A DNA stretch of 64,000 nucleotides. Origin: Candidatus Polarisedimenticolaceae bacterium. Its GTDB lineage: Bacteria; Acidobacteriota; Polarisedimenticolia; Polarisedimenticolales; DASRJG01. Below the pieces are notes generated by a model that was not told where the DNA came from, did not search any database, and saw nothing but the letters and a program-made list of their open reading frames with translations. The stretch is from contig DASVAW010000179.1 of the NCBI GenBank assembly GCA_036376135.1, positions 19,566 to 83,565 of the forward strand. Reading direction: 5' to 3'. This document shows positions 1 through 64,000 of this stretch, piece after piece (within the stretch, counting starts at the first letter, position 1; each line of letters starts with the position of its first letter). The position numbers and the translations under genes are program-made.

Positions 1-683
1 AGCGCGTCGTGCAGCCGGCGCGAGCGAGGATCGCGCCGCTCACGATCGCGATCCCCGACGGGCTCGTCGGGTACGTCCCCGGCTCGGGGGACTCCGTGGC
101 GGACGACCTGGCGCACCTGGGGGTGCGGGTCGAGACCCTCGACGAGCCCGCGCTCGCTTCGGCCGACCTCTCGCGATTCCGCGCCGTCGTCGTCGGGATC
201 CGCGCGTACAACACGAGCGCCGCGGTGCGGGCCGCGCACGATCGCCTGATGAAGTACGTCGAGGACGGCGGAACGGTCGTCGTCCAGTACAACACGCAAA
301 GCCGCGTCGGTCCCCTCGAGGGACGCGTGGGGCCTTATCCGCTCGAGATCGGCCGCGGACGCGTCACCGACGAGCGCGGGACGGTCACGCCGCTCCTGCC
401 CGATCACGAGCTTCTCTCGAAGCCGAACCGGATCGGCCCGGCGGACTTCGAGGGCTGGGTGCAGGAGCGCGGGCTCTACTACGCGCAGACCTGGGACCCG
501 CGGTACGTTCCGATCCTCTCCGCCGCCGACCCCGGGGAAGAGCCTCTCCCCGGAGGCCTGCTGTTCGCCGCCCACGGGAAGGGACGTTACGTCTACACCG
601 GGCTCGCGTTCTTCCGGCAGCTTCCCGCCGGCGTCCCCGGCGCGTACCGCCTCTTCGTCAACCTCCTGGGGCCGGGGCGATGA
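1..683 (+). CDS. 3' part of a long LmbE/PIG-L-family-type protein (ThuA/GATase1-like C-terminal domain); 5' end lies outside the window
   Basis: Frame is open to the window edge; stop TGA 681-683. The tail VVVGIRAYNTSAAVRAAHDRLMKYVEDGGTVVVQYNT..FEGWVQERGLYYAQTWDPRY..FRQLPAGVPGAYRLFVNLL resembles, from memory, the conserved C-terminal domain of long LmbE-family proteins. No search run. Confidence 0.55.
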   Translation, partial: RVVQPARARIAPLTIAIPDGLVGYVPGSGDSVADDLAHLGVRVETLDEPALASADLSRFRAVVVGIRAYNTSAAVRAAHDRLMKYVEDGGTVVVQYNTQSRVGPLEGRVGPYPLEIGRGRVTDERGTVTPLLPDHELLSKPNRIGPADFEGWVQERGLYYAQTWDPRYVPILSAADPGEEPLPGGLLFAAHGKGRYVYTGLAFFRQLPAGVPGAYRLFVNLLGPGR

Positions 684-805
684 AGGCGGAGCCCGAGTCG
701 CCGCCGCCGTTCCTGTCGCGCTGGCGGAACGTCTACGTCCTCGTCCTCGCGGAGCTGGGCGCGCTCGTGGCGGTCTTCTGGGCGCTGACGCGGTGGGCCT
801 CGTGA
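680..805 (+). CDS. 41-aa single-pass membrane peptide, candidate small subunit of the downstream symporter
   Basis: ATG 680 overlaps the upstream stop (ATGA). MKAEPESPPPFLSRWRNVYVLVLAELGALVAVFWALTRWAS has one hydrophobic helix. Its TGA (803-805) overlaps an in-frame GTG (802) of the symporter (GTGA). Below the ORF-track size cutoff. Confidence 0.4.
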   Translation: MKAEPESPPPFLSRWRNVYVLVLAELGALVAVFWALTRWAS

Positions 806-2472
806 GCGCGCTCGACTGGGCGGTCCTCGTCGCCACCATCGGGTTCATCGTGGTGTACGGCGCGTGGAAGACGCGCGGCGCGGCCGACATGGACGCGTAC
901 TTCCGGGGCGATTACTCGCTGAGGTGGCCGACGATCGGTCTTTCGATCATGGCCACGCAGGCGAGCGCCATCACGTTCCTCTCGACCCCCGGACAGGCCT
1001 ACGAGGACGGGATGCGCTTCGTGCAGTTCTACTTCGGCCTGCCGCTCGCGATGATCGTGATCAGCACGGTCTTCCTGCCGATGTACTACCGCCTCAAGGT
1101 CTACACCGCCTACGAGGTCCTCGAGCACCGGTTCGACGCCCGCGTCCGGTATCTCGGCGCCGTCCTCTTCCTGATCCAGCGGGGCCTCGCGGCGGGGATC
1201 ACGATCTACGCCCCTTCGATCATCCTCAGCACGATCCTCGGCTGGCCGCTGCAGCTCACCAACCTCGCGCTCGGCGGCCTCGTCGTCGTCTACACGGTCG
1301 TGGGAGGGACGAAGGCGGTCAGCGAAACGCAGAAGCAGCAGATGATCGTCATGCTCGGGGGACTCGCCCTCGCGGCGGTCCTCATCGTGTGGCGGCTGCC
1401 CGAGTCGGTCTCGCTCCCCGACGCCTTCCGGCTCGCCGGCGCCCTCGACCGGATGAACGTGGTCAGCTTCGACTTCGACCCGAACAGCCGCTACACCTTC
1501 TGGTCCGGGATCACCGGCGGCTTCTTCCTCGCCCTCGCCTACTTCGGGACCGACCAGTCGCAGGTGCAGCGTTACCTTTCGGGGCGATCGATGACCGAGA
1601 GCCGGCTCGGCCTGATCTTCAACGGGATGTTCAAGATCCCGATGCAGTTCACGATCCTGTTCGTCGGCGTGATGGTCTTCGTCTTCTACCTCTTCGTGAA
1701 GCCGCCGATCTTCTTCAACACCCCCGCCCTCGAGCGCGCCGCCTCGAGCGCGCACGCCCCCGAGCTCGCCGCGCTCGAGTCCCGCTACGACGTCGCCTTC
1801 GACGCGCGCAAGGAGGCCGCGACCGCGTTCGCGGACGGGGGAGGGGAGGCCGCCCGGGTCGCGCTGCGGGAGGCGGACGCGAGGATCGACGCCCTGCGCG
1901 TCGAGGCCAGAGACCTCGTGAAGAAGGCCGTCCCGAACGCCGAGATGCAGGACGCCGACTACGTCTTCCTGAGCTTCGTGCTCGGCTACGTCCCGAAGGG
2001 GCTGGTGGGCCTGCTCATCGCGGTGATCCTCTGCGCCGCGATGAGCTCGACCTCGAGCGAGCTCGCCGCCCTCGGCTCGACGACGACGGTCGACCTGTAC
2101 AAGCGTCTCGGGAGGAAGATCTCCAGCCCCGGGGACGACCTGCGCGCGTCGAAGATCTTCACCCTCCTCTGGGGGGCGATCGCCGTTTCCTTCGCGAGCT
2201 TCGCCGCCCTCCTCGACAACCTCATCGAGGCGGTGAACATCCTCGGGTCGTTGTTCTACGGGACGATCCTCGGCCTGTTCGTCGTCGCCTTCTTCTTCAA
2301 GTTCGTGTCCGCGACCCCGGTGCTCGTCGGGGCGCTCGCGGCGCTGGCGACGGTCCTCACCCTGTTCTTCACGTCGGACATCGGCTTTCTCTGGTTCAAC
2401 GCGATCGGGTGCGGGATCGTCGTGGCCGTCTCGGTCGTTCTCGAGTGGGCGAAACGTGCGCGGGCCGCGTGA
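793..2472 (+). CDS. Sodium:solute symporter family (SSF) transporter
   Basis: 559-aa polytopic membrane protein. The N-terminus LDWAVLVATIGFIVVYGAWKTRG and GGTKAVSETQKQQM are SSF-like. GTG start at 793, or at 802 if coupled to the small ORF. Confidence 0.85.
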   Translation: MGLVSALDWAVLVATIGFIVVYGAWKTRGAADMDAYFRGDYSLRWPTIGLSIMATQASAITFLSTPGQAYEDGMRFVQFYFGLPLAMIVISTVFLPMYYRLKVYTAYEVLEHRFDARVRYLGAVLFLIQRGLAAGITIYAPSIILSTILGWPLQLTNLALGGLVVVYTVVGGTKAVSETQKQQMIVMLGGLALAAVLIVWRLPESVSLPDAFRLAGALDRMNVVSFDFDPNSRYTFWSGITGGFFLALAYFGTDQSQVQRYLSGRSMTESRLGLIFNGMFKIPMQFTILFVGVMVFVFYLFVKPPIFFNTPALERAASSAHAPELAALESRYDVAFDARKEAATAFADGGGEAARVALREADARIDALRVEARDLVKKAVPNAEMQDADYVFLSFVLGYVPKGLVGLLIAVILCAAMSSTSSELAALGSTTTVDLYKRLGRKISSPGDDLRASKIFTLLWGAIAVSFASFAALLDNLIEAVNILGSLFYGTILGLFVVAFFFKFVSATPVLVGALAALATVLTLFFTSDIGFLWFNAIGCGIVVAVSVVLEWAKRARAA

Positions 2473-2539
2473 CGGGTTCTCGGGGAGCGCGGCGCAGGGT
2501 ACGATCGCCGGGCGTTCGCAACCGTGCTCGGAGGGCCCC

Positions 2540-3655
2540 ATGCACGAGATCTCCGTCGACGAGCTCAAGCGCCGGCTCGAATCGGGCGCGGCCGTCACCG
2601 TGGTGGACGTCCGGGAACGCCCCGAGCACGAAGCCTGGAGCATCCACGGAAGCGTCAACCTCCCCGCCTACGACTCCCTGAGAGCCGGGCGGGACGAACC
2701 GCTGCGATCCCAGGCGGCGAGCCTCCCGGCGGGCCGTCCGGTGGTGGCCGTCTGCAAGGCGGGGGTGATCTCCCGCCGGGCCGCGGCCACGCTCGCACAG
2801 CTCGGATTCGAGGCCGCGAGCCTCTCGGGCGGGATGCGGGCGTGGGGCGGGGTCTGGACCGAGGCGTCGATGCCCCTCGAGACCGCCGGGGCCGTCGGCG
2901 TCCAGGTGCGGCGGAACGGGAAGGGATGCCTGTCGTACCTCCTCGCCTCGCAGGGCGAGGCGGTCGTCGTCGATCCGTCGGTGGACGTCGCCGCCTACCT
3001 CGCGATCGCGGCGCGGCTTGGCGCGACGATCCGCGCGGTCGTCGAGACCCACGTGCACGCCGACCACCTCTCGCGGGCGCGCGCGCTCGCCGAGGCCACC
3101 GGCGCCGCGTTGCACCTTCCGGCGAACGACCGGGCGCGCTTCGCGTTCACCCCGGTCCGCGACGGCGACGCGATCGCCGTCGGCGCCCTGCGGCTTACGG
3201 CCGTCGCCACCCCCGGACACACGCTCGAGAGCACCTGTTACCGCGTGGACGATTCGAACCTCCTGACCGGCGACACGGTCTTCGTCGGGGGATTCGGTCG
3301 GCCCGACCTCGAGCGCGGGGACGCGGGGGCGGGGGAGGCGGCGAGGCTGCTCCACCGCAGCCTGACGCGTCGCCTGCGCGCCCTCCCCCCCGCGATGCGC
3401 GCCTGGCCCGCCCACCACGCCCACCCGGTGGCGCTCGACGGCGTCCCCGTGCACACGAGGCTCGGCGAGGCGCTCGACGGGATCGAGGCGCTCGCGATGG
3501 ACGAGGAGTCGTTCGCACGCTCGGTGGCGGAGGCGCTTCCGCCCAAGCCGCCGAACTTCCAGGTCGTGCTCGCGGTGAACGAGGGGCGAGCGCCCCTCGG
3601 CGAGCTGGACCCCCTCGATCTCGAAGCGGGCCCGAACCGCTGCGCGGCCCGTTAG
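2540..3655 (+). CDS. Rhodanese domain fused to a metallo-beta-lactamase-fold (persulfide dioxygenase-like) hydrolase
   Basis: ATG 2540 (MHEISVDELKRRL). Rhodanese active-site loop VAVCKAGVISRR, then MBL motif ETHVHADH and TPGHT. The upstream 28 codons of the track ORF lack support. Confidence 0.85.
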   Translation: MHEISVDELKRRLESGAAVTVVDVRERPEHEAWSIHGSVNLPAYDSLRAGRDEPLRSQAASLPAGRPVVAVCKAGVISRRAAATLAQLGFEAASLSGGMRAWGGVWTEASMPLETAGAVGVQVRRNGKGCLSYLLASQGEAVVVDPSVDVAAYLAIAARLGATIRAVVETHVHADHLSRARALAEATGAALHLPANDRARFAFTPVRDGDAIAVGALRLTAVATPGHTLESTCYRVDDSNLLTGDTVFVGGFGRPDLERGDAGAGEAARLLHRSLTRRLRALPPAMRAWPAHHAHPVALDGVPVHTRLGEALDGIEALAMDEESFARSVAEALPPKPPNFQVVLAVNEGRAPLGELDPLDLEAGPNRCAAR

Positions 3656-3892
3656 AGGCCCCCGCAGCGAAGGCGCCTCGCGGGGGGGCGCGACCCCGGT
3701 CAACTGGCGGATCGGCGACGACGTGATCATTCCTCCCGCGGTTTCGAACGACGAGGCGTTGCGCCGGTTCCCGCAGGGATGGCGGACCCTCGAGCCCTAC
3801 CTGCGGGTGGTGAAGCTCGCCGATTGAGGGGCATGGCGCACGCGGCGGGGAGTGCGCGTATTCCTGTCCGAAAGACACGAAAGGAGCCCCCC

Positions 3893-4906
3893 ATGCCCCG
3901 CATCGCTTCGCTGTTCGGCGCCGCCGCGCTCGCCGTGAGCGCCGCTTCGGCCGCGCCCCTCTACCACGTCCAGGTCCTTCCCCCCGTCGAAGGCTTCGAG
4001 TCGGTCTTCCCCACGGCGATGGAGCCCGGGATCGTCGTCGGCACCGCCGGCGGCGATCGATTCGACCCCCTCGGCGTCCCCGTGATCTGGGACGGCACCA
4101 ACTGGCTCGCCCTCGAGAAGCCGGGGTCCTCGAGCTTCGCCCTCGGCCTCGCCGGAGCCGACCTCATCGTCGGGACTTCCGCCAACGAGCCGGTCGTCTG
4201 GCGGAACGGCCGCCGCGCTCCCCTCGCCGCGATCGACGGGATGCCGGGGGGATTCGCCCACGATGCGAACCGCTCCGGAGTGATCGTCGGCTCGGTCGTC
4301 AACGACCTCTTCGGCATCGAGGTCCCCGCGGCCTGGAACGCGGCGGACGGCGCTGGGGAGCTGCTGCGCATTCCGAGAAACGCGTCGGTCGGAACGGCCC
4401 TCGCGATCAACGCCGGCGGCGAGATCGCGGGGAGCGTCGACGGGACGCCGGTCGTGTGGCCTTCGTCCAAGCGCCCGCCCAGGCGCCTCCCCGTGGTCTC
4501 CGGCGCGATCGGCGGAGAGCTGCTCGACGTCAACGATCTCGGCGACGCCGTCGGTCGCGCGACGTTCCCCGACGGCTCCTCGCAGGCGATGGCCGTCTTC
4601 GCCGGCGACCGTGCCGCGACGGGCCTCGGGGTCCTCGGAGGGACGTACAGCGCCGCGGGGGCGGTGAACGGCCGCCGGCAGATCGTCGGCGCCTCGTCTT
4701 CGCCCCTGGGCGCCCGCGCCTTCTTCTGGGAGGCGGGGACGATGACCGACCTGAACGACCTCGTCGCCTCGACCAGCGAGCCGATCCTCGCGATCGTCGA
4801 CGCCGTCGCCATCGACGATGCGGGGGAGATCGCGGCCCAGGTCGTCGTGGCCACCCCCTTCGGCCCCGCGACCCGCGTGGCCGTCCTGACGCCGGTTTTC
4901 CCCTAG
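3893..4906 (+). CDS. Secreted HAF-family extracellular repeat protein
   Basis: SD AAAGGAG 7 nt before ATG 3893. Signal peptide MPRIASLFGAAALAVSAASA. Repeats of the type G.ALAINAGGEIAGS and ARAFFWEAGTMTDLNDL match the HAF repeat pattern. Confidence 0.75.
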   Translation: MPRIASLFGAAALAVSAASAAPLYHVQVLPPVEGFESVFPTAMEPGIVVGTAGGDRFDPLGVPVIWDGTNWLALEKPGSSSFALGLAGADLIVGTSANEPVVWRNGRRAPLAAIDGMPGGFAHDANRSGVIVGSVVNDLFGIEVPAAWNAADGAGELLRIPRNASVGTALAINAGGEIAGSVDGTPVVWPSSKRPPRRLPVVSGAIGGELLDVNDLGDAVGRATFPDGSSQAMAVFAGDRAATGLGVLGGTYSAAGAVNGRRQIVGASSSPLGARAFFWEAGTMTDLNDLVASTSEPILAIVDAVAIDDAGEIAAQVVVATPFGPATRVAVLTPVFP

Positions 4907-4955
4907 TCCTTGACGGCTCGCCGCCTCCGCCCAGATTCGTACGGCGGAGGCGGCG

Positions 4956-5492
4956 ATGCTCGTTTTCGTTTTCGTACTCGCGGCGGCGGCGACGATCCCC
5001 CAGGGCGAGGAGCCCGAGCCGGTCGTCGCCTGCACCCTCGAGTCGGGCGAGATCGTCTTCCAGGAAGGGCCGTGCCCGGTCGTCGTGGCGAAGCCCGCGC
5101 CGCCGAAGCCCAAGCCCGAGCCTCCCCCGGCACCGAAGCCCGCTCCGCGCCGCAAACCCGACACGAAGCTGGCGGCGCTGCTCGAGGAGTGGGCGCGTCC
5201 TCCCGAGCGCCCCAAGCCGAACGGCCCTCCCGATCCGCGCTTCGCGACTCCGGAGAAAACCTGGGCGCGATTCCTCGAGGCGGTGCGCGGCGGCAAACAC
5301 GCGCTCGCGGCCGAGTGCCTGGCTCCCGGCGTCGAGCTCCCCGAAAACGGGCTCGCCGATCTCGACCGCGCGCGGCCCCACGGAGCCAAGGGCGACTTCT
5401 GGCCGCTGCGCGTGCCCTCGTCGAAGGGACGCGCGCGCTGGATCCTCCTCGAGCGGGGCTGGGACGGCGCCTGGCGCATCGCCGCGCTGTAA
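4956..5492 (+). CDS. Hypothetical secreted protein with a Pro/Lys-rich linker
   Basis: N-terminal hydrophobic segment MLVFVFVLAAAATIP, then KPAPPKPKPEPPPAPKPAPRRKP. No family recognised. The stop TAA is the first 3 nt of the REPIN palindrome. Confidence 0.55.
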   Translation: MLVFVFVLAAAATIPQGEEPEPVVACTLESGEIVFQEGPCPVVVAKPAPPKPKPEPPPAPKPAPRRKPDTKLAALLEEWARPPERPKPNGPPDPRFATPEKTWARFLEAVRGGKHALAAECLAPGVELPENGLADLDRARPHGAKGDFWPLRVPSSKGRARWILLERGWDGAWRIAAL

Positions 5493-5619
5493 ATGGGGAC
5501 AGCAACCTATTTCGGTAAATAGGGACAGTCCCTCATTCCCCGAACCCGCGACGCTGGCTTCGGGTTCGGGGAATGAGGGACTGTTTCTATTTACCGAAAT
5601 AGGTTGCTGTCCCCATTTA
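5490..5619. repeat. REPIN-like palindrome: two inverted 59-nt arms, each containing a REP hairpin unit
   Basis: Arms 5490-5548 and 5561-5619 are reverse complements apart from 2 mismatches (AGGGAC vs AGAAAC); the loop is 12 nt. The outer 24 nt (TAAATGGGGACAGCAACCTATTTC) match the 25-bp repeats flanking the RAYT gene at 62488/63367 with 1 mismatch. Confidence 0.85.
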
Positions 5620-6612
5620 CACCTCCATTTCGAACTCCCGCACCCACGGCTCGACGGCGACCTCGGGATCGGCCGGAACGACCCGCAGCAGCCTCCCGAT
5701 CTGCGAGCCGAGCACGTCGATCTGCGTGGAAGCGGAGCGTAGGCCCGACTCCTTCTCGGCCGCCGACTGAGCCCGCAACATCGCCGCGTCCTGCGCGACG
5801 ATCCGGGAGACGACCGGAAGGGTCACCGCCTTCACGAGCAGCGACGGCAGCGGCGTCTTCAACAACACGACCGCGTGCACGCGCGTGAGGTGCTCCTCGA
5901 CGGGCGTGCAACACGCGGTCACGAGGAAATGCGCGTCGTCGCCGAGCCGGTACTCGACCTGCGCGATCGAAGGGAGCTTGAACCGGTCGACGTGGGTCAC
6001 GACACCGCCGCGCGGCGCGAGCAACATCCCGGCCAATCCCTCCGGTCGAGGCTCCCCGAGATACTCCGCCTGCACCCCGTCGGTCTCGCGGGTCACGCAG
6101 ACGCGGATCCTCTTCGGCTCGGCGCGGCCGCGGAACAACCCGCGATGGAGATACGCGGTGTGCGGCACGTCGAGGATGTTCTCGAGGGTCGCGTGCAGCC
6201 CCGCCTCGAAGGCGAGGGTCCGCCGGATCGTCGCGTACCCCTTCCCCGGAAACGACGGCACGCGGAACGGCCGTCCGACCGGATCGATCCCGACCCAGAC
6301 GAATCCGTCCTGCTCGAGTGCGGGGTAACGCTCGACCGCGTGAGCCTTCGGGATCTCGCCCAGCAACCCGGGGACCTTCACGCACCGCCCCGTGTCGTCG
6401 TAACACCAGCCGTGGTAGCCGCACTCGAGCTTCCCGCGTTCGACGCGACCGAGCGAGAGAGGCACCCCGCGGTGGGCGCACCGATCGGCGAGCGCCACCG
6501 GCGCCCCGCCGGCATCCCGGAACAACACGATCGGCCTGCCGGCCACGCGCACCCCCAGCGGGCGATCGCGCAGTTCGGAGCCGTCGGTGAGGACGTACCA
6601 GCCGGGGATCAT
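5617..6612 (-). CDS. Rieske [2Fe-2S] domain oxygenase (PaO/ring-hydroxylating alpha-subunit-like)
   Basis: Start MIPGWYVL (ATG ending at 6612). Rieske motif CAHRGVPL..(17 aa)..CGYHGW. The longer 468-aa track ORF extension overlaps the divergent dipeptidase gene and lacks support. Confidence 0.85.
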   Translation of the reverse strand: MIPGWYVLTDGSELRDRPLGVRVAGRPIVLFRDAGGAPVALADRCAHRGVPLSLGRVERGKLECGYHGWCYDDTGRCVKVPGLLGEIPKAHAVERYPALEQDGFVWVGIDPVGRPFRVPSFPGKGYATIRRTLAFEAGLHATLENILDVPHTAYLHRGLFRGRAEPKRIRVCVTRETDGVQAEYLGEPRPEGLAGMLLAPRGGVVTHVDRFKLPSIAQVEYRLGDDAHFLVTACCTPVEEHLTRVHAVVLLKTPLPSLLVKAVTLPVVSRIVAQDAAMLRAQSAAEKESGLRSASTQIDVLGSQIGRLLRVVPADPEVAVEPWVREFEMEV

Positions 6613-6640
6613 CGCGCGGATGTTACGCTCGAACCCGCCC

Positions 6641-7624
6641 ATGGACCTCCACCACGACGCGATCGTGATCGACCTCCACGCCGACACGGTCCTTCCCATG
6701 CGCACGATCGGGTACCGCTTCGAGAAGCGGCACCGCTGGCCCCTCGTCCAGCGGATCGGCTTCGCGCACGTCGACCACCCGCGCCTCGTCGAGGGGGGGG
6801 TGACCGCGCAGTTCTTCGGGATGGGGACGGTCCCGTTCCCCGAGAGAGGATGCGCGGCGTCCTGTCTGAGGCAGCACGAGCGCCTGCGCCGGGCGGCGGA
6901 GCGAACCGGAATGATCTGGGCGCGCACGGCTGAGGACGTCCGCCGGGCCAAGCGCGAGGGGAAGATCGCGGCGTTCACCGGGATCGAAGGGGGGCACAAC
7001 CTCGAGGGGGATCCCGCCAACATCGAGCGCTTCCACCAAGCCGGGGTGCGTTACCTCGGCCTCGCGCACCTGACCTCGAACGCGACCGCGCCGACCTCGA
7101 CGTGGATGGTGGGGGACGACGCGCGACCGCTCTCCGACCTCGGTCGCGAGGTCGTCTCCCGAATGCAGCGGCTCGGGATGATCGTGGACCTCGCGCACGT
7201 CGGGAAACGCGCCTTCCACGACGTCGTGAAGCTGGCCTCGCGTCCCGTGATCGTCAGCCACACCGGGATCGCGGGGGCGTACCCGCTCTGGCGGAACGTG
7301 GATGACGACCAACTCCGTGCGATCGCGTCAACCGACGGAGTCGTCGGGATCATCTTCGCTTGGCGTTATCTCGGGCGGCGGCGCGGCGGGGTCGAGATGC
7401 TCGCACCGCACCTCGAGCATGTGAGAAAGACCGTCGGGGCGCGCCATCTCGCCCTCGGGAGCGACTTCGACGGGAGCGTCGCGCCGGTGCGCGGGCTCGA
7501 CGGGATCGACCGAATCCCGCTCGTCACGCGGCTGCTCCAGTCGATGGGTTGGGGCGAGGAGGAGATCCGCGGTTTGCTCGGGGGGAATATGCTGAGAGTT
7601 CTCGAAGGGAACCCACCACCGTGA
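6641..7624 (+). CDS. Membrane dipeptidase, peptidase family M19
   Basis: MDLHHDAIVIDLHADT, GIEGGHNLEG, VRYLGLAHLTSNA, DLAHVGKRAF, PVIVSHTG and GSDFDG are M19 signature blocks. Start uncertain: ATG 6641 is only 28 bp from the divergent Rieske start; alternatives are 6620 and 6587. Confidence 0.8.
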   Translation: MDLHHDAIVIDLHADTVLPMRTIGYRFEKRHRWPLVQRIGFAHVDHPRLVEGGVTAQFFGMGTVPFPERGCAASCLRQHERLRRAAERTGMIWARTAEDVRRAKREGKIAAFTGIEGGHNLEGDPANIERFHQAGVRYLGLAHLTSNATAPTSTWMVGDDARPLSDLGREVVSRMQRLGMIVDLAHVGKRAFHDVVKLASRPVIVSHTGIAGAYPLWRNVDDDQLRAIASTDGVVGIIFAWRYLGRRRGGVEMLAPHLEHVRKTVGARHLALGSDFDGSVAPVRGLDGIDRIPLVTRLLQSMGWGEEEIRGLLGGNMLRVLEGNPPP

Positions 7625-9261
7625 AACAGGAACCGGTCTTCGCCGACCTCGGCCTTTCGCCCCTCGTCCTCAAGGCCGTCGAGGACGTCGGCTACGAAGC
7701 CCCCTCGCCGATCCAGGCCGAGGCGATCCCGCCGCTGCTCGCGGGGAAGGACCTCTTCGGCCAGGCCCAGACCGGAACCGGCAAGACCGCCGCCTTCGCG
7801 CTGCCGCTGCTCTCCCGGCTCGACCTCGCCGTCAAGAACCCGCAGATCCTCGTCCTCACCCCGACCCGCGAGCTCGCGATCCAGGTCGCGGAGGCGATGC
7901 AGACCTACGCCCGCCACCTCAAGGGGTTCCACGTCCTTCCCGTCTACGGCGGGCAGGGGATGGACACGCAGCTTCGACAGCTCGACCGCGGGGTGCACGC
8001 GGTCGTCGGGACGCCGGGGCGGATCCTCGATCACCTGCGACGCGGAACGCTGAAGCTCGGCGAGCTGAAGTCCTGCGTCCTCGACGAAGCCGACGAGATG
8101 CTGCGGATGGGGTTCATCGACGACGTCCGCACGATCCTCTCGCACACCCCCGAGACCCGGCAGATCGCCCTCTTCTCCGCGACGATGCCGCCGGTGATCC
8201 GCAAGGTCGCGAGCGAATACCTGCGCGACCCGGTCACCGTGAAGATCCAGTCGAAGACCGCGACGGTCGCGACCGTGACCCAGCGGTACTGGGAGGTCGC
8301 CGGGGTCCACAAGCTCACGGCGCTCACGAGGATCCTCGAGGTCGAGGACTTCGACGCGATGCTGATCTTCGTGCGGACCAAGAACGCGACCGTCGAGCTC
8401 TCCGAGAAGCTCGAGGCGCGCGGGTTCGCGTGCGCTCCGCTCAACGGCGACCTCACCCAGTCGGCGCGCGAGCGGACGGTCGAGCGCCTCAAGAAGGGGG
8501 CGCTCGACATCGTGGTCGCCACCGACGTCGCGGCGCGCGGCCTCCACGTCGAGCGGATCAGCCACGTCGTCAACTACGACGTCCCCTATGACACCGAGGC
8601 GTACGTCCACCGCATCGGGCGCACCGCGAGGGCGGGAAAGCAGGGGCAGGCGATCCTCTTCATCGCGCCGCGCGAGCGGCGGATGCTGCGGGCGATCGAA
8701 CAGGCGACCCGCCAGCCGATCCAGCCGATGCGCCTTCCCAGCCGCGAGGACATCGCCGGAAAACGCATCGCCGACTTCAAGCAGGCCCTCTCCGCCGCGA
8801 TCGACACCCAGGAGCTCGAGCCGTTCGCGTCGATCGTGGAGAGCTATCGCGAGGAACACGACGCCGACCTCCTCGAGGTCGCGGCGGGCCTTCTCTACCT
8901 CGCGCAGAAGGAGAAGCCGTTCCGCCCGGAGGGACCGGCGGTCCACGAAGAGCCTCCGCCCCCGCCTCCTCCTCCGCCCTCCGCCGAAGCCCCGCCGCGC
9001 GCGCCGCGCAAGTCCAAGTTCCGGATGCAGCGCTTCAGGGTCGAGGTCGGCCGCGAGCACGGCGTCGAGCCGCGCCAGATCGTCGGCGCGATCGCCAACG
9101 AGATCGGGATGGAGGGCCAGAACATCGGCGCCGTCCGGATCTTCGACACCTACTCGACCGTCGAGCTCCCCGAGGGGATGCCCCCCGCCGTCTTCCAGCA
9201 CCTCCAGAAGGTGCGGGTGCGCGGCCGCCGGCTCAACCTGCGCCTCGTCGGCGGGCGATGA
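7621..9261 (+). CDS. deaD: DEAD-box ATP-dependent RNA helicase, DeaD/CsdA-like with a C-terminal DbpA-type RNA-binding domain
   Basis: GTG 7621 overlaps the dipeptidase stop (GTGA). Motifs: Q-motif PSPIQ, AQTGTGKT, DEAD (LDEADEML), SAT, HRIGRTARAG. Poly-Pro linker, then RFRVEVGREHGVEPRQIVGAIANE. Confidence 0.9.
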   Translation: MKQEPVFADLGLSPLVLKAVEDVGYEAPSPIQAEAIPPLLAGKDLFGQAQTGTGKTAAFALPLLSRLDLAVKNPQILVLTPTRELAIQVAEAMQTYARHLKGFHVLPVYGGQGMDTQLRQLDRGVHAVVGTPGRILDHLRRGTLKLGELKSCVLDEADEMLRMGFIDDVRTILSHTPETRQIALFSATMPPVIRKVASEYLRDPVTVKIQSKTATVATVTQRYWEVAGVHKLTALTRILEVEDFDAMLIFVRTKNATVELSEKLEARGFACAPLNGDLTQSARERTVERLKKGALDIVVATDVAARGLHVERISHVVNYDVPYDTEAYVHRIGRTARAGKQGQAILFIAPRERRMLRAIEQATRQPIQPMRLPSREDIAGKRIADFKQALSAAIDTQELEPFASIVESYREEHDADLLEVAAGLLYLAQKEKPFRPEGPAVHEEPPPPPPPPPSAEAPPRAPRKSKFRMQRFRVEVGREHGVEPRQIVGAIANEIGMEGQNIGAVRIFDTYSTVELPEGMPPAVFQHLQKVRVRGRRLNLRLVGGR

Positions 9262-11012
9262 TCCTTCTCGGGGCCCGCGACCTCTCGAAGGCGTACGGCG
9301 AACGGACCCTCTTCACGGGGGTCTCGTTCACGATCCACGAGGGGGACCGGATCGGGCTCGTCGGCCCCAACGGGGCGGGGAAGTCGACGCTCCTCCGGAT
9401 CCTCGCCGACGCCGAGCACCCGGACTCCGGGGAGACGACGAAACGCAAGGGGATGCGCGTCGGGTACGTTCCACAGCACCCGTCCTTCGCCGAAGGGGTC
9501 ACGGTCGCCCAGGCGCTCCAACACGACGACCCGCTCCGGGTCGGCGAAGTGCTCGCGAAGACGGGGTTCACGAACCCCGACGAGCCGGCCGCGACCTTGA
9601 GCGGAGGGTGGAGAACGAGGCTCGCGATCGCACGCGCCCTCGTCGGCGAGCCCGACCTGCTCCTGCTCGACGAGCCGACGAACCACCTCGACGTCGAGTC
9701 GATCGTCTGGCTCGAGGGGATGCTCGCGACCGAGCCCGAGGCGTTCGTGGTGGTGAGCCACGACCGCTACTTCCTCGAGAACGTCGCGGCCCGGATGTTC
9801 GACCTCGACAAGGTCTACCCGGCCGGGATCCTGGAGGTGGACGGCACCTACTCCGACCTCCTCGAAGCCCGCGACGCCGCCCTCGCCAACCAGGCGAGTT
9901 ACCAGGAGTCCCTCGCCAACCGCGTCCGCACCGAGATCGAGTGGCTGAAGCGAGGGCCCAAGGCGCGCCGGACCAAGGCGAAGGCGCGCATCACGGCGGC
10001 GGAGCAGAGCATCGACGAGCTCGCCGCGGGGCGGGAGCGGATGCGCACCGCGACCGTCGGGATCGAGATCGCCGGGTCGGGAAGGAAGACCAAGCGCCTG
10101 TGGTCGTGCAAGGGGCTCACGAAGCGTTTCGGGGAGCGCACGATCGTCGACCGGCTCGACCTGCTGCTCGTTCCGGGGCAGCGCCTGGGGGTCTTAGGCC
10201 CGAACGGCTCGGGGAAGACGACGTTCCTGAGGATGGTGGTCGGCGACCTCGCCCCCGACGCCGGGACGATCGAGAAGGCGGAGGGGCTGCGGGTCGCCTA
10301 CTTCGACCAGAACCGGCGCGGGATCGACCCGACCGTCTCGCTCCGCCGCGCGCTCGCCCCGGACGGGGATCTCGTGATCCACGGCGATCGCCCGGTGCAC
10401 GTGGCGTCGTGGGCGAAGCGGTTCCTGTTCCGGACCGAGCAGCTCGAGACCCCCGTCGCGCGCCTGTCGGGAGGGGAGCGTGCGCGGATCGTCCTCGCGC
10501 GTCTGATGCTCCAGCCGGCCGATCTCCTCGTCCTCGACGAGCCGACCAACGACCTCGACATCGGGACCCTCGAGGTCCTCGAGGAGACGCTCCTCGAGTT
10601 CCCCGGGGCGCTCGTCCTCGTGACCCACGACCGCTACCTGACCGAGCGGGTGGCGACCGAGATCGTCGCCCTCGACGGGAGCGGGAAACTCGAGCGCTTC
10701 GCCGACACCGCGCAGTGGCTCGAGTTCCGCAGGCGCCAGGTGCTCGCGGAGCGTGCGGCGCCGCCCCCGCCGCCGAAGGCCGTCCCGAAGAAGCTCCACT
10801 ACCAGGAGCAGCGGGAGTGGGAAACGATCGAGGCGAAGATCCTCGAGGCGGAAACGGCGGCCGCGCTCGCGAAGGAACGCGCCGAGGACCCCGCGATCGC
10901 GACGAACGCCGACGAGCTCCACGCCCGCGGACTGGCGTGGGAGCAGGCGCAGCGGGAAGTCGACCGGCTTTACGCCCGCTGGGCCGAGCTCGAGGAGAAA
11001 CGGAACGGATGA
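9258..11012 (+). CDS. ABC-F family ATPase (Uup/EttA-class translation-associated ABC protein)
   Basis: ATG 9258 overlaps the deaD stop (ATGA). Two NBDs ([18 protein letters not shown]; [16 protein letters not shown]), no TM segments, and a C-terminal coiled-coil tail. Confidence 0.9.
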
Positions 11013-11458
11013 AGCTCTGGATCGACGGCGACGCCTGCCCGCGCGCGGTGCGCGAGATCGTCTTCCGCGCGGCGGAGCGCCTTCAGATCGAGGCGATCGT
11101 CGTCGCCAACCGCGAGGCCCGCGTTCCGCGCTCGCGTTTCATCCGCGCCGTCAAGGTCCCGAAGGGGTTCGACGTCGCCGACCGCCACATCGTGGACCAG
11201 GTGGAACCCGGCGACGTCGTGATCACCCAGGACATCCCGCTCGCGGCGGACCTCGTGCCGAAGGGGGTCCACGTGATCTCGACCTACGGCGAGGCCTTCA
11301 CCGAGGAGAACATCGCTGAGCGCCTGGCCACCCGCGACCTGCTGCAGGGGCTCCGGGACCAGGGGGCCGTCCTCGGCGGGCCGGCGCCGTTCGGCGAGGC
11401 CGACAAACGCAAGCTCGCGAATGCGCTCGACCGGATCCTGACGCGCTACCGGCAGTAA
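11009..11458 (+). CDS. YaiI/YqxD family protein (UPF0178/DUF188)
   Basis: ATG 11009 overlaps the ABC-F stop (ATGA). [35 protein letters not shown] is the typical UPF0178 N-terminus. Confidence 0.8.
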   Translation: MKLWIDGDACPRAVREIVFRAAERLQIEAIVVANREARVPRSRFIRAVKVPKGFDVADRHIVDQVEPGDVVITQDIPLAADLVPKGVHVISTYGEAFTEENIAERLATRDLLQGLRDQGAVLGGPAPFGEADKRKLANALDRILTRYRQ

Positions 11459-12888
11459 CCCGCGTCGAAGAAGTAGGTCAGGGTGTAGGGAACGCACTCG
11501 AATCCGGGCGACCCGACCCCGCGCACCCGAACGTAGGTGATGTAGTTGTCCGTCAGGGTGCAGTCGCCGTCGAGGAGCACGCGCAGGGACTGCGAGGTCC
11601 CCGCGGGGACCGTGACGCACGAGGCGAACGAGCAGGATCCGACGTTCACGCAAAGCTCGTAGCTCCCCGCGCTCGCGGGGACGGTGAGCGTGACGTCGAG
11701 GTTGTAGTCCTCGTCGAACGAGAACGCGCCGCAGGCGCACGAGGAGTCCGTTTCGGTCGCCGTGAAGCGGAAGAGGTCGGCGTCGCCGGAGGGATAAACC
11801 GTCATCGTGGAGTACGTCCGCGTCTGATCGCTTCCGACGTTCGACAACGCCGCGAACGACGTGCAATCGGGGTTGGGCTCGAGCGAGTCCGAGAACGCCC
11901 CGTTGTCCACGGTCCCGTCGCAGTTGTCGTCGACGTCGTTGCAGGTCTCCGTCGTCGGGTTTCCCGGGGTGCAGGTGTTCGGCGCGCCGTTGATGCACTG
12001 GTTGACGGTGACCTGGCAGGCGCCCACCCCGCAGGACTGCGTACCGGGGTTCACGTTCGTGCACGACCCCGCCGTGGTCCCCGAGCACGTCGCGAGGTTG
12101 GGATCCTGGCAGGTCGGATGACACGTGAGAGTCGTCGGGCCCGCGGTCGTCTGCGCGCCGCACTCCTGCGCCTGCGTCCGGCAGGCGAACGCTCCGTCGC
12201 ACGTCGCCTGCGAGGCGGAGACGTCGGCCTTGCGAAGGCACGAGTCCCCCGACCATCCCCAGTAATACCCGGTGCAGGAGACGCCGGCGCACTCGGCGTC
12301 GGGATCGGTCCCTGCGGGGATCGCGCTGCAGGTGCCGGCATTCCCGGCGAGATCACACGCTGCGCAGACCCCGACGCAGGAGCCGTCGCAGCAGACGTCG
12401 TCCGTGCAGCTCAGCCCGGGCGAGCACTGGCTCGGGGCCGAGCAGAACCCGCCCTGCCCGACGTCGGGGACGCAGGTCCCCGCGTCGCAGTGCTCGCTCG
12501 CGGGGCAGTCGGTGTCGAAGACACACCCGGTGCAGCCGTTGTCGATGGTGCCGTCGCAGTCGTCGTCGATGCCGTCGCAGATCTCCGGGGTCGGGGTCAC
12601 GCAGGTCCCGACCACTCGATAGAACAGGAGCTTGTCGGCAGGTGGCGTGTCGGTCCACGCGGAGCCGGTCGTCTGGCCGAGCCAGTTCGCGGCGTCGACG
12701 ATTCCCCCCGGGCTCGAGGATCGGTAGACGTCGAACGGGCCGGCCCCGCCGGTCCAGGTCAACTGGACTTCGCCGACGTTGGGGCCACGGTCGACCCGAA
12801 GGGCGACGTCGTCGGCCGCGAAAGCCGACAACCCCGCCAGTACGGCGGCGAGCACGAAGAGAGCGCGCACTCCCGGGGCCTGGAGCAT
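11446..12888 (-). CDS. Secreted Cys-rich protein with MopE-type putative metal-binding motifs and a PPC-like C-terminal domain
   Basis: Signal peptide MLQAPGVRALFVLAAVLAGLSAFA. CDGIDDDCDGTIDNG and CNDVDDNCDGTVDNG motifs, about 45 Cys. An alternative start at 12939 would give an ATGA overlap with the upstream TPR gene stop. Only the 3' 1.4 kb of the 2259-aa track ORF is credible. Confidence 0.75.
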   Translation of the reverse strand: MLQAPGVRALFVLAAVLAGLSAFAADDVALRVDRGPNVGEVQLTWTGGAGPFDVYRSSSPGGIVDAANWLGQTTGSAWTDTPPADKLLFYRVVGTCVTPTPEICDGIDDDCDGTIDNGCTGCVFDTDCPASEHCDAGTCVPDVGQGGFCSAPSQCSPGLSCTDDVCCDGSCVGVCAACDLAGNAGTCSAIPAGTDPDAECAGVSCTGYYWGWSGDSCLRKADVSASQATCDGAFACRTQAQECGAQTTAGPTTLTCHPTCQDPNLATCSGTTAGSCTNVNPGTQSCGVGACQVTVNQCINGAPNTCTPGNPTTETCNDVDDNCDGTVDNGAFSDSLEPNPDCTSFAALSNVGSDQTRTYSTMTVYPSGDADLFRFTATETDSSCACGAFSFDEDYNLDVTLTVPASAGSYELCVNVGSCSFASCVTVPAGTSQSLRVLLDGDCTLTDNYITYVRVRGVGSPGFECVPYTLTYFFDAGYCR

Positions 12889-12935
12889 GACAACCAGATA
12901 CGCGCAGTTCGGCGCGGGGCAAGCCTTTTCCCAGG

Positions 12936-13934
12936 TCATCCCTTGCGCAGCTTCGCCGCCTGGTCCCTCGCCTTCCCGGCCCGGTCGTCCTTGGGGAACC
13001 GCCTCGCGAACTCGTCGTAGTGGGTTGCGGCTTCCCCCTTGCGGCCGAGCTTCTCCAGACACGCCGCCATCGAGTAGCGCGTGTTGCGCGCGTCGGGCTG
13101 CTTCTCGAGCACCCGTGCGTAGCTCTCCACCGCCCCCGCGCAATCCCCCAGAGCGCTTCTCGCCTCGCCGCGCAGGAAGTCGGAGGTGTATTCGCCGGGC
13201 TTCTCGACCTTCGCGAGGCGTTCGATCACCGGAAGCGCCGCCGCGGGGTCCTTCTTGGCGCGGATCAACTGGAAGGCGTGCGCGGTCATCGCGGAGGTGG
13301 GGCTCGCCCCCGTCCCGCCTGCGGTCTCGGCCGCGACGTAAGCCTTCGACATCGCCGCCCAGTCCTCCTCCTTCGCGGCGACCTCGCCGAGCATCATCCG
13401 GCCGCGGAAGGCGCCGGCCGGAAGCGCCGCCGTCGCCTGCGCCTGCTCTCTCGCCCTTTCGACGCTTCCGCCCGCGATCCCCGGTGCCTCGAGGTAGAAC
13501 CGGAACAACGCCTGGCGCGCGCGGACGTTCCCCGGGTCGAGCGCGATCGCCTTCTCGAGCGCCGCCTTGCCCTTCGACGCGGCGCTCATCTTCCCGAGCA
13601 TCCCGACCTCGTCGATCGTCTCGAAGACCGAGGCGCCGTACCAGTACTGGTACTCGGAGCGGGCGGGCTCGGCCGCCGCCACCGCCTCGAACAGGGCCTT
13701 CGCCTCGGACTGATTTCCCGAGTACATCAGGGCGATCGCGCGGCCGAACCTCCAGCGGGTGTTCGCCGGTTCCTGCTTCGCCGCGGCGTCGATGAGGGCG
13801 GTCGCAGCCTCGAGGACCTCCTTCGACGGGCGCGGTCCGTCGGCTGCGAGGAGGGCGACCGCCTCCTCCGCGGTGGTCAGGGACACGGCGGCGGCGAGCA
13901 GGATCGAGAGCATCGCGATTCTCCGTCCCCCCAT
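12936..13934 (-). CDS. Secreted TPR-repeat protein
   Basis: MGGRRIAMLSILLAAAVSLTTAEEA signal-like N-terminus. Ala-rich helical repeats (ALDPGNVRARQALFRFYLEA, YARVLEKQPDARNTRYSMAACLEKLGRKGEAATHYDEF). Confidence 0.7.
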   Translation of the reverse strand: MGGRRIAMLSILLAAAVSLTTAEEAVALLAADGPRPSKEVLEAATALIDAAAKQEPANTRWRFGRAIALMYSGNQSEAKALFEAVAAAEPARSEYQYWYGASVFETIDEVGMLGKMSAASKGKAALEKAIALDPGNVRARQALFRFYLEAPGIAGGSVERAREQAQATAALPAGAFRGRMMLGEVAAKEEDWAAMSKAYVAAETAGGTGASPTSAMTAHAFQLIRAKKDPAAALPVIERLAKVEKPGEYTSDFLRGEARSALGDCAGAVESYARVLEKQPDARNTRYSMAACLEKLGRKGEAATHYDEFARRFPKDDRAGKARDQAAKLRKG

Positions 13935-13989
13935 CAGGGGACATGACCGGGGCCCGGGGCTCGCGGATCGTATACGCGGAGGTTCCGTC

Positions 13990-16900
13990 ATGCGATTCCT
14001 CACTTCGTTGCTCGTCGTCGCGAGCGCGTTTCCCGCCGCGGCCGCCCCCGAACGTGCGTGGGAACAGAAGGTCCGGGACGGAATCGCCGCGCTCGAGTAC
14101 CGATTCTCGTGGCACGACGGGCTCCTCCAGGCCCCCAACCGCGCGCACGACTTCCGGACCTCGATCCGGCCGGCCGGCTTCGAAGTCGTCTCGAGGACGG
14201 AGGGTCCGGACAAGCTCCGCTTCGCGCTCGAGTTGCGATCGATCGGCCGCGGCGGATTCCGCGTGGAGACGGGCGACGGGATGCTCTCCCCGGGCGATCC
14301 CCGCGTCGAGCTCCGCCGTCCGGGCGGCATCACGGAGTGGTTTCTCAACGACACGAAGGGCCTGAAGCACGGCGTCGACCTCGCCGCCCCTCCTCGCGGA
14401 GACGACGGCGAGGTCGTGCTCGAGCTCTCGCTCGCCGGGAACGTCACGGCGTTCCCCGAAGGCCCGAGTGCCGTGTCCCTGCGCAACCCACAAGGCAGTC
14501 CGGTCGTGCTGTACGGAGGCCTCGCCGTGTTCGACGCGCGCGGCGAGGCCCTTCCGTCCCGATTCGAGATCGGCCTCGGCGTGCTGCGGATCGTCTTCGA
14601 CGACCGTGGCGCGACCTACCCCGTCACGGTCGATCCCCTCGCGAGCGCGCCGTCGTGGAGCTTCGAGCCGAACCAGGCCGGCGCCCGGGCGGGAAACGCC
14701 GTCTCGACGGCGGGAGACGTGAACGGCGACGGCTATTCGGACCTGATCGTCGCCGCAGGGGCGTACGACGAGCCGGGGCTCGTCGACGCGGGCAGGGTCT
14801 TCCTGTTCCTCGGGAACGCTTCGGGGAACCCCGGCGCGCCCGTCGGCGGTTTCTCCGCCGATCAGGCCGGCGCGAACCTCGGCTGCTCGGTCGCGGCGCT
14901 CGGGGATGTCAACGGCGACGGCTACGACGACGTCGCGGTCGGCGCGTTCACCTACGACACGCAAGGGATCCCCGACCGCGGGCGCGTCTACGTCTTCCTC
15001 GGCGGCCCGTCGGGGCTCGACTTCTCGCCGGCGCGGATCCTCGACGGCGCGCAGACGGCCGAGTATTTCGGCGTGCGCGTCGCGGGGGCCGACGTCAACG
15101 GCGACGGGTACCGGGACCTGATCGTGGGCGCGTTCGGATACGACATCCGCTCGCCGTTCGTCGTCCCCGACGTCGGCAAGGTGGCGGTCTACCTCGGGAG
15201 CGCGTCGGGGATCGCGACCTCCCCCGTGTGGCAGCGCATCGGTGAGGTCGAATCCGAGCAGCTCGGCGCGGGCCTTGCCGGGCTCGGGGACGTGAACGGC
15301 GATGGGTACGAGGACTTCGCCGCCGGCGCGACCGGCTGGGACGGTCCCCAGGGAGGTCAGGACAATCGCGGCGCGGTCGACGTGATCCACGGCGGTCCGG
15401 GGACCCCGTCGCTCGGAGTCCGCATCGTCGGCACGCAGAACGGAGCGCAGCTCGGGAACGCCGTCGCCGGCGGAGATTTCGACGGGGACGGGTATGCGGA
15501 TCTCGCCGTGGCCTCGATGACCTGGGCCGGAGCGACGTCGGACGAGGGGATGGTGCAGGTCTACCGCGGCGGCGCGGGGGGCATCGGCGCGGGGTCGCCG
15601 TGGTGGACCCGGGTGGGAGGGGTCGAGAACGCGCAACTCGGCTTCTCGCTCGGGACCGTCGACGCGAACGGCGATGGGCTCGCCGATCTCCTGATCGGCT
15701 CCGACGTGTGGGACGACTGGGACACCGTCGTGGATGTCGGGCAGGTGTCGATGCACCACGGACGCAGGGGCGGGTTGTCGGCGACTCCCGACTGGGTGCG
15801 GACCGGGACGCAGAACTTCGCCTACCTCGGCGTGGCGGTCGCGTCCGCCGGCGACGTCAACGGCGACGGCTTCGGCGACGTGGTGATCGGCGAGTACGGC
15901 TGGGACGGTCCCGACTTCGACGAGGGACGGGCGACGCTCTACCTCGGCTCCGCCGGCACGCCCCAGGACGCGTTCGGCGTGAAGCTGGGAACCGGCGCCG
16001 GCACGGAGCAATACGGCTACTCCGTCGCCTCGGCGGGGGACGTCAACGGCGACGGGTACGCCGACGCGATCGTGGGGGCGCCCTACTACGACAGCGGCCA
16101 GGTCGCGGAGGGGAAGGTGTTCTTCTACCCGGGCGGGCCGTCCGGCCTCACGAACGCTCCGACGTGGGTCTGGGAGTCCAACCAGGCCGAGGCGGTGTTC
16201 GGATGGGCCGTCGCCGGCGCGGGGGACATCAACGGGGACGGGTACGACGACCTGCTCGTCGGCGCGCCCTACTACGACGCCCCCCTGGCCAACGAAGGAG
16301 CGGTCTTCCCCTTCTACGGCAGTCCGTTCGGACCCGACGTCGCGGGCACCGTGATCCTCTCCGGCCAGGCGGACGCGCGCCTGGGATCCTGGGTCGCCTC
16401 GGCGGGGGACGCGAACGGAGACGGCTTCGGCGACGTCGCGCTGGGAGCGCCGTACACCGACCTCGGCTCCAACGTCAACGCGGGGCGCCTGCTGGTCGGC
16501 TACGGTTCTGCCTCGGGCATTCCGCCCGCCTTCCGGGCGGTCGACGGCGGGCAACCCGGAGAGCTGATGGGTTTCGCGTCGGCGGCCGGCGATTTCAATC
16601 GCGACGGGTATTCCGATCTCCTCGTCGGCGCACCGGGCTACGACCTGAACTACGGGCAGGAGGGAAGGGCCCTGATCTTCGTGGGAGGCCCGGGTGGACT
16701 CGGCGCGGGTGCGGTGTGGTCGCGCAGCGGAAGCGGCGTGTCCCAGGCGAGCGCCGACATCAACTACGGGAATTCGGTCGCCGCCGTGGGCGACGTGAAC
16801 GGCGACGGGTATGGGGACTGGGTCGTCGGCGCGCCGGGGGGCCTGCGCAACGGAGGTCCGCCGTACGAAGGGGTCGCGGTCCTCTATTACGGTGCGGCGA

Positions 16901-18198
16901 GCCTCACCGGTCTGCTCGAGGGTTGGGCCACCGAAGGCGACCAGGACCACGCCGGGTACGGACGAAGCGTCGCGGCGGCGGGGGACGTCAACGGCGACGG
17001 ATACGACGACTTCGCCGTGGGCGCACGCGACTGGGACGAAGGGGCGTCGGGTACCCAGGGCAAGTTGTGGCTGTACCTCGGATCTCCGGTCGGGGTCTCC
17101 AGCGCCGCGTCGTGGACGCAGACCGGAGGCGTGACGAACGGATTCGCCGCTTCGGCCTCGGCCGGGGACTTCGACGGCGACGGGTTCTCCGATCTGCTGG
17201 TCGGCGCGCCGTACGAGTCGCTGAACAGGGGAGCGGCTCACGTCTACTACGGCAACGGCGGGCGTGGCGCGCGACGCCTCGGGCGTCAGGCGTACCAGGG
17301 GAACGTGCTGCGCCCGGTCGCGGCGCTCGGGATGATGGACACCACCGGATTCAACGCCAGGATCGAAGCGGGGAGCCCCGCGGGGCGCTCGCGCGTCGCG
17401 GTACAGGTCGAGCCGAAGCCGTTCGCCGTTCCCTTCGACGGGCTCGGCGTCGGGAGCGACGGCTCCCAGATCATGGGACCGGGGGGCGCCCCGGTTTCCT
17501 TCGCCGTCACCTTCGCCGCGCTGGCGGTGAACACGCCGTACAAGTGGCGTTACCGCGTGCGAACGGCGAATCCCGCCTTCCCGAGGACACCGTGGCTCGC
17601 GTTCCGTGCGATGGGGAGCACTCAGACCGACTTCCGCACCGTGTGCGGGCTCTGGTATGGCGACGCGGACGGCGACGGTTACGGCAGGTCGTCCGACGTG
17701 TCGACCGCGTGTTCTCCCCCCGCGGGGTACGTCGCCCAGAGCGGCGATTGCGACGACGGAAACGGGGCGATTCATCCGGGAGCGGCGGAGCTTTGCGACG
17801 CCGTGGACAACGACTGCGACCGCGTCGTGGACGACGGAGCCCCGCGCCCGCTCGTCACCGGACTCGTCGCGACCAAGATCCCCGATCCCTCGCCGTACAA
17901 GGTGAGCTGGAGCTGGACCGCCGCGCCCGGGGCCACGTCCTACGACGTCCTGAGGATCTGGCTCGACGACGTCCGCGCGATCGGAGGATTCACCGTGGAC
18001 GCCGACTGCGCCTGCACCGCGGACGACCTGGTCGGAACGTCCGTCGTCGAGGAAGGCTCGATCGGGGTCCCGCCCCCGTGGAGCGAGGCCTACCTCGTCC
18101 GGGCGAACTCGGTCTGCGGGGCGACGTACGACAGCGGCTCCCCGTCCCAGGCCTTCTCCCGCGACGGCGTGAGCGCGAATCCGGGAGCGTGTCCCTGA
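13990..18198 (+). CDS. Giant secreted FG-GAP (integrin-alpha-like) repeat protein with a MopE motif and the recurrent C-terminal module
   Basis: Signal peptide MRFLTSLLVVASAFPAAAAP. 14 copies of GDVNGDGY.D..VGA-type FG-GAP/Ca-binding repeats, enough for two 7-bladed propellers. GDCDDGNGAIHPGAAELCDAVDNDCDRVVDDG near the C-terminus. Confidence 0.85.
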   Translation: MRFLTSLLVVASAFPAAAAPERAWEQKVRDGIAALEYRFSWHDGLLQAPNRAHDFRTSIRPAGFEVVSRTEGPDKLRFALELRSIGRGGFRVETGDGMLSPGDPRVELRRPGGITEWFLNDTKGLKHGVDLAAPPRGDDGEVVLELSLAGNVTAFPEGPSAVSLRNPQGSPVVLYGGLAVFDARGEALPSRFEIGLGVLRIVFDDRGATYPVTVDPLASAPSWSFEPNQAGARAGNAVSTAGDVNGDGYSDLIVAAGAYDEPGLVDAGRVFLFLGNASGNPGAPVGGFSADQAGANLGCSVAALGDVNGDGYDDVAVGAFTYDTQGIPDRGRVYVFLGGPSGLDFSPARILDGAQTAEYFGVRVAGADVNGDGYRDLIVGAFGYDIRSPFVVPDVGKVAVYLGSASGIATSPVWQRIGEVESEQLGAGLAGLGDVNGDGYEDFAAGATGWDGPQGGQDNRGAVDVIHGGPGTPSLGVRIVGTQNGAQLGNAVAGGDFDGDGYADLAVASMTWAGATSDEGMVQVYRGGAGGIGAGSPWWTRVGGVENAQLGFSLGTVDANGDGLADLLIGSDVWDDWDTVVDVGQVSMHHGRRGGLSATPDWVRTGTQNFAYLGVAVASAGDVNGDGFGDVVIGEYGWDGPDFDEGRATLYLGSAGTPQDAFGVKLGTGAGTEQYGYSVASAGDVNGDGYADAIVGAPYYDSGQVAEGKVFFYPGGPSGLTNAPTWVWESNQAEAVFGWAVAGAGDINGDGYDDLLVGAPYYDAPLANEGAVFPFYGSPFGPDVAGTVILSGQADARLGSWVASAGDANGDGFGDVALGAPYTDLGSNVNAGRLLVGYGSASGIPPAFRAVDGGQPGELMGFASAAGDFNRDGYSDLLVGAPGYDLNYGQEGRALIFVGGPGGLGAGAVWSRSGSGVSQASADINYGNSVAAVGDVNGDGYGDWVVGAPGGLRNGGPPYEGVAVLYYGAASLTGLLEGWATEGDQDHAGYGRSVAAAGDVNGDGYDDFAVGARDWDEGASGTQGKLWLYLGSPVGVSSAASWTQTGGVTNGFAASASAGDFDGDGFSDLLVGAPYESLNRGAAHVYYGNGGRGARRLGRQAYQGNVLRPVAALGMMDTTGFNARIEAGSPAGRSRVAVQVEPKPFAVPFDGLGVGSDGSQIMGPGGAPVSFAVTFAALAVNTPYKWRYRVRTANPAFPRTPWLAFRAMGSTQTDFRTVCGLWYGDADGDGYGRSSDVSTACSPPAGYVAQSGDCDDGNGAIHPGAAELCDAVDNDCDRVVDDGAPRPLVTGLVATKIPDPSPYKVSWSWTAAPGATSYDVLRIWLDDVRAIGGFTVDADCACTADDLVGTSVVEEGSIGVPPPWSEAYLVRANSVCGATYDSGSPSQAFSRDGVSANPGACP

Positions 18199-18227
18199 AC
18201 GGGGGCGCGCATAATCACGAGCCACCG

Positions 18228-18875
18228 ATGAGCACCCGCATCGCGCTTCTCGAGGACGACCCCCGCTACCGCGCCGGGCTGGCGGACCTTCTGTCCGTCG
18301 AGCCCGGCTTCGAGGTGGTCGCCGTCTTCGACGCGGTGAAGCCGTTCCTCGAGGCCGTGCGAGAAGAAGAAGCGCCGTGGGATCTCGTGATCTCGGACCT
18401 GGGCCTACCCGACGGGAAGGGCGTGGACGCGATCCGTGAGGTCAAGCGGGTCGCTCCGACGGTCACCGTCGTCGCCGTGACCGTCTTCGAGGACCCCGAC
18501 ACCATCCTCGAGGCGATCTGCGCGGGGGCCGACGGGTACCTGCTCAAGCGCACCGGAGCGGAGGAGGTCGTGGCGCAGATCCGCGTCGTCCTCGCCGGCG
18601 GCTCGCCCCTGACCCCCGCGGTGGCCAAGACCGTCGTGGGGCTCCTGCGAGGGCCGCACGCTCCGGTCCACGCTCCCGGCGAACTGGACCTTTCGGAGCG
18701 GGAACGCGAGGTATTGCGCCTTCTCGCCGAGGGGCTGCTCTACAAGCAGGTCGCGGCGGCCCTCGAGCTGAGCGTCGAGACCGTCAAGACCTACGTCCGC
18801 CGGATCTACCGGAAGCTGCAGGTCCAGACGGTCGCCCAGGCGGTCCACCGGGCGATGCGCCGCGGGCAGATCTGA
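18228..18875 (+). CDS. NarL/FixJ-family response regulator (REC + LuxR HTH)
   Basis: MSTRIALLEDDP..DLVISDLGLPDG (phospho-acceptor Asp region). C-terminal LSEREREVLRLLAEGLLYKQVAAALELSVETVKTYVRRIYRKL. Confidence 0.9.
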   Translation: MSTRIALLEDDPRYRAGLADLLSVEPGFEVVAVFDAVKPFLEAVREEEAPWDLVISDLGLPDGKGVDAIREVKRVAPTVTVVAVTVFEDPDTILEAICAGADGYLLKRTGAEEVVAQIRVVLAGGSPLTPAVAKTVVGLLRGPHAPVHAPGELDLSEREREVLRLLAEGLLYKQVAAALELSVETVKTYVRRIYRKLQVQTVAQAVHRAMRRGQI

Positions 18876-18891
18876 GCCGTATCCTTCCGCC

Positions 18892-21648
18892 ATGAACCGG
18901 CCCTGCCTCGCGCTCGCGTTGAGCGCGCTCGTCTCCGCCCGGGCGTCGGCCGTCGAGCGGCTCGTGCGTTCGTTCGACTCGCCCGGCGGCGCGGCGAACG
19001 TCGGACGCACGAGCCTCGACCAGGACGCCGACGGATACCTGTGGGTCGGGTCGGAGGCGGGCCTGTTCCGATTCGACGGGTACGAGACCCGGCCGATCGC
19101 CCAGGGGACCTTCTCCGTCATCGAAGGGTGCGGCGCGCGCGGCCGGGTGCTCGTCAATCAGGGCGGCGTCCACCTGTTCCGCACCGCGCCGGGCGGCCTC
19201 GAGCCGGTCGAAACGCCGATCCCTCAACCCTTCGCGGACTTCAGGCACACCGTCTGCGACGACGGCGGAACCCTCTGGTTCCTCTCCGGCGACACGATCT
19301 GGCGACTCGAGCCGGGCGGCGCCTCGTCGAGGGTTCCCCTGACGCTGGGGGACGGCGAGAGGCTCTACCGCCTGTCCCGCGGCCGTGGGAGCTCGATCGT
19401 GGTGGGAACCGACCGGCGCGTCGCGGAACTTGCGGTCGACGGAAGCCTCCGGGAGATCGCCGCGCTGCCGCACGTCGCGCGCGCGGTTGCGCGCGGCGAT
19501 GGATCGTGGGTGTTCTTCGCATTCGACCCGAGGACGCGCTGGGGAGTGTGGACGGCGCGGGACGGCGTGGCGGCGAAACGGTTCGACATCCCCGGTCTCC
19601 CCGCGGGGCTCGTGGTCCGCGGCGAGGCGATCTGGGCGTCGTTCGACTACGGGATGATCGTCGCGCGCCCCGATCGATCGGTCGAGTTCCTCCGCTCGAC
19701 GCCGGCCGAGCCCACGGGGGGAGCGATCCTCCTGGACCGTGAGGGGAGCCTCTGGGCGGCGAGCCCGCGAGGGCTCCGGCAATACCCCGAGCCCGACACC
19801 GTCGGGCTGCACCCTCCAGAATCGGTCCTCTTCACCCGGTACCTGCGGCTCGACCGCGGCGGCGTCGAGATCAGCTCCTGGTCGGGTCGTTACCGCGCGG
19901 TGGCGACCGGGACCGGTCTCGCGCTGTTGCCGACGCCCCTTCAGGGGGTCGCGGCGGCGTGCACGGACGCCGGCGGCCGGCAGTGGACGGTGACCGACCA
20001 CACGTTCGTCGTCGTGGCCCCGGGAGGGGCCGAGCGCCGCCCCGCCTACCCCGGCGTCTACGACCTCCATCCGTGCGCGTCGGGGGACGACGGCGCGATG
20101 TGGATGCCGACAAACGCCGGGTTGTTCCGGCTCGGGCGCGACGCGCCGGCGCCTTCCAAGGTCCTCGATGGGGCAACGACGGCGGTGGTGGTGCTCCCCA
20201 CCGGGGAGGTCCTCGCGGCGCGCGAGAGGGAGGCGTGCGCGTCGCGCGACGGCGTGGCTTGGTCCTGCGTACCCCTCGAGGCGGCGGGGTTGGCTCCCTG
20301 GACGCTGCACGTGGCGACGTCGGGGAACGTCTACGCGGCGGGACCCGGCGCTCGCGGGATCCTGCGGCGCGGAAGTGACGGCTCGTGGGCCGACGTCGCG
20401 GTCGATCCTCCGCTCGGTGGGCTTCCCGTACGGCTGGCGCCGTCCCCCCGCGGCGGGATCTGGATCGCCGCATCCGGCGAGGTGGTCCGCGCGATCGAAG
20501 ACATTCCGGGGGTCCTGCGCGTCGTCGAGCGACTCGGGGCGTCTCAGGGGTTCCCCGGGGTCGGTGGAACCGACGTCCTGGAGCTGGACGACGGCACGGT
20601 CTGCGTCGGCGCGGGGGTCTCCCTCGTGCGGATCCCCGCCGCCGCACGCGACCGGAGCGCGCCGATCGGACGCCTGGTGATCACGGGGGCGACGGTGGAC
20701 GGCGCGTCCGTGGATCCGTCGAAGCCGTTCGAGCTCCCCTTCCGGCGCAACCGGCTCGAGCTTCATGCCTCCGCGCTGACGTTCCGGGACCCCTCGTCGG
20801 TTCGATACCGGCACCGGCTCCGCCCCGGCGACCGGTGGTCGGATCCGGTCGTCGATCCGCATCTCCGCTTCTTCGACCTGCCCCACGGACGATACGACCT
20901 CTCGCTTCAGGCGAGCCTGGACGGATCGACGTGGATCGACGCCCCCGCACCGGTGCGGTTCCGGATCGACGAGCCGTGGTATCTCAGCCGCCTGTTCTTC
21001 GCCCTCCTCGCGGGCGTCGCCGCCGGGTCGGCTTGGATCGCCGCCAGGATCCGTGCAGGGCGAAGACGCGTGCTCGAGGAGCAGCGCCGACGCATCGCGA
21101 TGGACCTCCACGACGCGATCGGCTCGGGGCTCGGCACGATCGGCCTGCTCGCCGGGCCCCTTCGCGAGGCGGGCGCGCCCATCGCGGCGATCGCCGCGGA
21201 GCTGGGCGTTTCCCTCGCGGACATCGTCTGGTCGCTGCGGGAGAGCTCCGGGTCGCTCGAGGCGGTGGCCGAGCACCTGCTCCAGCGCGGACGCGCGATG
21301 TTCGCGGAGGGGGCGGCGGAGATCCGGTTCGACTTTCCCGGAACCTGGCCCTCGCGCGAGCTGTCGCTCCCGCTGCGGCGCAACCTCGTGCTGATCGCCC
21401 TCGAGGCGATGCACAACGCCGCGCGGCACTCCGGGGCGGGGCGCGTCACGCTCCGCCTGGCGCGGGAGGGACACGGCTGGATCCTCGAGGTCGTCGACGA
21501 CGGGCGAGGGCTCGGGGGACCGACCCGTCCCGGCGGCGGGATGGGCCTGGGCAACATGCGCCGACGCGCCGAAGACATCGGCGCCCGGCTCGAGATCGCG
21601 TCGCCGCCGGGCGGGGGGACGTGCGTGCGGGTGAGGTTCGCGCTCTAG
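18892..21648 (+). CDS. Sensor histidine kinase (HisKA_3/NarX-type) with a large periplasmic propeller-like sensor region
   Basis: Signal peptide; repeated DGYLWVGSEAGLFRFDG-type motifs; TM LFFALLAGVAAGSAWIAA; H-box RIAMDLHDAIGSGL; ATPase GGGMGLGNMRRRAEDIGA. Lies 16 nt after the response regulator. Confidence 0.85.
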   Translation: MNRPCLALALSALVSARASAVERLVRSFDSPGGAANVGRTSLDQDADGYLWVGSEAGLFRFDGYETRPIAQGTFSVIEGCGARGRVLVNQGGVHLFRTAPGGLEPVETPIPQPFADFRHTVCDDGGTLWFLSGDTIWRLEPGGASSRVPLTLGDGERLYRLSRGRGSSIVVGTDRRVAELAVDGSLREIAALPHVARAVARGDGSWVFFAFDPRTRWGVWTARDGVAAKRFDIPGLPAGLVVRGEAIWASFDYGMIVARPDRSVEFLRSTPAEPTGGAILLDREGSLWAASPRGLRQYPEPDTVGLHPPESVLFTRYLRLDRGGVEISSWSGRYRAVATGTGLALLPTPLQGVAAACTDAGGRQWTVTDHTFVVVAPGGAERRPAYPGVYDLHPCASGDDGAMWMPTNAGLFRLGRDAPAPSKVLDGATTAVVVLPTGEVLAAREREACASRDGVAWSCVPLEAAGLAPWTLHVATSGNVYAAGPGARGILRRGSDGSWADVAVDPPLGGLPVRLAPSPRGGIWIAASGEVVRAIEDIPGVLRVVERLGASQGFPGVGGTDVLELDDGTVCVGAGVSLVRIPAAARDRSAPIGRLVITGATVDGASVDPSKPFELPFRRNRLELHASALTFRDPSSVRYRHRLRPGDRWSDPVVDPHLRFFDLPHGRYDLSLQASLDGSTWIDAPAPVRFRIDEPWYLSRLFFALLAGVAAGSAWIAARIRAGRRRVLEEQRRRIAMDLHDAIGSGLGTIGLLAGPLREAGAPIAAIAAELGVSLADIVWSLRESSGSLEAVAEHLLQRGRAMFAEGAAEIRFDFPGTWPSRELSLPLRRNLVLIALEAMHNAARHSGAGRVTLRLAREGHGWILEVVDDGRGLGGPTRPGGGMGLGNMRRRAEDIGARLEIASPPGGGTCVRVRFAL

Positions 21649-22928
21649 GGCGCGCAGTCGCCGTCGCCGGGATAGCGGATCGACCCGGCGCTGGAGACGC
21701 CGTAGACGGGGGTGCCCGGGGCCTCCCTCGCGAGGAAGTAGACCCCGCGACGACAGTCCGAGACGACGGAGCGATCGGTGGCCCGGTCCACGAGGAGGTC
21801 GTTCGCCACGCACTCCATCGTGCCGAGGAGGACGGTGCCGCCGCTCTCGAAGAAGGAGTCGAGGCTCCCGGCGACGATGTCCCACGCGTTCGGCGCGTTG
21901 GACGCGCTCCCGCACGCCCCCTTGTCCACGAACACGAGCGGCTCCGGAGAGCCGGGCTGCACGCGGACGCAAACCTCCGGCGCCGAACGGTTCGGAGAAA
22001 GGTCCTCGCTCCGGACGGCGAGGAGCACCTGGACGGTCGCCGCAGCATTCGGCTGGAGCGTACCGAGATCCCTTCGCTGCGCGCCGGCGACCTCGTCGGG
22101 GCCGAGGGTCGTCTGGTTCCCGAGGGTGTCGTTCTCGACGTCGAGGTGGAGCCCGGTCGCGGGGCGGCCGTCGTGGCCCCGGTAGGAGCCGAGCCCCCAG
22201 TCCGCCGGGGCGAGGTCCATCGACATCCCGATCCGGTCCGAGAACAGGCATCCGGTCGGAGTGCCGTCGATCGCGCCGGTGTTCTGCGATCGCTGCGTGA
22301 CGTCGTATCGCCACGTCGAGAGGGCCCCCGCGTAGGAGGCGCTGTCGTAGGCGGCGAGGACCGTATCCCGCTCGTCGTTGGCGGGATGGCCGTGCAGGAA
22401 CGTGTAGAAGCGCACTCCCGTCAGCGGCGTCGTGCGGAGGTTCCGGATCGTGTAGGTCGTGCGGAGCACGTAGCGGTTGCTCAGGACCGAGCCGCCGATC
22501 TCCCCCATCGGGGTGCCGGTCGACGTGTCCACGAAGTCGTGGTCCAGGCGGATCTCGACGTCCGCGTTGGCGATCACCGAATACCCCTCGGGAAGGCCGT
22601 CGGCGTCGGAGTCGAACGGGAAGCTCAGCGGCTCGACGACCGTGAAATTCGAGTTCGTGGTCCAGGTGGGGTAGGTGAACTCCGGTTCGAGCCACATCGA
22701 GCGTTCGGGGAGGGTCAGCGGGATGCCGTCGTATCCGATCGCCGCCGCCCACTCCCCGGAGATCATCTCGTGGATCCAGTCCACGGGGAACGGACCCGAG
22801 GTGTAGATCAGGTAGTCGCTGTACCCGTAGTCGGACAGGTCGATCGCCCAGTCGGGGGTCGCGTAACGTTGCTGCGCGACGACGGGGGAACCGGCGAGGA
22901 GGACGAGCAGGAGCCGTGAGGCGCGCAT
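21645..22928 (-). CDS. Secreted hypothetical protein carrying the recurrent C-terminal Cys module
   Basis: Signal peptide MRASRLLLVLLAGSPVVAQQ. No family recognised. C-terminus AWDIVAGSLDSF..GVYFLAREAPGTPVYG..GDGDCAP. Its stop overlaps the convergent kinase stop (CTAG). Confidence 0.7.
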   Translation of the reverse strand: MRASRLLLVLLAGSPVVAQQRYATPDWAIDLSDYGYSDYLIYTSGPFPVDWIHEMISGEWAAAIGYDGIPLTLPERSMWLEPEFTYPTWTTNSNFTVVEPLSFPFDSDADGLPEGYSVIANADVEIRLDHDFVDTSTGTPMGEIGGSVLSNRYVLRTTYTIRNLRTTPLTGVRFYTFLHGHPANDERDTVLAAYDSASYAGALSTWRYDVTQRSQNTGAIDGTPTGCLFSDRIGMSMDLAPADWGLGSYRGHDGRPATGLHLDVENDTLGNQTTLGPDEVAGAQRRDLGTLQPNAAATVQVLLAVRSEDLSPNRSAPEVCVRVQPGSPEPLVFVDKGACGSASNAPNAWDIVAGSLDSFFESGGTVLLGTMECVANDLLVDRATDRSVVSDCRRGVYFLAREAPGTPVYGVSSAGSIRYPGDGDCAP

Positions 22929-22981
22929 GGGATTCCCTCCCGGGATCCCCGGACGGTACGGACGACGTCCGGGAGGGACAA

Positions 22982-22999
22982 GTCCCCCGAAAGGGGGAC
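22982..22999 (-). terminator. GC hairpin downstream of the small Tudor-like gene
   Basis: GTCCCCC-GAAA-GGGGGAC, a perfect 7-bp stem 9 nt beyond the stop at 23008. On the minus strand it is followed by TTGTCCC (weak U tract). Confidence 0.4.
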
Positions 23000-23007
23000 A
23001 GCGCGCG

Positions 23008-23253
23008 TTACTTCGCGGCTTTCGCCGTCGTCTTGGCGGTCGCCTTCTTGGCGGACTTCTTCTTCGCGGGTTTGGCGGGAGCGGCGGTGTCGCTGGGCTG
23101 GACCGAGAGCATCTTGGTCACGAACTTGCGCGTGCCGGCGGTATCGAAGTCGATCACCGTGTAATCGGCGTCCGTCGAGGCGATCGTCCCGTCCCCGAAG
23201 ACCGGGTGAACGACCCGATCGTTGGCGGAGAAGGTCGTGGTGGCTTTGCTCAT
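23008..23253 (-). CDS. 81-aa protein: Tudor/DUF3553-like fold plus a Lys/Ala-rich histone-H1-like tail
   Basis: MSKATTTFSANDRVVHPVFGDGTIAS..YTVIDFDTAGTRKFV, then PAKPAKKKSAKKATAKTTAKAAK. This is the only credible part of the 521-aa track ORF. Confidence 0.6.
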   Translation of the reverse strand: MSKATTTFSANDRVVHPVFGDGTIASTDADYTVIDFDTAGTRKFVTKMLSVQPSDTAAPAKPAKKKSAKKATAKTTAKAAK

Positions 23254-23355
23254 GCGCGCCTCACGGCCCCAGGAAAGGTGGAGCCCGCCCGCAGAATAGC
23301 AGAAAAAGCTTGAAAATGGCTCACAAACAGCGGGTCCGCGGGTAGACTCCCGCCG

Positions 23356-24552
23356 ATGCGCGCCCGTGGGCTCGTCCTCGCGACCGTTCTCGTGTTCTTG
23401 GCGTGTACGCCGAAACCGGCGCCCGCGCCCTTCCACGGCCTGCCGTTCGTCGAGAACGACTTCGACGCGGCCCTCGCGAAGGCGAGAGCGGCGGCGGTCC
23501 CGATCTTCGTCGAGGTGTGGGCCCCCTGGTGACACACCTGCCGCTACATGCGGGCGACGGTCTTCACGGACCCGGCGCTCGCACGGCACGCCGGACGGTT
23601 CGTCTGGCTCTCGATCGACACCGAAAACGAGAAAAACGTCGGCTTCCTCGAGAAGTACCCCTGGGAGGCCGTGCCGACCTTCCAGGTCCTCGACCCGAAG
23701 ACCGGCGACGTCGTCTACCGCTGGCTCGGCGCCGTCGACGCGGCGGCGCTGGCGAAGCGGTTCGACGAGGCGGAGCTCGCGCTGAAGGAGGCGCGCCCCG
23801 ACGGCGCACCAAAGCTCCCGTCGAGCGCCGACTCGGAAGTCCTCGCCCTCGCGATGGCCGGGAAGAACGACGAGTGCCTCGCGGCGGCATCCGCACGTTG
23901 GGACACCCTTCCCCCCGGGGGGGAGAAGGCGGGGGTCGCGGCGCTCGGGCTCGACTGCGCCCTCTCGCTGAAGTCCGAAGCGGCGGCGATCTTCGAGGCG
24001 CGCGTGAAGGAGGCGACGGCGTACCCGGGTCTTCTCGACGACGACCGTTCGAGCCTCTTCGGCGCGCTGGTGGACGCGCGCGACCGGCAGCAGGACGAGG
24101 CGGGGGGGAAGGCGGCGGCGCTCGCCTGGCTCGACTACCTCGACGCGCAGGCGAAGTCGGCCGGAAGCGTCGAGGCACGTGCGGCCCTCGACGGCCATCG
24201 GGTCTCGGCCGCGATGCGCGCGGGGGACCCGGCGCGGATGATCCCGGCCCTCGAGGCGTCGGTGCGCGACCTCCCGGAGGACTACAACCCTTCGGCGCGC
24301 CTGGCGATGCTCCTGCGCGAAGCGGGCCGGCTCGACGAGGCGCTCGCCGCGTCGGACCGGGCGTTGTCGAAGGCCTACGGCCCCCGCAAGCTCAACCTCT
24401 TCGACGCCCGCGCGACGATCCTCGAGAAGAAGGGGGACGCGGAGGGGGCGAAGGCCGTCCTGAGGCAGGCGCTGGCCTACGCGCAGACCCTTCCCGAGGC
24501 GCAGCGGTCGAAGGGGATGATCGGACGGATCGAAAAGCGGCTGGGCGGTTAG
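23356..24552 (+). CDS. Thioredoxin-like (UxxC) selenoprotein candidate with a lipoprotein-type signal peptide and a C-terminal TPR-like domain; TGA 23530-23532 read as Sec
   Basis: ATG 23356 is in frame with track ORF 23548-24552. MRARGLVLATVLVFLAC.., IFVEVWAPW-TGA-HTCRYM.., cis-Pro VPTF. The stop falls exactly on the first Cys of the WxxWCxxC redox motif. Confidence 0.6.
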
Positions 24553-24605
24553 CGTCCCGCCCGGGGGGACCACCTACAATCCTCCCGCGCTCCGGGAGGT
24601 GCCCC

Positions 24606-25535
24606 GTGTTCAAGGTCGAAGGTCTGGCCAAGCGCTACGGCGACGTGCGCGCGGTCGACGGGATCACGTTCGATGTTCGCAGGGGCGAGGTCTACGGCCT
24701 GCTCGGTCCCAACGGCGCCGGGAAATCCACGACGATGGCGATGTTGTCGGGCCTCCTGCGCCCCGACGAGGGGCGGATCCTCTTCGACGGGATCGACCTC
24801 GCGGCGGAACCGGTGAAGGTCAAGGCGCGGCTCGGGATCGTGCCGCAGGAGCCCGCGCTCTACGAGACGTTGTCCGCCCGGGAGAACCTGAAGTTCTGGG
24901 CGGGGATCTACGGACTTTCGGGGGCCGCCCTCGACAAGGCGGTCGACCGCGTCCTCGACGAGACGGCGCTGGCGGCCCGCGGCAAGGAGCCGGTCAAGAC
25001 CTTCTCGGGGGGGATGAAGCGGCGACTGAACCTCGGCATCGGCCTCGTGCACGCCCCGCAGGCGGTGCTGATGGACGAGCCGACGGTGGGGATCGATCCG
25101 CAGGCGCGCGCGAACCTCCTCGAGGTCGTGCGGCGGGTCGCCGAGGCCGGGACGACGATCGTCTACACGACCCACTACCTCGAGGAGGCCGAGAGCCTGT
25201 GCGACCGCATCGGAATCCTCGACCACGGGAAGATCCTCGCGGAAGGGACGCTCGCCGAGCTCAAGCAGCGGCTGGGCGATCGCGAGGTCGTGCTCGTGCA
25301 CGGTCGCTTCGACGCGGAGGCGGCGCGCGCGGCGCTGTCGGGGGTCGCGGGGGCGCAGGTGCTCTCCGCCGACGAGGGGAAGCTGCTCCTCTCCGTCGCG
25401 GGGGGAGGGCGCGCGGCGGTCGAGCTCCTGCAGCGGGTGCTCGGCGGGGGCTTCGAGGTCGACGGCGTGGAGATCCGGCCGCCGAGCCTGAACGCGCTCT
25501 TCCTCGACCTCACCGGCCGTGAGCTTCGCGACTGA
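24606..25535 (+). CDS. ABC transporter ATP-binding protein (ABC-2/DrrA-type exporter)
   Basis: GTG 24606; [36 protein letters not shown]. The 400 upstream codons of the track ORF are a shadow frame over the Trx-like gene. Confidence 0.9.
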   Translation: MFKVEGLAKRYGDVRAVDGITFDVRRGEVYGLLGPNGAGKSTTMAMLSGLLRPDEGRILFDGIDLAAEPVKVKARLGIVPQEPALYETLSARENLKFWAGIYGLSGAALDKAVDRVLDETALAARGKEPVKTFSGGMKRRLNLGIGLVHAPQAVLMDEPTVGIDPQARANLLEVVRRVAEAGTTIVYTTHYLEEAESLCDRIGILDHGKILAEGTLAELKQRLGDREVVLVHGRFDAEAARAALSGVAGAQVLSADEGKLLLSVAGGGRAAVELLQRVLGGGFEVDGVEIRPPSLNALFLDLTGRELRD

Positions 25536-26794
25536 TGCGGACGGTCTTCCGCCTCGTCGCCAAGGACCTCGCGCGCAAGCGGCGCGCGCCGCTGGGGTTC
25601 GTCGTCGTGTTGCTCTTCCCCGTGGTGTTCGCCGCGCTGCTGGGCCTGGCCTTCGGCCGGGGCGACGGACCGCCGAAGATCCGACTGCTCCTGCAGAACC
25701 GGGACGACGGCTTCCTCTCGCGAGCCCTGGCTTCGGCGTTCACCTCCGAGCGGTCGGCGGAGTTCCTCGACGTGCGTGTGGTCGGGGACGAAGGGCGCGC
25801 CATCCTCGACCGGGGCGGTGCCTCCGCGCTGCTCGTGATCCCCGAGCACTTCACGACCGACCTGCTCGAGGGCGAACCGATCACCCTCTCGCTCGTGCGC
25901 AACCCCGCGGAGGGGATCCTCCCCGAGATCGCCGAGCAGCTCGCGGCGATCCTCGCCGACGGGCTCGACGCGTCGTCGCGGGTGCTGCGCGGACCGCTCG
26001 CAAGGATCCGCGGCTTCGCGAGCGACGGCAAGGTCCGGATCGAGGACGCCGCGATCGCCGACGTCGCGGTCGAGGTCAAGCGCACGATCGAAGGCGCCGA
26101 GAGCCTCGTGTTCCCGCCGGTCATCACCCTGGAGGGGGCGTTCGGCGCCGACGCGAAGGAGCAGGCGGCAGGAACGCGGGGATTCGGCGACGTGTTCCTG
26201 CTCGTCCTTCCCGGAGTCGCCGTCTACGCGTTGTTCCTGCTCGGCGACCAGGGAATGCGCGACCTTCTCACCGAGTCCACCGAGGGCACGTTGCGACGCC
26301 AGCTCGCGGGACCCGTCCGTCCGGCGACGATCGTCGCGGGGAAGGCACTGTATTCCGGCGCGCTCTCCGGGATCGGTCTCGTCGTGTTGACGTTCGTCGG
26401 CGCGCTCGCCCTCCGCCGGGGCGTCGACCCGGTCGGATACCTCGCGATGGGCGTCGGGACGATTCTCGCGGTCACCGGGGTCGCATCGGTGCTCTACGGC
26501 TTCGCGCGCACCGAGCGCCAGGGGGCGACGACGTCGTCGGTCGTCTACCTCGTCCTGGCGTTCGCCGGCGGCGCGTTCTTCCCGATCTCCAATCTCCCCG
26601 CGGCCCTCCGGACGTTTTCGGCGATCTCGCCGTTTCGCTGGGGCACGGAGGGGTTCCGCGCGCTGCTCGAGCCGGGCGCCGGGGCAGGCGCGGTGATGCC
26701 TCACGCCGGGATCCTGGCGGCGATCGGGGTCGCGTCCCTGGCGATCGGCTCTTGGGCCCTCTCGCGGACCGCCCGCCGCGGGGGAGCGGCGTGA
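25535..26794 (+). CDS. ABC-2 type transporter permease
   Basis: ATG 25535 overlaps the ATPase stop. N-terminal TM, large extracytoplasmic loop, then 5 C-terminal TM segments, the typical ABC-2 layout. Confidence 0.8.
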   Translation: MRTVFRLVAKDLARKRRAPLGFVVVLLFPVVFAALLGLAFGRGDGPPKIRLLLQNRDDGFLSRALASAFTSERSAEFLDVRVVGDEGRAILDRGGASALLVIPEHFTTDLLEGEPITLSLVRNPAEGILPEIAEQLAAILADGLDASSRVLRGPLARIRGFASDGKVRIEDAAIADVAVEVKRTIEGAESLVFPPVITLEGAFGADAKEQAAGTRGFGDVFLLVLPGVAVYALFLLGDQGMRDLLTESTEGTLRRQLAGPVRPATIVAGKALYSGALSGIGLVVLTFVGALALRRGVDPVGYLAMGVGTILAVTGVASVLYGFARTERQGATTSSVVYLVLAFAGGAFFPISNLPAALRTFSAISPFRWGTEGFRALLEPGAGAGAVMPHAGILAAIGVASLAIGSWALSRTARRGGAA

Positions 26795-27924
26795 GACGCG
26801 TCCTCCACATCGCGGCGAACGACCTGCGCCTGACCCTGCGCGACCGCGCGGCGTTCTTCTGGCTGCTGCTGCTCCCCGTCGGGATGATGTGGATCTTCGG
26901 GAGCATGGGCGGCGGACCGCGCAAGGCGGCGCTCACCGTCGTCGACCGGGACGGGGGCTGGGTGGCGAAGGCGCTCTGCGAGCGACTCGACCTCCCCGGC
27001 GTCGAGTTGACCGTCGTCGCCGACGAACCCGCCGGGAAACCTCCGCTCCGAAAACTGGTCCTCCCGCCCGGATTCACGGAGAACGTCCTCGCCGGAAGGC
27101 AGCAGCGGCTCGAGGTCGAGGCGGCCGAGGGAGCCAACTCCGACTACACGCGCGCCGCCGACGCCTACGTGTTGCGCGCGATCGTGAAGACGCTCGCGGC
27201 GATCGTCGAGCTGCGGCGCGACGGGATCCCCGCCGATCCCGCGGCTGCGATGGCGGCGCTCGCCTCGCGCGAGCCGCTCGTGAAGCTCGAGGTCTCGACG
27301 GCGGGATCCGGGCGGCCGGTCCCCTCGGGGCGGGCGCAGAGCGTGCCCGGCATCCTGACGATGACGGTCCTCATGATGACGGTCATCTACGGCGCCGTGT
27401 TCCTCACCCTCGAGAAACGCGACGGAACCCTCCGCAGGCAGCTCGCGGGGCCGTTGACCCCGGGGCAGGTGTTCGCGGGGAAGGTCCTCGGACGGGTCTA
27501 CGTCGCGGCGATGCAACTCGTGGTGCTGCTCGGGTTCGGCCGGTTCCTGTTCGGGGTCGATCTCGGGCGCTCTCCCGCCGGACTGGCCCTGCTGATCGGG
27601 GCGTACGCGTTCTGCGTCGCGGCCGTCGCGACCCTCTTCGGGGCGTGGCTGAGATCCCCCGAACAGGCCTCCGCGATCGGCTGGCTGGCGTCGATGGTGA
27701 TGGCGGCGCTGGGCGGGTGCTGGTGGCCGTCGGAGGTGGTGCCGCGCTGGTTGTGGCAGGTGGCGCACGTCTTCCCGACGGCCTGGGCGATGGACGGTTT
27801 TCACGCGTTGATCAGCTTCGGAAAGGGGATCGACGGCGTGGCGGTCCCCTCCGCCGCGCTCTTCGGGATGGGAATCATCATTCTCATCGTTGGTCGGCGT
27901 ATTCGGGGATTGTGGGGGGAGTAG
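26791..27924 (+). CDS. ABC-2 type transporter permease (second subunit)
   Basis: GTG 26791 overlaps the upstream stop (GTGA). Same topology: VLHIAANDLRLTLRDRAAFFWLLLLPVGMMWIFG, with a C-terminal TM bundle. Confidence 0.8.
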   Translation: MRRVLHIAANDLRLTLRDRAAFFWLLLLPVGMMWIFGSMGGGPRKAALTVVDRDGGWVAKALCERLDLPGVELTVVADEPAGKPPLRKLVLPPGFTENVLAGRQQRLEVEAAEGANSDYTRAADAYVLRAIVKTLAAIVELRRDGIPADPAAAMAALASREPLVKLEVSTAGSGRPVPSGRAQSVPGILTMTVLMMTVIYGAVFLTLEKRDGTLRRQLAGPLTPGQVFAGKVLGRVYVAAMQLVVLLGFGRFLFGVDLGRSPAGLALLIGAYAFCVAAVATLFGAWLRSPEQASAIGWLASMVMAALGGCWWPSEVVPRWLWQVAHVFPTAWAMDGFHALISFGKGIDGVAVPSAALFGMGIIILIVGRRIRGLWGE

Positions 27925-28029
27925 AGGGACCCCTCCCCCTCCGACCGAAGTGACCCCACGATGTCGTCCAGCGGCCCCGTTCGGCGTATGTAAACCGGAC
28001 TTGACCCTTTTTCCTGGAGGTACGGCTAC

Positions 28030-28383
28030 ATGAAGTGGTTCACCCGGATCGCGGTCCTCTCGGCCCTCGCCCTCGGCGCGGCGGCCCTGTTCCTTCCCGC
28101 CCCGACGGTCGAGGCGGCTCCGGCCGAAAAGACGACCAAGGTCGCGACGCTGACCTGCCCGAACGGCTGGCGCGGGAGCGGCGGCGGCACCTACGGCGGC
28201 GTCTCGTTCAGCCTGGCCTGCGCCTACGGCAAGGACGCCGTGACCCTCGAAGGGGTCGTCGGGACCGAATACGGCTTCCGCATGGGCTCGCAGAGCTTCG
28301 GCGGCGCCGTCGACTGCTTCTTCTCGGGGGACGAAGCGCGCGTCTCCGAGAGCTGCGGCGAGGTCAAGTTCGTCGTTCGCTGA
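28030..28383 (+). CDS. Small secreted hypothetical protein (4 Cys)
   Basis: SD GGAGG 8 nt upstream. Signal peptide MKWFTRIAVLSALALGAAALFLPAPTVEA. No family recognised. Confidence 0.6.
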   Translation: MKWFTRIAVLSALALGAAALFLPAPTVEAAPAEKTTKVATLTCPNGWRGSGGGTYGGVSFSLACAYGKDAVTLEGVVGTEYGFRMGSQSFGGAVDCFFSGDEARVSESCGEVKFVVR

Positions 28384-28390
28384 CCCGGAA

Positions 28391-28420
28391 GGGGCCGGGC
28401 CTCCCGCGAGGTCCGGCCCC
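28391..28420 (+). terminator. GC-rich hairpin after 28030-28383
   Basis: GGGGCCGG(GC)..(GT)CCGGCCCC, an 8-10 bp stem starting 8 nt after the stop. No U tract. Confidence 0.4.
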
Positions 28421-28489
28421 CGCTGGTCGCCGCCCCCCGACGGGCCTACCATGGCTCCAGGCCCCGGTCCTCGGGAAGGAGGTGGCGTC

Positions 28490-29149
28490 ATGAATCGCCG
28501 ATCCCAGGCCGGCCTCGCCGGTCTCGTGTCCCTCACCCTTCTCTGCGTCGGCTGCGCCTCGAAGGACCTCCGGGCGAAGCTCGACGACCGCGAGCGACAA
28601 CTCCAGCGCAACGACCAGCTCCTCGCGAGCCTGCAGCTGCGGGTCTGCGAGCTCGAGGCGACCCTCGCGGAGACGCAGGTGGCCTACGACGACGCGGCGC
28701 GCGAGAACCGGGAGCTGGCGACCGCGTTCCTCGCGGCTCAGGCGAAGCTCTCCGCCGTGCAGAACGAGCGCGACGAGGCGATCGCGGCGATGCGAGCGGA
28801 GGCGGACGATCGCGACCGCGCGGCCGCCGCGCGTGCGGAGCTGGCCGGGGCCAAGCTCGGCCTTTACGGACGCGAGATCGCGGACCGCGACGCGAAGCTG
28901 TCGCTGAAGGACGCCGAGGCCGCGGAGCTCGAGCGATCGATCGCGATCCTCGAATCCAACGCCCTCGCCAACGGCGACACGATCGAGTCGTTGTCGGGGG
29001 AGAAGGCGGCGATCTCCGCGGACCTCGAGGCGGCGCTGGCGAGCCGGACGAAGATCGCGGTGCTCCTCGGTGTCCTGCTGGCGTGCTTCGTGGCGGTTTC
29101 GGTCGCGGAGTTCGTGGCCGTGAGGCGCGCGAGGCACGCGCACGCGTAG
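28490..29149 (+). CDS. Coiled-coil envelope protein with an N-terminal signal/lipoprotein-like peptide and a C-terminal TM anchor
   Basis: SD GGAAGGAGG before ATG 28490. LVSLTLLCVGCAS, a long heptad-like Ala/Glu/Arg/Leu region, then C-terminal IAVLLGVLLACFVAVSVAEFVAV. Confidence 0.65.
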   Translation: MNRRSQAGLAGLVSLTLLCVGCASKDLRAKLDDRERQLQRNDQLLASLQLRVCELEATLAETQVAYDDAARENRELATAFLAAQAKLSAVQNERDEAIAAMRAEADDRDRAAAARAELAGAKLGLYGREIADRDAKLSLKDAEAAELERSIAILESNALANGDTIESLSGEKAAISADLEAALASRTKIAVLLGVLLACFVAVSVAEFVAVRRARHAHA

Positions 29150-29374
29150 ACGCTGAGGTTACACTGGGCGTTACCGCAGGGTGTCACTGCGGAACCGCCG
29201 GCCACGACGCAGGTCCGCGACGGAACTTAGGCACTTGACGGGGCGTTCCCGCCGCCGTTTACTCACTCCGACATCCCACCCGCCCTGAGGGGAGAGCGGG
29301 CCCACTTCCATCGCCTGCGATCGAGGCTTCGGCCCGCGCATCGCGACGCCGTACGCCTCGGCGAGGAGGGTCCC

Positions 29375-29851
29375 ATGTCGAGAGTGATCCCGCGTTCGTT
29401 CCTGTTGTCCTTCGCGGTCCTCGCCGCGACCGTCGGCGTCGCGGCGGATCCCGAGCCGAAGGTCCCGTGCGGCGAAGGGGGCGCCGTCTGGGCGGCGATG
29501 ACCACGGGACCGGCGGAAACGAGGGAGGCCGCAACGGCCGAATTCGCGAAGGCGATCGGCGCCGCGCCGGGGCCGATCCAGACCGACGACGTCCCTGCGT
29601 GTCCCGAGCTCACGGGGTGCTACGGCGTGTCGAGCTGCGGGAACTCGACTCCGTGCCGCATCAACGGCGAGTCGTCGAGCGACACGGGCTCGTCGTCGTG
29701 CGTTCTCCCCGGCGGGCAGCAGGTGAACTGCTTCAACGGCAAGACCATCCACGTGTTGACGGGACCGTGCACCCCGTGTCCTTGCTGCACCCAGGGGACT
29801 TGCATGTGTACGGGGTCGTGCCCGAACTACCAGAGCTTCCGTTGCGAATGA
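29375..29851 (+). CDS. Secreted protein with an extremely Cys-dense C-terminus
   Basis: SD GAGGAGGG before the ATG. Signal peptide MSRVIPRSFLLSFAVLAATVGVAA. The last 50 aa contain 13 Cys (CVLPGGQQVNCFNGKTIHVLTGPCTPCPCCTQGTCMCTGSCPNYQSFRCE). Confidence 0.6.
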   Translation: MSRVIPRSFLLSFAVLAATVGVAADPEPKVPCGEGGAVWAAMTTGPAETREAATAEFAKAIGAAPGPIQTDDVPACPELTGCYGVSSCGNSTPCRINGESSSDTGSSSCVLPGGQQVNCFNGKTIHVLTGPCTPCPCCTQGTCMCTGSCPNYQSFRCE

Positions 29852-29862
29852 TCTGACGGCGC

Positions 29863-29895
29863 GCGTCCCGCGGGGCGAGGCGCCCCGCGGGACGC
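29863..29895. terminator. Perfect 15-bp GC hairpin between convergent genes (candidate bidirectional terminator)
   Basis: GCGTCCCGCGGGGCG-AGG-CGCCCCGCGGGACGC, located between the stops at 29851 (+) and 29914 (-). No U tract. Confidence 0.5.
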
Positions 29896-29913
29896 CTCCG
29901 GGAGCTCGGAGGT

Positions 29914-30315
29914 CTACGCCCCGCTGCTCACCACCATCACGCACGCGTGGTGCACCGCCTTGAACGGCGCCTTCGCGACGTACGCGAGAACGGCGTCGTC
30001 GAAGCTCCCGTCCTGCAGCCACACCGCCGGGAAGCCGAGCTCCGCCGCCTCCCGGAGGACCGCGAGCGTGACCGGCGGCGGGGTGACCATCACCACGATG
30101 TCGACGGGGCGCTCGACCTGCGCGAGGGAGCGGGCGACCGGAAGGTCGGCGATCGTCGTCTCCCGGGGATTCACGGGGAGGACCGTGTACCCCTTCCGCA
30201 CCAGGTTGCGGACGATGATGTTCCCGTATTTTTCCGGGTTGTTGCTGGCCCCCACCACCGCGATCCGCGCGCGCGGGCTCTTTCGGCGCAGGGTTTCGAG
30301 GATTGCCGGGTCCAT
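29914..30315 (-). CDS. CoA-binding domain protein (YccU/YneT family)
   Basis: MDPAILETLRRKSPRARIAVVGASNNPEKYGNIIVRNL..GYTVLPVNP is the CoA_binding_2 signature. Only the 3' 402 nt of the 1490-aa track ORF is credible. Confidence 0.85.
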   Translation of the reverse strand: MDPAILETLRRKSPRARIAVVGASNNPEKYGNIIVRNLVRKGYTVLPVNPRETTIADLPVARSLAQVERPVDIVVMVTPPPVTLAVLREAAELGFPAVWLQDGSFDDAVLAYVAKAPFKAVHHACVMVVSSGA

Positions 30316-30372
30316 CGCGACTCCTCCCGAGGACGGGCAGGGTACACTTCCCGTTCTCGCACGGGGGGATCC

Positions 30373-32937
30373 ATGCGGCGCACGCTCGCCTCGATCGCGT
30401 CCATCGTGTTCGTTTCGGGGGCCGTCCTCGCGGGCGGCGTCGTCCGACAACTCACCTCCGAGACCACCACCGTGGCCGCTCCGGCGTCGCTCGACGACGC
30501 GGGGACCGCGGTCTACACGGGGGCGTCGGCGGATCTTGCCGGGACCAACCCCGCGCACGCCTTTCAGCTGTGGAGGTTCGATCCGGCGACCGGGGCGTCG
30601 GCGCAGCTGTCGAGCGACCCGCGGGGATTCGGTGCGACCGTTTCGGTCAGCGACGACGGCTCGTGGCTGGCGTTTCCCTCTCCCGCCGATCCGCTGGGGA
30701 CCAACCACGATCGCGGGATCGAGCTGTTCGTGATGCGCTCGGACGGGACGCAGCTGGCGCAGCTGACGAACGACCCGGCCCCGAACGGAGGGAGCGTGGG
30801 GTCGGTCGCGATCTCGGGGGACGGGACGCGGATCGCCTTCACGTCGAACACGGATCCGCTGGGGACCAACGCCGCGAACCGGTCCGAGCTCTTCGTGGTC
30901 GACCGCTCGGGCGCGAACCTCCGCCAGCTCACGACGACGACGACCGGGTCCATCGGGGGGATCTCGATCAGCGACGACGGGACGCGGATCGCCTTCTCCC
31001 ACTCCGGGGACCTCGCGGGCGCCAACGCCGACCTCGGCGGCGAGATCTTCGCGATCCTCGCGGACGGGACGGGGCTGCGGCAGCTCACGACGACGCCGGC
31101 CCCGTACGCCGCCGGCTCCCCCTCGCTCGCGGGCGGGGGATCGCGCATCGCGTTCCAGTCCGACGCCGACCCGTTCCTGACCAACGCGAACCACCAGGAC
31201 GAGATCTTCGCGGTGGACTGGGCGGGGACGGGGCTCCGGCAGGTGACGCGCACCACGGTGTTCCTGGGCTTTCTCGGGGAGCCGGCCTCGCAATCGCCGT
31301 CGATCACCGACGACGGGATCACGATCGTCTACCACTCGAACCAGAGCGCGTTGTTCCCGCCCCTCAACCTCGACGGCAACTACGAGATCTTCCGGATCCG
31401 TTTCGACGGGACCTCGCGTGCGACGCTGACGTCCTCCGCGTTCGAGGCGGGGAGCCTCCTTCCGGTCGTGTCGGGGAGCGGCAACCGCGTCGCGTTTTAT
31501 GCGGTCGGAACGAACGTGGCGCTGCGCGTCGTCGACGGCACGGGTGGATCGGGGCGCGACCTCGTGTCCTTCGACCTCAAGTTCGTCGGCGACCCGGCGA
31601 TCACCCCCGACGGGACACGGTCGGTCTTCACGCGCTCGACCGGCCTGTTCGGCGGATCCCAGGTCTGGCGCGTCGAGGCGGACGGCACCGGCCTCGCGCA
31701 GGTGACGGCGCTCGCGTCCGGAAGCGCGGCGTCGCCCTCGATCGCCGCCGACCGCAACACGATCGTCTACGCCGCCGACTCGAACCCCACCGGCGGGAAC
31801 GCCGACGGCTCGACCGAGATCTTCAAGGTCCTCGCGGACGGGTCGGGGACGGTGCAGGTCTCGAACGGGGCCTCCGGGACGACGTCGTCGAATCCGGTCG
31901 TCGCGGCGAACGTGCCGGTCGTCGTCTTCGACTCCGACGCCGATCTCACCGGGGGGAACGCCGACGCGTCCGTCGAGGTGTTCAAGGCGAATCTCGACGG
32001 GAGCGGGGTGGTGCAGCTCACGAACGGGATCGCGGGGACGACGAGCGCGAGGCCGCGCGTCGACGCCTCGGGAACGTGGGTCGTCTTCGAATCGGACGTC
32101 ACCGGCACGTACGAGGTGTGGCGCGTCCGGACCGACGGCAGCGGGCTGCAGCAGCTGACCACCGATGCGGTGACGCCGTCGCGGTCGCCCGACGTGGACG
32201 CTTCGGGCTCGCGGGTCGTCTGGCAGAAGGGTGGACAGATCGTCGCGTGGGACGACGTCACGTCGGTCGCCCGGGCGCTCACCGCCTTCGCCACGGGCAC
32301 GTCCGGGGGCGCGCGCCTCAGCGGGGACGGATCGTGGGTAGTCTTCTCCTCCGACGCGCCGGTTTTCGAGTCCGACCCCGACGCGCCGAGCGATCTCTAT
32401 CGCGTTCCGTTCCTCGGCGGCGGGATCGAGCGGATCGGGGGGCTTCGATTCGGTGCCCTCGGCGGGATCGGGGGGCTTCTCGGCGGGGGCGGCGGGGCCG
32501 CCGCAGTCGACGGCGCCGGGATCGTGTCGCTGTTCTCCGGAATCGGCGATTTCACCCTGGGGAACCCCGACGGGCTTCCCGAGCTCTGGGCGATCGACCG
32601 GGCCGCCGTTCCGGTCCTCGAGGTCGGCCGGGAGGCCCCGACCCTTCTGCGCTGGTCCGTCGAGTCCGGCCCGGTCCGTTACGACGCGGTCCGCGGCGAC
32701 GTCGCGAACCTCCGCTTCGTCGGCTCGACGGTCGACCTCGGGCCGGTGAGCTGCCTCGAGAACGACTCCCCGGACACGACGACCGACGGGTTCGGCGATC
32801 CCGATACGCCGCCCCCCGGACGGGTCTTCTTCTTCGTGACGCGCGGGAGCGTCGGCGTCGACGCGGGCCCGGGGTCCTACGGGACGTCGAAGGACGGCAG
32901 GGAGCGCCTCGCCGGGAGCGGAGGGTGCAACCCCTGA
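30373..32937 (+). CDS. Secreted PD40/TolB-like beta-propeller repeat protein with the recurrent C-terminal module
   Basis: Signal/anchor MRRTLASIASIVFVSGAVLA. About 12 repeats of I(S/T)xDG(T/S)RIAF.S..D..G.N.....E(I/L)F...DG(T/S)GL.QLT. Confidence 0.8.
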   Translation: MRRTLASIASIVFVSGAVLAGGVVRQLTSETTTVAAPASLDDAGTAVYTGASADLAGTNPAHAFQLWRFDPATGASAQLSSDPRGFGATVSVSDDGSWLAFPSPADPLGTNHDRGIELFVMRSDGTQLAQLTNDPAPNGGSVGSVAISGDGTRIAFTSNTDPLGTNAANRSELFVVDRSGANLRQLTTTTTGSIGGISISDDGTRIAFSHSGDLAGANADLGGEIFAILADGTGLRQLTTTPAPYAAGSPSLAGGGSRIAFQSDADPFLTNANHQDEIFAVDWAGTGLRQVTRTTVFLGFLGEPASQSPSITDDGITIVYHSNQSALFPPLNLDGNYEIFRIRFDGTSRATLTSSAFEAGSLLPVVSGSGNRVAFYAVGTNVALRVVDGTGGSGRDLVSFDLKFVGDPAITPDGTRSVFTRSTGLFGGSQVWRVEADGTGLAQVTALASGSAASPSIAADRNTIVYAADSNPTGGNADGSTEIFKVLADGSGTVQVSNGASGTTSSNPVVAANVPVVVFDSDADLTGGNADASVEVFKANLDGSGVVQLTNGIAGTTSARPRVDASGTWVVFESDVTGTYEVWRVRTDGSGLQQLTTDAVTPSRSPDVDASGSRVVWQKGGQIVAWDDVTSVARALTAFATGTSGGARLSGDGSWVVFSSDAPVFESDPDAPSDLYRVPFLGGGIERIGGLRFGALGGIGGLLGGGGGAAAVDGAGIVSLFSGIGDFTLGNPDGLPELWAIDRAAVPVLEVGREAPTLLRWSVESGPVRYDAVRGDVANLRFVGSTVDLGPVSCLENDSPDTTTDGFGDPDTPPPGRVFFFVTRGSVGVDAGPGSYGTSKDGRERLAGSGGCNP

Positions 32938-32997
32938 CGCTCCGTCGCGAGCTCCTCTCGCGACGGATGCTAAGGTGCGGCCGGAAGAGAGGTTTCC

Positions 32998-34317
32998 ATG
33001 CCGTTCTCCCGGTTCCCGCTTCATCCGGACCTGATCAGGGGCGTTCGCGAGCTGGGCTTCCAGCGTCCGACGCCGATCCAGGAGCAGTCGATCACCCCCG
33101 CGTGCGAGGGGAAGGACCTCCTGGCGTGCGCGTCGACCGGCAGCGGCAAGACCGCCGCGTTCGTGTTGCCGATCCTCAACCGCCTGATCCCCAAGAAGCG
33201 CGGGACGACGCGGGCGCTGATCCTGACGCCGACGCGCGAGCTCGCCGCGCAGATCCAGTCGCATCTCGAATCGCTCGCCGTCCACACGCCGGTCACCGGC
33301 GCGGCGGTGTTCGGCGGGGTCGGGATGGGACCGCAGGAGCACGCGTTGCGCTCGGGGGTGGACGTGATCGTCGCCACCCCGGGACGCCTGCTCGACCACC
33401 TCAGCCGGTCGTACGCGCGGTTCAACGCCCTCGAGGTGCTCGTCCTCGACGAGGCCGACCGGATGCTCGACATGGGGTTCCTCCCCGACATCCGCAGGAT
33501 CCTCAGGCAGCTCCCGACGAAACGGCAGACGCTTTTCTTCAGCGCCACGATGCCCCGCGAGATCGCCCAGCTCGCGCAGGAGATGCTGCATCACCCGGTG
33601 ACGATCAACCTCGAGCGCAAGTCGCAGCCGGCGGTCGGGATCACGCAGGCGGTCTACCCCGTCGGGCGCGAGCTGAAGGCGGCGCTCCTCGCCGAGCTGA
33701 TCGCCCGGGACCTCGTCCACGACGCGATCGTCTTCACACGGACCAAGCACCGGGCGAACCGCGTGGCGGATTTCCTCGAGAAGCGCGGGATCTCCACGGC
33801 GCGCATCCACGGCAACCGCAGCCAGGGGCAGCGCACCGCGGCCCTCGAGGGGTTCAAGGCGGGGACCTACAAGATCCTGGTCGCGACCGACATCGTCGCG
33901 CGGGGGATCGACGTGGAGGAGCTCGGCCACGTGATCAACTTCGACGTGCCGGTCGAGCCCGCGGCGTACATCCACCGCGTCGGGCGCACCGCGCGCGCGG
34001 AGGCGACCGGCGACGCGTTCACCTTCGTCTCCCCGGAAGAGGAGCCCGATCTCCGCGCGATCGAGAAGGCGATCGGGCGCGCGCTTCCGCGCGTGACCCT
34101 GCCGGGCTTCGACTACAGCAGCCGTCCCGCAGAGAAGCTCGAGATCCCGATCGCGCAGCGGCTCGCCGCCCACCGGGCGCAGCGGCGCCAGGGGCAGGGC
34201 GGAAAGCCCCCGTCCAAGCCCAAGCCGAAGGGGCCGCGCCGCGGGGGCGGCGGCGACTCCCGCGTCCAGGCGATTCTCGACAAACACGCGCCGATGGACC
34301 GCGGCCGCAGACGCTGA
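32998..34317 (+). CDS. rhlE: DEAD-box ATP-dependent RNA helicase RhlE-like
   Basis: FQRPTPIQ, ASTGSGKT, LDEADRML, SAT, HRVGRTARAE; basic Arg/Gly/Lys-rich tail. Confidence 0.9.
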   Translation: MPFSRFPLHPDLIRGVRELGFQRPTPIQEQSITPACEGKDLLACASTGSGKTAAFVLPILNRLIPKKRGTTRALILTPTRELAAQIQSHLESLAVHTPVTGAAVFGGVGMGPQEHALRSGVDVIVATPGRLLDHLSRSYARFNALEVLVLDEADRMLDMGFLPDIRRILRQLPTKRQTLFFSATMPREIAQLAQEMLHHPVTINLERKSQPAVGITQAVYPVGRELKAALLAELIARDLVHDAIVFTRTKHRANRVADFLEKRGISTARIHGNRSQGQRTAALEGFKAGTYKILVATDIVARGIDVEELGHVINFDVPVEPAAYIHRVGRTARAEATGDAFTFVSPEEEPDLRAIEKAIGRALPRVTLPGFDYSSRPAEKLEIPIAQRLAAHRAQRRQGQGGKPPSKPKPKGPRRGGGGDSRVQAILDKHAPMDRGRRR

Positions 34318-34416
34318 GCGACTCCTGGCGGGGACACCTCCGACGGGAATGTCGCGGCATCGCGCGGCGATCGCCCTGGTACGCACGTTGCTCTTCCCTC
34401 CGCTCCGGAGGGATCG

Positions 34417-34986
34417 ATGAACCTGAAGCGCCTCGCTCCATTCCCGCTCGTCGCGGTCGCGCTCGTGGCGACCCCTTCACTCGCCGCCGAGAACGCCGGA
34501 TACGGCGAGCTCGGCTTTGACGTCGGCTTCGCCGACCTGGACTCACGCGTCGCCGACGAGAGCGGCGGGCGGCTCGCCTTCCGCGGCGGCTACCGGTTCA
34601 CCCCGGTCTTCGGCTTCGAGGGACAGCTGTTCGCCCTCGGCGCCGACGGGATCGCCGGGACCTACGTCACCGGCGCCGACGACGTCACGATCGGGGTCGG
34701 CATGATGAACTTCAGCTTCAGCCTGCCGACCAAGTCGAACGTGGTCCCGTACGTGCTCGTGGGCGCGGGTCGCGCCAACACCGAGTTCGATCCCGGGCTC
34801 TTCGAGAACGGGGTCGACGACAGCGGCCTCGCGTGGCAGGCGGCCCTCGGGGCGAGGTTGTACTTCAGCCCCGCGCGACGGATGGCCCTGCGGGTCGAGG
34901 CTTCCCGACTCGAGGAGGAAACGTTCGACGCGTGGAAGGCCCACTACAGCCTGACCGCCGGGCTCACCTGGCGCCTGGGAGACTGA
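34417..34986 (+). CDS. Outer-membrane beta-barrel protein (OMP_b-brl/OmpW-like small porin family)
   Basis: Signal peptide MNLKRLAPFPLVAVALVATPSLAA. Alternating amphipathic strands. The C-terminal LTAGLTWRLGD is atypical: it lacks a terminal aromatic residue. Confidence 0.7.
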   Translation: MNLKRLAPFPLVAVALVATPSLAAENAGYGELGFDVGFADLDSRVADESGGRLAFRGGYRFTPVFGFEGQLFALGADGIAGTYVTGADDVTIGVGMMNFSFSLPTKSNVVPYVLVGAGRANTEFDPGLFENGVDDSGLAWQAALGARLYFSPARRMALRVEASRLEEETFDAWKAHYSLTAGLTWRLGD

Positions 34987-34994
34987 CATCGGTC

Positions 34995-35047
34995 AACACC
35001 CCCCGTCGCGCTCCGGTGGTAGAAGCCGGACGAAGACGGGGGGTGTT
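34995..35047 (+). terminator. 13-bp perfect hairpin between the OMP gene and the M28 peptidase gene; the 3' arm covers the peptidase SD region
   Basis: AACACCCCCCGTC (34995-35007) pairs with GACGGGGGGTGTT (35035-35047). ATG of the next gene is at 35050. Confidence 0.5.
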
Positions 35048-35049
35048 CC

Positions 35050-37014
35050 ATGCGTCGATCCCTGGCCGCCGCGGCGGTGGTCCTGCTCGCGGTTCCCGCG
35101 ATCGCGTCCGACCTGCTGATCCGGCTCGAGCGCCGGGCCGGCGACGACCTCGCACGGCTGCGCGCCGCGGGGTTGCCGGTGGTGCACGAGACCCTCGGGG
35201 CGCTGTTCCTCGAAGGGGACGAGGCCACGCTTGGGGCCGCCCGCGCGGCGGGGTTCCAGGCGCGGGTCCTCGACGATCGCGCGGGGGCCTCGGACTACCT
35301 CCAGGTGGGGATCCGTCCCGATTCCGACCTCGAGTCGCTCAGGCGCTTCGGCGCGGAGATCTGGGCGGAGGAGAACTGGCGCCTGCTCCGCGTGCCGCGC
35401 GGCGCGCCCCTCGAGCGCCTCCCCGAGGCGCGCGTGTTCGTCGGGCGCCTTCCGCACCGGCCGTTCGAACTTCCGGCGAACGCCCCCGTCCGGTCCCGAG
35501 CCGGCAACGACGCTCCGAACCCGCTCATCCAGAAGATGGTGGCCGCCGTCGCATCCGCCGACGTCGACGCGTACTGGACCGACCTCGTCACCAATCCGCC
35601 GACGAACTCGCGGTACTCGAGCTCGGCCGGGGCGACCAACGCGGCGAACTACGTCGCCTCGAAGTTCGCGGCGATGGGAATGCCGTCGCAGTTCCAGACG
35701 TACAGCGCCTCCAACGCCCCGAACGTCGTCGGCACGCACGGCGGCGGCGTCACCCCCGGTCGCGTCTACCTCGTGATCGGCCACCTGGACGACCTTCCGT
35801 ATTGGGGGGTCGCGCCGGGGGCCGACGACAACGCGTCGGGTTCGGTCACGGTGATCGAGTCGGCAAAGGTGATGAGCTGCTGGGGGTTCAAGAGCACGGT
35901 GAAGTTCGTCACCGTGACCGGCGAGGAGCTGGGATTGCTCGGGAGCGAGGCCTACGCCGCCGACGCGGCGGCGCGGGGCGAGGACATCCGCGGCGTCCTC
36001 AACTTCGACATGAACGGCTGGGCGGGGGACGGCGTCCCCGCCGGCGAGAACCTCGACGTCAACTACAACGCGACGTCGCAGTGGCTCGGCGAGCTCTTCG
36101 CGCAATGCGCGCAGGAGTACGCCACGGGGGTCGTGGTGGACGCCTTCTCCTGCCCGAGTCTCAACGCGTCGGACCACTACCCGTTCTGGCAGCGCGGGTG
36201 GCCGGCGATCTGCGGGATCACCGACAACGAGGGGTACTGCGGTCACACCGGGTACTACCCCTACTACCACACGCGCAGCGACACGATCCCGAACTGCGGG
36301 AACCGCAGCTTCTTCTACGGGACGATCCGGGCGACGGTCGCGACCGCCGCGACGCTCGCGGAGCCGTTCAAGGTGACCTTCCGGGACACCTCCGTCGACG
36401 TGGGCGCTCCGGCATGGCTCGTCGTCGCCGACCGCGGGCCGAACACGAACCCGGGCTCCGCACAGACATTGACCGTCGAGGTGTGGAGCGCGGCGGAGCC
36501 GGGCCCGGAGACCGTGACGCTCACCGAGGACGGCGTCAACTCGATGTTCTTCAGGGGCTCGATCGCCACCACCGCCGAGCCCGCCGTCCACGGCGACGGG
36601 AAGGTGAGCCTGCGCGAAGGGGACGTGCTGCAGGCCCGCTACATCGACGCGTCCGACTGCGACGGCGCCTCGAACGTGGCCTACACCGTCTCGTCGTCGG
36701 TCGTCTGGGGGGCGAAACCCGCGGAGGTCGCGCCGGTCGCGCTCCTCGCCGGCCCGCCGACGCGCCTCACCTGGCCGCCGGTCCCGGGGGCCGTCCGGTA
36801 CGACGTGGCGAGCGGCGCGTTGCCGACGACCGGCCTTCACGACGCCTCGTGCGGCGCGAACGATCTCCTCGCCGAGGCCTGGGACGACGCGCGTCCCGAT
36901 CCCGGCGCGGGCGCCGGGTACTGGTACCTCGTGCGGGGGGAGAACGCGTTCGGGTCGGGAACGTGGGGGAGCGGGAGCGACGCGGCGCCGAGGACGATCG
37001 CGGCGTGCCCGTGA
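35050..37014 (+). CDS. Secreted M28-family aminopeptidase with the recurrent C-terminal module
   Basis: Signal peptide MRRSLAAAAVVLLAVPAIAS. IGHLDD, APGADDNASGS, VTGEELGLLGSEAY, LNFDMNG, SDHYPF (M28 zinc ligand blocks). Confidence 0.85.
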   Translation: MRRSLAAAAVVLLAVPAIASDLLIRLERRAGDDLARLRAAGLPVVHETLGALFLEGDEATLGAARAAGFQARVLDDRAGASDYLQVGIRPDSDLESLRRFGAEIWAEENWRLLRVPRGAPLERLPEARVFVGRLPHRPFELPANAPVRSRAGNDAPNPLIQKMVAAVASADVDAYWTDLVTNPPTNSRYSSSAGATNAANYVASKFAAMGMPSQFQTYSASNAPNVVGTHGGGVTPGRVYLVIGHLDDLPYWGVAPGADDNASGSVTVIESAKVMSCWGFKSTVKFVTVTGEELGLLGSEAYAADAAARGEDIRGVLNFDMNGWAGDGVPAGENLDVNYNATSQWLGELFAQCAQEYATGVVVDAFSCPSLNASDHYPFWQRGWPAICGITDNEGYCGHTGYYPYYHTRSDTIPNCGNRSFFYGTIRATVATAATLAEPFKVTFRDTSVDVGAPAWLVVADRGPNTNPGSAQTLTVEVWSAAEPGPETVTLTEDGVNSMFFRGSIATTAEPAVHGDGKVSLREGDVLQARYIDASDCDGASNVAYTVSSSVVWGAKPAEVAPVALLAGPPTRLTWPPVPGAVRYDVASGALPTTGLHDASCGANDLLAEAWDDARPDPGAGAGYWYLVRGENAFGSGTWGSGSDAAPRTIAACP

Positions 37015-37017
37015 CGC

Positions 37018-37584
37018 TCAGTCCGATCCCCCCGACCCCTTGAACCGGTCCGCCTCGTCGGCGAACAACACGTTGAAGCTCGTGAGGGTTCCGTAACACC
37101 CGGTCACGTACCCCTGCAGCTTGACCTTGAGCTCGTCGGGAACGTCCGCGGCGTTGATCTGCTGCTCGAGCACGCGCAGGCGGTTGCGGATCATGACGAT
37201 CTTCTGGAAGAAGCTCTCGATCGGCCAGGCCTTCTCCTGGAGTCCCTCGCGGCCGGGACGGAGGACGAGCTGGCCTCCGCGCCACTTGTCGGCCGGGGCG
37301 ACGGGGGTGAGCCCCGACTCTTCGCGGATCACGCGGCGGAGCAGGCGTTCGAGGTTCTCGGCGTCCACGTCGGGAGCTCCTTCGGCCGCGACGATCTCGC
37401 GGTCGCTGACGATCGGAAGGGGATCGCGGGAGGATTCGATCCCGCCGCGGTAGTTGTGGAGGCTGGCGCAGTAGTCGCAGCGGACCTGCACCCGGTCCCC
37501 CGCGACGGCGACGATCGTGTGCCGCCGGATCAGCTTGCAGGGAACGCAGCGGTCGTCGATCGAATACCCGACGCGGTAGCTCAT
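37018..37584 (-). CDS. Hypothetical protein with an N-terminal CxxC..CxxC zinc-ribbon
   Basis: ATG overlaps the upstream gene stop (ATGA at 37581-37584). MSYRVGYSIDDRCVPCK..VRCDYCASLH. No family recognised. Confidence 0.6.
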   Translation of the reverse strand: MSYRVGYSIDDRCVPCKLIRRHTIVAVAGDRVQVRCDYCASLHNYRGGIESSRDPLPIVSDREIVAAEGAPDVDAENLERLLRRVIREESGLTPVAPADKWRGGQLVLRPGREGLQEKAWPIESFFQKIVMIRNRLRVLEQQINAADVPDELKVKLQGYVTGCYGTLTSFNVLFADEADRFKGSGGSD

Positions 37585-39398
37585 CGTTTCCTCGGGGGCG
37601 CCGCACGCCGGGATCGCGCGAGCAGATCCTCGGCGCGGGCCCGAATCTCGTCGTCGGGGGTGTCGGCGAGGATCGCCTCGCACAAGGCGCCCGCCGCCGT
37701 CCAGTCGCCGCGGTTGGCGAGCCCCGCCGCGTCGTTGAACTGCGCGGCGTGCCGGTTGCGCCGCGCCACGGGCTCGATCCGCGCGATCTCCGCGTCGAAG
37801 CGCGACCGGATGTCCGCGCTGGGCGCCGCGTCCCTCCCGGAACGCAGCAACGCCAACGCGCCCTCGAGGTCCCCCGAGGCGATCCGCGCGTTGATCCCGG
37901 GGAAGTCGGCGAGCGCCATGCGCTCGCGCCCCGTCGCGACGACGGACGGATCGTCGAGAGCGGCGATCGGGCCGTCGAGGACCGCCTGCGCGCCGGCGCG
38001 ATCCCCGGCGCGGGCGCGAAGCGAGACGAGATTGAGCAACACGTCCGCGCGGGGGGGGAGCCGGGGGAGCGCCTTCTCGATGGCGGCGATGCCGATCGCG
38101 GGGTCGCCAGGGCCCGCCACGTAGGTGGCTCCGAGCGACGCGAGGGCCTCGGCGTCGTCCGGGTCGCCCTCGAGCACGCGCTCGAGCAACGCGCGGGCGC
38201 GGGCGACGTCGACCGCAGCGGTCGCATCGGCCTCCACCCCCGCCGGGCGGGAGCCCGCGCGGGAGAGGAGGTTGCGCGCGGCGATCGTCGCGACGAGCGC
38301 GTCGGCGGGTGCGGCGGCGAGGGCCTCCTCGAAGGCCGGCGCGGCCGCGTCGTACTTCCGTTCGCGGCTGCGCAGCCAGCCGATCCCGGCGAGCGCGGGG
38401 GCGAAACCCGGCCGCTCGGCCAGCGCGGCCCGGAAGTGGGCCTCCGACTCCGAGGCGTTCACAGGGTCGAGGCTCGCGAGCAGCCAGCCCAGCCGCGTGA
38501 GGAGCTCCGGTCGGGCGATCGGCCGGGCCGAGGCGTCGAACGCCGGCGGAGTCGCCGGAATCCGGTAGAAGGCGAAGCGCTCGTTGCGCGCGAACGCGGC
38601 GAGGTCCGCGTCGAGTTGCGACGGCTCGATCGCGACGGTGGCGGTCCAGGCGGCGACGGGATCCTCGCCCTTGGCGACGCGGCGGACGAACTCCGTGGTG
38701 GGGGCGCGAAGCTCGCCCCGCTCGACGAGCAGGAACGCCGCGAGCGCCCACGACTCCGCCTGGAAGATCGAGCTGTCCCCGAGGATCTTCGGCTCGGGTC
38801 CGATCGGCCGGACCGCGCGGAGCAGGTCGGCGACGGGGATCGGCTGCTCCCGCCCGAGGGCCCGCAGGTGAGCGCCGATCGGCCGTCCCACCTCGACCAG
38901 GTCCCCCTCGACGCGCGCGTTGGCGTAGATCTGGGCGAGCCCCTCCCGAAGCCAGCGCGGTCCGCGGGGAAACGCCGATTCCAGGAGGTCGCTCAGGTAC
39001 GCCGAGGTCGCGACGTCGACGGGGATCTCGTCGGGGCCGGCCACGGGGAGCGCGATCACGTCCCTGTACTCCGCGGAGCGATAGAACGCGGAGGGGCGCG
39101 AAGGATTCGTGGTGGCGTACAGGCGGCAGTACGGCCGGAACGAGGCGGCGTCACGGAACAGGACCACGTCGATCGGCCGGGTCGTCCGGAGCGGCACTCC
39201 GGGAGTCAGCAGCCCGAGCGCGTGACGCAACCGCTCGAGCCGCATCGCGAGCGCGAGGCTCGCGGGCTCCGGCGCGTTGGAGAGCACGCGGAAGTTGGGC
39301 GTGGAGCGCTCATGCCAGCGGTCGGCGTCCGGCGGCAGGGCCGAGGCCGCCGGGGCGAACGCGAGCAGCGAGAGTGCGGTGAGGACCTGCTTGAGCAT
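37581..39398 (-). CDS. Secreted protein, DUF1570-like N-terminal region plus TPR-like repeats
   Basis: Signal peptide MLKQVLTALSLLAFAPAASA. HERSTPNFRVLSN..VVLFRDAASF resembles DUF1570 from memory (weak). Ala-rich TPR-like C-terminal half. Confidence 0.65.
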   Translation of the reverse strand: MLKQVLTALSLLAFAPAASALPPDADRWHERSTPNFRVLSNAPEPASLALAMRLERLRHALGLLTPGVPLRTTRPIDVVLFRDAASFRPYCRLYATTNPSRPSAFYRSAEYRDVIALPVAGPDEIPVDVATSAYLSDLLESAFPRGPRWLREGLAQIYANARVEGDLVEVGRPIGAHLRALGREQPIPVADLLRAVRPIGPEPKILGDSSIFQAESWALAAFLLVERGELRAPTTEFVRRVAKGEDPVAAWTATVAIEPSQLDADLAAFARNERFAFYRIPATPPAFDASARPIARPELLTRLGWLLASLDPVNASESEAHFRAALAERPGFAPALAGIGWLRSRERKYDAAAPAFEEALAAAPADALVATIAARNLLSRAGSRPAGVEADATAAVDVARARALLERVLEGDPDDAEALASLGATYVAGPGDPAIGIAAIEKALPRLPPRADVLLNLVSLRARAGDRAGAQAVLDGPIAALDDPSVVATGRERMALADFPGINARIASGDLEGALALLRSGRDAAPSADIRSRFDAEIARIEPVARRNRHAAQFNDAAGLANRGDWTAAGALCEAILADTPDDEIRARAEDLLARSRRAAPPRKR

Positions 39399-39450
39399 GG
39401 TCGACAGAGCATAGCCCGAGCCCCCCTTGCGGCGGTATCCTCCGCGCACG

Positions 39451-42180
39451 ATGACGCGACGCGCGAAGGGGGTCGTGGCGGGGGTTGCGGCCGTCGGCTT
39501 GTACGCCGCCTTCGGCTTTCTCATCCTCCCCGGCATCGTCCGATCGGTGGCGGTCGACCGCCTCGGGAAGCTCACGGGACGGAGCGTCTCGATCGCGAAG
39601 GTGCGGACCAACCCCTTCGCCGTCTCGGTCACCGTGCGCGACCTGAAGGTCGTCGAGCCGGGCGGCGAGATCCTCCTAGGATTCGACCGGCTCTACGCGA
39701 ACGCCGACATCCTCCACCGGCTGACGGGGTGGTGGGCGTTCGACGCGATCGAGGTCGACGGCGCGCGGGGCCTGCTCGTCCAGCGCCCCGACGGGTCCTT
39801 CAACGTCACCGACATCGCGAAGCGATGGCAGGAGACCCCGCGGGACCCCGGTCCGACCTCGCCGCCGGCGCCCCTCCGGATCGACCGCGTCCGCGTCGCC
39901 GGGGCGACCCTCGCCTTCCGGGACGAGACGCGCGCTCCGGCGTTCGGCAAGGTCCTGGGACCGTATTCGTTCTCGGTCGACGCGTTCCGCTCCGAGGGGC
40001 GCGAAGGAGGCCGGCACGCGTTCCAGGCGAAGACCGAGTCGGGGGAGACCCTCGCCTGGGACGGCACCCTCGCGATGGCGCCGCTGCGCTCGGAAGGGGA
40101 CCTGAAGGTCGAAGGGGTGGACGTCGCGAGGTACGCCCCGTATTTCGCCGACGCCGTCGGGTTCGACCTGAAGCGTGCCCGCTTCGACCTGAAGACCGGC
40201 TACCGCGTGAGCCTCGACCCGGCGTCCCGCGCGTTCGTCCTCGAGGGGCTCGAGACCACGCTGCGCGAGATCCGGCTGACCGAGCGCGGCTCGGACGAGT
40301 CCGTCTTCGAGAGCCCCGAGATCAAGGTGGCCGGGGCGAGCGTCGACCTGTTCGGGCGGCGCGCGGAGATCCCCGCCGTGGAGTCGAGCGCGGGACGTCT
40401 CCTGATCCGGATCGGCGCGGACGGGACGACGAACCTCGAGCGCCTGGCGCCCCGCGCGGAGGCGAAGCCGGCTCCCGAGGCACGACCGTTCTCCGTGCAC
40501 GTCGGGCGCGTCGCGTTCACGGGATATGCGGCGAGGTTCGAGGACCTTCAGACCCCGCGGCCGATCGGCGTCGATCTGAAGGACGTCTCCGTCGAGGCGA
40601 AGGACGCGTCGACGGACGCGACGAGCCGCCCCGACCTGACCGTCCGCCTCGGGTTCGACAACGGCGGGACGGTGGAGGCGACGGGGCAAATCGCGCTGCG
40701 GGCGCTCGCCGGATCCGCGCGCGCGACGCTCGTGGAGGTTCCCCTCGCGCCGTTCGACGCCTACCTCGAGGACACCTACGCGCTGCGGATCGTCGACGGG
40801 ACGGCTTCGGGAGCGGGGGAGGTGACCTTCGACTTCGGGAAGCCGGAGCAGGCGGTCTTCGAATACCGCGGCGACCTCGCCCTCGACGGCCTGCGCGCCC
40901 TCGACGCGGCCACGACGGAGGAGTTCCTCCGGTGGAAGGGCGTCGCGCTGGCGGGCGTGGCCTTCACCGCCGATCCGCCGTCGCTCGCGCTGAAGTCGAT
41001 CACGATCGCCGGGCCGGGCCTGCGCGTGGTCGTGCGGGAGGACGGCCGGACCAACCTCGCCGACGTGTTGCGTGTTCCGGTCGCCCCCCCGGAGGGACGC
41101 GTGGACGAGGAGGCCGACGCCCCCGAGCCGGAGACGCCGGTCGTCGAGCCCACCGTGGACGCCCCCGCCCTCGAGCGCCCCGTGACGATCGGTCGCGTGA
41201 CGATCCGCGACGCCGCGGTCGCCCTCGTCGACAGGCGCACGGAGCCCGACGCGACTTTCCGGCTGGACTCCCTCGCCGGAACTCTCGACCGGATCTCCAC
41301 CGACGACCTCTCCCGCGGCGACGCGTCGTTCACCGGCAAGTTCGACGGCGTCGCCCCCTTCCGGATCGAAGGACGCATCAATCCCCTCATCGCCGGCGAG
41401 AACAGCGACTTCACGGTGACCGCGCGCGGGATCGAGATGACGCGTTTCGGGCCGTACGCCGAGAAATGGCTCGGCTGGACGATCGCGCGCGGAAAACTCG
41501 ACCTCGATCTGCGCTACGCCATCGCCTCGCGGAAGCTCACCGCGACCAACGTCGCGACCTTCCTGCCGCTCGAGCTCGGGGAGAAGACGGCAAGCCCCGA
41601 CGCCACGAAGCTCCCCGTGAAGCTGGGTCTGGCGCTGCTGCGCGACGGCGACGGGAAGATCGTGGTGGACCTGCCGATCGAGGGGAGCCTCGACGACCCG
41701 AAGTTCCGGGTCCGGCGCGTGGTCCTTCGCGCGCTCGTGACCGTCTTCAAGAAGGCGGCGACCTCGCCCTTCAAGCTCCTCGCGGGGCTCGGAGGCGGAG
41801 ACGACGCCGGCAGCCTCGATCGCGTCGCCTTCGCGCCGGGCGTCGCGGCGATCGACCCGGCGGAGCAGGGGAAGCTCGCGTCGCTGGCCGGGGCGCTCGC
41901 CGCCCGGCCGGGTCTGTCCCTGGAGATCTCCGGCGGGGCGGGGGGCGAGGCGGATCTCGCCGCCCTGCGGCGCGCGGCGCTCCCGCCCGAGCCGGCCCCC
42001 ACCGCGGACGCTCTGGCGGCCGTCGCGATCGCGGAGGGGACGCTGCGCTCCCTGGCCGACGCGCGCGCGACCGCGGTGCGCGACTGGCTCGTGGGGGCGG
42101 GCGGGCTCGACCCGTCGAGGGTTCGCCTCGCGGGGGCGGCGGAGGCCGAGCCCGGCGTGCGCTTCTCCCTCTCCGATTGA
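39451..42180 (+). CDS. DUF748 domain protein (AsmA-like envelope protein)
   Basis: N-terminal anchor VVAGVAAVGLYAAFGFLILPGIV. SVSIAKVRTNPFAVSVTVRDLKV and repeated DLKxxxV-type modules are typical of DUF748. Confidence 0.75.
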   Translation: MTRRAKGVVAGVAAVGLYAAFGFLILPGIVRSVAVDRLGKLTGRSVSIAKVRTNPFAVSVTVRDLKVVEPGGEILLGFDRLYANADILHRLTGWWAFDAIEVDGARGLLVQRPDGSFNVTDIAKRWQETPRDPGPTSPPAPLRIDRVRVAGATLAFRDETRAPAFGKVLGPYSFSVDAFRSEGREGGRHAFQAKTESGETLAWDGTLAMAPLRSEGDLKVEGVDVARYAPYFADAVGFDLKRARFDLKTGYRVSLDPASRAFVLEGLETTLREIRLTERGSDESVFESPEIKVAGASVDLFGRRAEIPAVESSAGRLLIRIGADGTTNLERLAPRAEAKPAPEARPFSVHVGRVAFTGYAARFEDLQTPRPIGVDLKDVSVEAKDASTDATSRPDLTVRLGFDNGGTVEATGQIALRALAGSARATLVEVPLAPFDAYLEDTYALRIVDGTASGAGEVTFDFGKPEQAVFEYRGDLALDGLRALDAATTEEFLRWKGVALAGVAFTADPPSLALKSITIAGPGLRVVVREDGRTNLADVLRVPVAPPEGRVDEEADAPEPETPVVEPTVDAPALERPVTIGRVTIRDAAVALVDRRTEPDATFRLDSLAGTLDRISTDDLSRGDASFTGKFDGVAPFRIEGRINPLIAGENSDFTVTARGIEMTRFGPYAEKWLGWTIARGKLDLDLRYAIASRKLTATNVATFLPLELGEKTASPDATKLPVKLGLALLRDGDGKIVVDLPIEGSLDDPKFRVRRVVLRALVTVFKKAATSPFKLLAGLGGGDDAGSLDRVAFAPGVAAIDPAEQGKLASLAGALAARPGLSLEISGGAGGEADLAALRRAALPPEPAPTADALAAVAIAEGTLRSLADARATAVRDWLVGAGGLDPSRVRLAGAAEAEPGVRFSLSD

Positions 42181-42241
42181 CATCCATCGATTGCCTCGCG
42201 GGGGCGCGATCGTTACCGTTCGCCTCCACGCGGAGGTCCCG

Positions 42242-43486
42242 ATGCACCCGACCCGCGACGCCGACCCCGGAACCCAGGTCATCCACGCGGGCGCCGAGCC
42301 CGATCCCGCCACGGGGGCGATCTCGACGCCGATCTACCAGTCGTCGACCTTCGCCTTCCGCGACGCCGACGAGGGGGCGGCACGGTTCGCGGGGACCGAC
42401 CCGGGGTACAAGTACACGCGGCTGGGGAACCCGACGACGCGCGCCCTCGAGCGCTGCGTCGCCGAGCTCGAGGGGGGGCACGACGCGCTCGCGACCGCGA
42501 CGGGGATGGCGGCGGTCTCCACGGTGTTCCTCGCGCTCCTGAAGAGCGGCGACCACGTCGTCGGCACCGACGCCGTGTACGGCCCGACCCGGCTGCTCCT
42601 CGAAAAGCAGCTCGCGAAGTTCGGGATCGTCTCGACCTGGGTTCCGAGCGAGGACCTCGAGGCGGTGCGGGCCGCGATCCGGCCGACGACGCGGATCGTC
42701 TTCGTCGAGACCCCCGCGAACCCGACCATCAAGCTGACCGACCTCGCGGGGTGCGCGGCGATCGCGCGGGGGGCGGGGGCGCTCCTCGTCGTGGACAACA
42801 CCTTCTGCTCGCCGATCCTCCAGAAGCCGTTCCGGTTCGGCGCGGACGTCGTGATCCACAGCATGACGAAGTACCTCAACGGCCACAGCGACGTCGTCGC
42901 CGGGATCGTCGTCAGCTCGACCGCGACGCTCCACGCCGAGATCGGCGCGTACCTGCGCAGCCTCGGCGGGACCATGGATCCGCACCAGGCGTGGCTCGTC
43001 CTTCGCGGGATCCGCACCCTCGCGCTCCGGGTGGATCGCGCGCAGCGCACCGCGGAACGACTCGCCCCCTGGCTCGAGAAGCACCCCGCGGTGACGTGGG
43101 TGTCCTACCCGGGTCTCGCCTCCCATCCCCAGGCCGACCTCGCGCGTCGCCAGATGGCGGGGCCGGGGGCGATGATCTCCTTCGGGGTTCGCGGCGGCTT
43201 CGAAGCCGCGAAGGCGGTCTGCGACGGCGTTCGCCTCGCGACCCTCGCCGTCTCCCTCGGCGGCCTCGAGACCCTGCTCGAGCACCCGGCGTCGATGACG
43301 CACCGCGCGGTCCCGCGGGAGGAGCGCGAAGCGGCGGGGATCACGGACGACCTGATCCGCCTCTCCGTGGGGTGCGAAGGGGTCGAGGACCTCGAGGAGG
43401 ACCTCGACCGGGCGCTGATCCGGGCGTCAGCCGGACTTCCGCAGGGTGAGCGCGATGCCGCCCCCGTCGGCGTCCCGGTGCCCTAG
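42242..43486 (+). CDS. Cys/Met-metabolism PLP enzyme, methionine gamma-lyase / O-acetylhomoserine sulfhydrylase-like
   Basis: ISTPIYQSSTFAF, YTRLGNPT, VETPANPT, and the PLP-Lys block HSMTKYLNGHSD. The 3' 60 nt overlap the convergent tusA-like gene. Confidence 0.85.
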   Translation: MHPTRDADPGTQVIHAGAEPDPATGAISTPIYQSSTFAFRDADEGAARFAGTDPGYKYTRLGNPTTRALERCVAELEGGHDALATATGMAAVSTVFLALLKSGDHVVGTDAVYGPTRLLLEKQLAKFGIVSTWVPSEDLEAVRAAIRPTTRIVFVETPANPTIKLTDLAGCAAIARGAGALLVVDNTFCSPILQKPFRFGADVVIHSMTKYLNGHSDVVAGIVVSSTATLHAEIGAYLRSLGGTMDPHQAWLVLRGIRTLALRVDRAQRTAERLAPWLEKHPAVTWVSYPGLASHPQADLARRQMAGPGAMISFGVRGGFEAAKAVCDGVRLATLAVSLGGLETLLEHPASMTHRAVPREEREAAGITDDLIRLSVGCEGVEDLEEDLDRALIRASAGLPQGERDAAPVGVPVP

Positions 43487-43657
43487 GTAGACGTGCCCTT
43501 CCCTGTCGAGCAGCGCCCTCACGTCGAGCACGAAGAGCGGGTCGTCCCCGAGGACCGTGAGCTCCGTCCCCGGCGCCAGCGCCTTCAGGCGATCGCGGGT
43601 CCGGTTCGCGGGCACGGGGCACCGGAGCCCCCGCGTGTCGAGGATCTCGACGGACAT
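43427..43657 (-). CDS. tusA: TusA/SirA-family sulfur carrier protein
   Basis: 76 aa; LDTRGLRCPVP is the conserved CPxP active-site motif. Confidence 0.8.
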   Translation of the reverse strand: MSVEILDTRGLRCPVPANRTRDRLKALAPGTELTVLGDDPLFVLDVRALLDREGHVYLGHRDADGGGIALTLRKSG

Positions 43658-43705
43658 GCGCGGACCTTAACATCGGCGCTACCCTGCGCGGCCGGAGGAA
43701 CGACG

Positions 43706-45571
43706 ATGAAGCGCCTTCTCGCCACCGCACTGCTCTCCGCGGCGTTGCCCGCGCTCGCCGACGGCCGAAGCTGGAACCTCGACGAGATCTACCCGTCGGA
43801 GCAGGCCTGGACCGAGGCCAAGCAGGGGGCGCTCGCCGATCTCCCGAAGCTCGAGGCCTGCAAGGGCAAAATCGCGGCGTCGGCCGACGACCTGCACCGC
43901 TGCATCTCCCTCGCGTACGACCTCGACCGCAGGTTCACGCAGGTCGGGATCTACGCGAACATGCGCTACGACCTCGACACGCGCGTGGGCCGCTCGCAGC
44001 AGATGAACCTGGAGGCGCAGGAGGCGCGCACCCGGTTCGCGTCGGCCATGGCGTGGGTCCGTCCGGAGATCCTCGCCGCGGGAGCGGAGAAGATCCGCGC
44101 CCTCGTCGCTTCGGACAAGCGCCTCGCCCCTTACCGGCAGCCGCTCGAGGACATCCTCCGGCGCGCGCCGCACACCCTCGATGCGGCATCGGAGAAGATC
44201 GTCGCCGAGACCGCGATCATGGCCGATTCCGGCCAGTCGATCCGCGACGTCTTCACCAACGCGGAGCTTCCGTACCCCGAGGTCGTCCTCTCGAGCGGGG
44301 AGAAGGTCCGTCTCGACGCGGCGGCGTACACGAAGTACCGGGCCGTCTCCAACCGCGACGATCGCCTGAAGGTCTTCCGCGCGTTCTGGACGACCTACTC
44401 CGGGTTCACGCGGACCCTCGGCACGTCGCTCAACGCGCAGGTGCAGGCGCACGTCTTCCAGGCGAGGACGAGGAAGTTCGCCTCCTCGCTCGAGGCGTCG
44501 CTCTTCTCGGACAACATCCCCACGAAGGCGTACACGCAGCTGCTGTCCGACCTGCACGCGAACCTGCCGACGCTGCACCGCTACCTGAAGTTGCGCCAGA
44601 GGATGATGGGCGTGGACCGGCTGGGCTACGAGGACCTGTACGCCCCGATCGTCGGGAGCTACGACCGGACCTTCTCCCCCGAGGAGGCGGAGGCGCTGAC
44701 GCTCGAGGCCGTCGCCCCCCTCGGGAAGGACTACGTCGCCGGGTTGAAGACCGGGTTCGAGACCGGCTGGGTCGACTGGTTCCCGAAGACCGGCAAGCGC
44801 TCGGGGGCCTACAGCACCAGCGTCTACGGCCTGCACCCGTTCCAGCTTCAGAACTTCACCGGCCTCTACGAGGAGGTCTCGACGCTCGCGCACGAGGCGG
44901 GGCACTCGATGCACTCGTATTTCGCCGACAGGACGCAGCCGTACGCGACGCACGACTATCCGATCTTCATCGCCGAGGTCGCCTCGACCCTCAACGAGAA
45001 TCTGCTCGTCCACACGATGCTCGACAAGGCGAAATCCGACGACGAGCGGCTGTTCCTGCTCGGGAGCCAGCTCGACGGGCTGCGCACCACGCTGTTCCGG
45101 CAGGGACTGTTCGCCGAGTTCGAGCTGCGCGCGCACGAGATGGCGGAGAAGGGCGCCCCCCTGACCGGCGAGGCGCTCTCGAAGCTCTACCTGACGCTCC
45201 TGCGCGAGTTCTACGGGCACGACGCCGGCGTCTGCAACGTCGACGAGCTCTTCGCCGCGGAGTGGGCCTACATCCCGCACTTCTACTACAACTTCTACGT
45301 CTATCAGTACGCGACGAGCGTCGTCGCCTCCGTCTCTCTCGCCGACGGGATCCGCGACGAGATGCGGGGTCCGAAACCCTCGACGGCGCGCCGCGACGCG
45401 TACATCGCGATGTTGTCCGCGGGTTCGTCGAAATACGCCTACGACATGCTGAAGGACGCCGGGGTCGACCTCGCGACCCCCGGGCCGTTCCAGGCGGCGA
45501 TGCGCGAGATGAACAAGGTGATGGACGAGATGGAGGCGATCCTGGCCCGCAAGGGGGCGGGAACGCGCTAG
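43706..45571 (+). CDS. pepF: Oligoendopeptidase F family (M3B) metallopeptidase, secreted
   Basis: Signal peptide MKRLLATALLSAALPALA; zinc motif HEAGHSMH; about 620 aa. Confidence 0.9.
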   Translation: MKRLLATALLSAALPALADGRSWNLDEIYPSEQAWTEAKQGALADLPKLEACKGKIAASADDLHRCISLAYDLDRRFTQVGIYANMRYDLDTRVGRSQQMNLEAQEARTRFASAMAWVRPEILAAGAEKIRALVASDKRLAPYRQPLEDILRRAPHTLDAASEKIVAETAIMADSGQSIRDVFTNAELPYPEVVLSSGEKVRLDAAAYTKYRAVSNRDDRLKVFRAFWTTYSGFTRTLGTSLNAQVQAHVFQARTRKFASSLEASLFSDNIPTKAYTQLLSDLHANLPTLHRYLKLRQRMMGVDRLGYEDLYAPIVGSYDRTFSPEEAEALTLEAVAPLGKDYVAGLKTGFETGWVDWFPKTGKRSGAYSTSVYGLHPFQLQNFTGLYEEVSTLAHEAGHSMHSYFADRTQPYATHDYPIFIAEVASTLNENLLVHTMLDKAKSDDERLFLLGSQLDGLRTTLFRQGLFAEFELRAHEMAEKGAPLTGEALSKLYLTLLREFYGHDAGVCNVDELFAAEWAYIPHFYYNFYVYQYATSVVASVSLADGIRDEMRGPKPSTARRDAYIAMLSAGSSKYAYDMLKDAGVDLATPGPFQAAMREMNKVMDEMEAILARKGAGTR

Positions 45572-45604
45572 ACTGGCGTCGGGTCCCGCTCAGGAGGCCG
45601 CACC

Positions 45605-45913
45605 ATGAAAGCCATCCTGAATCTGACGTCCCATCCTCTCCGCGTCCCGCTCGGCAGCGGCAAGATCCTCCACCTCGCGCCCCACGGCCGCGGCCACGTC
45701 TCCGACGAGGCCGCGGCGGGTCCCGCGTTCTGCCGCTTCGTCCACGAGGGGCTCATCGACTTCGCCGGGGAATCGGTGCACACGCACCACGACCCGGGTG
45801 GCGGCCACGGGCCGCACGAGATCCCCCACGGCTACCCGCAGCCGGTGGTCGTCCATCCCGCGGGGAACAAGGGCGGCGAGCCGATGCGCGTGACGAAGCG
45901 CCGGGAGGCCTGA
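45605..45913 (+). CDS. His-rich hypothetical protein (102 aa)
   Basis: SD GGAGG 8 nt before the ATG. HTHHDPGGGHGPHEIPHGYPQ; no family recognised. First gene of a putative 3-gene operon. Confidence 0.55.
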   Translation: MKAILNLTSHPLRVPLGSGKILHLAPHGRGHVSDEAAAGPAFCRFVHEGLIDFAGESVHTHHDPGGGHGPHEIPHGYPQPVVVHPAGNKGGEPMRVTKRREA

Positions 45914-45948
45914 CGGCACGGTCGCGCTGAGGCGCTAGACTGCGCCGA

Positions 45949-47151
45949 ATGGGCGCGACCGCCTTCATCTTCGTCACCGTGGTCCTCGACGTGCTCGCGA
46001 TGGGCGTCGTGATCCCCGTCCTGCCGCGGCTGGTCGAGGGGTTCCTCGGCGGCGACACCGCGAGCGCGGCGGAGATGTACGGGGTCTTCGGGACCGCCTG
46101 GGCGGCGATGCAGTTCGTCTTCTCGCCCGTGATGGGCGTCCTCTCCGACCGCTTCGGGCGCCGCCCCGTGATCCTGGCCTCGAACTTCGGGCTCGGGTTC
46201 GACTACGTGCTGATGGCGCTCGCCCCGAACCTCGGGTGGTTGTTCGCGGGGCGGGTGATCTCGGGGATCACCGGGGCGAGCTTTTCGGCGGCGTCGGCGT
46301 ACATCGCCGACGTGACGCCCCCCGAGCGGCGCGCCGCCGGGTTCGGGATGATCGGCGCCGCCTTCGGGCTCGGCTTCGTCCTCGGGCCGGCGCTCGGCGG
46401 CATCCTCGGCTCCGCGCACCCCCGGCTTCCGTTCTGGGTCGCGGCGGGGCTGACCCTGGCCAATGCGAGCTGGGGGCTGTTCGTGCTCCCCGAGTCGCTC
46501 CCCGCCGACCGCCGCCGCCCGTTCGACTGGTCCCGCGCGAACCCGATCGGAACCCTGCGCCTGCTCGGCTCGCACCGGGAGCTGCTCGGCCTCGCTTCGG
46601 TGAACTTCCTGTACCAGCTCGCGCACCAGGTGCTGCCGAGCGTCTTCGTCCTCTACGCGGGGTACCGGTACGCATGGAACGAGAGGACGGTGGGGCTGAC
46701 GCTCGCCCTCGTGGGAGTGGGGAGCATGGTGGTGCAGGGAGCGCTCGTTCGTCCGATCGTGGCGTGGCTGGGCGAGCGCCGCACCCTGATGTGCGGCCTC
46801 GCGGCGGGGGCCGCCGGGATGGCCGCGTTCGGCCTCGCCCCGACCGGAGGGTGGTTCTGGGCGTCGCTCCCCGTCTTCGCGTTCATGGGCTTGTACGGCC
46901 CCGCGGCACAGGGGATCATGACGAGGCGGGTCGACCCGTCGCAGCAGGGTCACCTCCAGGGGGCGAACACGAGCATCCTCGGCATCACGGGTCTCATCGG
47001 GCCCGGCATGTTCACGCTCACCTTCGCGGCCTTCATCGGAGCCCGCGCGGATCTCCACCTCCCGGGGGCGGCGTTCCTGCTCGCGGCGTTCCTTCTCCTG
47101 GGAGCGATCCCGCTGGCGGTCGCGGTCACCCGCGGGGAGGTGCCTCGATGA
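45949..47151 (+). CDS. MFS efflux transporter, TetA/TCR (tetracycline-resistance-type) family
   Basis: VLDVLAMGVVIPVLP, GVLSDRFGRRPVIL (motif A), GRVISGITGAS, and GLGFVLGPALGG closely follow TetA-class pumps. 12 TM segments. Confidence 0.85.
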   Translation: MGATAFIFVTVVLDVLAMGVVIPVLPRLVEGFLGGDTASAAEMYGVFGTAWAAMQFVFSPVMGVLSDRFGRRPVILASNFGLGFDYVLMALAPNLGWLFAGRVISGITGASFSAASAYIADVTPPERRAAGFGMIGAAFGLGFVLGPALGGILGSAHPRLPFWVAAGLTLANASWGLFVLPESLPADRRRPFDWSRANPIGTLRLLGSHRELLGLASVNFLYQLAHQVLPSVFVLYAGYRYAWNERTVGLTLALVGVGSMVVQGALVRPIVAWLGERRTLMCGLAAGAAGMAAFGLAPTGGWFWASLPVFAFMGLYGPAAQGIMTRRVDPSQQGHLQGANTSILGITGLIGPGMFTLTFAAFIGARADLHLPGAAFLLAAFLLLGAIPLAVAVTRGEVPR

Positions 47152-50100
47152 GCGCGCTGATCCCGGTCGGGCTGATCGCGGCGCTGCTGGTATGCGCGTA
47201 CCTGCTCGGACGACGCGGGGGCCGCGCCGTTCCCGCTCCGTCGCCCCAGGCTCCGGACGCGGCCGCGACGCTCTACCGGATCGCGGGGGAGCTCGTGCCG
47301 TTCTTCCAGGCGTCGGCGCACCCGAAGGACCTCCTGGACAATCCCGGTTTCCGCCGCGGCGTCGACCTGCTCCGCGGACCGTCGTGGTCGGCCGAGACGC
47401 TGCTGGGGTACTACGCCGGCGACAACGCCGTGATCGCGTGCCTCGCCCTCGAGGCGCTGTGCGCGCGCGCCGACGACGTCGACGTGCGTCCGGCGGTCCT
47501 CGCCGGGATCAACGACTTCAACCCCTGGAACCGGTACTTCTCCTTGCGCCTGCTCGCCGCGAAGAGCCCCGTCGGCGGGGAGCCGATCGTCGGACGCCTC
47601 CTGATGCGGCTGAACGATTCGTGGCTGTTCCCCGCGAACCTCCAGTTCCTCCGGGAGTTCCTCGCCACCCGGGAGGCGGCCGGCGAGCCGCCGACCCTCG
47701 GGACGCTGGTGGAGGGGCTCAACGACGCGTCGGCGACGACGCTCGGCTCGATCCTGGAGCGCCTGCCCGGCGAGCTCGCCGGACCGGTGGCGGCGGAGAT
47801 TGCCGCGTGGCGCGTCCGCAGCATCGACCGCGAGTTCCTGGCCTCGATCGGGCGGCTCTGGACCGCCGGCGAGGGGGAGCCGCTCGTCGAGCACGCGGGG
47901 CTCGCGCAGGCGACGTCGAGCGTGCTCGCGTCCATCCTCGCGCACCCGAGCCGATCGGTCCTTCTCGTCGGCGAACACGGCGTCGGGAAGTCCGCGGTCG
48001 CGCGGCGCGCGGCGGAGGCGCTGCTCGCGCGCGACTGGACCGTTTTCGAGACCCAGGCGACCGACCTCCTCGCGGGGATGTCGTATCTGGGGGAGCTCGA
48101 GGAGCGCGTCCGCGATCTCGTCGCGAAGCTCCGGGGAAGGCCGGTCCTGTGGTACGTCCCGGGGTTCCACATGCTCACGCTCGCGGGGCGGCACCGTTAC
48201 GGCCCGGCCAGTCTGCTCGACATGATCCTCCCGCACGTGGACAAGGGGGAGATCGTCGTCCTGGGAGAGACCTCGCCGTCGGGGTACGAACGCGTCGTGC
48301 AATCCGCCTCGCGCGTCCCCGCGGCCTTCGAGGTCGTGAGGATCGAGCCCACCTCGTCCGCCGCGACGCTCGACCTCGTCACGGCGTGGTCGTCGCAGCG
48401 CGCGCGGCCGGGAGCCGAGGCGCTCGTCGACGACGCGACGCGACACGAAGCCTGGCAGCTCGCGCAGCAGTACCGGGGGGACCGGGCCGCGCCGGGGAAC
48501 GTCCTGGAGCTGCTCGAGCGCACGCTCGCGCGCCTCTCCGCGGGCGGCGAGCGGCCCGCGACGATCACCCTCGGGGATCTCGTCGATACCCTCGGCCGGC
48601 TGACCGGACTTCCCGCGACGATCCTCGATCCCCGGGCGGGGCTCGACGTCGCGTCGCTGCGGGCGATGTTCGAACGGCACGTGCTCGGGCAGCCCGAGGC
48701 GGTGGACTGCCTCGTCGAGCGCGTGGCGATGGTCAAGGCGGGGGTGACCGATCCGAAGCGTCCGCTCGGCGTCTTCCTGTTCGCGGGGCCGACGGGGACG
48801 GGAAAGACCGAGATCGCGAAGACCCTCGCGCGATTCCTCTTCGGCTCCCCCGACCGGATGATCCGGCTGGACATGAGCGAGTTCCAGGGGCCCGAGTCGC
48901 TCAACCGGCTCCTCGGGGAGTCGGATGCGGACGCGGGAAGGACGGGGGCGGCGCTGGTCGACCGCATCCGCAAGGAGCCGTTCTCGGTGATCCTCCTCGA
49001 CGAGGTCGAGAAGGCGCACGAGAAGGTCTGGGACCTGTTCCTGCAGGTCTTCGACGACGGCCGCCTCACGGACCGGCAGGGCGCGACGGCGGACTTCCGC
49101 AACGCGATCGTGATCCTCACGTCCAATCTCGGCGCCGCGATCCCCAGCGGGGCGTCGCTGGGGTTCCTGGACGCGACGGGGCGCTTCTCGCCGTCGACGG
49201 TGCTCAAGACGGTGGAGAAGAGCTTCCGGAAGGAGTTCCTCAACCGGCTCGACCGCATCGTGGTCTTCCGGCCGCTCGCGCGGGAGACGATGCGCGACAT
49301 CCTCCGCAAGGAGCTCACCGAGGCGTTCGAGCGGCGCGGCCTCAGGCAGCGGGCCTGGGCCGTCGAGTTCGACGCCGGCGCGCTCGACCTGCTGCTCGAG
49401 CGCGGCTTCACCGCCGATCTCGGCGCGCGCCCGCTGAAACGCTCGGTGGAGCGGCACCTCCTCGCGCCGCTCGCATTGACGATCGTGGAGCATCGCGTGC
49501 CGGAGGGGGACCAGTTCCTGTTCGTGAAGGCCGAGCAGGGAAGGCTCGTCGTCGAGTTCATCGACCCCGACGCGCCGGACCCGGCGGCGCCCGCGGCGCC
49601 GGCCGACGCCCCGGCCGGCACCGACCGCTCCCCGGCGCGCATCGCCGTCGCCCCCGCCGGGACGGCGGCGGAGATCGCCGCCCTCGCGCGTGCGCATGCG
49701 CGCCTCGAGGAGCTTCTCGACGCGGAGGCGATCCACGCCGCGAAGGGGGACGCGTTGTCGCGGATGCGCGAACCCGCGTTCTGGGAGTCCCCCGACCGGT
49801 TCGCGCTGCTCGGCCGGATCGAGCAGCTCGACCGCATCGAGAGCGGCGTGCGGGCCGCGGGGTCGCTGCTCGAACGGCTCGAGTCCCGGGAGCGCGCTCC
49901 GCGCGACCTCGTCGGCCGGCTGGCGATGCAGCTGCACCTTCTGGATCTCGCCGTCCACGACGCGATCGAGGACCGGCCCTCCGACGCGTTCGTCGCCGTC
50001 GAGGCCTGGGGGGACGCGGGCTCGCCGTCCCGGGATTCGAACGCCTTCGCCGCGCGCGTGGCCGCCATGTACCGCGCCTGGGCGGATCGGCGCGGGATCC

Positions 50101-50474
50101 AGGTCGAGGATCTCCCCGCGCCGGCGACCGACGGGGTGTTCCGGGCCGCGTTCGGCGTCGCGGGGCACGGCGCCTTCTCGACCCTTTCTCGCGAAGCCGG
50201 CCTCCACGTGCTCGAGATTCCCGAAGGGGAGGGCCGGGGCGAGCGACGCGCGATCGCCCGCGTGAGGGTGGTCCCGCAGCCCGACGGTCCCGCCGACGGC
50301 CGCGCCGTTCTCGACGCCGCGGGCGCGGGGGCGCCTTCGATCGTGCGACGCTACCGCGAGCTGCCGTCTCCCTTGGTCCGCGACGTCGTTGCGGGATGGC
50401 GGAGCGGGAAGCTCGACAGGGTGCTCGCCGGGGACTTCGACCTGATCGCCGCCGCCGACGCGCGGTCGGGTTAG
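47148..50474 (+). CDS. Membrane-anchored ClpC/ClpB-like double-AAA+ ATPase fused to a GGQ-less RF2-like (PCRF) domain
   Basis: ATG 47148 overlaps the MFS stop (ATGA). TM aa 3-22. D1 has GEHGVGKS but a degenerate Walker B. D2 has [18 protein letters not shown], LGF loop and GARPLKR. The C-terminal 270 aa align by eye to RF2 domains 1/2/4. See findings. Confidence 0.8.
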   Translation: [1108 protein letters not shown]

Positions 50475-52909
50475 CCGAGCGCCTTCCTCGCCGCCTTGAC
50501 GCGGGGATCTTCCTCGCCGGCCGCGGGGGCGAGCGTATCGACTCCGCGCTTCAGCAGGGCCCGCGCCTCGTCCGGCCGGCGGGAGAGCAGCTGCAGGCCG
50601 AGGTCGATGCGCGTCGACGCGGTCTGGCGGTGATCCTCCCCGAGCGCCGCGGCCCGGATGCGCAGCGCGTCGCGCAGGGCGGCCTCGGCCCCGGCGGCAT
50701 CTCCCCGCGCGCCCAGCACGAGCCCGAGCGTCCCCAGGACGTGCGCGACGTCCGGGTGATCGCCGATCCCGGCGCGCATGAGCGTCACCCCCTCGCGAAG
50801 CGCAGCCTCCGCCTCCTCGAGTCGCCCCTGGCGGCGGAGGACCGCGCCGAGGTTGGCGAGTGTCCGCCCGACGGCGGGATCGGTCGGGCCGAGCGCTTCG
50901 CGCCGGATCGCCGCGACCTCGCGGAGGATCTCGATCGTCTTCTCCGGGCGTCCTGCCCGGAACTGGACGTTGCCGAGGTTCTCGAGGACGAGCGCGACCT
51001 GCGGATGGCGGTCGCCGAAGCGGCGCTTGGTGTTCTCCAGGATCTCGAGGTACGCCCGCTCCGCGCGGTCGAATTCCCCGCGCTGCATCAGGATGATGCC
51101 CAGGGAATTCCGGGACTGGTCCACGAGCGGGTTGTCGGGTCCGACGGCCGCCCGGTACGCCTCCACCGACTCGGTCGCCAGGACCTCGGCCTCCTCGAGC
51201 TTGCCCTGCGCTCCGCGAACGTCGGCGAGGAGCCGGAGGCCCTCCCCGAGGATCGAGGTGGGGGTCTGCGACGCGGCACGGGCGAGCGCGACCGCCTCCT
51301 CGGCGGGCGGCAGGGCTTCCTCGGGACGCCCGGAGAAGTAGACCGCCCACCCGAGCTCCGTGAGCCGTTCGGCGAGCGCCTCGCCCGGGGGGTCTCCGGA
51401 AGCGCGCTGCGCCGCGACCGCCTTCTTCGCGGCCTCGATCGCCTCGTCGTAACGGCCGACCGTGTGGAGGAACCGGCTGAGGCGTCCCCACGCCTTCGCG
51501 GTCTCCGGGTCGGTCGGGCCGAGATGTTCGGTGCGCAGCTCGATGACGCGGCGCAGGAGCGGCTCGACGGGCTCGAACTCCCCGACGTTGTGGAAGCTGA
51601 TGGCGATCGTCTCGCGGACCGCCGCCTCGACGATCGGCTGGGAGGCGAAGTCCTTCTCGATGCGGCCGAGGGAACGCTCGAGCGCCTCGAGGACGGTGAC
51701 CTTGCGCTCGCCTCCCTCGATGTACGGGTTCGGGGCCTCCAGGGTCTCCTGCAGGAACCGGTTGATCGCCGCCGCCTTGTCGGCCTCGGACTGCGCCCGG
51801 TCGCGCTCGGCGGCGATCCGGCGCGCCTGCCACGCCATCGTTCCCGCGAAGGCGACGAGAAGGACCACGAGCGTCGCGGCGAAGGCGGCGGGGAGGGGAT
51901 TGCGCCGGACGAGCTTGCGGATCTGGTAGAGGGTGCTCGGCGGCCGGGCGAGGATCGGCTCGAAGCAAAGCCACCGCCGCAGGTCCTCCGCGAGCGCGGC
52001 GGCGCTCCCGTAGCGGTCGTTCGGGTCCTTCTCGAGCGCCTTGGCGACGATCGTCTCCAGGTCCTCGTCGATGCGCCCCGTCCCCTTCCACACCTCGCGG
52101 AGCGGGCGCGGGCGCGCCTGCTCGATCACCCGCAGGGCATCCACGACGGTGAGGGACGAGAGGTCGTGCGGGAGGATCCCCGTCAGCATCACGTACAGGA
52201 TCACGCCGAGGGAGTAGACGTCCGTGCGCAGATCGACGGCCTCGGGGCGGCCGCGCGCCTGCTCGGGGCTCATGTACGAGAGCGTCCCCCGGATCGCGCC
52301 GACCTCGCTCAGCTGCGTCGCGAGGACGTCGCCGTCGGTGATCCGCGCGAGGCCGAAGTCGAGGATCTTGACGCGCGTCGCTCCCGCCTCGCCCGCCGGG
52401 ACGATCAGGTTCGAGGGCTTCAGGTCGCGGTGGACCACCCCGCGCTGGTGCGCGTAGTGGACCGCCTCGGCGATCTCCGCGAGGAGTCCGAGCCGCCGGC
52501 GAACCTCCGAGGGACCGAGCGGCCCCTCGTGACGTCGGAGGGATTCGGAGAGGGTCTCCCCGCGTACGAGCTCCATCGCGAAGTAGTGGCGCCCTTCCGG
52601 GGTGCGCCCCGATGCGTAGAGTCTCGCGATCATCGGATGCTCGAGCCGGGCGAGGACCTCGACCTCGCGCCGGAAGAGCATCACGTGCAGATCGTCGACG
52701 GCGACGTCGCCGCGCAGGACCTTCAGCGCGACGACGCGGCCTGGGGAATCCTGCTCCGCCTCGTAGACGACGCCCATGCCGCCGCGGCCGAGCACGCCGA
52801 GGATGCGGTAGTCGCCGATCCGGTCCGGATGGCCCTCCGCCGGGTGGGGCGGAGCGGGATCTCCGGCGCGGCTTCGCGTCAGGTCGTCGTCGGAGCGGTC
52901 GTTCGCCAT
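50471..52909 (-). CDS. Ser/Thr protein kinase with a TM segment and a C-terminal TPR array
   Basis: GRGGMGVVYEA, VALKVL, HRDLKPSNLIV, ILDFGLAR, YMSPEQ; TM AAFAATLVVLLVAFAGTMAW; multiple TPRs. Confidence 0.9.
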   Translation of the reverse strand: MANDRSDDDLTRSRAGDPAPPHPAEGHPDRIGDYRILGVLGRGGMGVVYEAEQDSPGRVVALKVLRGDVAVDDLHVMLFRREVEVLARLEHPMIARLYASGRTPEGRHYFAMELVRGETLSESLRRHEGPLGPSEVRRRLGLLAEIAEAVHYAHQRGVVHRDLKPSNLIVPAGEAGATRVKILDFGLARITDGDVLATQLSEVGAIRGTLSYMSPEQARGRPEAVDLRTDVYSLGVILYVMLTGILPHDLSSLTVVDALRVIEQARPRPLREVWKGTGRIDEDLETIVAKALEKDPNDRYGSAAALAEDLRRWLCFEPILARPPSTLYQIRKLVRRNPLPAAFAATLVVLLVAFAGTMAWQARRIAAERDRAQSEADKAAAINRFLQETLEAPNPYIEGGERKVTVLEALERSLGRIEKDFASQPIVEAAVRETIAISFHNVGEFEPVEPLLRRVIELRTEHLGPTDPETAKAWGRLSRFLHTVGRYDEAIEAAKKAVAAQRASGDPPGEALAERLTELGWAVYFSGRPEEALPPAEEAVALARAASQTPTSILGEGLRLLADVRGAQGKLEEAEVLATESVEAYRAAVGPDNPLVDQSRNSLGIILMQRGEFDRAERAYLEILENTKRRFGDRHPQVALVLENLGNVQFRAGRPEKTIEILREVAAIRREALGPTDPAVGRTLANLGAVLRRQGRLEEAEAALREGVTLMRAGIGDHPDVAHVLGTLGLVLGARGDAAGAEAALRDALRIRAAALGEDHRQTASTRIDLGLQLLSRRPDEARALLKRGVDTLAPAAGEEDPRVKAARKALG

Positions 52910-53049
52910 CCGGATCCCCCGTCGAAAGCGTGGATCCTACACGGTCCGGCGGATCGACCTGAACGGGAAGCGGACGCCGGGGGGGCGCCGCGGCGATCGG
53001 CGCGGCGCGGAGTCGGAGGCGTGAATCGGGATTTCGGCGGGGAAGGACT

Positions 53050-54915
53050 CTACCGGACGAGAGCGACCTCTCCATCCGTGGAGCAGAGGGCGAGCGCATC
53101 CCGCGTGGCGATCGTGTCCGGATGGTCGGGGCCCAGGGTGAGCTCGCGGCGGGCCAGGACCCGTCGGAGCAACGGCGCGGCCTCCCCGCACTTCCCGCCG
53201 CGGGCGAGCGCGAGGCCCACGAAGTGGCTGCTCCGCAGCGTTCGGGCGTTGTTCGGGTCGTTGTGTCCCTCGCGGATCGCCAGCGCCCGGCGGTGGTCCC
53301 GCTCGGCGGCGTCGAAGTCGTTCCGGGCGAGGTGGAGGTTCCCGAGGCTGTCGTACGCCGAGGCGATGAACTCGGGGTTCGGGATCGGCTCGCTCTCGTA
53401 GAGCCGGAGCGCGTCGCGGAGCAACGCTTCCGCCTCGTCGAGCCGGCCGACGTCCCGGAGCGCCGTCCCGAGGTTCTCCTTCGCGTAGCCGAGGGCGCGG
53501 GGCTGCGGCGGGGTCGGGGACGCCCGGAGTCGGTCCAGGATCTCCCGGAACAGCGGCTCGGCCTGCGCCGGTCGGCCCGCGACGACGTACAACTCTCCGA
53601 GGATCCGCGCGGACTCCGGGACCGCTCCGCGTTCGAGCAGCTCCCGCTCGGCGCGGTCGGCCCGCTCGAGCAGGCGGATCCCCGCGTCGCGCGCGCCCGC
53701 CTCGTACACGGCGAGCCCGGCGGACTGCAGCAACTCGACCTTTCGCAGCGGGTCGCCTTTCCATTGCCGGTCGATCTCGTCGACCACCGCGGCCACCATC
53801 GCCGGATCGTCGAGGCGCGAGTAACCCCACCCGGGAAGCCGTCGGAGGAGGACGCCCGTGAACGCCGCGGCGTTCGCCCGGGCCGACTCCGCCTCGGCGT
53901 TCGCGCGGTCGCGCTCGGCGGCGAGGCGGCCGGCGAGCATCGCCATCGCGATCCCGAACCCCGCGAGCAGCACGATCCCCGCGGCGAGCGCCGCGAACGG
54001 CCCCTTGTGGCGAAGGACGAGCTTGCGGAGCTGATACGCGGCGCTCGGCGGGCGTGCGGCGATGGGCTCGCCGGCGAGGTAACGCCCGACGTCGTCGGCG
54101 AGCGCCCGGACGCCGACGTACCTTCGCTCCCGGTCCTTCTCGAGCGCCTTGAGCACGATCGTCGAGAGGTCGCCGTCGAGCCGGCGCGCGATGGACTTCG
54201 GGGGTTCCTCCAGGATGCGACGCGGGACGTCGTAGGCCGGCGCATCCCTGAGGTCGAGCGGGTGCTCGCCCAGCAGCATCTCGTAGAGCAGCACCCCGAG
54301 GGCGTAGACGTCGACGCGGCCGTCGAGTGCGTCGGGATCGCCGGCCATCTGCTCCGGGCTCATGTACTCGAGCGTCCCGCGCACCGAGCCGAACTCCGTC
54401 GCGGCGGTCGCGTCCGCGCCCTCGGCGTCGACGATCCGCGCGAGGCCGAAGTCGAGGACCTTCGCGTGCGGCGGGTCGCCGGCGACGACGATGTTCGACG
54501 GCTTGAGGTCGCGATGCAGCACGCCGCGGTCGTGGGCGGTCGCGACGGCCTCCGCGATCTCGAGGAACAGGCGCAGCCGGTCCGGGATGCCGAGCTCGCG
54601 CCCGCGAAGCCACACGTCCAGCGCGGCGCCGCGGACGCGCTCCATGGCGAACCAGGGGAGCCCGTCGTCGGTTCGGCCGGAGGCGTACAGGGTCGCGATC
54701 CCGGGGTGGTCGAGCCGCGCGAGCGCGCGGATCTCCCGCCGGAACAGCGCGAGTGCCGTGTCCCCCGCGATCGCTCCCGCGCGCAGGACCTTGAGCGCGA
54801 CGATCCTGCGAGGCTCGTCCTGCTCGGCCTCGTACACGACCCCCATCGCCCCGCGTCCGATCTCGGCGCGGATGGCGAACGGCCCGATTCGGTCGGGGGC
54901 GGACGCCTCGGTCAT
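53050..54915 (-). CDS. Ser/Thr protein kinase with a TM segment and a C-terminal TPR array (paralog of the preceding gene)
   Basis: Start MTEASAPDRIGPF (ATG ending at 54915). GRGAMGVVYEA, HRDLKPSNIVV, VLDFGLAR, YMSPEQ; TM FAALAAGIVLLAGFGIAMAML. Confidence 0.9.
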   Translation of the reverse strand: MTEASAPDRIGPFAIRAEIGRGAMGVVYEAEQDEPRRIVALKVLRAGAIAGDTALALFRREIRALARLDHPGIATLYASGRTDDGLPWFAMERVRGAALDVWLRGRELGIPDRLRLFLEIAEAVATAHDRGVLHRDLKPSNIVVAGDPPHAKVLDFGLARIVDAEGADATAATEFGSVRGTLEYMSPEQMAGDPDALDGRVDVYALGVLLYEMLLGEHPLDLRDAPAYDVPRRILEEPPKSIARRLDGDLSTIVLKALEKDRERRYVGVRALADDVGRYLAGEPIAARPPSAAYQLRKLVLRHKGPFAALAAGIVLLAGFGIAMAMLAGRLAAERDRANAEAESARANAAAFTGVLLRRLPGWGYSRLDDPAMVAAVVDEIDRQWKGDPLRKVELLQSAGLAVYEAGARDAGIRLLERADRAERELLERGAVPESARILGELYVVAGRPAQAEPLFREILDRLRASPTPPQPRALGYAKENLGTALRDVGRLDEAEALLRDALRLYESEPIPNPEFIASAYDSLGNLHLARNDFDAAERDHRRALAIREGHNDPNNARTLRSSHFVGLALARGGKCGEAAPLLRRVLARRELTLGPDHPDTIATRDALALCSTDGEVALVR

Positions 54916-54934
54916 GGGGTAGGAATACCCCCAA

Positions 54935-55632
54935 ATGCGGGCGAGGATGCGAAAATTCCGGCGCGCGGAATCCGACCCGACGGAAGCGCCAATCGTCGTC
55001 GAGCGCTTCGAGGCCGGCGGGGAGGACCTCGGGGGGGTCTCCAATCCAGACGGCGTCCTGCGGACGCTTCTCGATCAGGCGGCGCGTCGGACCGGCGCCG
55101 AGCGCGGGCTCGTCGAGTCGGAGCGGTTCGGCCACCGGAAAGGGGCGTTCTCCGGGGCGGAGCAGGACGGGCCGGGGAAGGTGCAGGCTGCGGAGGGGGG
55201 GACGCTGTTCCTCGACGAGATCGGCGACCTTCCCCTCGAGCTTCAGCCCAAGCTCCTGCGGCTGCTCCAGGAGAGAACCTACGAGCGCCTCGGCGACGCG
55301 ACGCGACGGAACGGAAGGCCGACGTGCGCGTGGTCGCCGCGGGTCGGTTCCGACGCGACCTCCACGAGCGACTCAACTTCCTCCCGATCGCGATCCCGCC
55401 CGTGCGCGAGCGGAGGTCGGACCTCCCCGTGCTGCTGCGGCACGCCCTCGACGCGACGGAGGTAGGTCGGTGGATCGAACTTTCCTCCGCGGCCGAGCGG
55501 TGGCTGGTCGAGGTCGAGTACCTGTGGCCCGGAAACGTCCGCCAGGTCGAGCAGCTCGCCGCGAAGCTCAAGATCAGCGAGCCGGCGCTCTACAAGAAGC
55601 TCAAGGAGCACGGACCGGGGGGGAAGTCGTAG
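54935..55632 (+). pseudogene. Decayed sigma-54-dependent (NtrC/Fis-family) enhancer-binding protein: frameshifted and internally deleted
   Basis: Frame 2: [48 protein letters not shown]. Frame 1 after about 55310: [63 protein letters not shown]. The Walker A block is absent. Confidence 0.6.
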
Positions 55633-55652
55633 CATCGTCGCAGGAGGTGTCT

Positions 55653-56180
55653 ATGCGACGGACCACCCTGGCGTTCGGAGCGTTGTCCTTCTTCCTTCTC
55701 GGCGCGGCGACGGCCCTGGCCGGGAAGCTCACCTTCGACATGAGTCGCGTGCGGGGCCAGGAGCCCGCGGCGGCGGCGGCGGCGCTCCTCGCGGAGGCCG
55801 AGGCGCAGGCCGGGACCGGGACGTGGGAGCGCATCGCGATCGGCGACGTGTACTACCGCGGCGGGGATCGCGAGCGAGGGCAGAAGTACTTCGACGCGGT
55901 GCTCGGCGCGACTCCCGAAGCCAGCGACTTCTTCCGGGTGGCCATCGTCTACGCGGACGGCGGGGAGTGGGACAAGGCGAAGCCGCTGTTCGAGAGGGGG
56001 CTCGCCCTCAAGCCGAAGGACCATCGCGGCGCGGCCGACGCGGCCGCCTGGGCGATCCTGTACAAGGACCGCGAGTGGGGCGAGGCGCAGTTCCTCCGCG
56101 CCGTCTCCGAGGCCCCGGGGAACACCTACCACTACGTGAACATGGCGGGCGCGTACCTGGGGCTGAAGCCGCGCGAGTGA
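55653..56180 (+). CDS. Secreted TPR-like protein
   Basis: SD AGGAGG before ATG 55653. Signal peptide MRRTTLAFGALSFFLLGAATALA. Helical repeats (GDRERGQKYFDAVLG, GEWDKAKPLFERGLALKPKD). Confidence 0.6.
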   Translation: MRRTTLAFGALSFFLLGAATALAGKLTFDMSRVRGQEPAAAAAALLAEAEAQAGTGTWERIAIGDVYYRGGDRERGQKYFDAVLGATPEASDFFRVAIVYADGGEWDKAKPLFERGLALKPKDHRGAADAAAWAILYKDREWGEAQFLRAVSEAPGNTYHYVNMAGAYLGLKPRE

Positions 56181-56190
56181 CGCCGGGCCG

Positions 56191-56724
56191 TCAGGGCTCG
56201 AAGATCTCGGCGACCGGGAGCGTGAACCCGGGGACGACGTCCTCTCCGTCGAGCACGTCGTCGGCGCCGAGGAACCGTGGGGCGAGAAGCGTCCGATAGA
56301 CGGCGACGGTCTTCGTCTCCGGGTCGACGACCCAGACGAGTTTCGACCCCGCCGCGAGGTAGTCGGCCACCTTCGCGTGCATCTCGCCGGGGGAGTTCGA
56401 CGGGGAGACGACCTCCACCGCGAGGTCGGGGGGGCCGGGAAACGCCCTGCGGCCGTCCCGCACGAGCGCGAGGCGCGAGGCGCTCACGAAGGCGACGTCG
56501 GGACATCGCACCGTGTCCGGGTCGGAGGCGAGCAGGAAGCCGGCCTCGGCGACGATGAGGCGCCCGGACCGGGTGGCGCGGGCATGGGCGCCGATCGCGG
56601 CCGCGACGCGCCCGGCGGCGTCCCCGTGGGCGAAACCGGTGGGCGGTTCGGAGACCACGCAGCCGGCCTGGAGCTCGTGCCGGAAGCCGTCGTCGGGGAG
56701 GGTGTACAGCGCTTCGTGGTTCAC
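56191..56724 (-). CDS. Uma2-family (DUF820) putative endonuclease
   Basis: YTLPDDGFRHELQAGCVV, PDVAFVS, PDLAVEVVSPSN (PD-(D/E)xK-like core). GTG start. Confidence 0.85.
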   Translation of the reverse strand: MNHEALYTLPDDGFRHELQAGCVVSEPPTGFAHGDAAGRVAAAIGAHARATRSGRLIVAEAGFLLASDPDTVRCPDVAFVSASRLALVRDGRRAFPGPPDLAVEVVSPSNSPGEMHAKVADYLAAGSKLVWVVDPETKTVAVYRTLLAPRFLGADDVLDGEDVVPGFTLPVAEIFEP

Positions 56725-56725
56725 G

Positions 56726-57265
56726 TCAGTCCTCGAAGATCTCGGCGACGGGAAGCGTGAATCCGGGCACGACCTCCTCGCCGTCGAGCACGCCGTCGAG
56801 ACCGACGAATCGCGGCGCGAGAAGCGTGCGGTAAACGGCGACCGTCTTCGCCTCCGGGTCGACGACCCAGACGAGGCGTGCTCCCGCCGCGAGGAAGTCC
56901 GCGACCTTGGCGTGCATTTCCCCCGGCGTGTTCGAAGCGGAGAGGACCTCCACGGCGAGATCGGGGGGGCCGGGGAGGAACCCGGAGGGGTCGGAGTAGT
57001 TCTCCCAACGCTCCTTCGTCACGAACGCGACGTCGGGGGCGCGTACCGTGTCGGGCCGACGGGCCAGCACGAACCCGGTGTCGTTCGCGAGCACCCGACC
57101 GAGCCGATGCTCGCGAACGTGCCGGCGAAGGGCGCTCCCCAGCGCCAGCGCGGTGTCCCCGTGACGTCCGCCGGCTGGGGGCTCGGAGACCAGGAACCCT
57201 GCCTGGAGCTCCCGTGCGTACCCGTCGTCGGGAAGGGCGTACAGATCTTCCACCGAGCGGTTCAT
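56726..57265 (-). CDS. Uma2-family (DUF820) putative endonuclease, tandem paralog
   Basis: YALPDDGYARELQAGFLV, PDVAFVT, PDLAVEVLSASN. Its stop lies 1 nt from the downstream paralog's start. The 3' halves are about 85% identical at DNA level by eye. Confidence 0.85.
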   Translation of the reverse strand: MNRSVEDLYALPDDGYARELQAGFLVSEPPAGGRHGDTALALGSALRRHVREHRLGRVLANDTGFVLARRPDTVRAPDVAFVTKERWENYSDPSGFLPGPPDLAVEVLSASNTPGEMHAKVADFLAAGARLVWVVDPEAKTVAVYRTLLAPRFVGLDGVLDGEEVVPGFTLPVAEIFED

Positions 57266-57336
57266 GCCCGGAACGATACGCCCGGCCTCGTGGTGCGGCC
57301 ACGGGGCGGCTCGTTTCCGGTTGCGTGGCGGAAACG

Positions 57337-59136
<1,800 letters not shown>

Positions 59137-59203
59137 GGATGGTTCTCCGGGGCCGGATGATAAACCCGGAGGGCAAGACGCCGTCAGGGGGACGCCCTTG
59201 ACG

Positions 59204-59231
59204 AAAAAAGGCGCCCCCGGAGGGGCGCCTT
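59204..59231 (-). terminator. Rho-independent terminator of the RRM protein gene
   Basis: Minus strand reads AAGGCGCCCC-UCCG-GGGGCGCC followed by UUUUUUCG, 27 nt after the stop at 59258. Confidence 0.8.
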
Positions 59232-59257
59232 GCGTGAGTTTGGAACGAGAGACGCGA

Positions 59258-59572
59258 TCAGTAACGGCGACCGCCGCCACCACCGCCGAAGCCGCCGCGG
59301 CCGCCACCGCCGCCGCCGCCGGTCCGCTCCTTGGCCTCGTTGACGGTCAGGGCGCGTCCGCCGAAGTCGCGGCCGTTGAGGTCGCGGATCGCGCTGTCGG
59401 CCTCGTCGTTGCTGCCCATCTCCACGAAGCCGAAGCCCCGGGGACGGCCGGTGTCGCGGTCGGTGACGAGCTTCACGTCGGTGACGGTGCGACCGCCCGC
59501 CGAGAAGAGGTCGCGGATCTGGGACTCGTCCGCGGTGAAGGGGAGGTTGCCGACATACAGTCTGGTACCCAT
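59258..59572 (-). CDS. Glycine-rich RNA-binding protein (single RRM, RNP-1/RNP-2)
   Basis: RLYVGNLPF (RNP-2), RGFGFVEM (RNP-1), [20 protein letters not shown] tail. SD GGAG 6 nt before ATG 59572. The upstream in-frame ATG (59596) lies in a hairpin loop. Confidence 0.85.
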
Positions 59573-59586
59573 ACGGAACTCCAATC

Positions 59587-59604
59587 GCGTCCCCATCGGG
59601 ACGC
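59587..59604 (-). promoter_or_regulatory. 5' leader hairpin of the RRM protein gene
   Basis: GCGUCCC-GAUG-GGGACGC (7-bp stem) immediately upstream of the SD. The loop contains the alternative AUG. Confidence 0.4.
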
Positions 59605-59754
59605 TTCATTCGGGTCCCGGCCGCCTGCCCGATCCTTCGGGCCGGTACCGGTCACCTCGACACGTCGAGCGCCGAGGCAGGTCATTCAATCGTTTCTCTA
59701 CGAGAGGATGACGGCCGGGTCCTGTCGGCAAGGTAGGCGACCCGCGGGGATCTG

Positions 59755-60819
59755 TCAATCGCCGTCTCCGGCGGGGGGCCACCGGTAGGCGGCGAGGGTC
59801 ATCGCCATCCCCCCCCCGAACGCCGCCAGGACCAGGAGATCCCCGGGGCGGAAGGTCCCCGACCGCGCATGCTCCACCAGGTTGATTCCCACGGAAGCGG
59901 ACGAGGTGTTCCCGCGGTCGCGGACCCGGGTGAGGACCCTGTCCTCCGGGACCCCGGCGAGCTCCCCGATCCGCGTCACGAGCCCGAGGTTGGCGTTGTG
60001 GGGAACGAGCCAGAACGGCTCCCCGTTCAGCCGCTCGCGGGCGATCAGCCGCGTGATCGCCGAGGAGACCTCCCGGATCGCGTACTTGTGGATGTCCCTG
60101 CCGTGGTCGAGCATCGAGCAGTCCGGGTGGTCCCAGGCCGCGTGGCTGGGGTGAAGGCCGAGGCCGATGCTCTTGGTCCAGTCGGCGTGCTCTCCGTCCG
60201 CGTGGGAGGCGTCCGCGATGAGACCGAACGACGGATCGCCCTCGGGGTCGTGCTCGAGGACGACGGCGGCCCCGGCGTCCCCCCAGAGGGTGAAGCTCAG
60301 CGACGTCGGGGCGTTCATCCGGCTGCCGACCGACTCACCGGTCGTGACGAGACCGTAACGGAACCCCTTGTGACGCATCCGCGCGTCGGCGAGGACGAGC
60401 GCGTCGAGCCACGAGGTGCAGGCGAGCGAGACGTCGCGGGCCTCGGCGCGGTTGGCCGGGACCCCGAGCGCCCCCTGGACCTCGCACGCGCAGGCGGGGA
60501 ACACGTTGTCCGGGCTCGACCCCCCGGAATGCACGAGGTCCAGGCGATCGACGGCGAACGCGCCCCCCGTTCTCGCCGCGGCGTCGTCGACCGCCCGCCG
60601 GGCGGCGATCGTCGCGAGCTCGGTCGAGGAGTGACGCGACCACCAGCGCGTGCGGATCCCGACGAGTTTCTCGGTGTCCTCCCCCGACTTCCCCTTCGTG
60701 TCGACGCCGCGACTCCGCAGGATCTCGAGGACGCGTTCGTTTCCGACCATCTCCGACGGCTCCGGGGGAGCTTCGCCGAACCCCACGAAACGCACCGACC
60801 CTTTCCGACTGATCCCCAT
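59755..60819 (-). CDS. FabH-like 3-oxoacyl-ACP synthase III family condensing enzyme
   Basis: Catalytic triad contexts [11 protein letters not shown] (Cys), VPHNANLG (His), and RGNTSSASV (Asn). FGGGMAM near the C-terminus. Confidence 0.8.
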
Positions 60820-60881
60820 GCACGACCTCCGCAGGAGTAATCATGTACCATCCCCGACCACGCCCCGCCGGGAGTTCCGCC

Positions 60882-62487
<1,606 letters not shown>

Positions 62488-62495
<8 letters not shown>

Positions 62496-62512
62496 GGACA
62501 GCAACCTATTTC
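62488..62512 (+). repeat. REP unit (left), hairpin AAATAGG-N8-CCTATTT
   Basis: Internal 7-bp stem with loop GACAGCAA. Perfect inverted copy at 63367-63391; near-copies at 5490 and 5619. Confidence 0.85.
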
Positions 62513-62656
62513 AGCGGCCCGGCGCGCGCGCGCGGTTGTGTCCCTCGGCACGACGCGGTTGTCGAAGCGCAACCCGACTTTGGCCCGCTGCAGGGGCGCT
62601 CGCGAGAGCGCTTTATAGTCTCCCCGTTGGTCCCCGCCTCCTCCGCGGGTCTCACC

Positions 62657-63373
62657 ATGCCCAGAATCGCCAGGGCGGTCCTGCCGGGCTTCCCATACCA
62701 CGTCACGCACCGTGGCAACCGCCGAACGCTCGTCTTCCACGACGACGTCGAGCGGCGTCGCTATCTCGAGATCTTCCTGGAGGTTCAGCCGGAGGCGGCT
62801 CTGCGCGTGTGGGCGTACTGCCTGATGCCGAATCACGTCCATTGGGTGCTGGTACCGGATCGATCGGATTCGATGGCGGAGGGAATCGGGCGGGTGCACC
62901 GACGCTACGCCGCCTGGCTGAACCACCGGCACGGGTGGAAGGGACATCTTTGGGCTCATCGCTACTTCTCGACGGCTTTGGACGATCGGCATCTCTGGTT
63001 TGCGGCGCGCTACGTGGAGCTCAACCCGGTACGCGCGGGGATGCTCCGGAACCCCCTCGACTATCCCTGGTCCAGTGCTCGAGCGAACGTGCGTGGGGAA
63101 CTGAATCCACTGCTCGATCCGATTCGGCCGATGGTGAAGGCGTCGGCGGAGTGGGCGGATTGGCTGCGCGCTGCAGATCCGGAGACCGGGGAGATAGAGC
63201 GGGCCATCCGAGCGAACACGCTGACCGGCCGGCCGACGGGTTCCGCGGGCTTCGTTCGGACGATGGAATCTGCGCTCGGGCGATCGCTTGCGACCAAGGG
63301 CCGTGGCCGACCTCCCGCTCGATCCTTGGGCACACCGCTCCTGCCGGGGTTACACCGTACGGAGAGGAAATAG
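62657..63373 (+). CDS. REP-associated tyrosine transposase (RAYT; IS200/IS605-like Y1 transposase superfamily)
   Basis: MPRIARAVLPGFPYHVTHRGNRR; HUH motif in YCLMPNHVHWVLVP; catalytic Tyr context ARYVELNPVRAGM; DYPWSSA. The stop TAG lies inside the right REP. Confidence 0.85.
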   Translation: MPRIARAVLPGFPYHVTHRGNRRTLVFHDDVERRRYLEIFLEVQPEAALRVWAYCLMPNHVHWVLVPDRSDSMAEGIGRVHRRYAAWLNHRHGWKGHLWAHRYFSTALDDRHLWFAARYVELNPVRAGMLRNPLDYPWSSARANVRGELNPLLDPIRPMVKASAEWADWLRAADPETGEIERAIRANTLTGRPTGSAGFVRTMESALGRSLATKGRGRPPARSLGTPLLPGLHRTERK

Positions 63374-63391
63374 GTTGCTGTCCCTATTTAA
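63367..63391 (-). repeat. REP unit (right), inverted copy
   Basis: Exact reverse complement of 62488-62512. Confidence 0.85.
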
Positions 63392-64000
63392 AGAGGGACT
63401 CGATGCGCTCGAGCGCCCAGTCGAGCTCGGCCTTGGTGACGTTGAGCGGCGGGGCGAAGCGGATCGTGGTGACGTGGGTCTCCTTGCAGAGCATCCCCAT
63501 CCCCTTGAGCGCCTCGCAGAACTTCCGCGCGCCGCCGGCCTCGGGAACGAGCTCGAGCCCGATCCACAACCCCTTGCCGCGGACTTCCTTGATGAGCGGG
63601 CTCTTGATGGCGCGCAGGCGCTGGAGGAAGTACTCGCCCAGCGTCGCGGAGTTCTCGATCAGCTTCTCGTCGACCAGGACCTTGAGCGCCGCCTGCGCGA
63701 TCGCGGCGGCGAGGGGATTCCCGCCGAAGGTGGAGCCGTGGTCGCCGGGGTGGAAGACGCCCATCACCTCGTCGTCGGCGAGGATCGCGGACACCGGATA
63801 GAACCCGCCCGACAACGCCTTCCCGACAATCACGATGTCGGGGCGCACACCCTCGTGCTGGAAGCAGAAGAGCTTCCCGGTCCGGCCGAGCCCCGACTGG
63901 ATCTCGTCGGCGACGAACAACGCGCGGTGCTTCCGGCACAGCGCCTCGATCCCCTTCAGGTAGCCGGCGGGGGGAACGTGGATCCCGCTTTCTCCCTGGA
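63384..64000 (-). CDS. rocD: Ornithine aminotransferase (class III PLP aminotransferase), 3' part; 5' end lies beyond the window
   Basis: PIQGESGIHVPPAGYL..LFVADEIQSGLGRTGK..VGKALSGG..GSTFGGNPLAAA..VRGKGLW..LCKETH..IRFAPPL closely follows RocD/OAT. Frame is open to position 64000. Confidence 0.85.
   Translation of the reverse strand, partial: QGESGIHVPPAGYLKGIEALCRKHRALFVADEIQSGLGRTGKLFCFQHEGVRPDIVIVGKALSGGFYPVSAILADDEVMGVFHPGDHGSTFGGNPLAAAIAQAALKVLVDEKLIENSATLGEYFLQRLRAIKSPLIKEVRGKGLWIGLELVPEAGGARKFCEALKGMGMLCKETHVTTIRFAPPLNVTKAELDWALERIESLFK

Follow-up and report, generated by a model that had tools for sequence, protein, structure and literature searches.

A reading frame that continues through TGA

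Does the TGA at 23530-23532 end translation, or is it decoded as selenocysteine (Sec)? The codon lies in a frame opened by ATG 23356 (protein start MRARGLVLATVLVFLAC), which reads ...AVPIFVEVWAPW-TGA-HTCRYMRATVF... and passes, in the same frame, into the open reading frame (ORF) 23548-24552, whose start lies 192 nt, or 64 codons, downstream of that ATG. A preliminary description of this DNA had proposed this frame, had noted that the TGA takes the place of the first Cys in a thioredoxin-fold CxxC motif, and had suggested a hidden UxxC selenoprotein. We followed up the proposal in the window (the whole 64-kb stretch of DNA analyzed here) and in related loci. The frame is indeed present as described, and the match to the Pfam model Thioredoxin_7 spans the TGA. 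The features of the gene around this codon are as follows.

23356-24552, plus strand: proposed full selenoprotein gene; 398 codons including Sec59, stop codon TAG at 24550-24552, a single frame across the TGA
23530-23532, plus strand: UGA, strongly supported as selenocysteine (Sec59); TGA in 84 loci and TGC or TGT in 10 at the same column
23530-23541, plus strand: redox motif U-H-T-C (Sec59-His-Thr-Cys62), from the sequence and the family alignment

The TGA sits inside a conserved coding region with a coding signal on both flanks, as GC3 is 0.92 on its 5′ side and 0.93 on its 3′ side. TGA is also the commonest true stop codon of the window, where it ends 13 of the 23 genes with Pfam support. 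A scan of the whole window for in-frame TGA codons with a coding signature on both sides returned one other besides 23530. This TGA, at 12119, runs antisense to a genuine gene on the minus strand, and we rejected it as a second candidate.

The TGA column in related loci

As had been anticipated, orthologues have either TGA or a Cys codon at the aligned column: in related loci of soil and sediment bacteria, the codon is TGA 84 times and TGC or TGT 10 times. Among 14 genome loci, 12 have TGA and two, both from Myxococcota, have TGC. A regular-expression count over all loci covering the column gave 83 TGA against five TGC/TGT; locus L038 contributes one further TGA, and L009 together with four further Cys forms, added apart from that count, brings the Cys forms to ten. 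The TGA orthologues come from Acidobacteriota, Thermoanaerobaculia, Vicinamibacteria, Eisenbacteria and other bins, and the full-length Cys homologues read WAPW-C-HTC. TGA forms are found, among other places, on the large contigs CAWFHK010000001.1 (4.46 Mb), CAWINF010000001.1 (2.27 Mb) and OY970178.1 (3.6 Mb). Recurrence of the same TGA column in 84 independent loci is far beyond chance.

The protein is conserved on both sides of the TGA. The His, the second Cys and both Trp residues preceding the TGA are invariant in 74 Sec forms, and the 58 codons 5′ of the TGA are under purifying selection in the same frame across the 84 loci, varying synonymously with the amino acids kept (Pro-10, for example, is CCG in 58 and CCC in 13). 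The orthologues do not begin at the downstream Met, since the N-terminal thioredoxin half is conserved in frame upstream of it. This conservation, together with the Sec/Cys pair among orthologues, supports the reading of the gene as a hidden UxxC selenoprotein gene, and we consider it strongly supported that the in-frame TGA encodes selenocysteine in a probably exported thioredoxin-like protein, one that annotation has shortened in ~80 related genes.

More than 100 database homologues are shortened to their C-terminal ~335-378 amino acids and are named "tetratricopeptide repeat protein", which bears out the earlier suspicion that gene callers miss the redox centre. An exact-sequence look-up of the window ORF found no record. 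Across the related loci we found no conserved gene neighbourhood, and the ABC transporter gene downstream in the window is unlinked to the gene elsewhere.

A probably exported thioredoxin-like protein with a TPR-like domain

The protein encoded by the whole frame can be divided into the following parts.

23356-23406, plus strand: predicted signal peptide with a lipobox-like L-A-C (Cys17), read from the sequence MRARGLVLATVLVFLAC
23452-23757, plus strand: thioredoxin-fold domain (residues 33-134), from Pfam, PDB 2kuc_A and an AlphaFold2 model of a homologue
23671-23682, plus strand: V-P-T-F, the cis-Pro loop, aligned to A-Y-P-T-L of PDB 2kuc_A
23761-24549, plus strand: predicted all-alpha TPR-like repeat domain of ~260 residues, from the homologue model and Foldseek, with two invariant Cys (C174 and C201)

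The putative signal peptide with its lipobox-like end had been noticed before and is there, reading F-L-A-C17 against the lipobox consensus [LVI][ASTVI][GAS]C; most homologues have a hydrophobic leader without a lipobox Cys. With U replaced by C, residues 33-114 match Pfam Thioredoxin_7 (PF13899) at E = 9e-12 and 45.4 bits, above the cutoff of 27, and the Thioredoxin_2 and Thioredoxin models likewise score above their cutoffs. A further match, to PDB 2kuc_A (a "putative disulphide-isomerase"; E = 6e-13), covers residues 26-136 and places the CGPC of that protein opposite U-H-T-C. The two downstream thioredoxin features of the preliminary description, FVWLSIDTENEKN at 23599-23637 and VPTF, are both present in frame, and all family members keep the Pro of the latter (P43 in the short ORF). 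An AlphaFold2 model of a Cys homologue (P0098) has a beta-alpha thioredoxin fold with pLDDT 89. The domain scores above the gathering threshold, has its CxxC motif where helix 1 begins and includes a cis-Pro loop.

In the C-terminal part, TPR_12 reaches 25.5 bits against a cutoff of 30.1, and the other TPR models are below their cutoffs too; many homologues carry precomputed TPR hits. The P0098 model has helices from residue 136 to 448, which Foldseek matches to TPR superhelices with probability 1.0 and TM scores of 0.42-0.55. The gene product would be one exported protein of 398 residues, consisting of a signal peptide, a thioredoxin fold with Sec59-His-Thr-Cys62 and a TPR-like domain. We infer its export and enzymatic role, the function being predicted from fold and motif: the protein is most likely an extracytoplasmic thiol:disulfide oxidoreductase, whose TPR domain may hold a protein or peptide client.

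A hairpin tied to the UGA

Two stem-loops 3′ of the TGA had been proposed earlier as possible SECIS elements. Each can be traced in the window sequence, but the family alignment shows no conservation of either, and both are missing from the minimum-free-energy fold of the window. One, proposed at 23536-23561 with its core CCGC/UACAU/GCGG at 23541-23553, we rejected as the SECIS, the element under selection being a hairpin 60-78 nt after the UGA. The other, CCGGCG/CGCCGG at 23572-23577/23589-23594, was rejected as unconserved and as clashing with that same hairpin, which we call the distal hairpin.

23590-23608, plus strand: distal hairpin GCCGGAC-GGUUC-GUCUGGC, loop at 23597-23601; candidate SelB-binding SECIS core

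Its loop is 64 nt from the UGA, and 57 linear bases intervene between the UGA and the hairpin. The distal hairpin is the sole RNAalifold consensus structure in the Sec forms, and 100% pairing of its cells holds across 72 distinct sequences. All 79 Sec forms keep it intact, against three of the 10 Cys forms (Fisher p = 1.7e-8, uncorrected for phylogeny; the sequences are phylogenetically related, which inflates both this statistic and the shuffle statistics given below). Eight sequence variants all keep the pairing; they include changes from A-U to G.U, one G-C double change and the hairpin of L038, in which A-U and G.U are swapped and a Gly is replaced by an Arg encoded by AGG. Codon choice within the hairpin is frozen relative to the baseline of the same genes: Ala is GCC in 74 of 74 (baseline 39%), Arg is CGG in 53 of 53 (29%), Val is GTC in 72 of 73 (54%) and Gly is never GGC (51%). 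There is, then, RNA-level selection on the distal hairpin that is tied to the presence of the UGA.

The published rules for bacterial SECIS elements (bSECIS) ask for a loop of 3-9 nt, an upper stem of 4-16 bp, a minimum free energy of -7.5 kcal/mol or below, a G at loop position 1 or 2 with G or U after it, and an apical loop that lies 16-37 nt from the UGA (PMC13188914). The distal hairpin has a loop of 5 nt, a stem of 7 bp and an energy of -10.6 to -13 kcal/mol; its loop reads G/A-G-U-U-C/U, with G68 and U69 invariant in 72 sequences. Of the 72 sequences, 71 comply with the rules on loop, stem, G and energy; the 64-nt spacing of the hairpin falls outside the prescribed 16-37 nt. A scan for uninterrupted stems, narrower than bSECISearch, which allows bulges, found a qualifying simple hairpin at 16-37 nt in one of the 72. 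These properties suggest that the distal hairpin is bound by SelB.

The window has no Rfam match at the gathering score; a narK hit from a permissive scan of 23480-23680 (E = 4.7) was dismissed as chance. A covariance model (R1) gave one hit in the window, and its scores mostly follow sequence similarity, so that it added nothing.

A long hairpin between the UGA and the distal hairpin

The intervening segment is itself predicted to fold.

23539-23588, plus strand: spacer hairpin, long and imperfect, from the window fold; its register varies among lineages

Compared with versions randomised over synonymous codons, the segment from +3 to +59 of 71 Sec forms is more stable by 8 kcal/mol, with a mean z of -2.3; the corresponding values are -0.2 for a control segment and -1.0 for the Cys forms. 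All 72 sequences fold it into one domain and leave 5-13 nt exterior, a property that discriminates weakly, as 63% of synonymous randomisations likewise form one domain and leave no more than 13 nt outside it. With the register fixed, 73% of cells pair, with little clean covariation, RNAalifold returned no consensus for +3 to +62, and a G-C/C-G covariation at columns 12/63 was discarded as no better than independence predicts. The spacer hairpin, too, appears to be under RNA-level selection tied to the presence of the UGA; part of its stability may stem from the conserved amino-acid sequence.

In a SelB-ribosome model, the SECIS loop lies ~57 Å, or ~13 nt, from the A-site codon (PMC4605307). 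The recoding signal of the present gene would have two parts, a distal hairpin that binds SelB and the long spacer hairpin, which would fold away ~50 intervening bases and leave the distal hairpin 5-13 unpaired bases from the UGA. The spacer hairpin would in this way set the effective distance between the UGA and the SECIS. As a counterpoint, a ribosome whose A site holds the UGA would be forced to open the basal pairs of the spacer hairpin. We found no report in the literature of a natural bacterial SECIS that acts through a structured spacer. On balance, it is probable that the gene encodes an exported Sec59 thioredoxin-TPR protein whose recoding depends on a SECIS made of these two hairpins, the distal one binding SelB and the spacer setting the distance.

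Alternative explanations

Could the TGA be something other than a Sec codon? An error of sequencing or assembly for TGC or TGT, which the preliminary description had raised as a danger, is next to inconceivable, as the same codon recurs in 84 independent assemblies from many projects. Scarcely more credible is a true stop, with a split or decaying gene, or with a 58-amino-acid lipopeptide followed by a 334-amino-acid TPR protein from ATG 23548. More than 100 database entries are called as the separate downstream protein and Met65 is 93% conserved; however, Met65 is equally conserved in the full-length Cys forms (CHTCRxM), so that its conservation carries no start-codon signal. The split would also cut the thioredoxin fold between beta1/alpha1 and the remainder, the 334-residue product would be without a signal peptide, and the 58 upstream codons are under purifying selection in frame with it. 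Readthrough without selenium, by a near-cognate Trp or Cys tRNA or a suppressor and with the RNA structure merely stimulating it, is very unlikely. Downstream structures can stimulate readthrough of stop codons, and no Sec machinery was found in the 64-kb window; but a UGA at the catalytic Cys of a CxxC, with Cys in the homologues, is a specific signature of Sec, and the distal hairpin has a SelB-type G-G-U loop; on contig L043, the canonical SECIS of a nearby selenoprotein gene has one too. Moreover, TGC would give Cys at no cost, yet 84 loci keep TGA.

A different question is which RNA element serves as the SECIS once the UGA is read as Sec. The long hairpin at 23539-23588 could itself be functional, with the distal hairpin there for pausing, mRNA stability or a regulator site. 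The long hairpin begins 8-14 nt after the UGA, its apical loop at ~31-35 nt falls inside the 16-37 range, and it is more stable than synonymous controls; some bacterial SECIS elements lie outside the consensus model (PMC13188914), among them those of 12.6% of BSepDB entries. We nevertheless consider this arrangement unlikely, if the least improbable of the alternatives. The apical loop of the long hairpin (UUCAC, UCAC or UUCACC) is without the conserved G, its register shifts among lineages, its apical mini-stem is broken when Val is GUG (pair 36/43), and a rule-satisfying hairpin is almost never present at that distance. Synonymous sites are most strongly frozen in the distal hairpin rather than the long one, and it is this freeze that Cys forms have lost. 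The two-hairpin Sec model, which we prefer, has a weak point of its own in the three Cys forms with an intact distal hairpin, which count against it.

Relation to known proteins and recoding signals

CnoX/YbbN-type "chaperedoxins" carry a thioredoxin domain at the N-terminus and a TPR domain after it; CnoX is cytoplasmic and is not known to contain Sec. Its likeness to the window protein is one of architecture alone, and it suggests a redox domain coupled to a client-binding scaffold. CnoX was not found among the 60 listed PDB sequence matches or the top 50 fold hits. The best solved relative of the thioredoxin domain is PDB 2KUC (130 amino acids), whose CxxC and cis-Pro loops align with those of the window protein; it is a single domain with CGPC rather than U-H-T-C and is without a TPR domain.

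Bacterial thioredoxin-fold UxxC selenoproteins include Sec-containing thioredoxin, a "thiol:disulfide interchange protein" (PF13098), and DsbA-like and DsbG-like proteins (PMC9312934, PMC13188914). The window protein shares with them Sec in place of the N-terminal Cys of CxxC, Cys homologues, shortened gene calls and a predicted redox role. Unlike them, it has a Thioredoxin_7/DsbH-like domain with W-U-H-T-C, a ~260-residue TPR-like fusion and a signal peptide. Text searches of the two reviews (PMC9312934, PMC13188914) returned no mention of a TPR-fused selenoprotein family. No curated NCBIfam model reaches its cutoff (the best, TrxC, scores 36 bits versus 125), and all 10 hits to NCBIfam selenoprotein families are far below theirs (TsoB 29 versus 805, trx7_PDZ_seleno 16 versus 300, VPGUxxT 22 versus 275). 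The thioredoxin-TPR family was thus found neither among the curated NCBIfam models nor by text search in the two reviews. The Trx7/PDZ domain-containing selenoprotein (NF041199; PF13899) resembles the window protein in belonging to the Thioredoxin_7 subfamily and in carrying a fused protein-binding domain; it combines CxxU with PDZ, whereas the window protein combines UxxC with TPR, and the match of merely 16 bits means that the window protein is not a member.

Like the canonical bacterial SECIS of the E. coli fdhF type, the distal hairpin combines a stem of 7 bp with a 5-nt loop that opens G-G-U, and it lies inside the coding sequence downstream of the UGA; its invariant G68 and U69 compare with G23 and U24 of the canonical element. 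The two differ in spacing: the E. coli minihelix comes 11 nt after the UGA, whereas in the window family the loop is at 64 nt, with a ~50-nt hairpin in the gap. Bacterial SECIS elements are usually held to sit right after the UGA, and here an RNA element tied to the UGA is found at 64 nt behind a foldable spacer. Whether the G-G-U hairpin ~64 nt downstream with its ~50-nt spacer hairpin is a new class of bacterial SECIS, joined to an uncatalogued thioredoxin-TPR family that is widespread in soil and sediment Acidobacteriota and neighbouring phyla, is in our judgement evenly poised. If true, Sec recoding signals would not be confined to 16-37 nt, and SECIS-based searches would miss such genes. 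A structured spacer, if confirmed, would account for part of the ~13% of bacterial selenoprotein genes without a canonical SECIS; it would call for wider search models and offer a natural design for placing the SECIS farther away in recombinant selenoproteins.

For annotation, the reading of TGA as Sec would mean that more than 100 "tetratricopeptide repeat protein" entries are the C-terminal five-sixths of a redox enzyme, without its signal peptide and active site. With the entries corrected, abundant bacteria of soils and sediments would gain a family of extracytoplasmic selenoproteins, which bears on the selenium demand of these communities.

Selenocysteine use in related bacteria

Neither selA, selB, selD nor tRNA-Sec lies within the 64-kb window, a span uninformative for the whole genome. 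A Pfam survey of ~45 window ORFs found no SelA, SelB or SelD, and the ORFs of the right size proved to be a Rieske oxygenase, a DEAD-box helicase and a FabH-like enzyme instead; a tRNA scan found no tRNA-Sec in the window or in the flanks of 60 related loci. Related bacteria lend indirect support to Sec use. Sec users do exist among Acidobacteriota (PMC12013277). On contig L043, a CMD-like CxxU gene lies 2.2 kb upstream of the thioredoxin-TPR gene and has a canonical SECIS with a GGUC loop 17 nt after its UGA. Contig L096 carries a rhodanese gene with an in-frame TGA, another selenoprotein candidate.

A thioredoxin domain extends across an in-frame TGA

The preliminary description had proposed a reading frame that opens at ATG 23356 and passes through a TGA into an annotated open reading frame. 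This frame is present and unbroken.

23356-24552, + strand: Trx-TPR selenoprotein candidate, from ATG 23356 to the TAG that ends ORF 23548-24552, reading MRARGLVLATVLVFLAC...AVPIFVEVWAPW-TGA-HTCRYMRATVF...
23530-23532, + strand: the in-frame TGA, codon 59 (Sec59)

In a window of 71% G+C, GC3 of the frame was 0.92 on the 5′ side of the TGA and 0.93 on the 3′ side. When the TGA was read as Cys, Pfam Thioredoxin_7 matched residues 33-114 (E = 9e-12; 45 bits against a cutoff of 27), and Thioredoxin_2, Thioredoxin and Thioredox_DsbH likewise scored above their Pfam cutoffs. The TGA thus lies inside the thioredoxin domain, as the Pfam match extends across the stop. The closest solved structure was the putative disulphide isomerase 2kuc_A (E = 6e-13), whose W-C-G-P-C and Y-P-T-L align over W-U-H-T-C and V-P-T-F, respectively, placing the TGA at the first Cys of the CxxC motif of a thioredoxin fold, as had been suggested. 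Replacement of this Cys by Sec characterizes a well-known kind of selenoprotein.

The TGA is conserved among relatives

A homology search with the full-length query returned 1160 relatives, the best 97 of which all covered only 82-84% of the query, starting at the Met six codons 3′ of the TGA; where named, these short relatives are called 'tetratricopeptide repeat protein'. Full-length relatives occurred only among the more distant ones (42-46% identity), in which the motif is WAPW-C-HTC. The expectation that standard callers would miss the redox centre was borne out, since annotation at both NCBI and JGI gives only the truncated form, beginning past the TGA.

We examined the TGA column in contigs from one genome per species. 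TGA was found in 12 of the 14 loci covering the site, from Acidobacteriota, Thermoanaerobaculia, Vicinamibacteria, Eisenbacteria and a few differently labelled bins, and TGC in both Myxococcota loci (2/14). With metagenome contigs included, a regular-expression count over all loci gave 83 TGA, 4 TGC and 1 TGT; outside this count, L038 provided one further TGA, and the loci L009 and L098-L101 five further Cys forms. The column therefore holds TGA in 84 loci and TGC/TGT in 10, the Cys-or-Sec pattern anticipated for orthologues.

On the 5′ side of the TGA, the in-frame protein is conserved (LPFIxDDYxxALAEAxxxxLPIFVExWAPW) while its codons show ordinary synonymous variation, which indicates that the upstream stretch is translated. 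Neither a read error nor a pseudogene nor gene splitting can account for a TGA in 84 independent loci. TGA is also the commonest true stop in the window (13 of 23 Pfam-supported genes), so the genetic code is standard and the Sec59 UGA needs a specific signal. The gene shows the features accepted as computational criteria for a selenoprotein gene, namely conserved flanks, a Sec/Cys pair and TGA orthologues. We conclude that the UGA at 23530-23532 very probably encodes Sec.

Predicted structure and role

An AlphaFold2 model of the Cys homologue P0098 (mean pLDDT 89, pTM 0.85) begins with a disordered leader, continues through a thioredoxin fold and ends in an all-alpha repeat domain reaching the C-terminus. 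Foldseek matched the repeat domain to generic TPR superhelices (LGN, OGT and designed CTPR; TM 0.42-0.55), with no match to the whole architecture. The N-terminus has a lipobox-like L-A-C17 in the window protein and ordinary hydrophobic leaders in relatives. Two cysteines of the TPR-like domain, C174 (23869-23877) and C201 (23950-23958), are invariant across 23 family members and may provide a structural disulfide or act as a second redox pair in what is probably an exported protein. Related loci share no conserved gene neighbourhood around the Trx-TPR gene. As predicted from fold and motif, the protein is most likely an exported thiol:disulfide oxidoreductase whose client would be held by the TPR domain.

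None of the NCBIfam models, including those specific for selenoproteins, came near its cutoff for the Trx-TPR protein, and recent selenoprotein reviews with family tables make no mention of a TPR-fused thioredoxin family. The family thus seems uncatalogued, set apart from catalogue families by description rather than by representative sequences; an older entry, 'thiol:disulfide interchange protein', might overlap with it.

A frozen hairpin downstream of the UGA

Two stem-loops drawn previously, at 23536-23561 and 23572-23594, can indeed be formed in the window, but they are absent from its minimum free energy (MFE) fold and not conserved, the corresponding bases being unable to pair in most relatives. 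RNAalifold on 71 distinct RNAs with TGA at the column (Sec forms) returned only one consensus structure, GCCGGAC-GGUUC-GUCUGGC.

23590-23608, + strand: distal hairpin, +60 to +78 counted from the U of the UGA

In a 72-sequence alignment, every cell of its 7 pairs held a standard pair. Eight sequence variants occur, including A-U to G.U changes, one G-C double change and, in L038, Gly-GGA to Arg-AGG with an A-U/G.U swap, and all of them keep the pairing. The underlying codons, Ala-Gly-Arg-Phe-Val-Trp, are frozen at synonymous sites.

Codon choice under the distal hairpin in Sec forms; baseline, usage elsewhere in the same genes
Ala: GCC in 74/74; baseline GCC 39%
Gly: GGA or GGG in 74/74, GGC never; baseline GGC 51%
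Arg: CGG in 53/53; baseline CGG 29%
Val: GTC in 72/73; baseline GTC 54%

All 79 of the 79 distinct Sec forms retained an intact hairpin with its xGU loop, in contrast to 3 of the 10 Cys forms (Fisher p = 1.7e-8, uncorrected for relatedness), which ties the synonymous freeze to the UGA. In L071 and L072, the Cys forms nearest the Sec forms, the Ala codon at +20 has changed from GCC to GCG or GCT, at a third position that never varies among Sec forms, as if the hairpin were beginning to decay after Sec loss.

A published bacterial SECIS model (PMC13188914) sets five rules: loop size 3-9 nt; stem length 4-16 bp; a G at the first or second loop position with G or U next; an MFE of -7.5 kcal/mol or lower; and a UGA-to-loop distance of 16-37 nt. 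The distal hairpin satisfies the first four rules but not the fifth, its loop lying 64 nt from the UGA; the SECIS geometry of the family departs from the published positional rule. In a simple rule scan of 72 sequences, 71 had a qualifying hairpin at 64 nt and 1 had such a hairpin within 16-37 nt. According to BSepDB, a canonical SECIS is missing from 12.6% of bacterial selenoprotein genes and new models are called for; the Trx-TPR family is a concrete candidate for one.

A second hairpin may bridge the distance

Bases +8 to +59 fold into a single long hairpin abutting the distal one in 72/72 RNAs, so that the UGA and the distal hairpin are separated by 5-13 unpaired bases. Compared with versions whose synonymous codons were randomised, this spacer was more stable by 8 kcal/mol (mean z = -2.3); z was -0.2 in a control segment from these genes and -1.0 in Cys forms. 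Its register, however, differs between lineages, any one register pairing only 73% of cells, and 63% of randomised sequences likewise folded into one domain leaving no more than 13 exterior nt. The case for the spacer hairpin is thus weaker than that for the distal hairpin.

A structural model of ribosome-bound SelB places the SECIS loop ~57 Å or ~13 nt from the codon in the A site, with the conserved G ~20 nt downstream (PMC4605307), and in E. coli the minihelix begins 11 nt past the UGA and depends on G23/U24, which are essential (PMC8659212). SelB would bind the distal hairpin, and the spacer hairpin would shorten the path to it from the UGA; with the spacer folded, this path of 5-13 nt plus a 7-nt arm would fall within the range of the SelB model and E. 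coli. We lean slightly towards the two hairpins working together as a SECIS.

Probable selenocysteine use in related organisms

The window, 64 kb of a multi-megabase genome and hence uninformative on this point, holds no selA, selB, selD or tRNA-Sec. A scan for in-frame TGA in ~500 kb of flanks from related loci yielded two candidates with a Pfam domain across the TGA.

L043:1410-2105, + strand: CMD/AhpD-like gene, TGA 1755, C-P-F-U motif, 2.2 kb upstream of the Trx-TPR gene of this locus
L096:114-569, - strand: rhodanese-domain gene, in-frame TGA, VVYCGSFT-U-HAAE

The CMD/AhpD-like gene, from a known CxxU selenoprotein family, carries a canonical SECIS (6-bp stem CGCCGC/GCGGCG, GGUC loop 17 nt past the UGA) that shares its G-G-U loop start with the distal hairpin. 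Given this second selenoprotein gene, at least one organism carrying the Trx-TPR gene appears to decode Sec. The rhodanese gene has a GCCGCC/GGCGGC hairpin with the loop CGUGAAUU 21 nt after the UGA and is likely a selenoprotein gene as well.

Other features of the window

Another in-frame TGA (12119-12121, + strand), with coding-like GC3 on both sides, was rejected because it is antisense to a minus-strand gene; GC3-based scans in high-GC DNA thus pick up antisense frames.

11446 to ~12984, - strand: gene for a Cys-rich secreted protein with MopE-like metal-binding motifs, opposite TGA 12119
23008-23253, - strand: 81-aa protein with a Lys/Ala-rich, histone-H1-like tail, divergent from the selenoprotein gene; no match in Pfam or NCBIfam
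46236-50474, + strand: 1412-aa ORF that has a ClpB-like AAA_2/D2-small region and, close to the C-terminus, part of a PCRF (peptide chain release factor) domain; this may be an unusual fusion or, in a high-GC genome, the result of merging ORFs
2456-3655, + strand: rhodanese and metallo-beta-lactamase fusion with persulfide dioxygenase architecture, adjoining a sodium:solute symporter

Follow-up and report, generated by a model that had tools for sequence, protein, structure and literature searches.

A widespread bacterial family of Clp-type AAA+ ATPases with an RF2-like C-terminal module lacking the GGQ domain

Introduction

What might a protein do that joins a Clp-type AAA+ ATPase to a release factor (RF)-like module from which the catalytic and codon-reading elements are missing? 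The question is raised by a gene in a 64,000-nt stretch of DNA, referred to here as the window, in which all coordinates below are positions. Bacterial ribosome rescue and quality control are known to involve tmRNA-SmpB, ArfA/ArfB/BrfA, PrfH, RqcH/RqcP, MutS2/SmrB and HflX. An AAA+ unfoldase brought in by an RF-like module is not among these, and we know of no description of a bacterial-type RF paralogue lacking the entire GGQ domain. The initial annotation of the locus regarded the architecture as uncharacterised, and no published description of it was found in the literature searched.

Results

A single gene encodes the fusion protein

The gene spans 47148..50474 on the forward strand and was recovered, as first annotated, as one uninterrupted ORF of 1108 aa plus stop codon. 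Its ATG overlaps the stop codon of an upstream MFS gene (ATGA) and is preceded, 8 nt upstream, by GGAGG; third-position GC lies between 0.86 and 0.98 in each 300-nt block of the ORF, and the coding signal is uniform across the ATPase/RF-like junction. This uniformity argues against an artefact, be it an assembly chimera, a pseudogene in decay or a sequencing error that joined two genes. Such an origin, which has nothing in its favour for this window, is exceedingly improbable: single-ORF fusions of ~1050–1300 aa occur in dozens of independent genomes and in ~400 clusters, and retention of the fusion in more than 100 genomes removes the earlier concern over a chimeric assembly. The one point on the other side, that some database entries are broken into 2–4 ORFs (L001, L002), concerns what look like frameshift errors of those assemblies. 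The segment 47148–50474 is one real gene.

The overall architecture initially assigned (a membrane helix ahead of helical repeats, then Clp D1 and D2 lacking an M domain, and a Pro/Ala linker leading to an RF2-like C-terminus) was backed by the tools used here, and the coordinates assigned earlier to the motifs GEHGVGKS, VLWYVPGFH, GPTGTGKT and LGF, given below, were all reproduced.

The C-terminal module resembles RF2 without domain 3

Following a Pro/Ala-rich flexible linker (aa 806–837, 49563..49658, forward strand; read from the sequence, with a low conservation of 0.44), the C-terminal module comprises, on the same strand, an RF2-like domain 1 (a helical bundle, aa 838–942, 49659..49973), an RF2-like domain 2 or PCRF (aa 943–1043, 49974..50276, including MYRAW and GLHVLE) and an RF2-like domain 4 (aa 1065–1108, 50340..50471). 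Domain 1 was assigned from a profile aligned to RF2 residues 9 onward and from helices in the model, domain 2 from Pfam PCRF (PF03462; aa 957–1031, 1.2e-7, 32.2 bits against a cut-off of 24) and domain 4 from an ungapped match to B. subtilis RF2. NCBIfam prfB aligned aa 847–1022 to model positions 5–191, and the family profile searched against the PDB matched RF2 at E=4e-15, the alignment ending at RF2 S205. An AlphaFold model of aa 835–1108 reached a pLDDT of 92.9 and a pTM of 0.89; all 50 matches listed for this model by Foldseek against the PDB were RF2 or RF1, bacterial or mitochondrial (mtRF1/mtRF1a), with a best E of 1.3e-12. RF2 outscored RF1 for the module. The Pfam, profile and AlphaFold/Foldseek checks all agree with the initial view of an RF2-like C-terminus and, judged by sequence and predicted structure, the module is homologous to RF2 domains 1, 2 and 4. 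An aeRF1-type fold was considered and rejected, with no aeRF1, Pelota or Balon entry among the 50 Foldseek matches listed.

Nowhere in the protein is conservation higher than in domain 4, whose mean top-residue frequency is 0.81; the figure for D2 is 0.74. Domain 4 carries the signature IRxY..P...V.D.R....l..vl.G.lD and is modelled as a β-β-α unit packed on domain 2. A 42-aa profile of this domain alone had as its best PDB match B. subtilis RF2 residues 318–352 (35 aa, ungapped, E=0.03), and the residues that never vary in the domain (R, Y, P, V, D, G, V, G, D) match those of B. subtilis RF2 in the ungapped alignment. The conservation of domain 4, with its RF2-matching residues, argues for selection on an RF-type surface and against a decaying relic. 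Domain 1 keeps an F/W...R...L...E motif.

Domain 3 of RFs, the GGQ peptidyl-hydrolase domain, is replaced in its entirety by a 21-aa linker (50277..50339, forward strand; a short helix in the model), which again placed the interval between VVPQPDG and IVRRY at ~50277–50339. The protein has no match to Pfam RF-1 (domain 3) and no GGQ anywhere in its 1108 aa. In all 37 homologues the replacement linker measures 21–31 aa, with 0 of its 21 columns conserved at 90% or more, and the 37 aligned full-length proteins contain one GGQ between them, at aa 1030 of P0162. The GGQ domain has therefore been lost, as the initial annotation had claimed, and the same holds for the codon-reading tripeptide: the SPF-equivalent loop reads IPEGEGRGE here and ranges in the family from 6 to 25 aa with no conserved residues. 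The tip region of helix α5, aligned to RF2 QAGSGGTEA with its conserved GGxE, is unconserved. NCBIfam equivalog scores were 30.3 bits for prfB (cut-off 370) and 23–24 bits for prfA (cut-offs 400–423). A role as termination factor can be ruled out, given the deletion of the GGQ domain 3 and the degeneration of the stop-codon-reading elements. The module is not markedly basic, its median pI being ~7.

Hydrolysis motifs and pore-loop aromatic residues fall in different AAA+ rings

The D1 module (aa 263–470, 47934..48557, forward strand) was delimited by HMMER alignment to ClpB/ClpA D1. It retains a Walker A motif, GEHGVGKS (47970–47993), with a Pfam AAA_16 P-loop match, and a pore-loop-1 with tyrosine (48072–48107). 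In place of Walker B stands VLWYVPGFH (48144–48170), aligned with ClpB VILFIDELH so that Asp becomes Pro, and the arginine fingers are absent (RRFQ aligned with AAFE). The degeneration extends across the family, in which K281 and W335 never vary and at least 90% of members have P338. By these motifs D1 is not catalytically competent, as had been suspected, while its P-loop and pore-loop tyrosine are kept.

D2 with its small domain (aa 500–805, 48645..49562, forward strand) was assigned from Pfam, through AAA_2 (aa 538–703, 7e-48) and ClpB_D2-small (aa 710–789), and from alignment to ClpB, ClpC and ClpA. The D1–D2 core matches ClpB, ClpC and ClpA in the PDB at 1e-70 to 1e-83, and NCBIfam ClpA aligns contiguously over aa 271–783, the M domain being absent. 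Walker A (GPTGTGKT, 48786–48809), Walker B (48990–49019), sensor-1 TSN (49113–49133), NRLDR (49242–49256) and sensor-2 GARPLKR (49422–49442), all on the forward strand, are invariant in family alignment A3. On its motifs, D2 is catalytically intact and the sole complete ATPase ring. The earlier description of D2 as canonical is borne out for these ATPase motifs and fails for the pore: the pore-1 loop position (aa 587–603, 48906..48956, forward strand; aligned to ClpB RLIGAPPGYVGYEEGG) is acidic and variable, and the segment aligned with GAPPGYVGYEEG (GYVG in ClpB) has no aromatic residue in this protein or in any of the aligned intact family sequences, a count that leaves out L021, a misaligned frameshifted sequence. 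In neither ring do ATP hydrolysis motifs and a pore-loop aromatic residue occur together.

In ClpA, D1 pore loops start substrate engagement and D2 pore loops serve mainly for unfolding stable native substrates (PMC8666677). Because the D2 pore-loop aromatic residue is missing throughout the family, robust unfolding by this ATPase is doubtful. The initial expectation of a probably ClpP-competent unfoldase was accordingly not upheld, the missing tyrosine being the one that ClpA needs for robust unfolding (PMC8666677).

The tripeptide LGF (aa 671–673, 49158..49166, forward strand) sits in the loop that follows sensor-1, where ClpA has its ClpP-docking IGL. As initially recognised, it occupies the docking-loop position: it aligns with SIGL in the BAP chimera, a ClpB that carries a grafted ClpA loop (PDB 5ofo). 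G672 and F673 are invariant in the family and are preceded by L, I or V, except for P in 2 of 50 sequences. In sequence, [LIV]GF conforms to a ClpA-type ClpP-docking motif.

The N-terminus combines a predicted anchor with an alpha solenoid

A hydrophobic helix at aa 3–22 (47154..47213, forward strand; Kyte-Doolittle mean 2.59 over 18 aa), followed by GRRGGR, is predicted to be a signal-anchor that leaves the bulk of the protein in the cytoplasm. An equivalent helix is found in 31 of the 37 full-length homologues, with a flank that is mostly Arg/Lys-rich. Beyond it, aa 38–262 (47259..47933, forward strand) form an all-alpha, HEAT/ARM-like solenoid of 15 helices in an AlphaFold model with a pLDDT of 92.8. 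Foldseek matches of this N-domain to the PDB were non-significant (best E=0.18), and many of those listed were HEAT, armadillo or alphaRep repeat proteins. Identity of the N-domain with Clp_N was ruled out, both by the α-solenoid model and by the Pfam search of this domain, which gave no match, Clp_N included.

The fusion is widespread and has no conserved gene neighbourhood

Genome loci were gathered by a motif scan with VRRYRxxPxPLVRD, and the RF-like module is encoded at 120 of the 120 loci returned, which span Acidobacteriota, Planctomycetota, Actinomycetota, Alpha- and Gammaproteobacteria, Gemmatimonadota and others. Approximately 400 protein clusters (396) at 50% identity score E≤1e-30 for the module. 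In the best 150 of these 396 clusters the module is always C-terminal, in proteins of ~1050–1290 aa, the exceptions being a short form of ~880–920 aa and many truncated or partial entries; database labels include 'AAA family ATPase', 'ClpC' and 'PCRF domain-containing protein'. The fusion is thus conserved across many phyla rather than a one-off, and the gene belongs to a widespread bacterial family whose architecture is fixed. Some cultured species also seem to carry members, for example Labrys okinawensis (L014, a partial ORF at the locus edge) and Lysobacter enzymogenes (P0102, a 245-aa RF-like entry). Sister proteins of ~1100 aa share the D1–D2 core and have C-termini that are weakly RF-like or not RF-like.

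Surveyed for synteny, the 120 loci yielded no conserved gene neighbour or operon partner, and no translation, ClpP or rescue genes recur beside the family. The largest neighbour clusters cover at most 12 of the 120 loci and are lineage-specific; a few inspected by eye resemble M48/S46-type peptidases and a TPR regulator, and no RtcB-like partner stood out among those inspected. PADLOC anti-phage defence models gave no whole-protein match; partial matches of the D2 AAA+ core were to ClpB-like components (DolB, PDC-M37B).

Discussion

A possible role at the ribosome

Characterised class-I RF homologues (RF1, RF2, PrfH, ArfB/ICT1) act on ribosomes, and in RF1 and RF2 domains 2/4 touch the 30S decoding centre and domain 1 the L11/stalk region. 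RF-like A-site ligands can dispense with catalysis and codon reading, as in the GGQ-less, codon-blind Balon (PMC10901736) and in Pelota/Dom34, which lacks the catalytic glutamine (PMC6514570). Ribosome targeting is the best reading that the homology offers, and we place our confidence in it somewhat below even. In such a role, the protein would assemble as a hexamer held at the cytoplasmic side of the membrane, with D1 as a nucleotide-bound ring for assembly and substrate engagement and D2 as the only motor. The RF-like modules would recruit ribosomes with a free A site, whether stalled, vacant or idle, and ATP hydrolysis by D2 would remodel the captured ribosome complex. The D1 pore might engage unstructured polypeptide, for example a nascent chain, which might then pass to ClpP docked on the [LIV]GF loops, while stable proteins would not be forcibly unfolded. 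Such an engagement-competent, weakly unfolding machine would fit the ClpA division of D1 and D2 pore-loop roles (PMC8666677). The initial hypothesis, that the protein recognises stalled, possibly membrane-engaged ribosomes and extracts nascent chains, was likewise drawn from homology, and the survey of neighbouring genes lent it no support. In its fullest form, our proposal is a membrane-tethered, ATP-driven ribosome-surveillance machine, present across many phyla, in which a bacterial-type RF paralogue without hydrolase or codon reading would guide a ClpA-like ring, perhaps together with ClpP, to ribosomes whose A site is empty or aberrant. As a single polypeptide it would play in bacteria the part of Pelota-ABCE1 or Vms1-Cdc48, and it would open a new branch of ribosome quality control or turnover there. 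We put this fuller version forward tentatively and judge it less likely than not.

Several observations weigh against a ribosomal role. The RF elements with a defined role (GGQ, SPF/PxT, the α5 tip and the domain 3–4 switch loop region) have all been lost, so what remains may be only the fold; no conserved neighbour is tied to translation, and the module lacks a markedly basic character. Each of these points also favours a non-ribosomal exaptation, in which a membrane-proximal Clp-type quality-control or regulatory ATPase, in an FtsH-like niche, would use the RF fold as a protein-binding, adaptor-like or autoregulatory domain and the solenoid to select substrates. The differing C-termini that sister proteins attach to the same core point the same way, suggesting that the C-terminal slot is an exchangeable specificity module. 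Against exaptation stand the exceptional conservation of domain 4, with its RF2-matching residues, and the retention, with its motif, of domain 1, the bundle that faces the stalk and RF3 in RFs. We know of no characterised PCRF-domain protein with a non-ribosomal role, and regard exaptation as plausible yet improbable. The RF homology that suggests ribosome remodelling serves as well for a parking or hibernation tether, whose RF module would plug idle A sites and hold ribosomes at the membrane, with D2 hydrolysis loading or releasing them and no degradation taking place. A dead D1 and a D2 pore without aromatic residues would be more in keeping with a non-threading switch or clamp than with an unfoldase; six valencies on flexible linkers and a conserved membrane anchor would suit a tether, and Balon provides the precedent of a codon-independent A-site plug without GGQ (PMC10901736). 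Such a tether would leave unexplained the invariant ClpA-type [LIV]GF loop and the retained D1 pore-loop tyrosine, and the 120 loci show no association with hibernation-factor genes; we judge it distinctly unlikely.

Ribosome remodelling coupled to ClpP meets difficulties of its own. Since hydrolysis motifs and a pore-loop aromatic residue never meet in one ring, it is mechanistically doubtful that chains are translocated hand over hand into ClpP, and the [LIV]GF loop could be meant for a partner other than ClpP. From the architecture, we infer that the RF module lies on the D2, ClpP-proximal face and the D1 entry pore on the membrane-tethered side, an awkward geometry for pulling a chain from an RF-held ribosome.

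The family occurs in groups that are abundant in soil and sediment (Acidobacteriota, Planctomycetota, Thermoleophilia, Hyphomicrobiales, Lysobacterales). If the RF module binds ribosomes, it would constitute a new class of ribosome-directed ATPase and a natural experiment on RF domains 1, 2 and 4 minus catalysis. Whatever the function, the AAA+ core is unusual, with the pore-loop tyrosine only in the hydrolysis-dead ring and hydrolysis only in the tyrosine-less ring, a separation hard to square with the usual picture of Clp-type double rings threading substrates hand over hand. Because cultured species appear to have family members, the hypothesis is directly testable.

Comparison with known systems

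ClpA and ClpC share with this protein tandem AAA+ modules and intact D2 Walker A/B, sensor-1, sensor-2 and arginine residues; the absence of an M domain is as in ClpA, and the [LIV]GF loop lies exactly at the ClpA IGL position. Unlike in ClpA/ClpC, a membrane anchor and HEAT/ARM-like solenoid replace Clp_N, Walker B and the arginine fingers are missing from D1, no family member has the GYVG tyrosine in D2, and a 270-aa RF-like module is added at the C-terminus; scores against the ClpA/ClpB/ClpC equivalogs (306–319 bits) fall far under the cut-offs of 993–1232. To RF2 (PrfB) the likeness in sequence and fold covers domains 1, 2 (PCRF) and 4; the differences are the deletion of domain 3 with its GGQ, an SPF loop and an α5 tip without conservation, and the fusion of the module to an ATPase with a predicted membrane tether. 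PrfH is similarly a specialised bacterial-type RF paralogue without normal stop-codon reading; by its published descriptions, however, it lacks domain 1, has GGQ and is small, stand-alone and operonic with RtcB, whereas here domain 1 is kept, GGQ is absent and no RtcB-like neighbour stood out among the clusters inspected.

By functional analogy, the putative pairing of an RF-family A-site ligand with an ATPase on stalled ribosomes recalls Pelota/Dom34-ABCE1 and Vms1-Cdc48. Vms1 is catalytically active and recruits the AAA+ ATPase Cdc48. In those systems, unlike here, the ligand has the unrelated aeRF1 fold and the ATPase, an ABC ATPase or p97, is a separate polypeptide. Balon, a hibernation factor that occupies the bacterial A site (PMC10901736), is likewise GGQ-less, codon-independent and RF-like, but it is a stand-alone aeRF1-fold protein that works with EF-Tu and has a middle domain reaching the PTC; in the present family the fold is that of bacterial RFs, the PTC-reaching domain is deleted and an AAA+ ATPase is fused. 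Finally, FtsH resembles the protein described here as an N-terminally membrane-anchored cytoplasmic AAA+ hexamer, with the hexamer presumed in our case and coupling to proteolysis possible. It differs in having one AAA+ ring only, to which a metalloprotease is fused, and in its aromatic pore loop, and the homology is confined to the AAA+ core.

Gene integrity and distribution of the fusion

The target gene (window 47148–50474, + strand) is one ORF of 1108 codons, preceded by a GGAGG motif 8 nt 5′ of its ATG. GC content at third codon positions is 0.86–0.98 per 300-nt block throughout, the proposed fusion junction included. The initial annotation had described a single uninterrupted 1108-aa reading frame, which the ORF and its uniform third-position GC bear out; the motifs and coordinates it listed in the gene were all reproduced by direct re-reading, and the architecture it observed is confirmed.

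Related loci were located by scanning for VRRYRxxPxPLVRD with a degenerate DNA pattern built by hand, which identified at least 120 genome loci, with a significant tblastn match to the RF-like module in 120 of 120. The N-domain lies at the expected distance in 65 loci, that is, wherever the 8-kb locus extended far enough upstream. Hosts include Acidobacteriota (Pyrinomonadaceae, Blastocatellia and Thermoanaerobaculia), Planctomycetota, Gaiellaceae, Solirubrobacteraceae, Hyphomicrobium, Labrys okinawensis, Lysobacterales, Burkholderiales, Gemmatimonadales, Eisenbacteria and Calditrichaceae, and the usual form is a single ORF of 1050–1300 aa. Among 1.84 billion cluster representatives, 396 match a profile of the RF-like module alone at E≤1e-30 and 894 do so at E≤1e-10; the 150 best all carry the module at the C-terminal end, and they are proteins of about 1050–1290 aa, a short form of ~880–920 aa, or fragments. 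The same architecture thus recurs widely, excluding a chimera, and its recurrence as a single ORF means that the fusion is ancient, under selection and not an assembly artefact. Databases name the family no more specifically than 'AAA family ATPase', 'ClpC' or 'PCRF domain-containing protein'.

Several public assemblies break the gene into two to four called ORFs (genome loci L001, 5789–9164, and L002, 5356–8792), and short database entries such as P0023 and P0007 are parts of genes split by frameshifts. The resulting stand-alone 'PCRF domain-containing protein' entries, P0102 (Lysobacter enzymogenes, 245 aa) among them, are probably frameshift artefacts rather than real small proteins.

The C-terminus is a release-factor homologue

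The C-terminus of the target protein is a genuine release-factor homologue. Pfam places PCRF at aa 957–1031 (E=1.2e-7; 32.2 bits, above the gathering score of 24), and NCBIfam prfB matches aa 847–1022 (model positions 5–191) with a score far under its equivalog cut-off. Searched against the PDB, a 30-sequence family profile retrieved RF2 chains at E=4e-15 (RF2 residues 9–205) and RF1 at about 1e-9. AlphaFold2, run on a 30-sequence alignment of the module, returned a model (pLDDT 92.9, pTM 0.89) in which a helical bundle leads into a β-sheet/helix domain, after which come a short helix and a β-β-α unit. The best 50 Foldseek PDB matches listed for this model are RF2 or RF1 (top 1.3e-12). The TM-scores are modest (0.45–0.55), probably because of the missing domain and an altered inter-domain pose. 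A profile of the last 42 residues matched, as its best hit in the whole PDB, B. subtilis RF2 residues 318–352 over 35 residues without gaps. RF domains 1, 2 and 4 are therefore present in native order, and the RF2-like C-terminus proposed from sequence stands.

The same annotation had noted the loss of GGQ and of the codon-reading tripeptide, and both losses were upheld. No GGQ was found in the target protein sequence. Domain 3 is absent: domain 4 follows the last strand of domain 2 after a segment of 21 aa, and across 37 full-length homologues this segment spans 21–31 aa without any column conserved at ≥90%. Across the family, 6 to 25 aa occupy the SPF/PxT loop position, with no conserved residue, and the stretch matching the RF2 'AGSGGTEA' α5 tip is likewise unconserved. 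With these losses, the module is incapable of peptidyl-tRNA hydrolysis and of RF-style stop-codon reading. An electrostatic case for RNA binding was dropped, the module being near neutral.

Conservation, measured as mean top-residue frequency per segment, is 0.44 in the N-domain, 0.56 in D1, 0.74 in D2, 0.44 in the Pro/Ala linker, 0.53 in each of RF domains 1 and 2, 0.43 in the linker replacing domain 3, and 0.81 in RF domain 4, the top value in the protein. The invariant residues of RF domain 4 fall on B. subtilis RF2 residues in the ungapped alignment. This pattern argues that the RF module is functionally central and not a relic.

Hydrolysis and pore-loop motifs of the ATPase core lie in different rings

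Pfam identified AAA_2 at aa 538–703 (7e-48), ClpB_D2-small at 710–789 and a P-loop match in D1, while NCBIfam ClpA aligned contiguously over aa 271–783 with a score far under its equivalog cut-off. The core was read from HMMER alignments to ClpB, ClpC and ClpA structures and from two family alignments, of 51 genome-derived ORFs and 37 database proteins. In D1, the P-loop lysine K281 is invariant and the pore-loop aromatic is kept, the loop pairing with ClpB AGAKYRGEFEER and the residue being Y in most members and F, W or H in others. The Walker B segment reads VLWYVPGFH against VILFIDELH in ClpB, with Asp replaced by Pro338 (≥90% conserved) next to an invariant W335, and the RR arginine fingers are lost, in agreement with the suggestion that D1 is ATPase-dead.

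In D2, Walker A, Walker B, the sensor-1 Asn, the NR.DR arginines and the sensor-2 GAR are invariant; the description of this ring as 'canonical' nevertheless needs correction, as the pore-1 loop (GYVG in ClpB) is acidic and variable, and an aromatic is missing from it in all intact family members that were aligned. Hydrolysis and a pore-loop tyrosine therefore do not occur together in either ring. In ClpA, D1 pore loops start engagement and those of D2 are necessary for robust unfolding of stable substrates (PMC8666677). The LGF tripeptide, assigned to the ClpP-docking loop position, falls in exact register with IGL in the ClpA docking loop that was grafted into the BAP chimera 5ofo; G672–F673 is invariant and the residue before it is L, I or V, except for P in 2 of 50. 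An M domain is absent, as initially reported, and is absent from ClpA too.

A predicted membrane anchor and a solenoid at the N-terminus

An 18-residue hydrophobic helix occurs in 31 of 37 homologues, with a mostly Arg/Lys-rich flank, a combination that predicts a signal-anchor with the body of the protein in the cytoplasm. The model of aa 38–262 is an all-α solenoid (pLDDT 92.8) and is not a Clp_N domain. Foldseek found no significant structural relative of this region (best E=0.18), and many of the matches listed are HEAT, armadillo or alphaRep repeat proteins. A homologue search with the N-terminal 265 aa returned nothing, its word index probably swamped by Ala-rich words, and the family was retrieved with the full-length target as query instead. 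Loci L017, L055, L089, L102, L109 and related ones, several of them from Pyrinomonadaceae, carry a low-complexity insert of ~50–150 aa, rich in E/T/P/A, at the helix–solenoid junction, which implies a long flexible tether.

Short forms and sister proteins

The short form (~880–920 aa) comes from loci of Thermoleophilia-type Actinomycetota (L008, L025 and L104, from Gaiellaceae and Solirubrobacteraceae; database proteins P0196, P0230, P0274, P0281 and P0315). The [LIV]GF loop and RF-like module are retained in it, but the N-terminal solenoid seems to be missing, and possibly the membrane helix too. A group of sister proteins of ~1100 aa (P0168, P0169–P0171 and P0172–P0178), including Urbifossiella limnaea P0172 (1106 aa, named 'ClpB'), has the layout of N-region, D1 and D2 common to the family. 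Pfam gave no match in their 330–370-aa C-terminal extensions; by hhalign and HMM search, likeness to RF is weak in P0169–P0171 and was not found in the other sisters. The slot at the C-terminus may hold targeting modules that can be exchanged.

Gene neighbourhood

Six-frame ORF clustering of 120 loci revealed no conserved operon partner and no shared neighbour beyond lineage-specific clusters, the largest of which (12 loci) belongs to one lineage, largely Pyrinomonadaceae. The neighbours resemble, by eye, peptidases of the M48 and S46 types and a TPR regulator, and they were rejected as functional clues. The stop codon of an MFS transporter gene (window 45949–47151, +) overlaps the target ATG (ATGA), and translational coupling was rejected since orthologues carry other genes there. 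The 86%-identical orthologue at L123 has a DUF900/α-β-hydrolase gene in place of the MFS gene and retains the DUF748, PLP enzyme and M3 genes, and in one that is 51% identical this position holds a CoA-binding protein gene and the neighbours are unrelated; the MFS adjacency is therefore incidental. The block 5′ of the target that is syntenic with L123 comprises genes for an AsmA-like DUF748 protein with an OmpA tail (39427–42180, +), a Cys/Met PLP enzyme (42191–43486, +) and an M3 oligopeptidase (43493–45571, +).

Convergent with the target are tandem genes for Ser/Thr protein kinases with long TPR regions (50471–52909 and 53050–55044, both −), the first overlapping its stop codon by 4 nt. The window (GC 71%) also encodes a ~1495-aa protein in which a MopE-type metal-binding motif accompanies many FG-GAP repeats (13714–18198, +) and two DEAD-box RNA helicases distant from the target (7306–9261, +, and 32974–34317, +), the former of which resembles DeaD/CsdA and has DbpA and dimerisation domains. 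Taken together, the kinase–TPR genes, the GC content and the FG-GAP/MopE proteins lend the window a resemblance to Myxococcota. Assignment to a defence system was rejected, as PADLOC yielded only generic ClpB-like core matches.

Proposed function and alternatives

In ribosome complexes of RF1 and RF2, domains 1 and 2/4 dock at the A site and the stalk region. We propose tentatively, at somewhat below an even chance for the scheme as a whole, that the target protein would act as a membrane-tethered hexamer, with D1 as a nucleotide-bound ring for assembly and engagement, D2 as the sole motor, and six flexible RF-like modules that probably keep this ancestral docking. Docking would be codon-independent and non-catalytic, as described for Pelota/Dom34 (PMC6514570) and Balon (PMC10901736), whose aeRF1 fold is unrelated. 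Hydrolysis by D2 would next remodel the captured particle or pass unstructured polypeptide to ClpP via the [LIV]GF loops. The interpretation in the initial annotation is supported in part, its functional proposal, recognition of stalled ribosomes, being an inference from homology.

Against ribosome docking coupled to D2 stand the lack of independent ties to translation, the disappearance of all RF elements of defined role, the odd split of pore loops and hydrolysis between rings, and the geometry, with the RF module at the ClpP-proximal face and the entry pore on the tethered side. The RF fold may instead have been exapted, within a Clp machine close to the membrane, to serve a partner other than the ribosome, a reading that we consider rather unlikely and that the sister proteins with non-RF C-termini favour. 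A non-degradative role in ribosome parking appears improbable, and the chance that the fusion is an artefact is negligible given its wide recurrence.

Relation to known systems

No description of a Clp/AAA+–RF fusion was found among about 8.3 million full texts. The comprehensive RF survey of Burroughs & Aravind (2019), whose focus on our reading is the peptidyl-hydrolase domain absent from this family, mentions neither a Clp nor a membrane-anchored form, and the family is apparently undescribed. The family is of high interest: it is real and widespread, seemingly new to the literature and odd in its mechanism, and it lends itself to direct tests. The target differs from RF1 and RF2 in having no GGQ domain, no codon reading and a sub-threshold score, and from bona fide ClpA and ClpC in having no Clp_N, a dead D1 and no D2 pore tyrosine. 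As it belongs to neither group, it is best seen as a combination of both known kinds.
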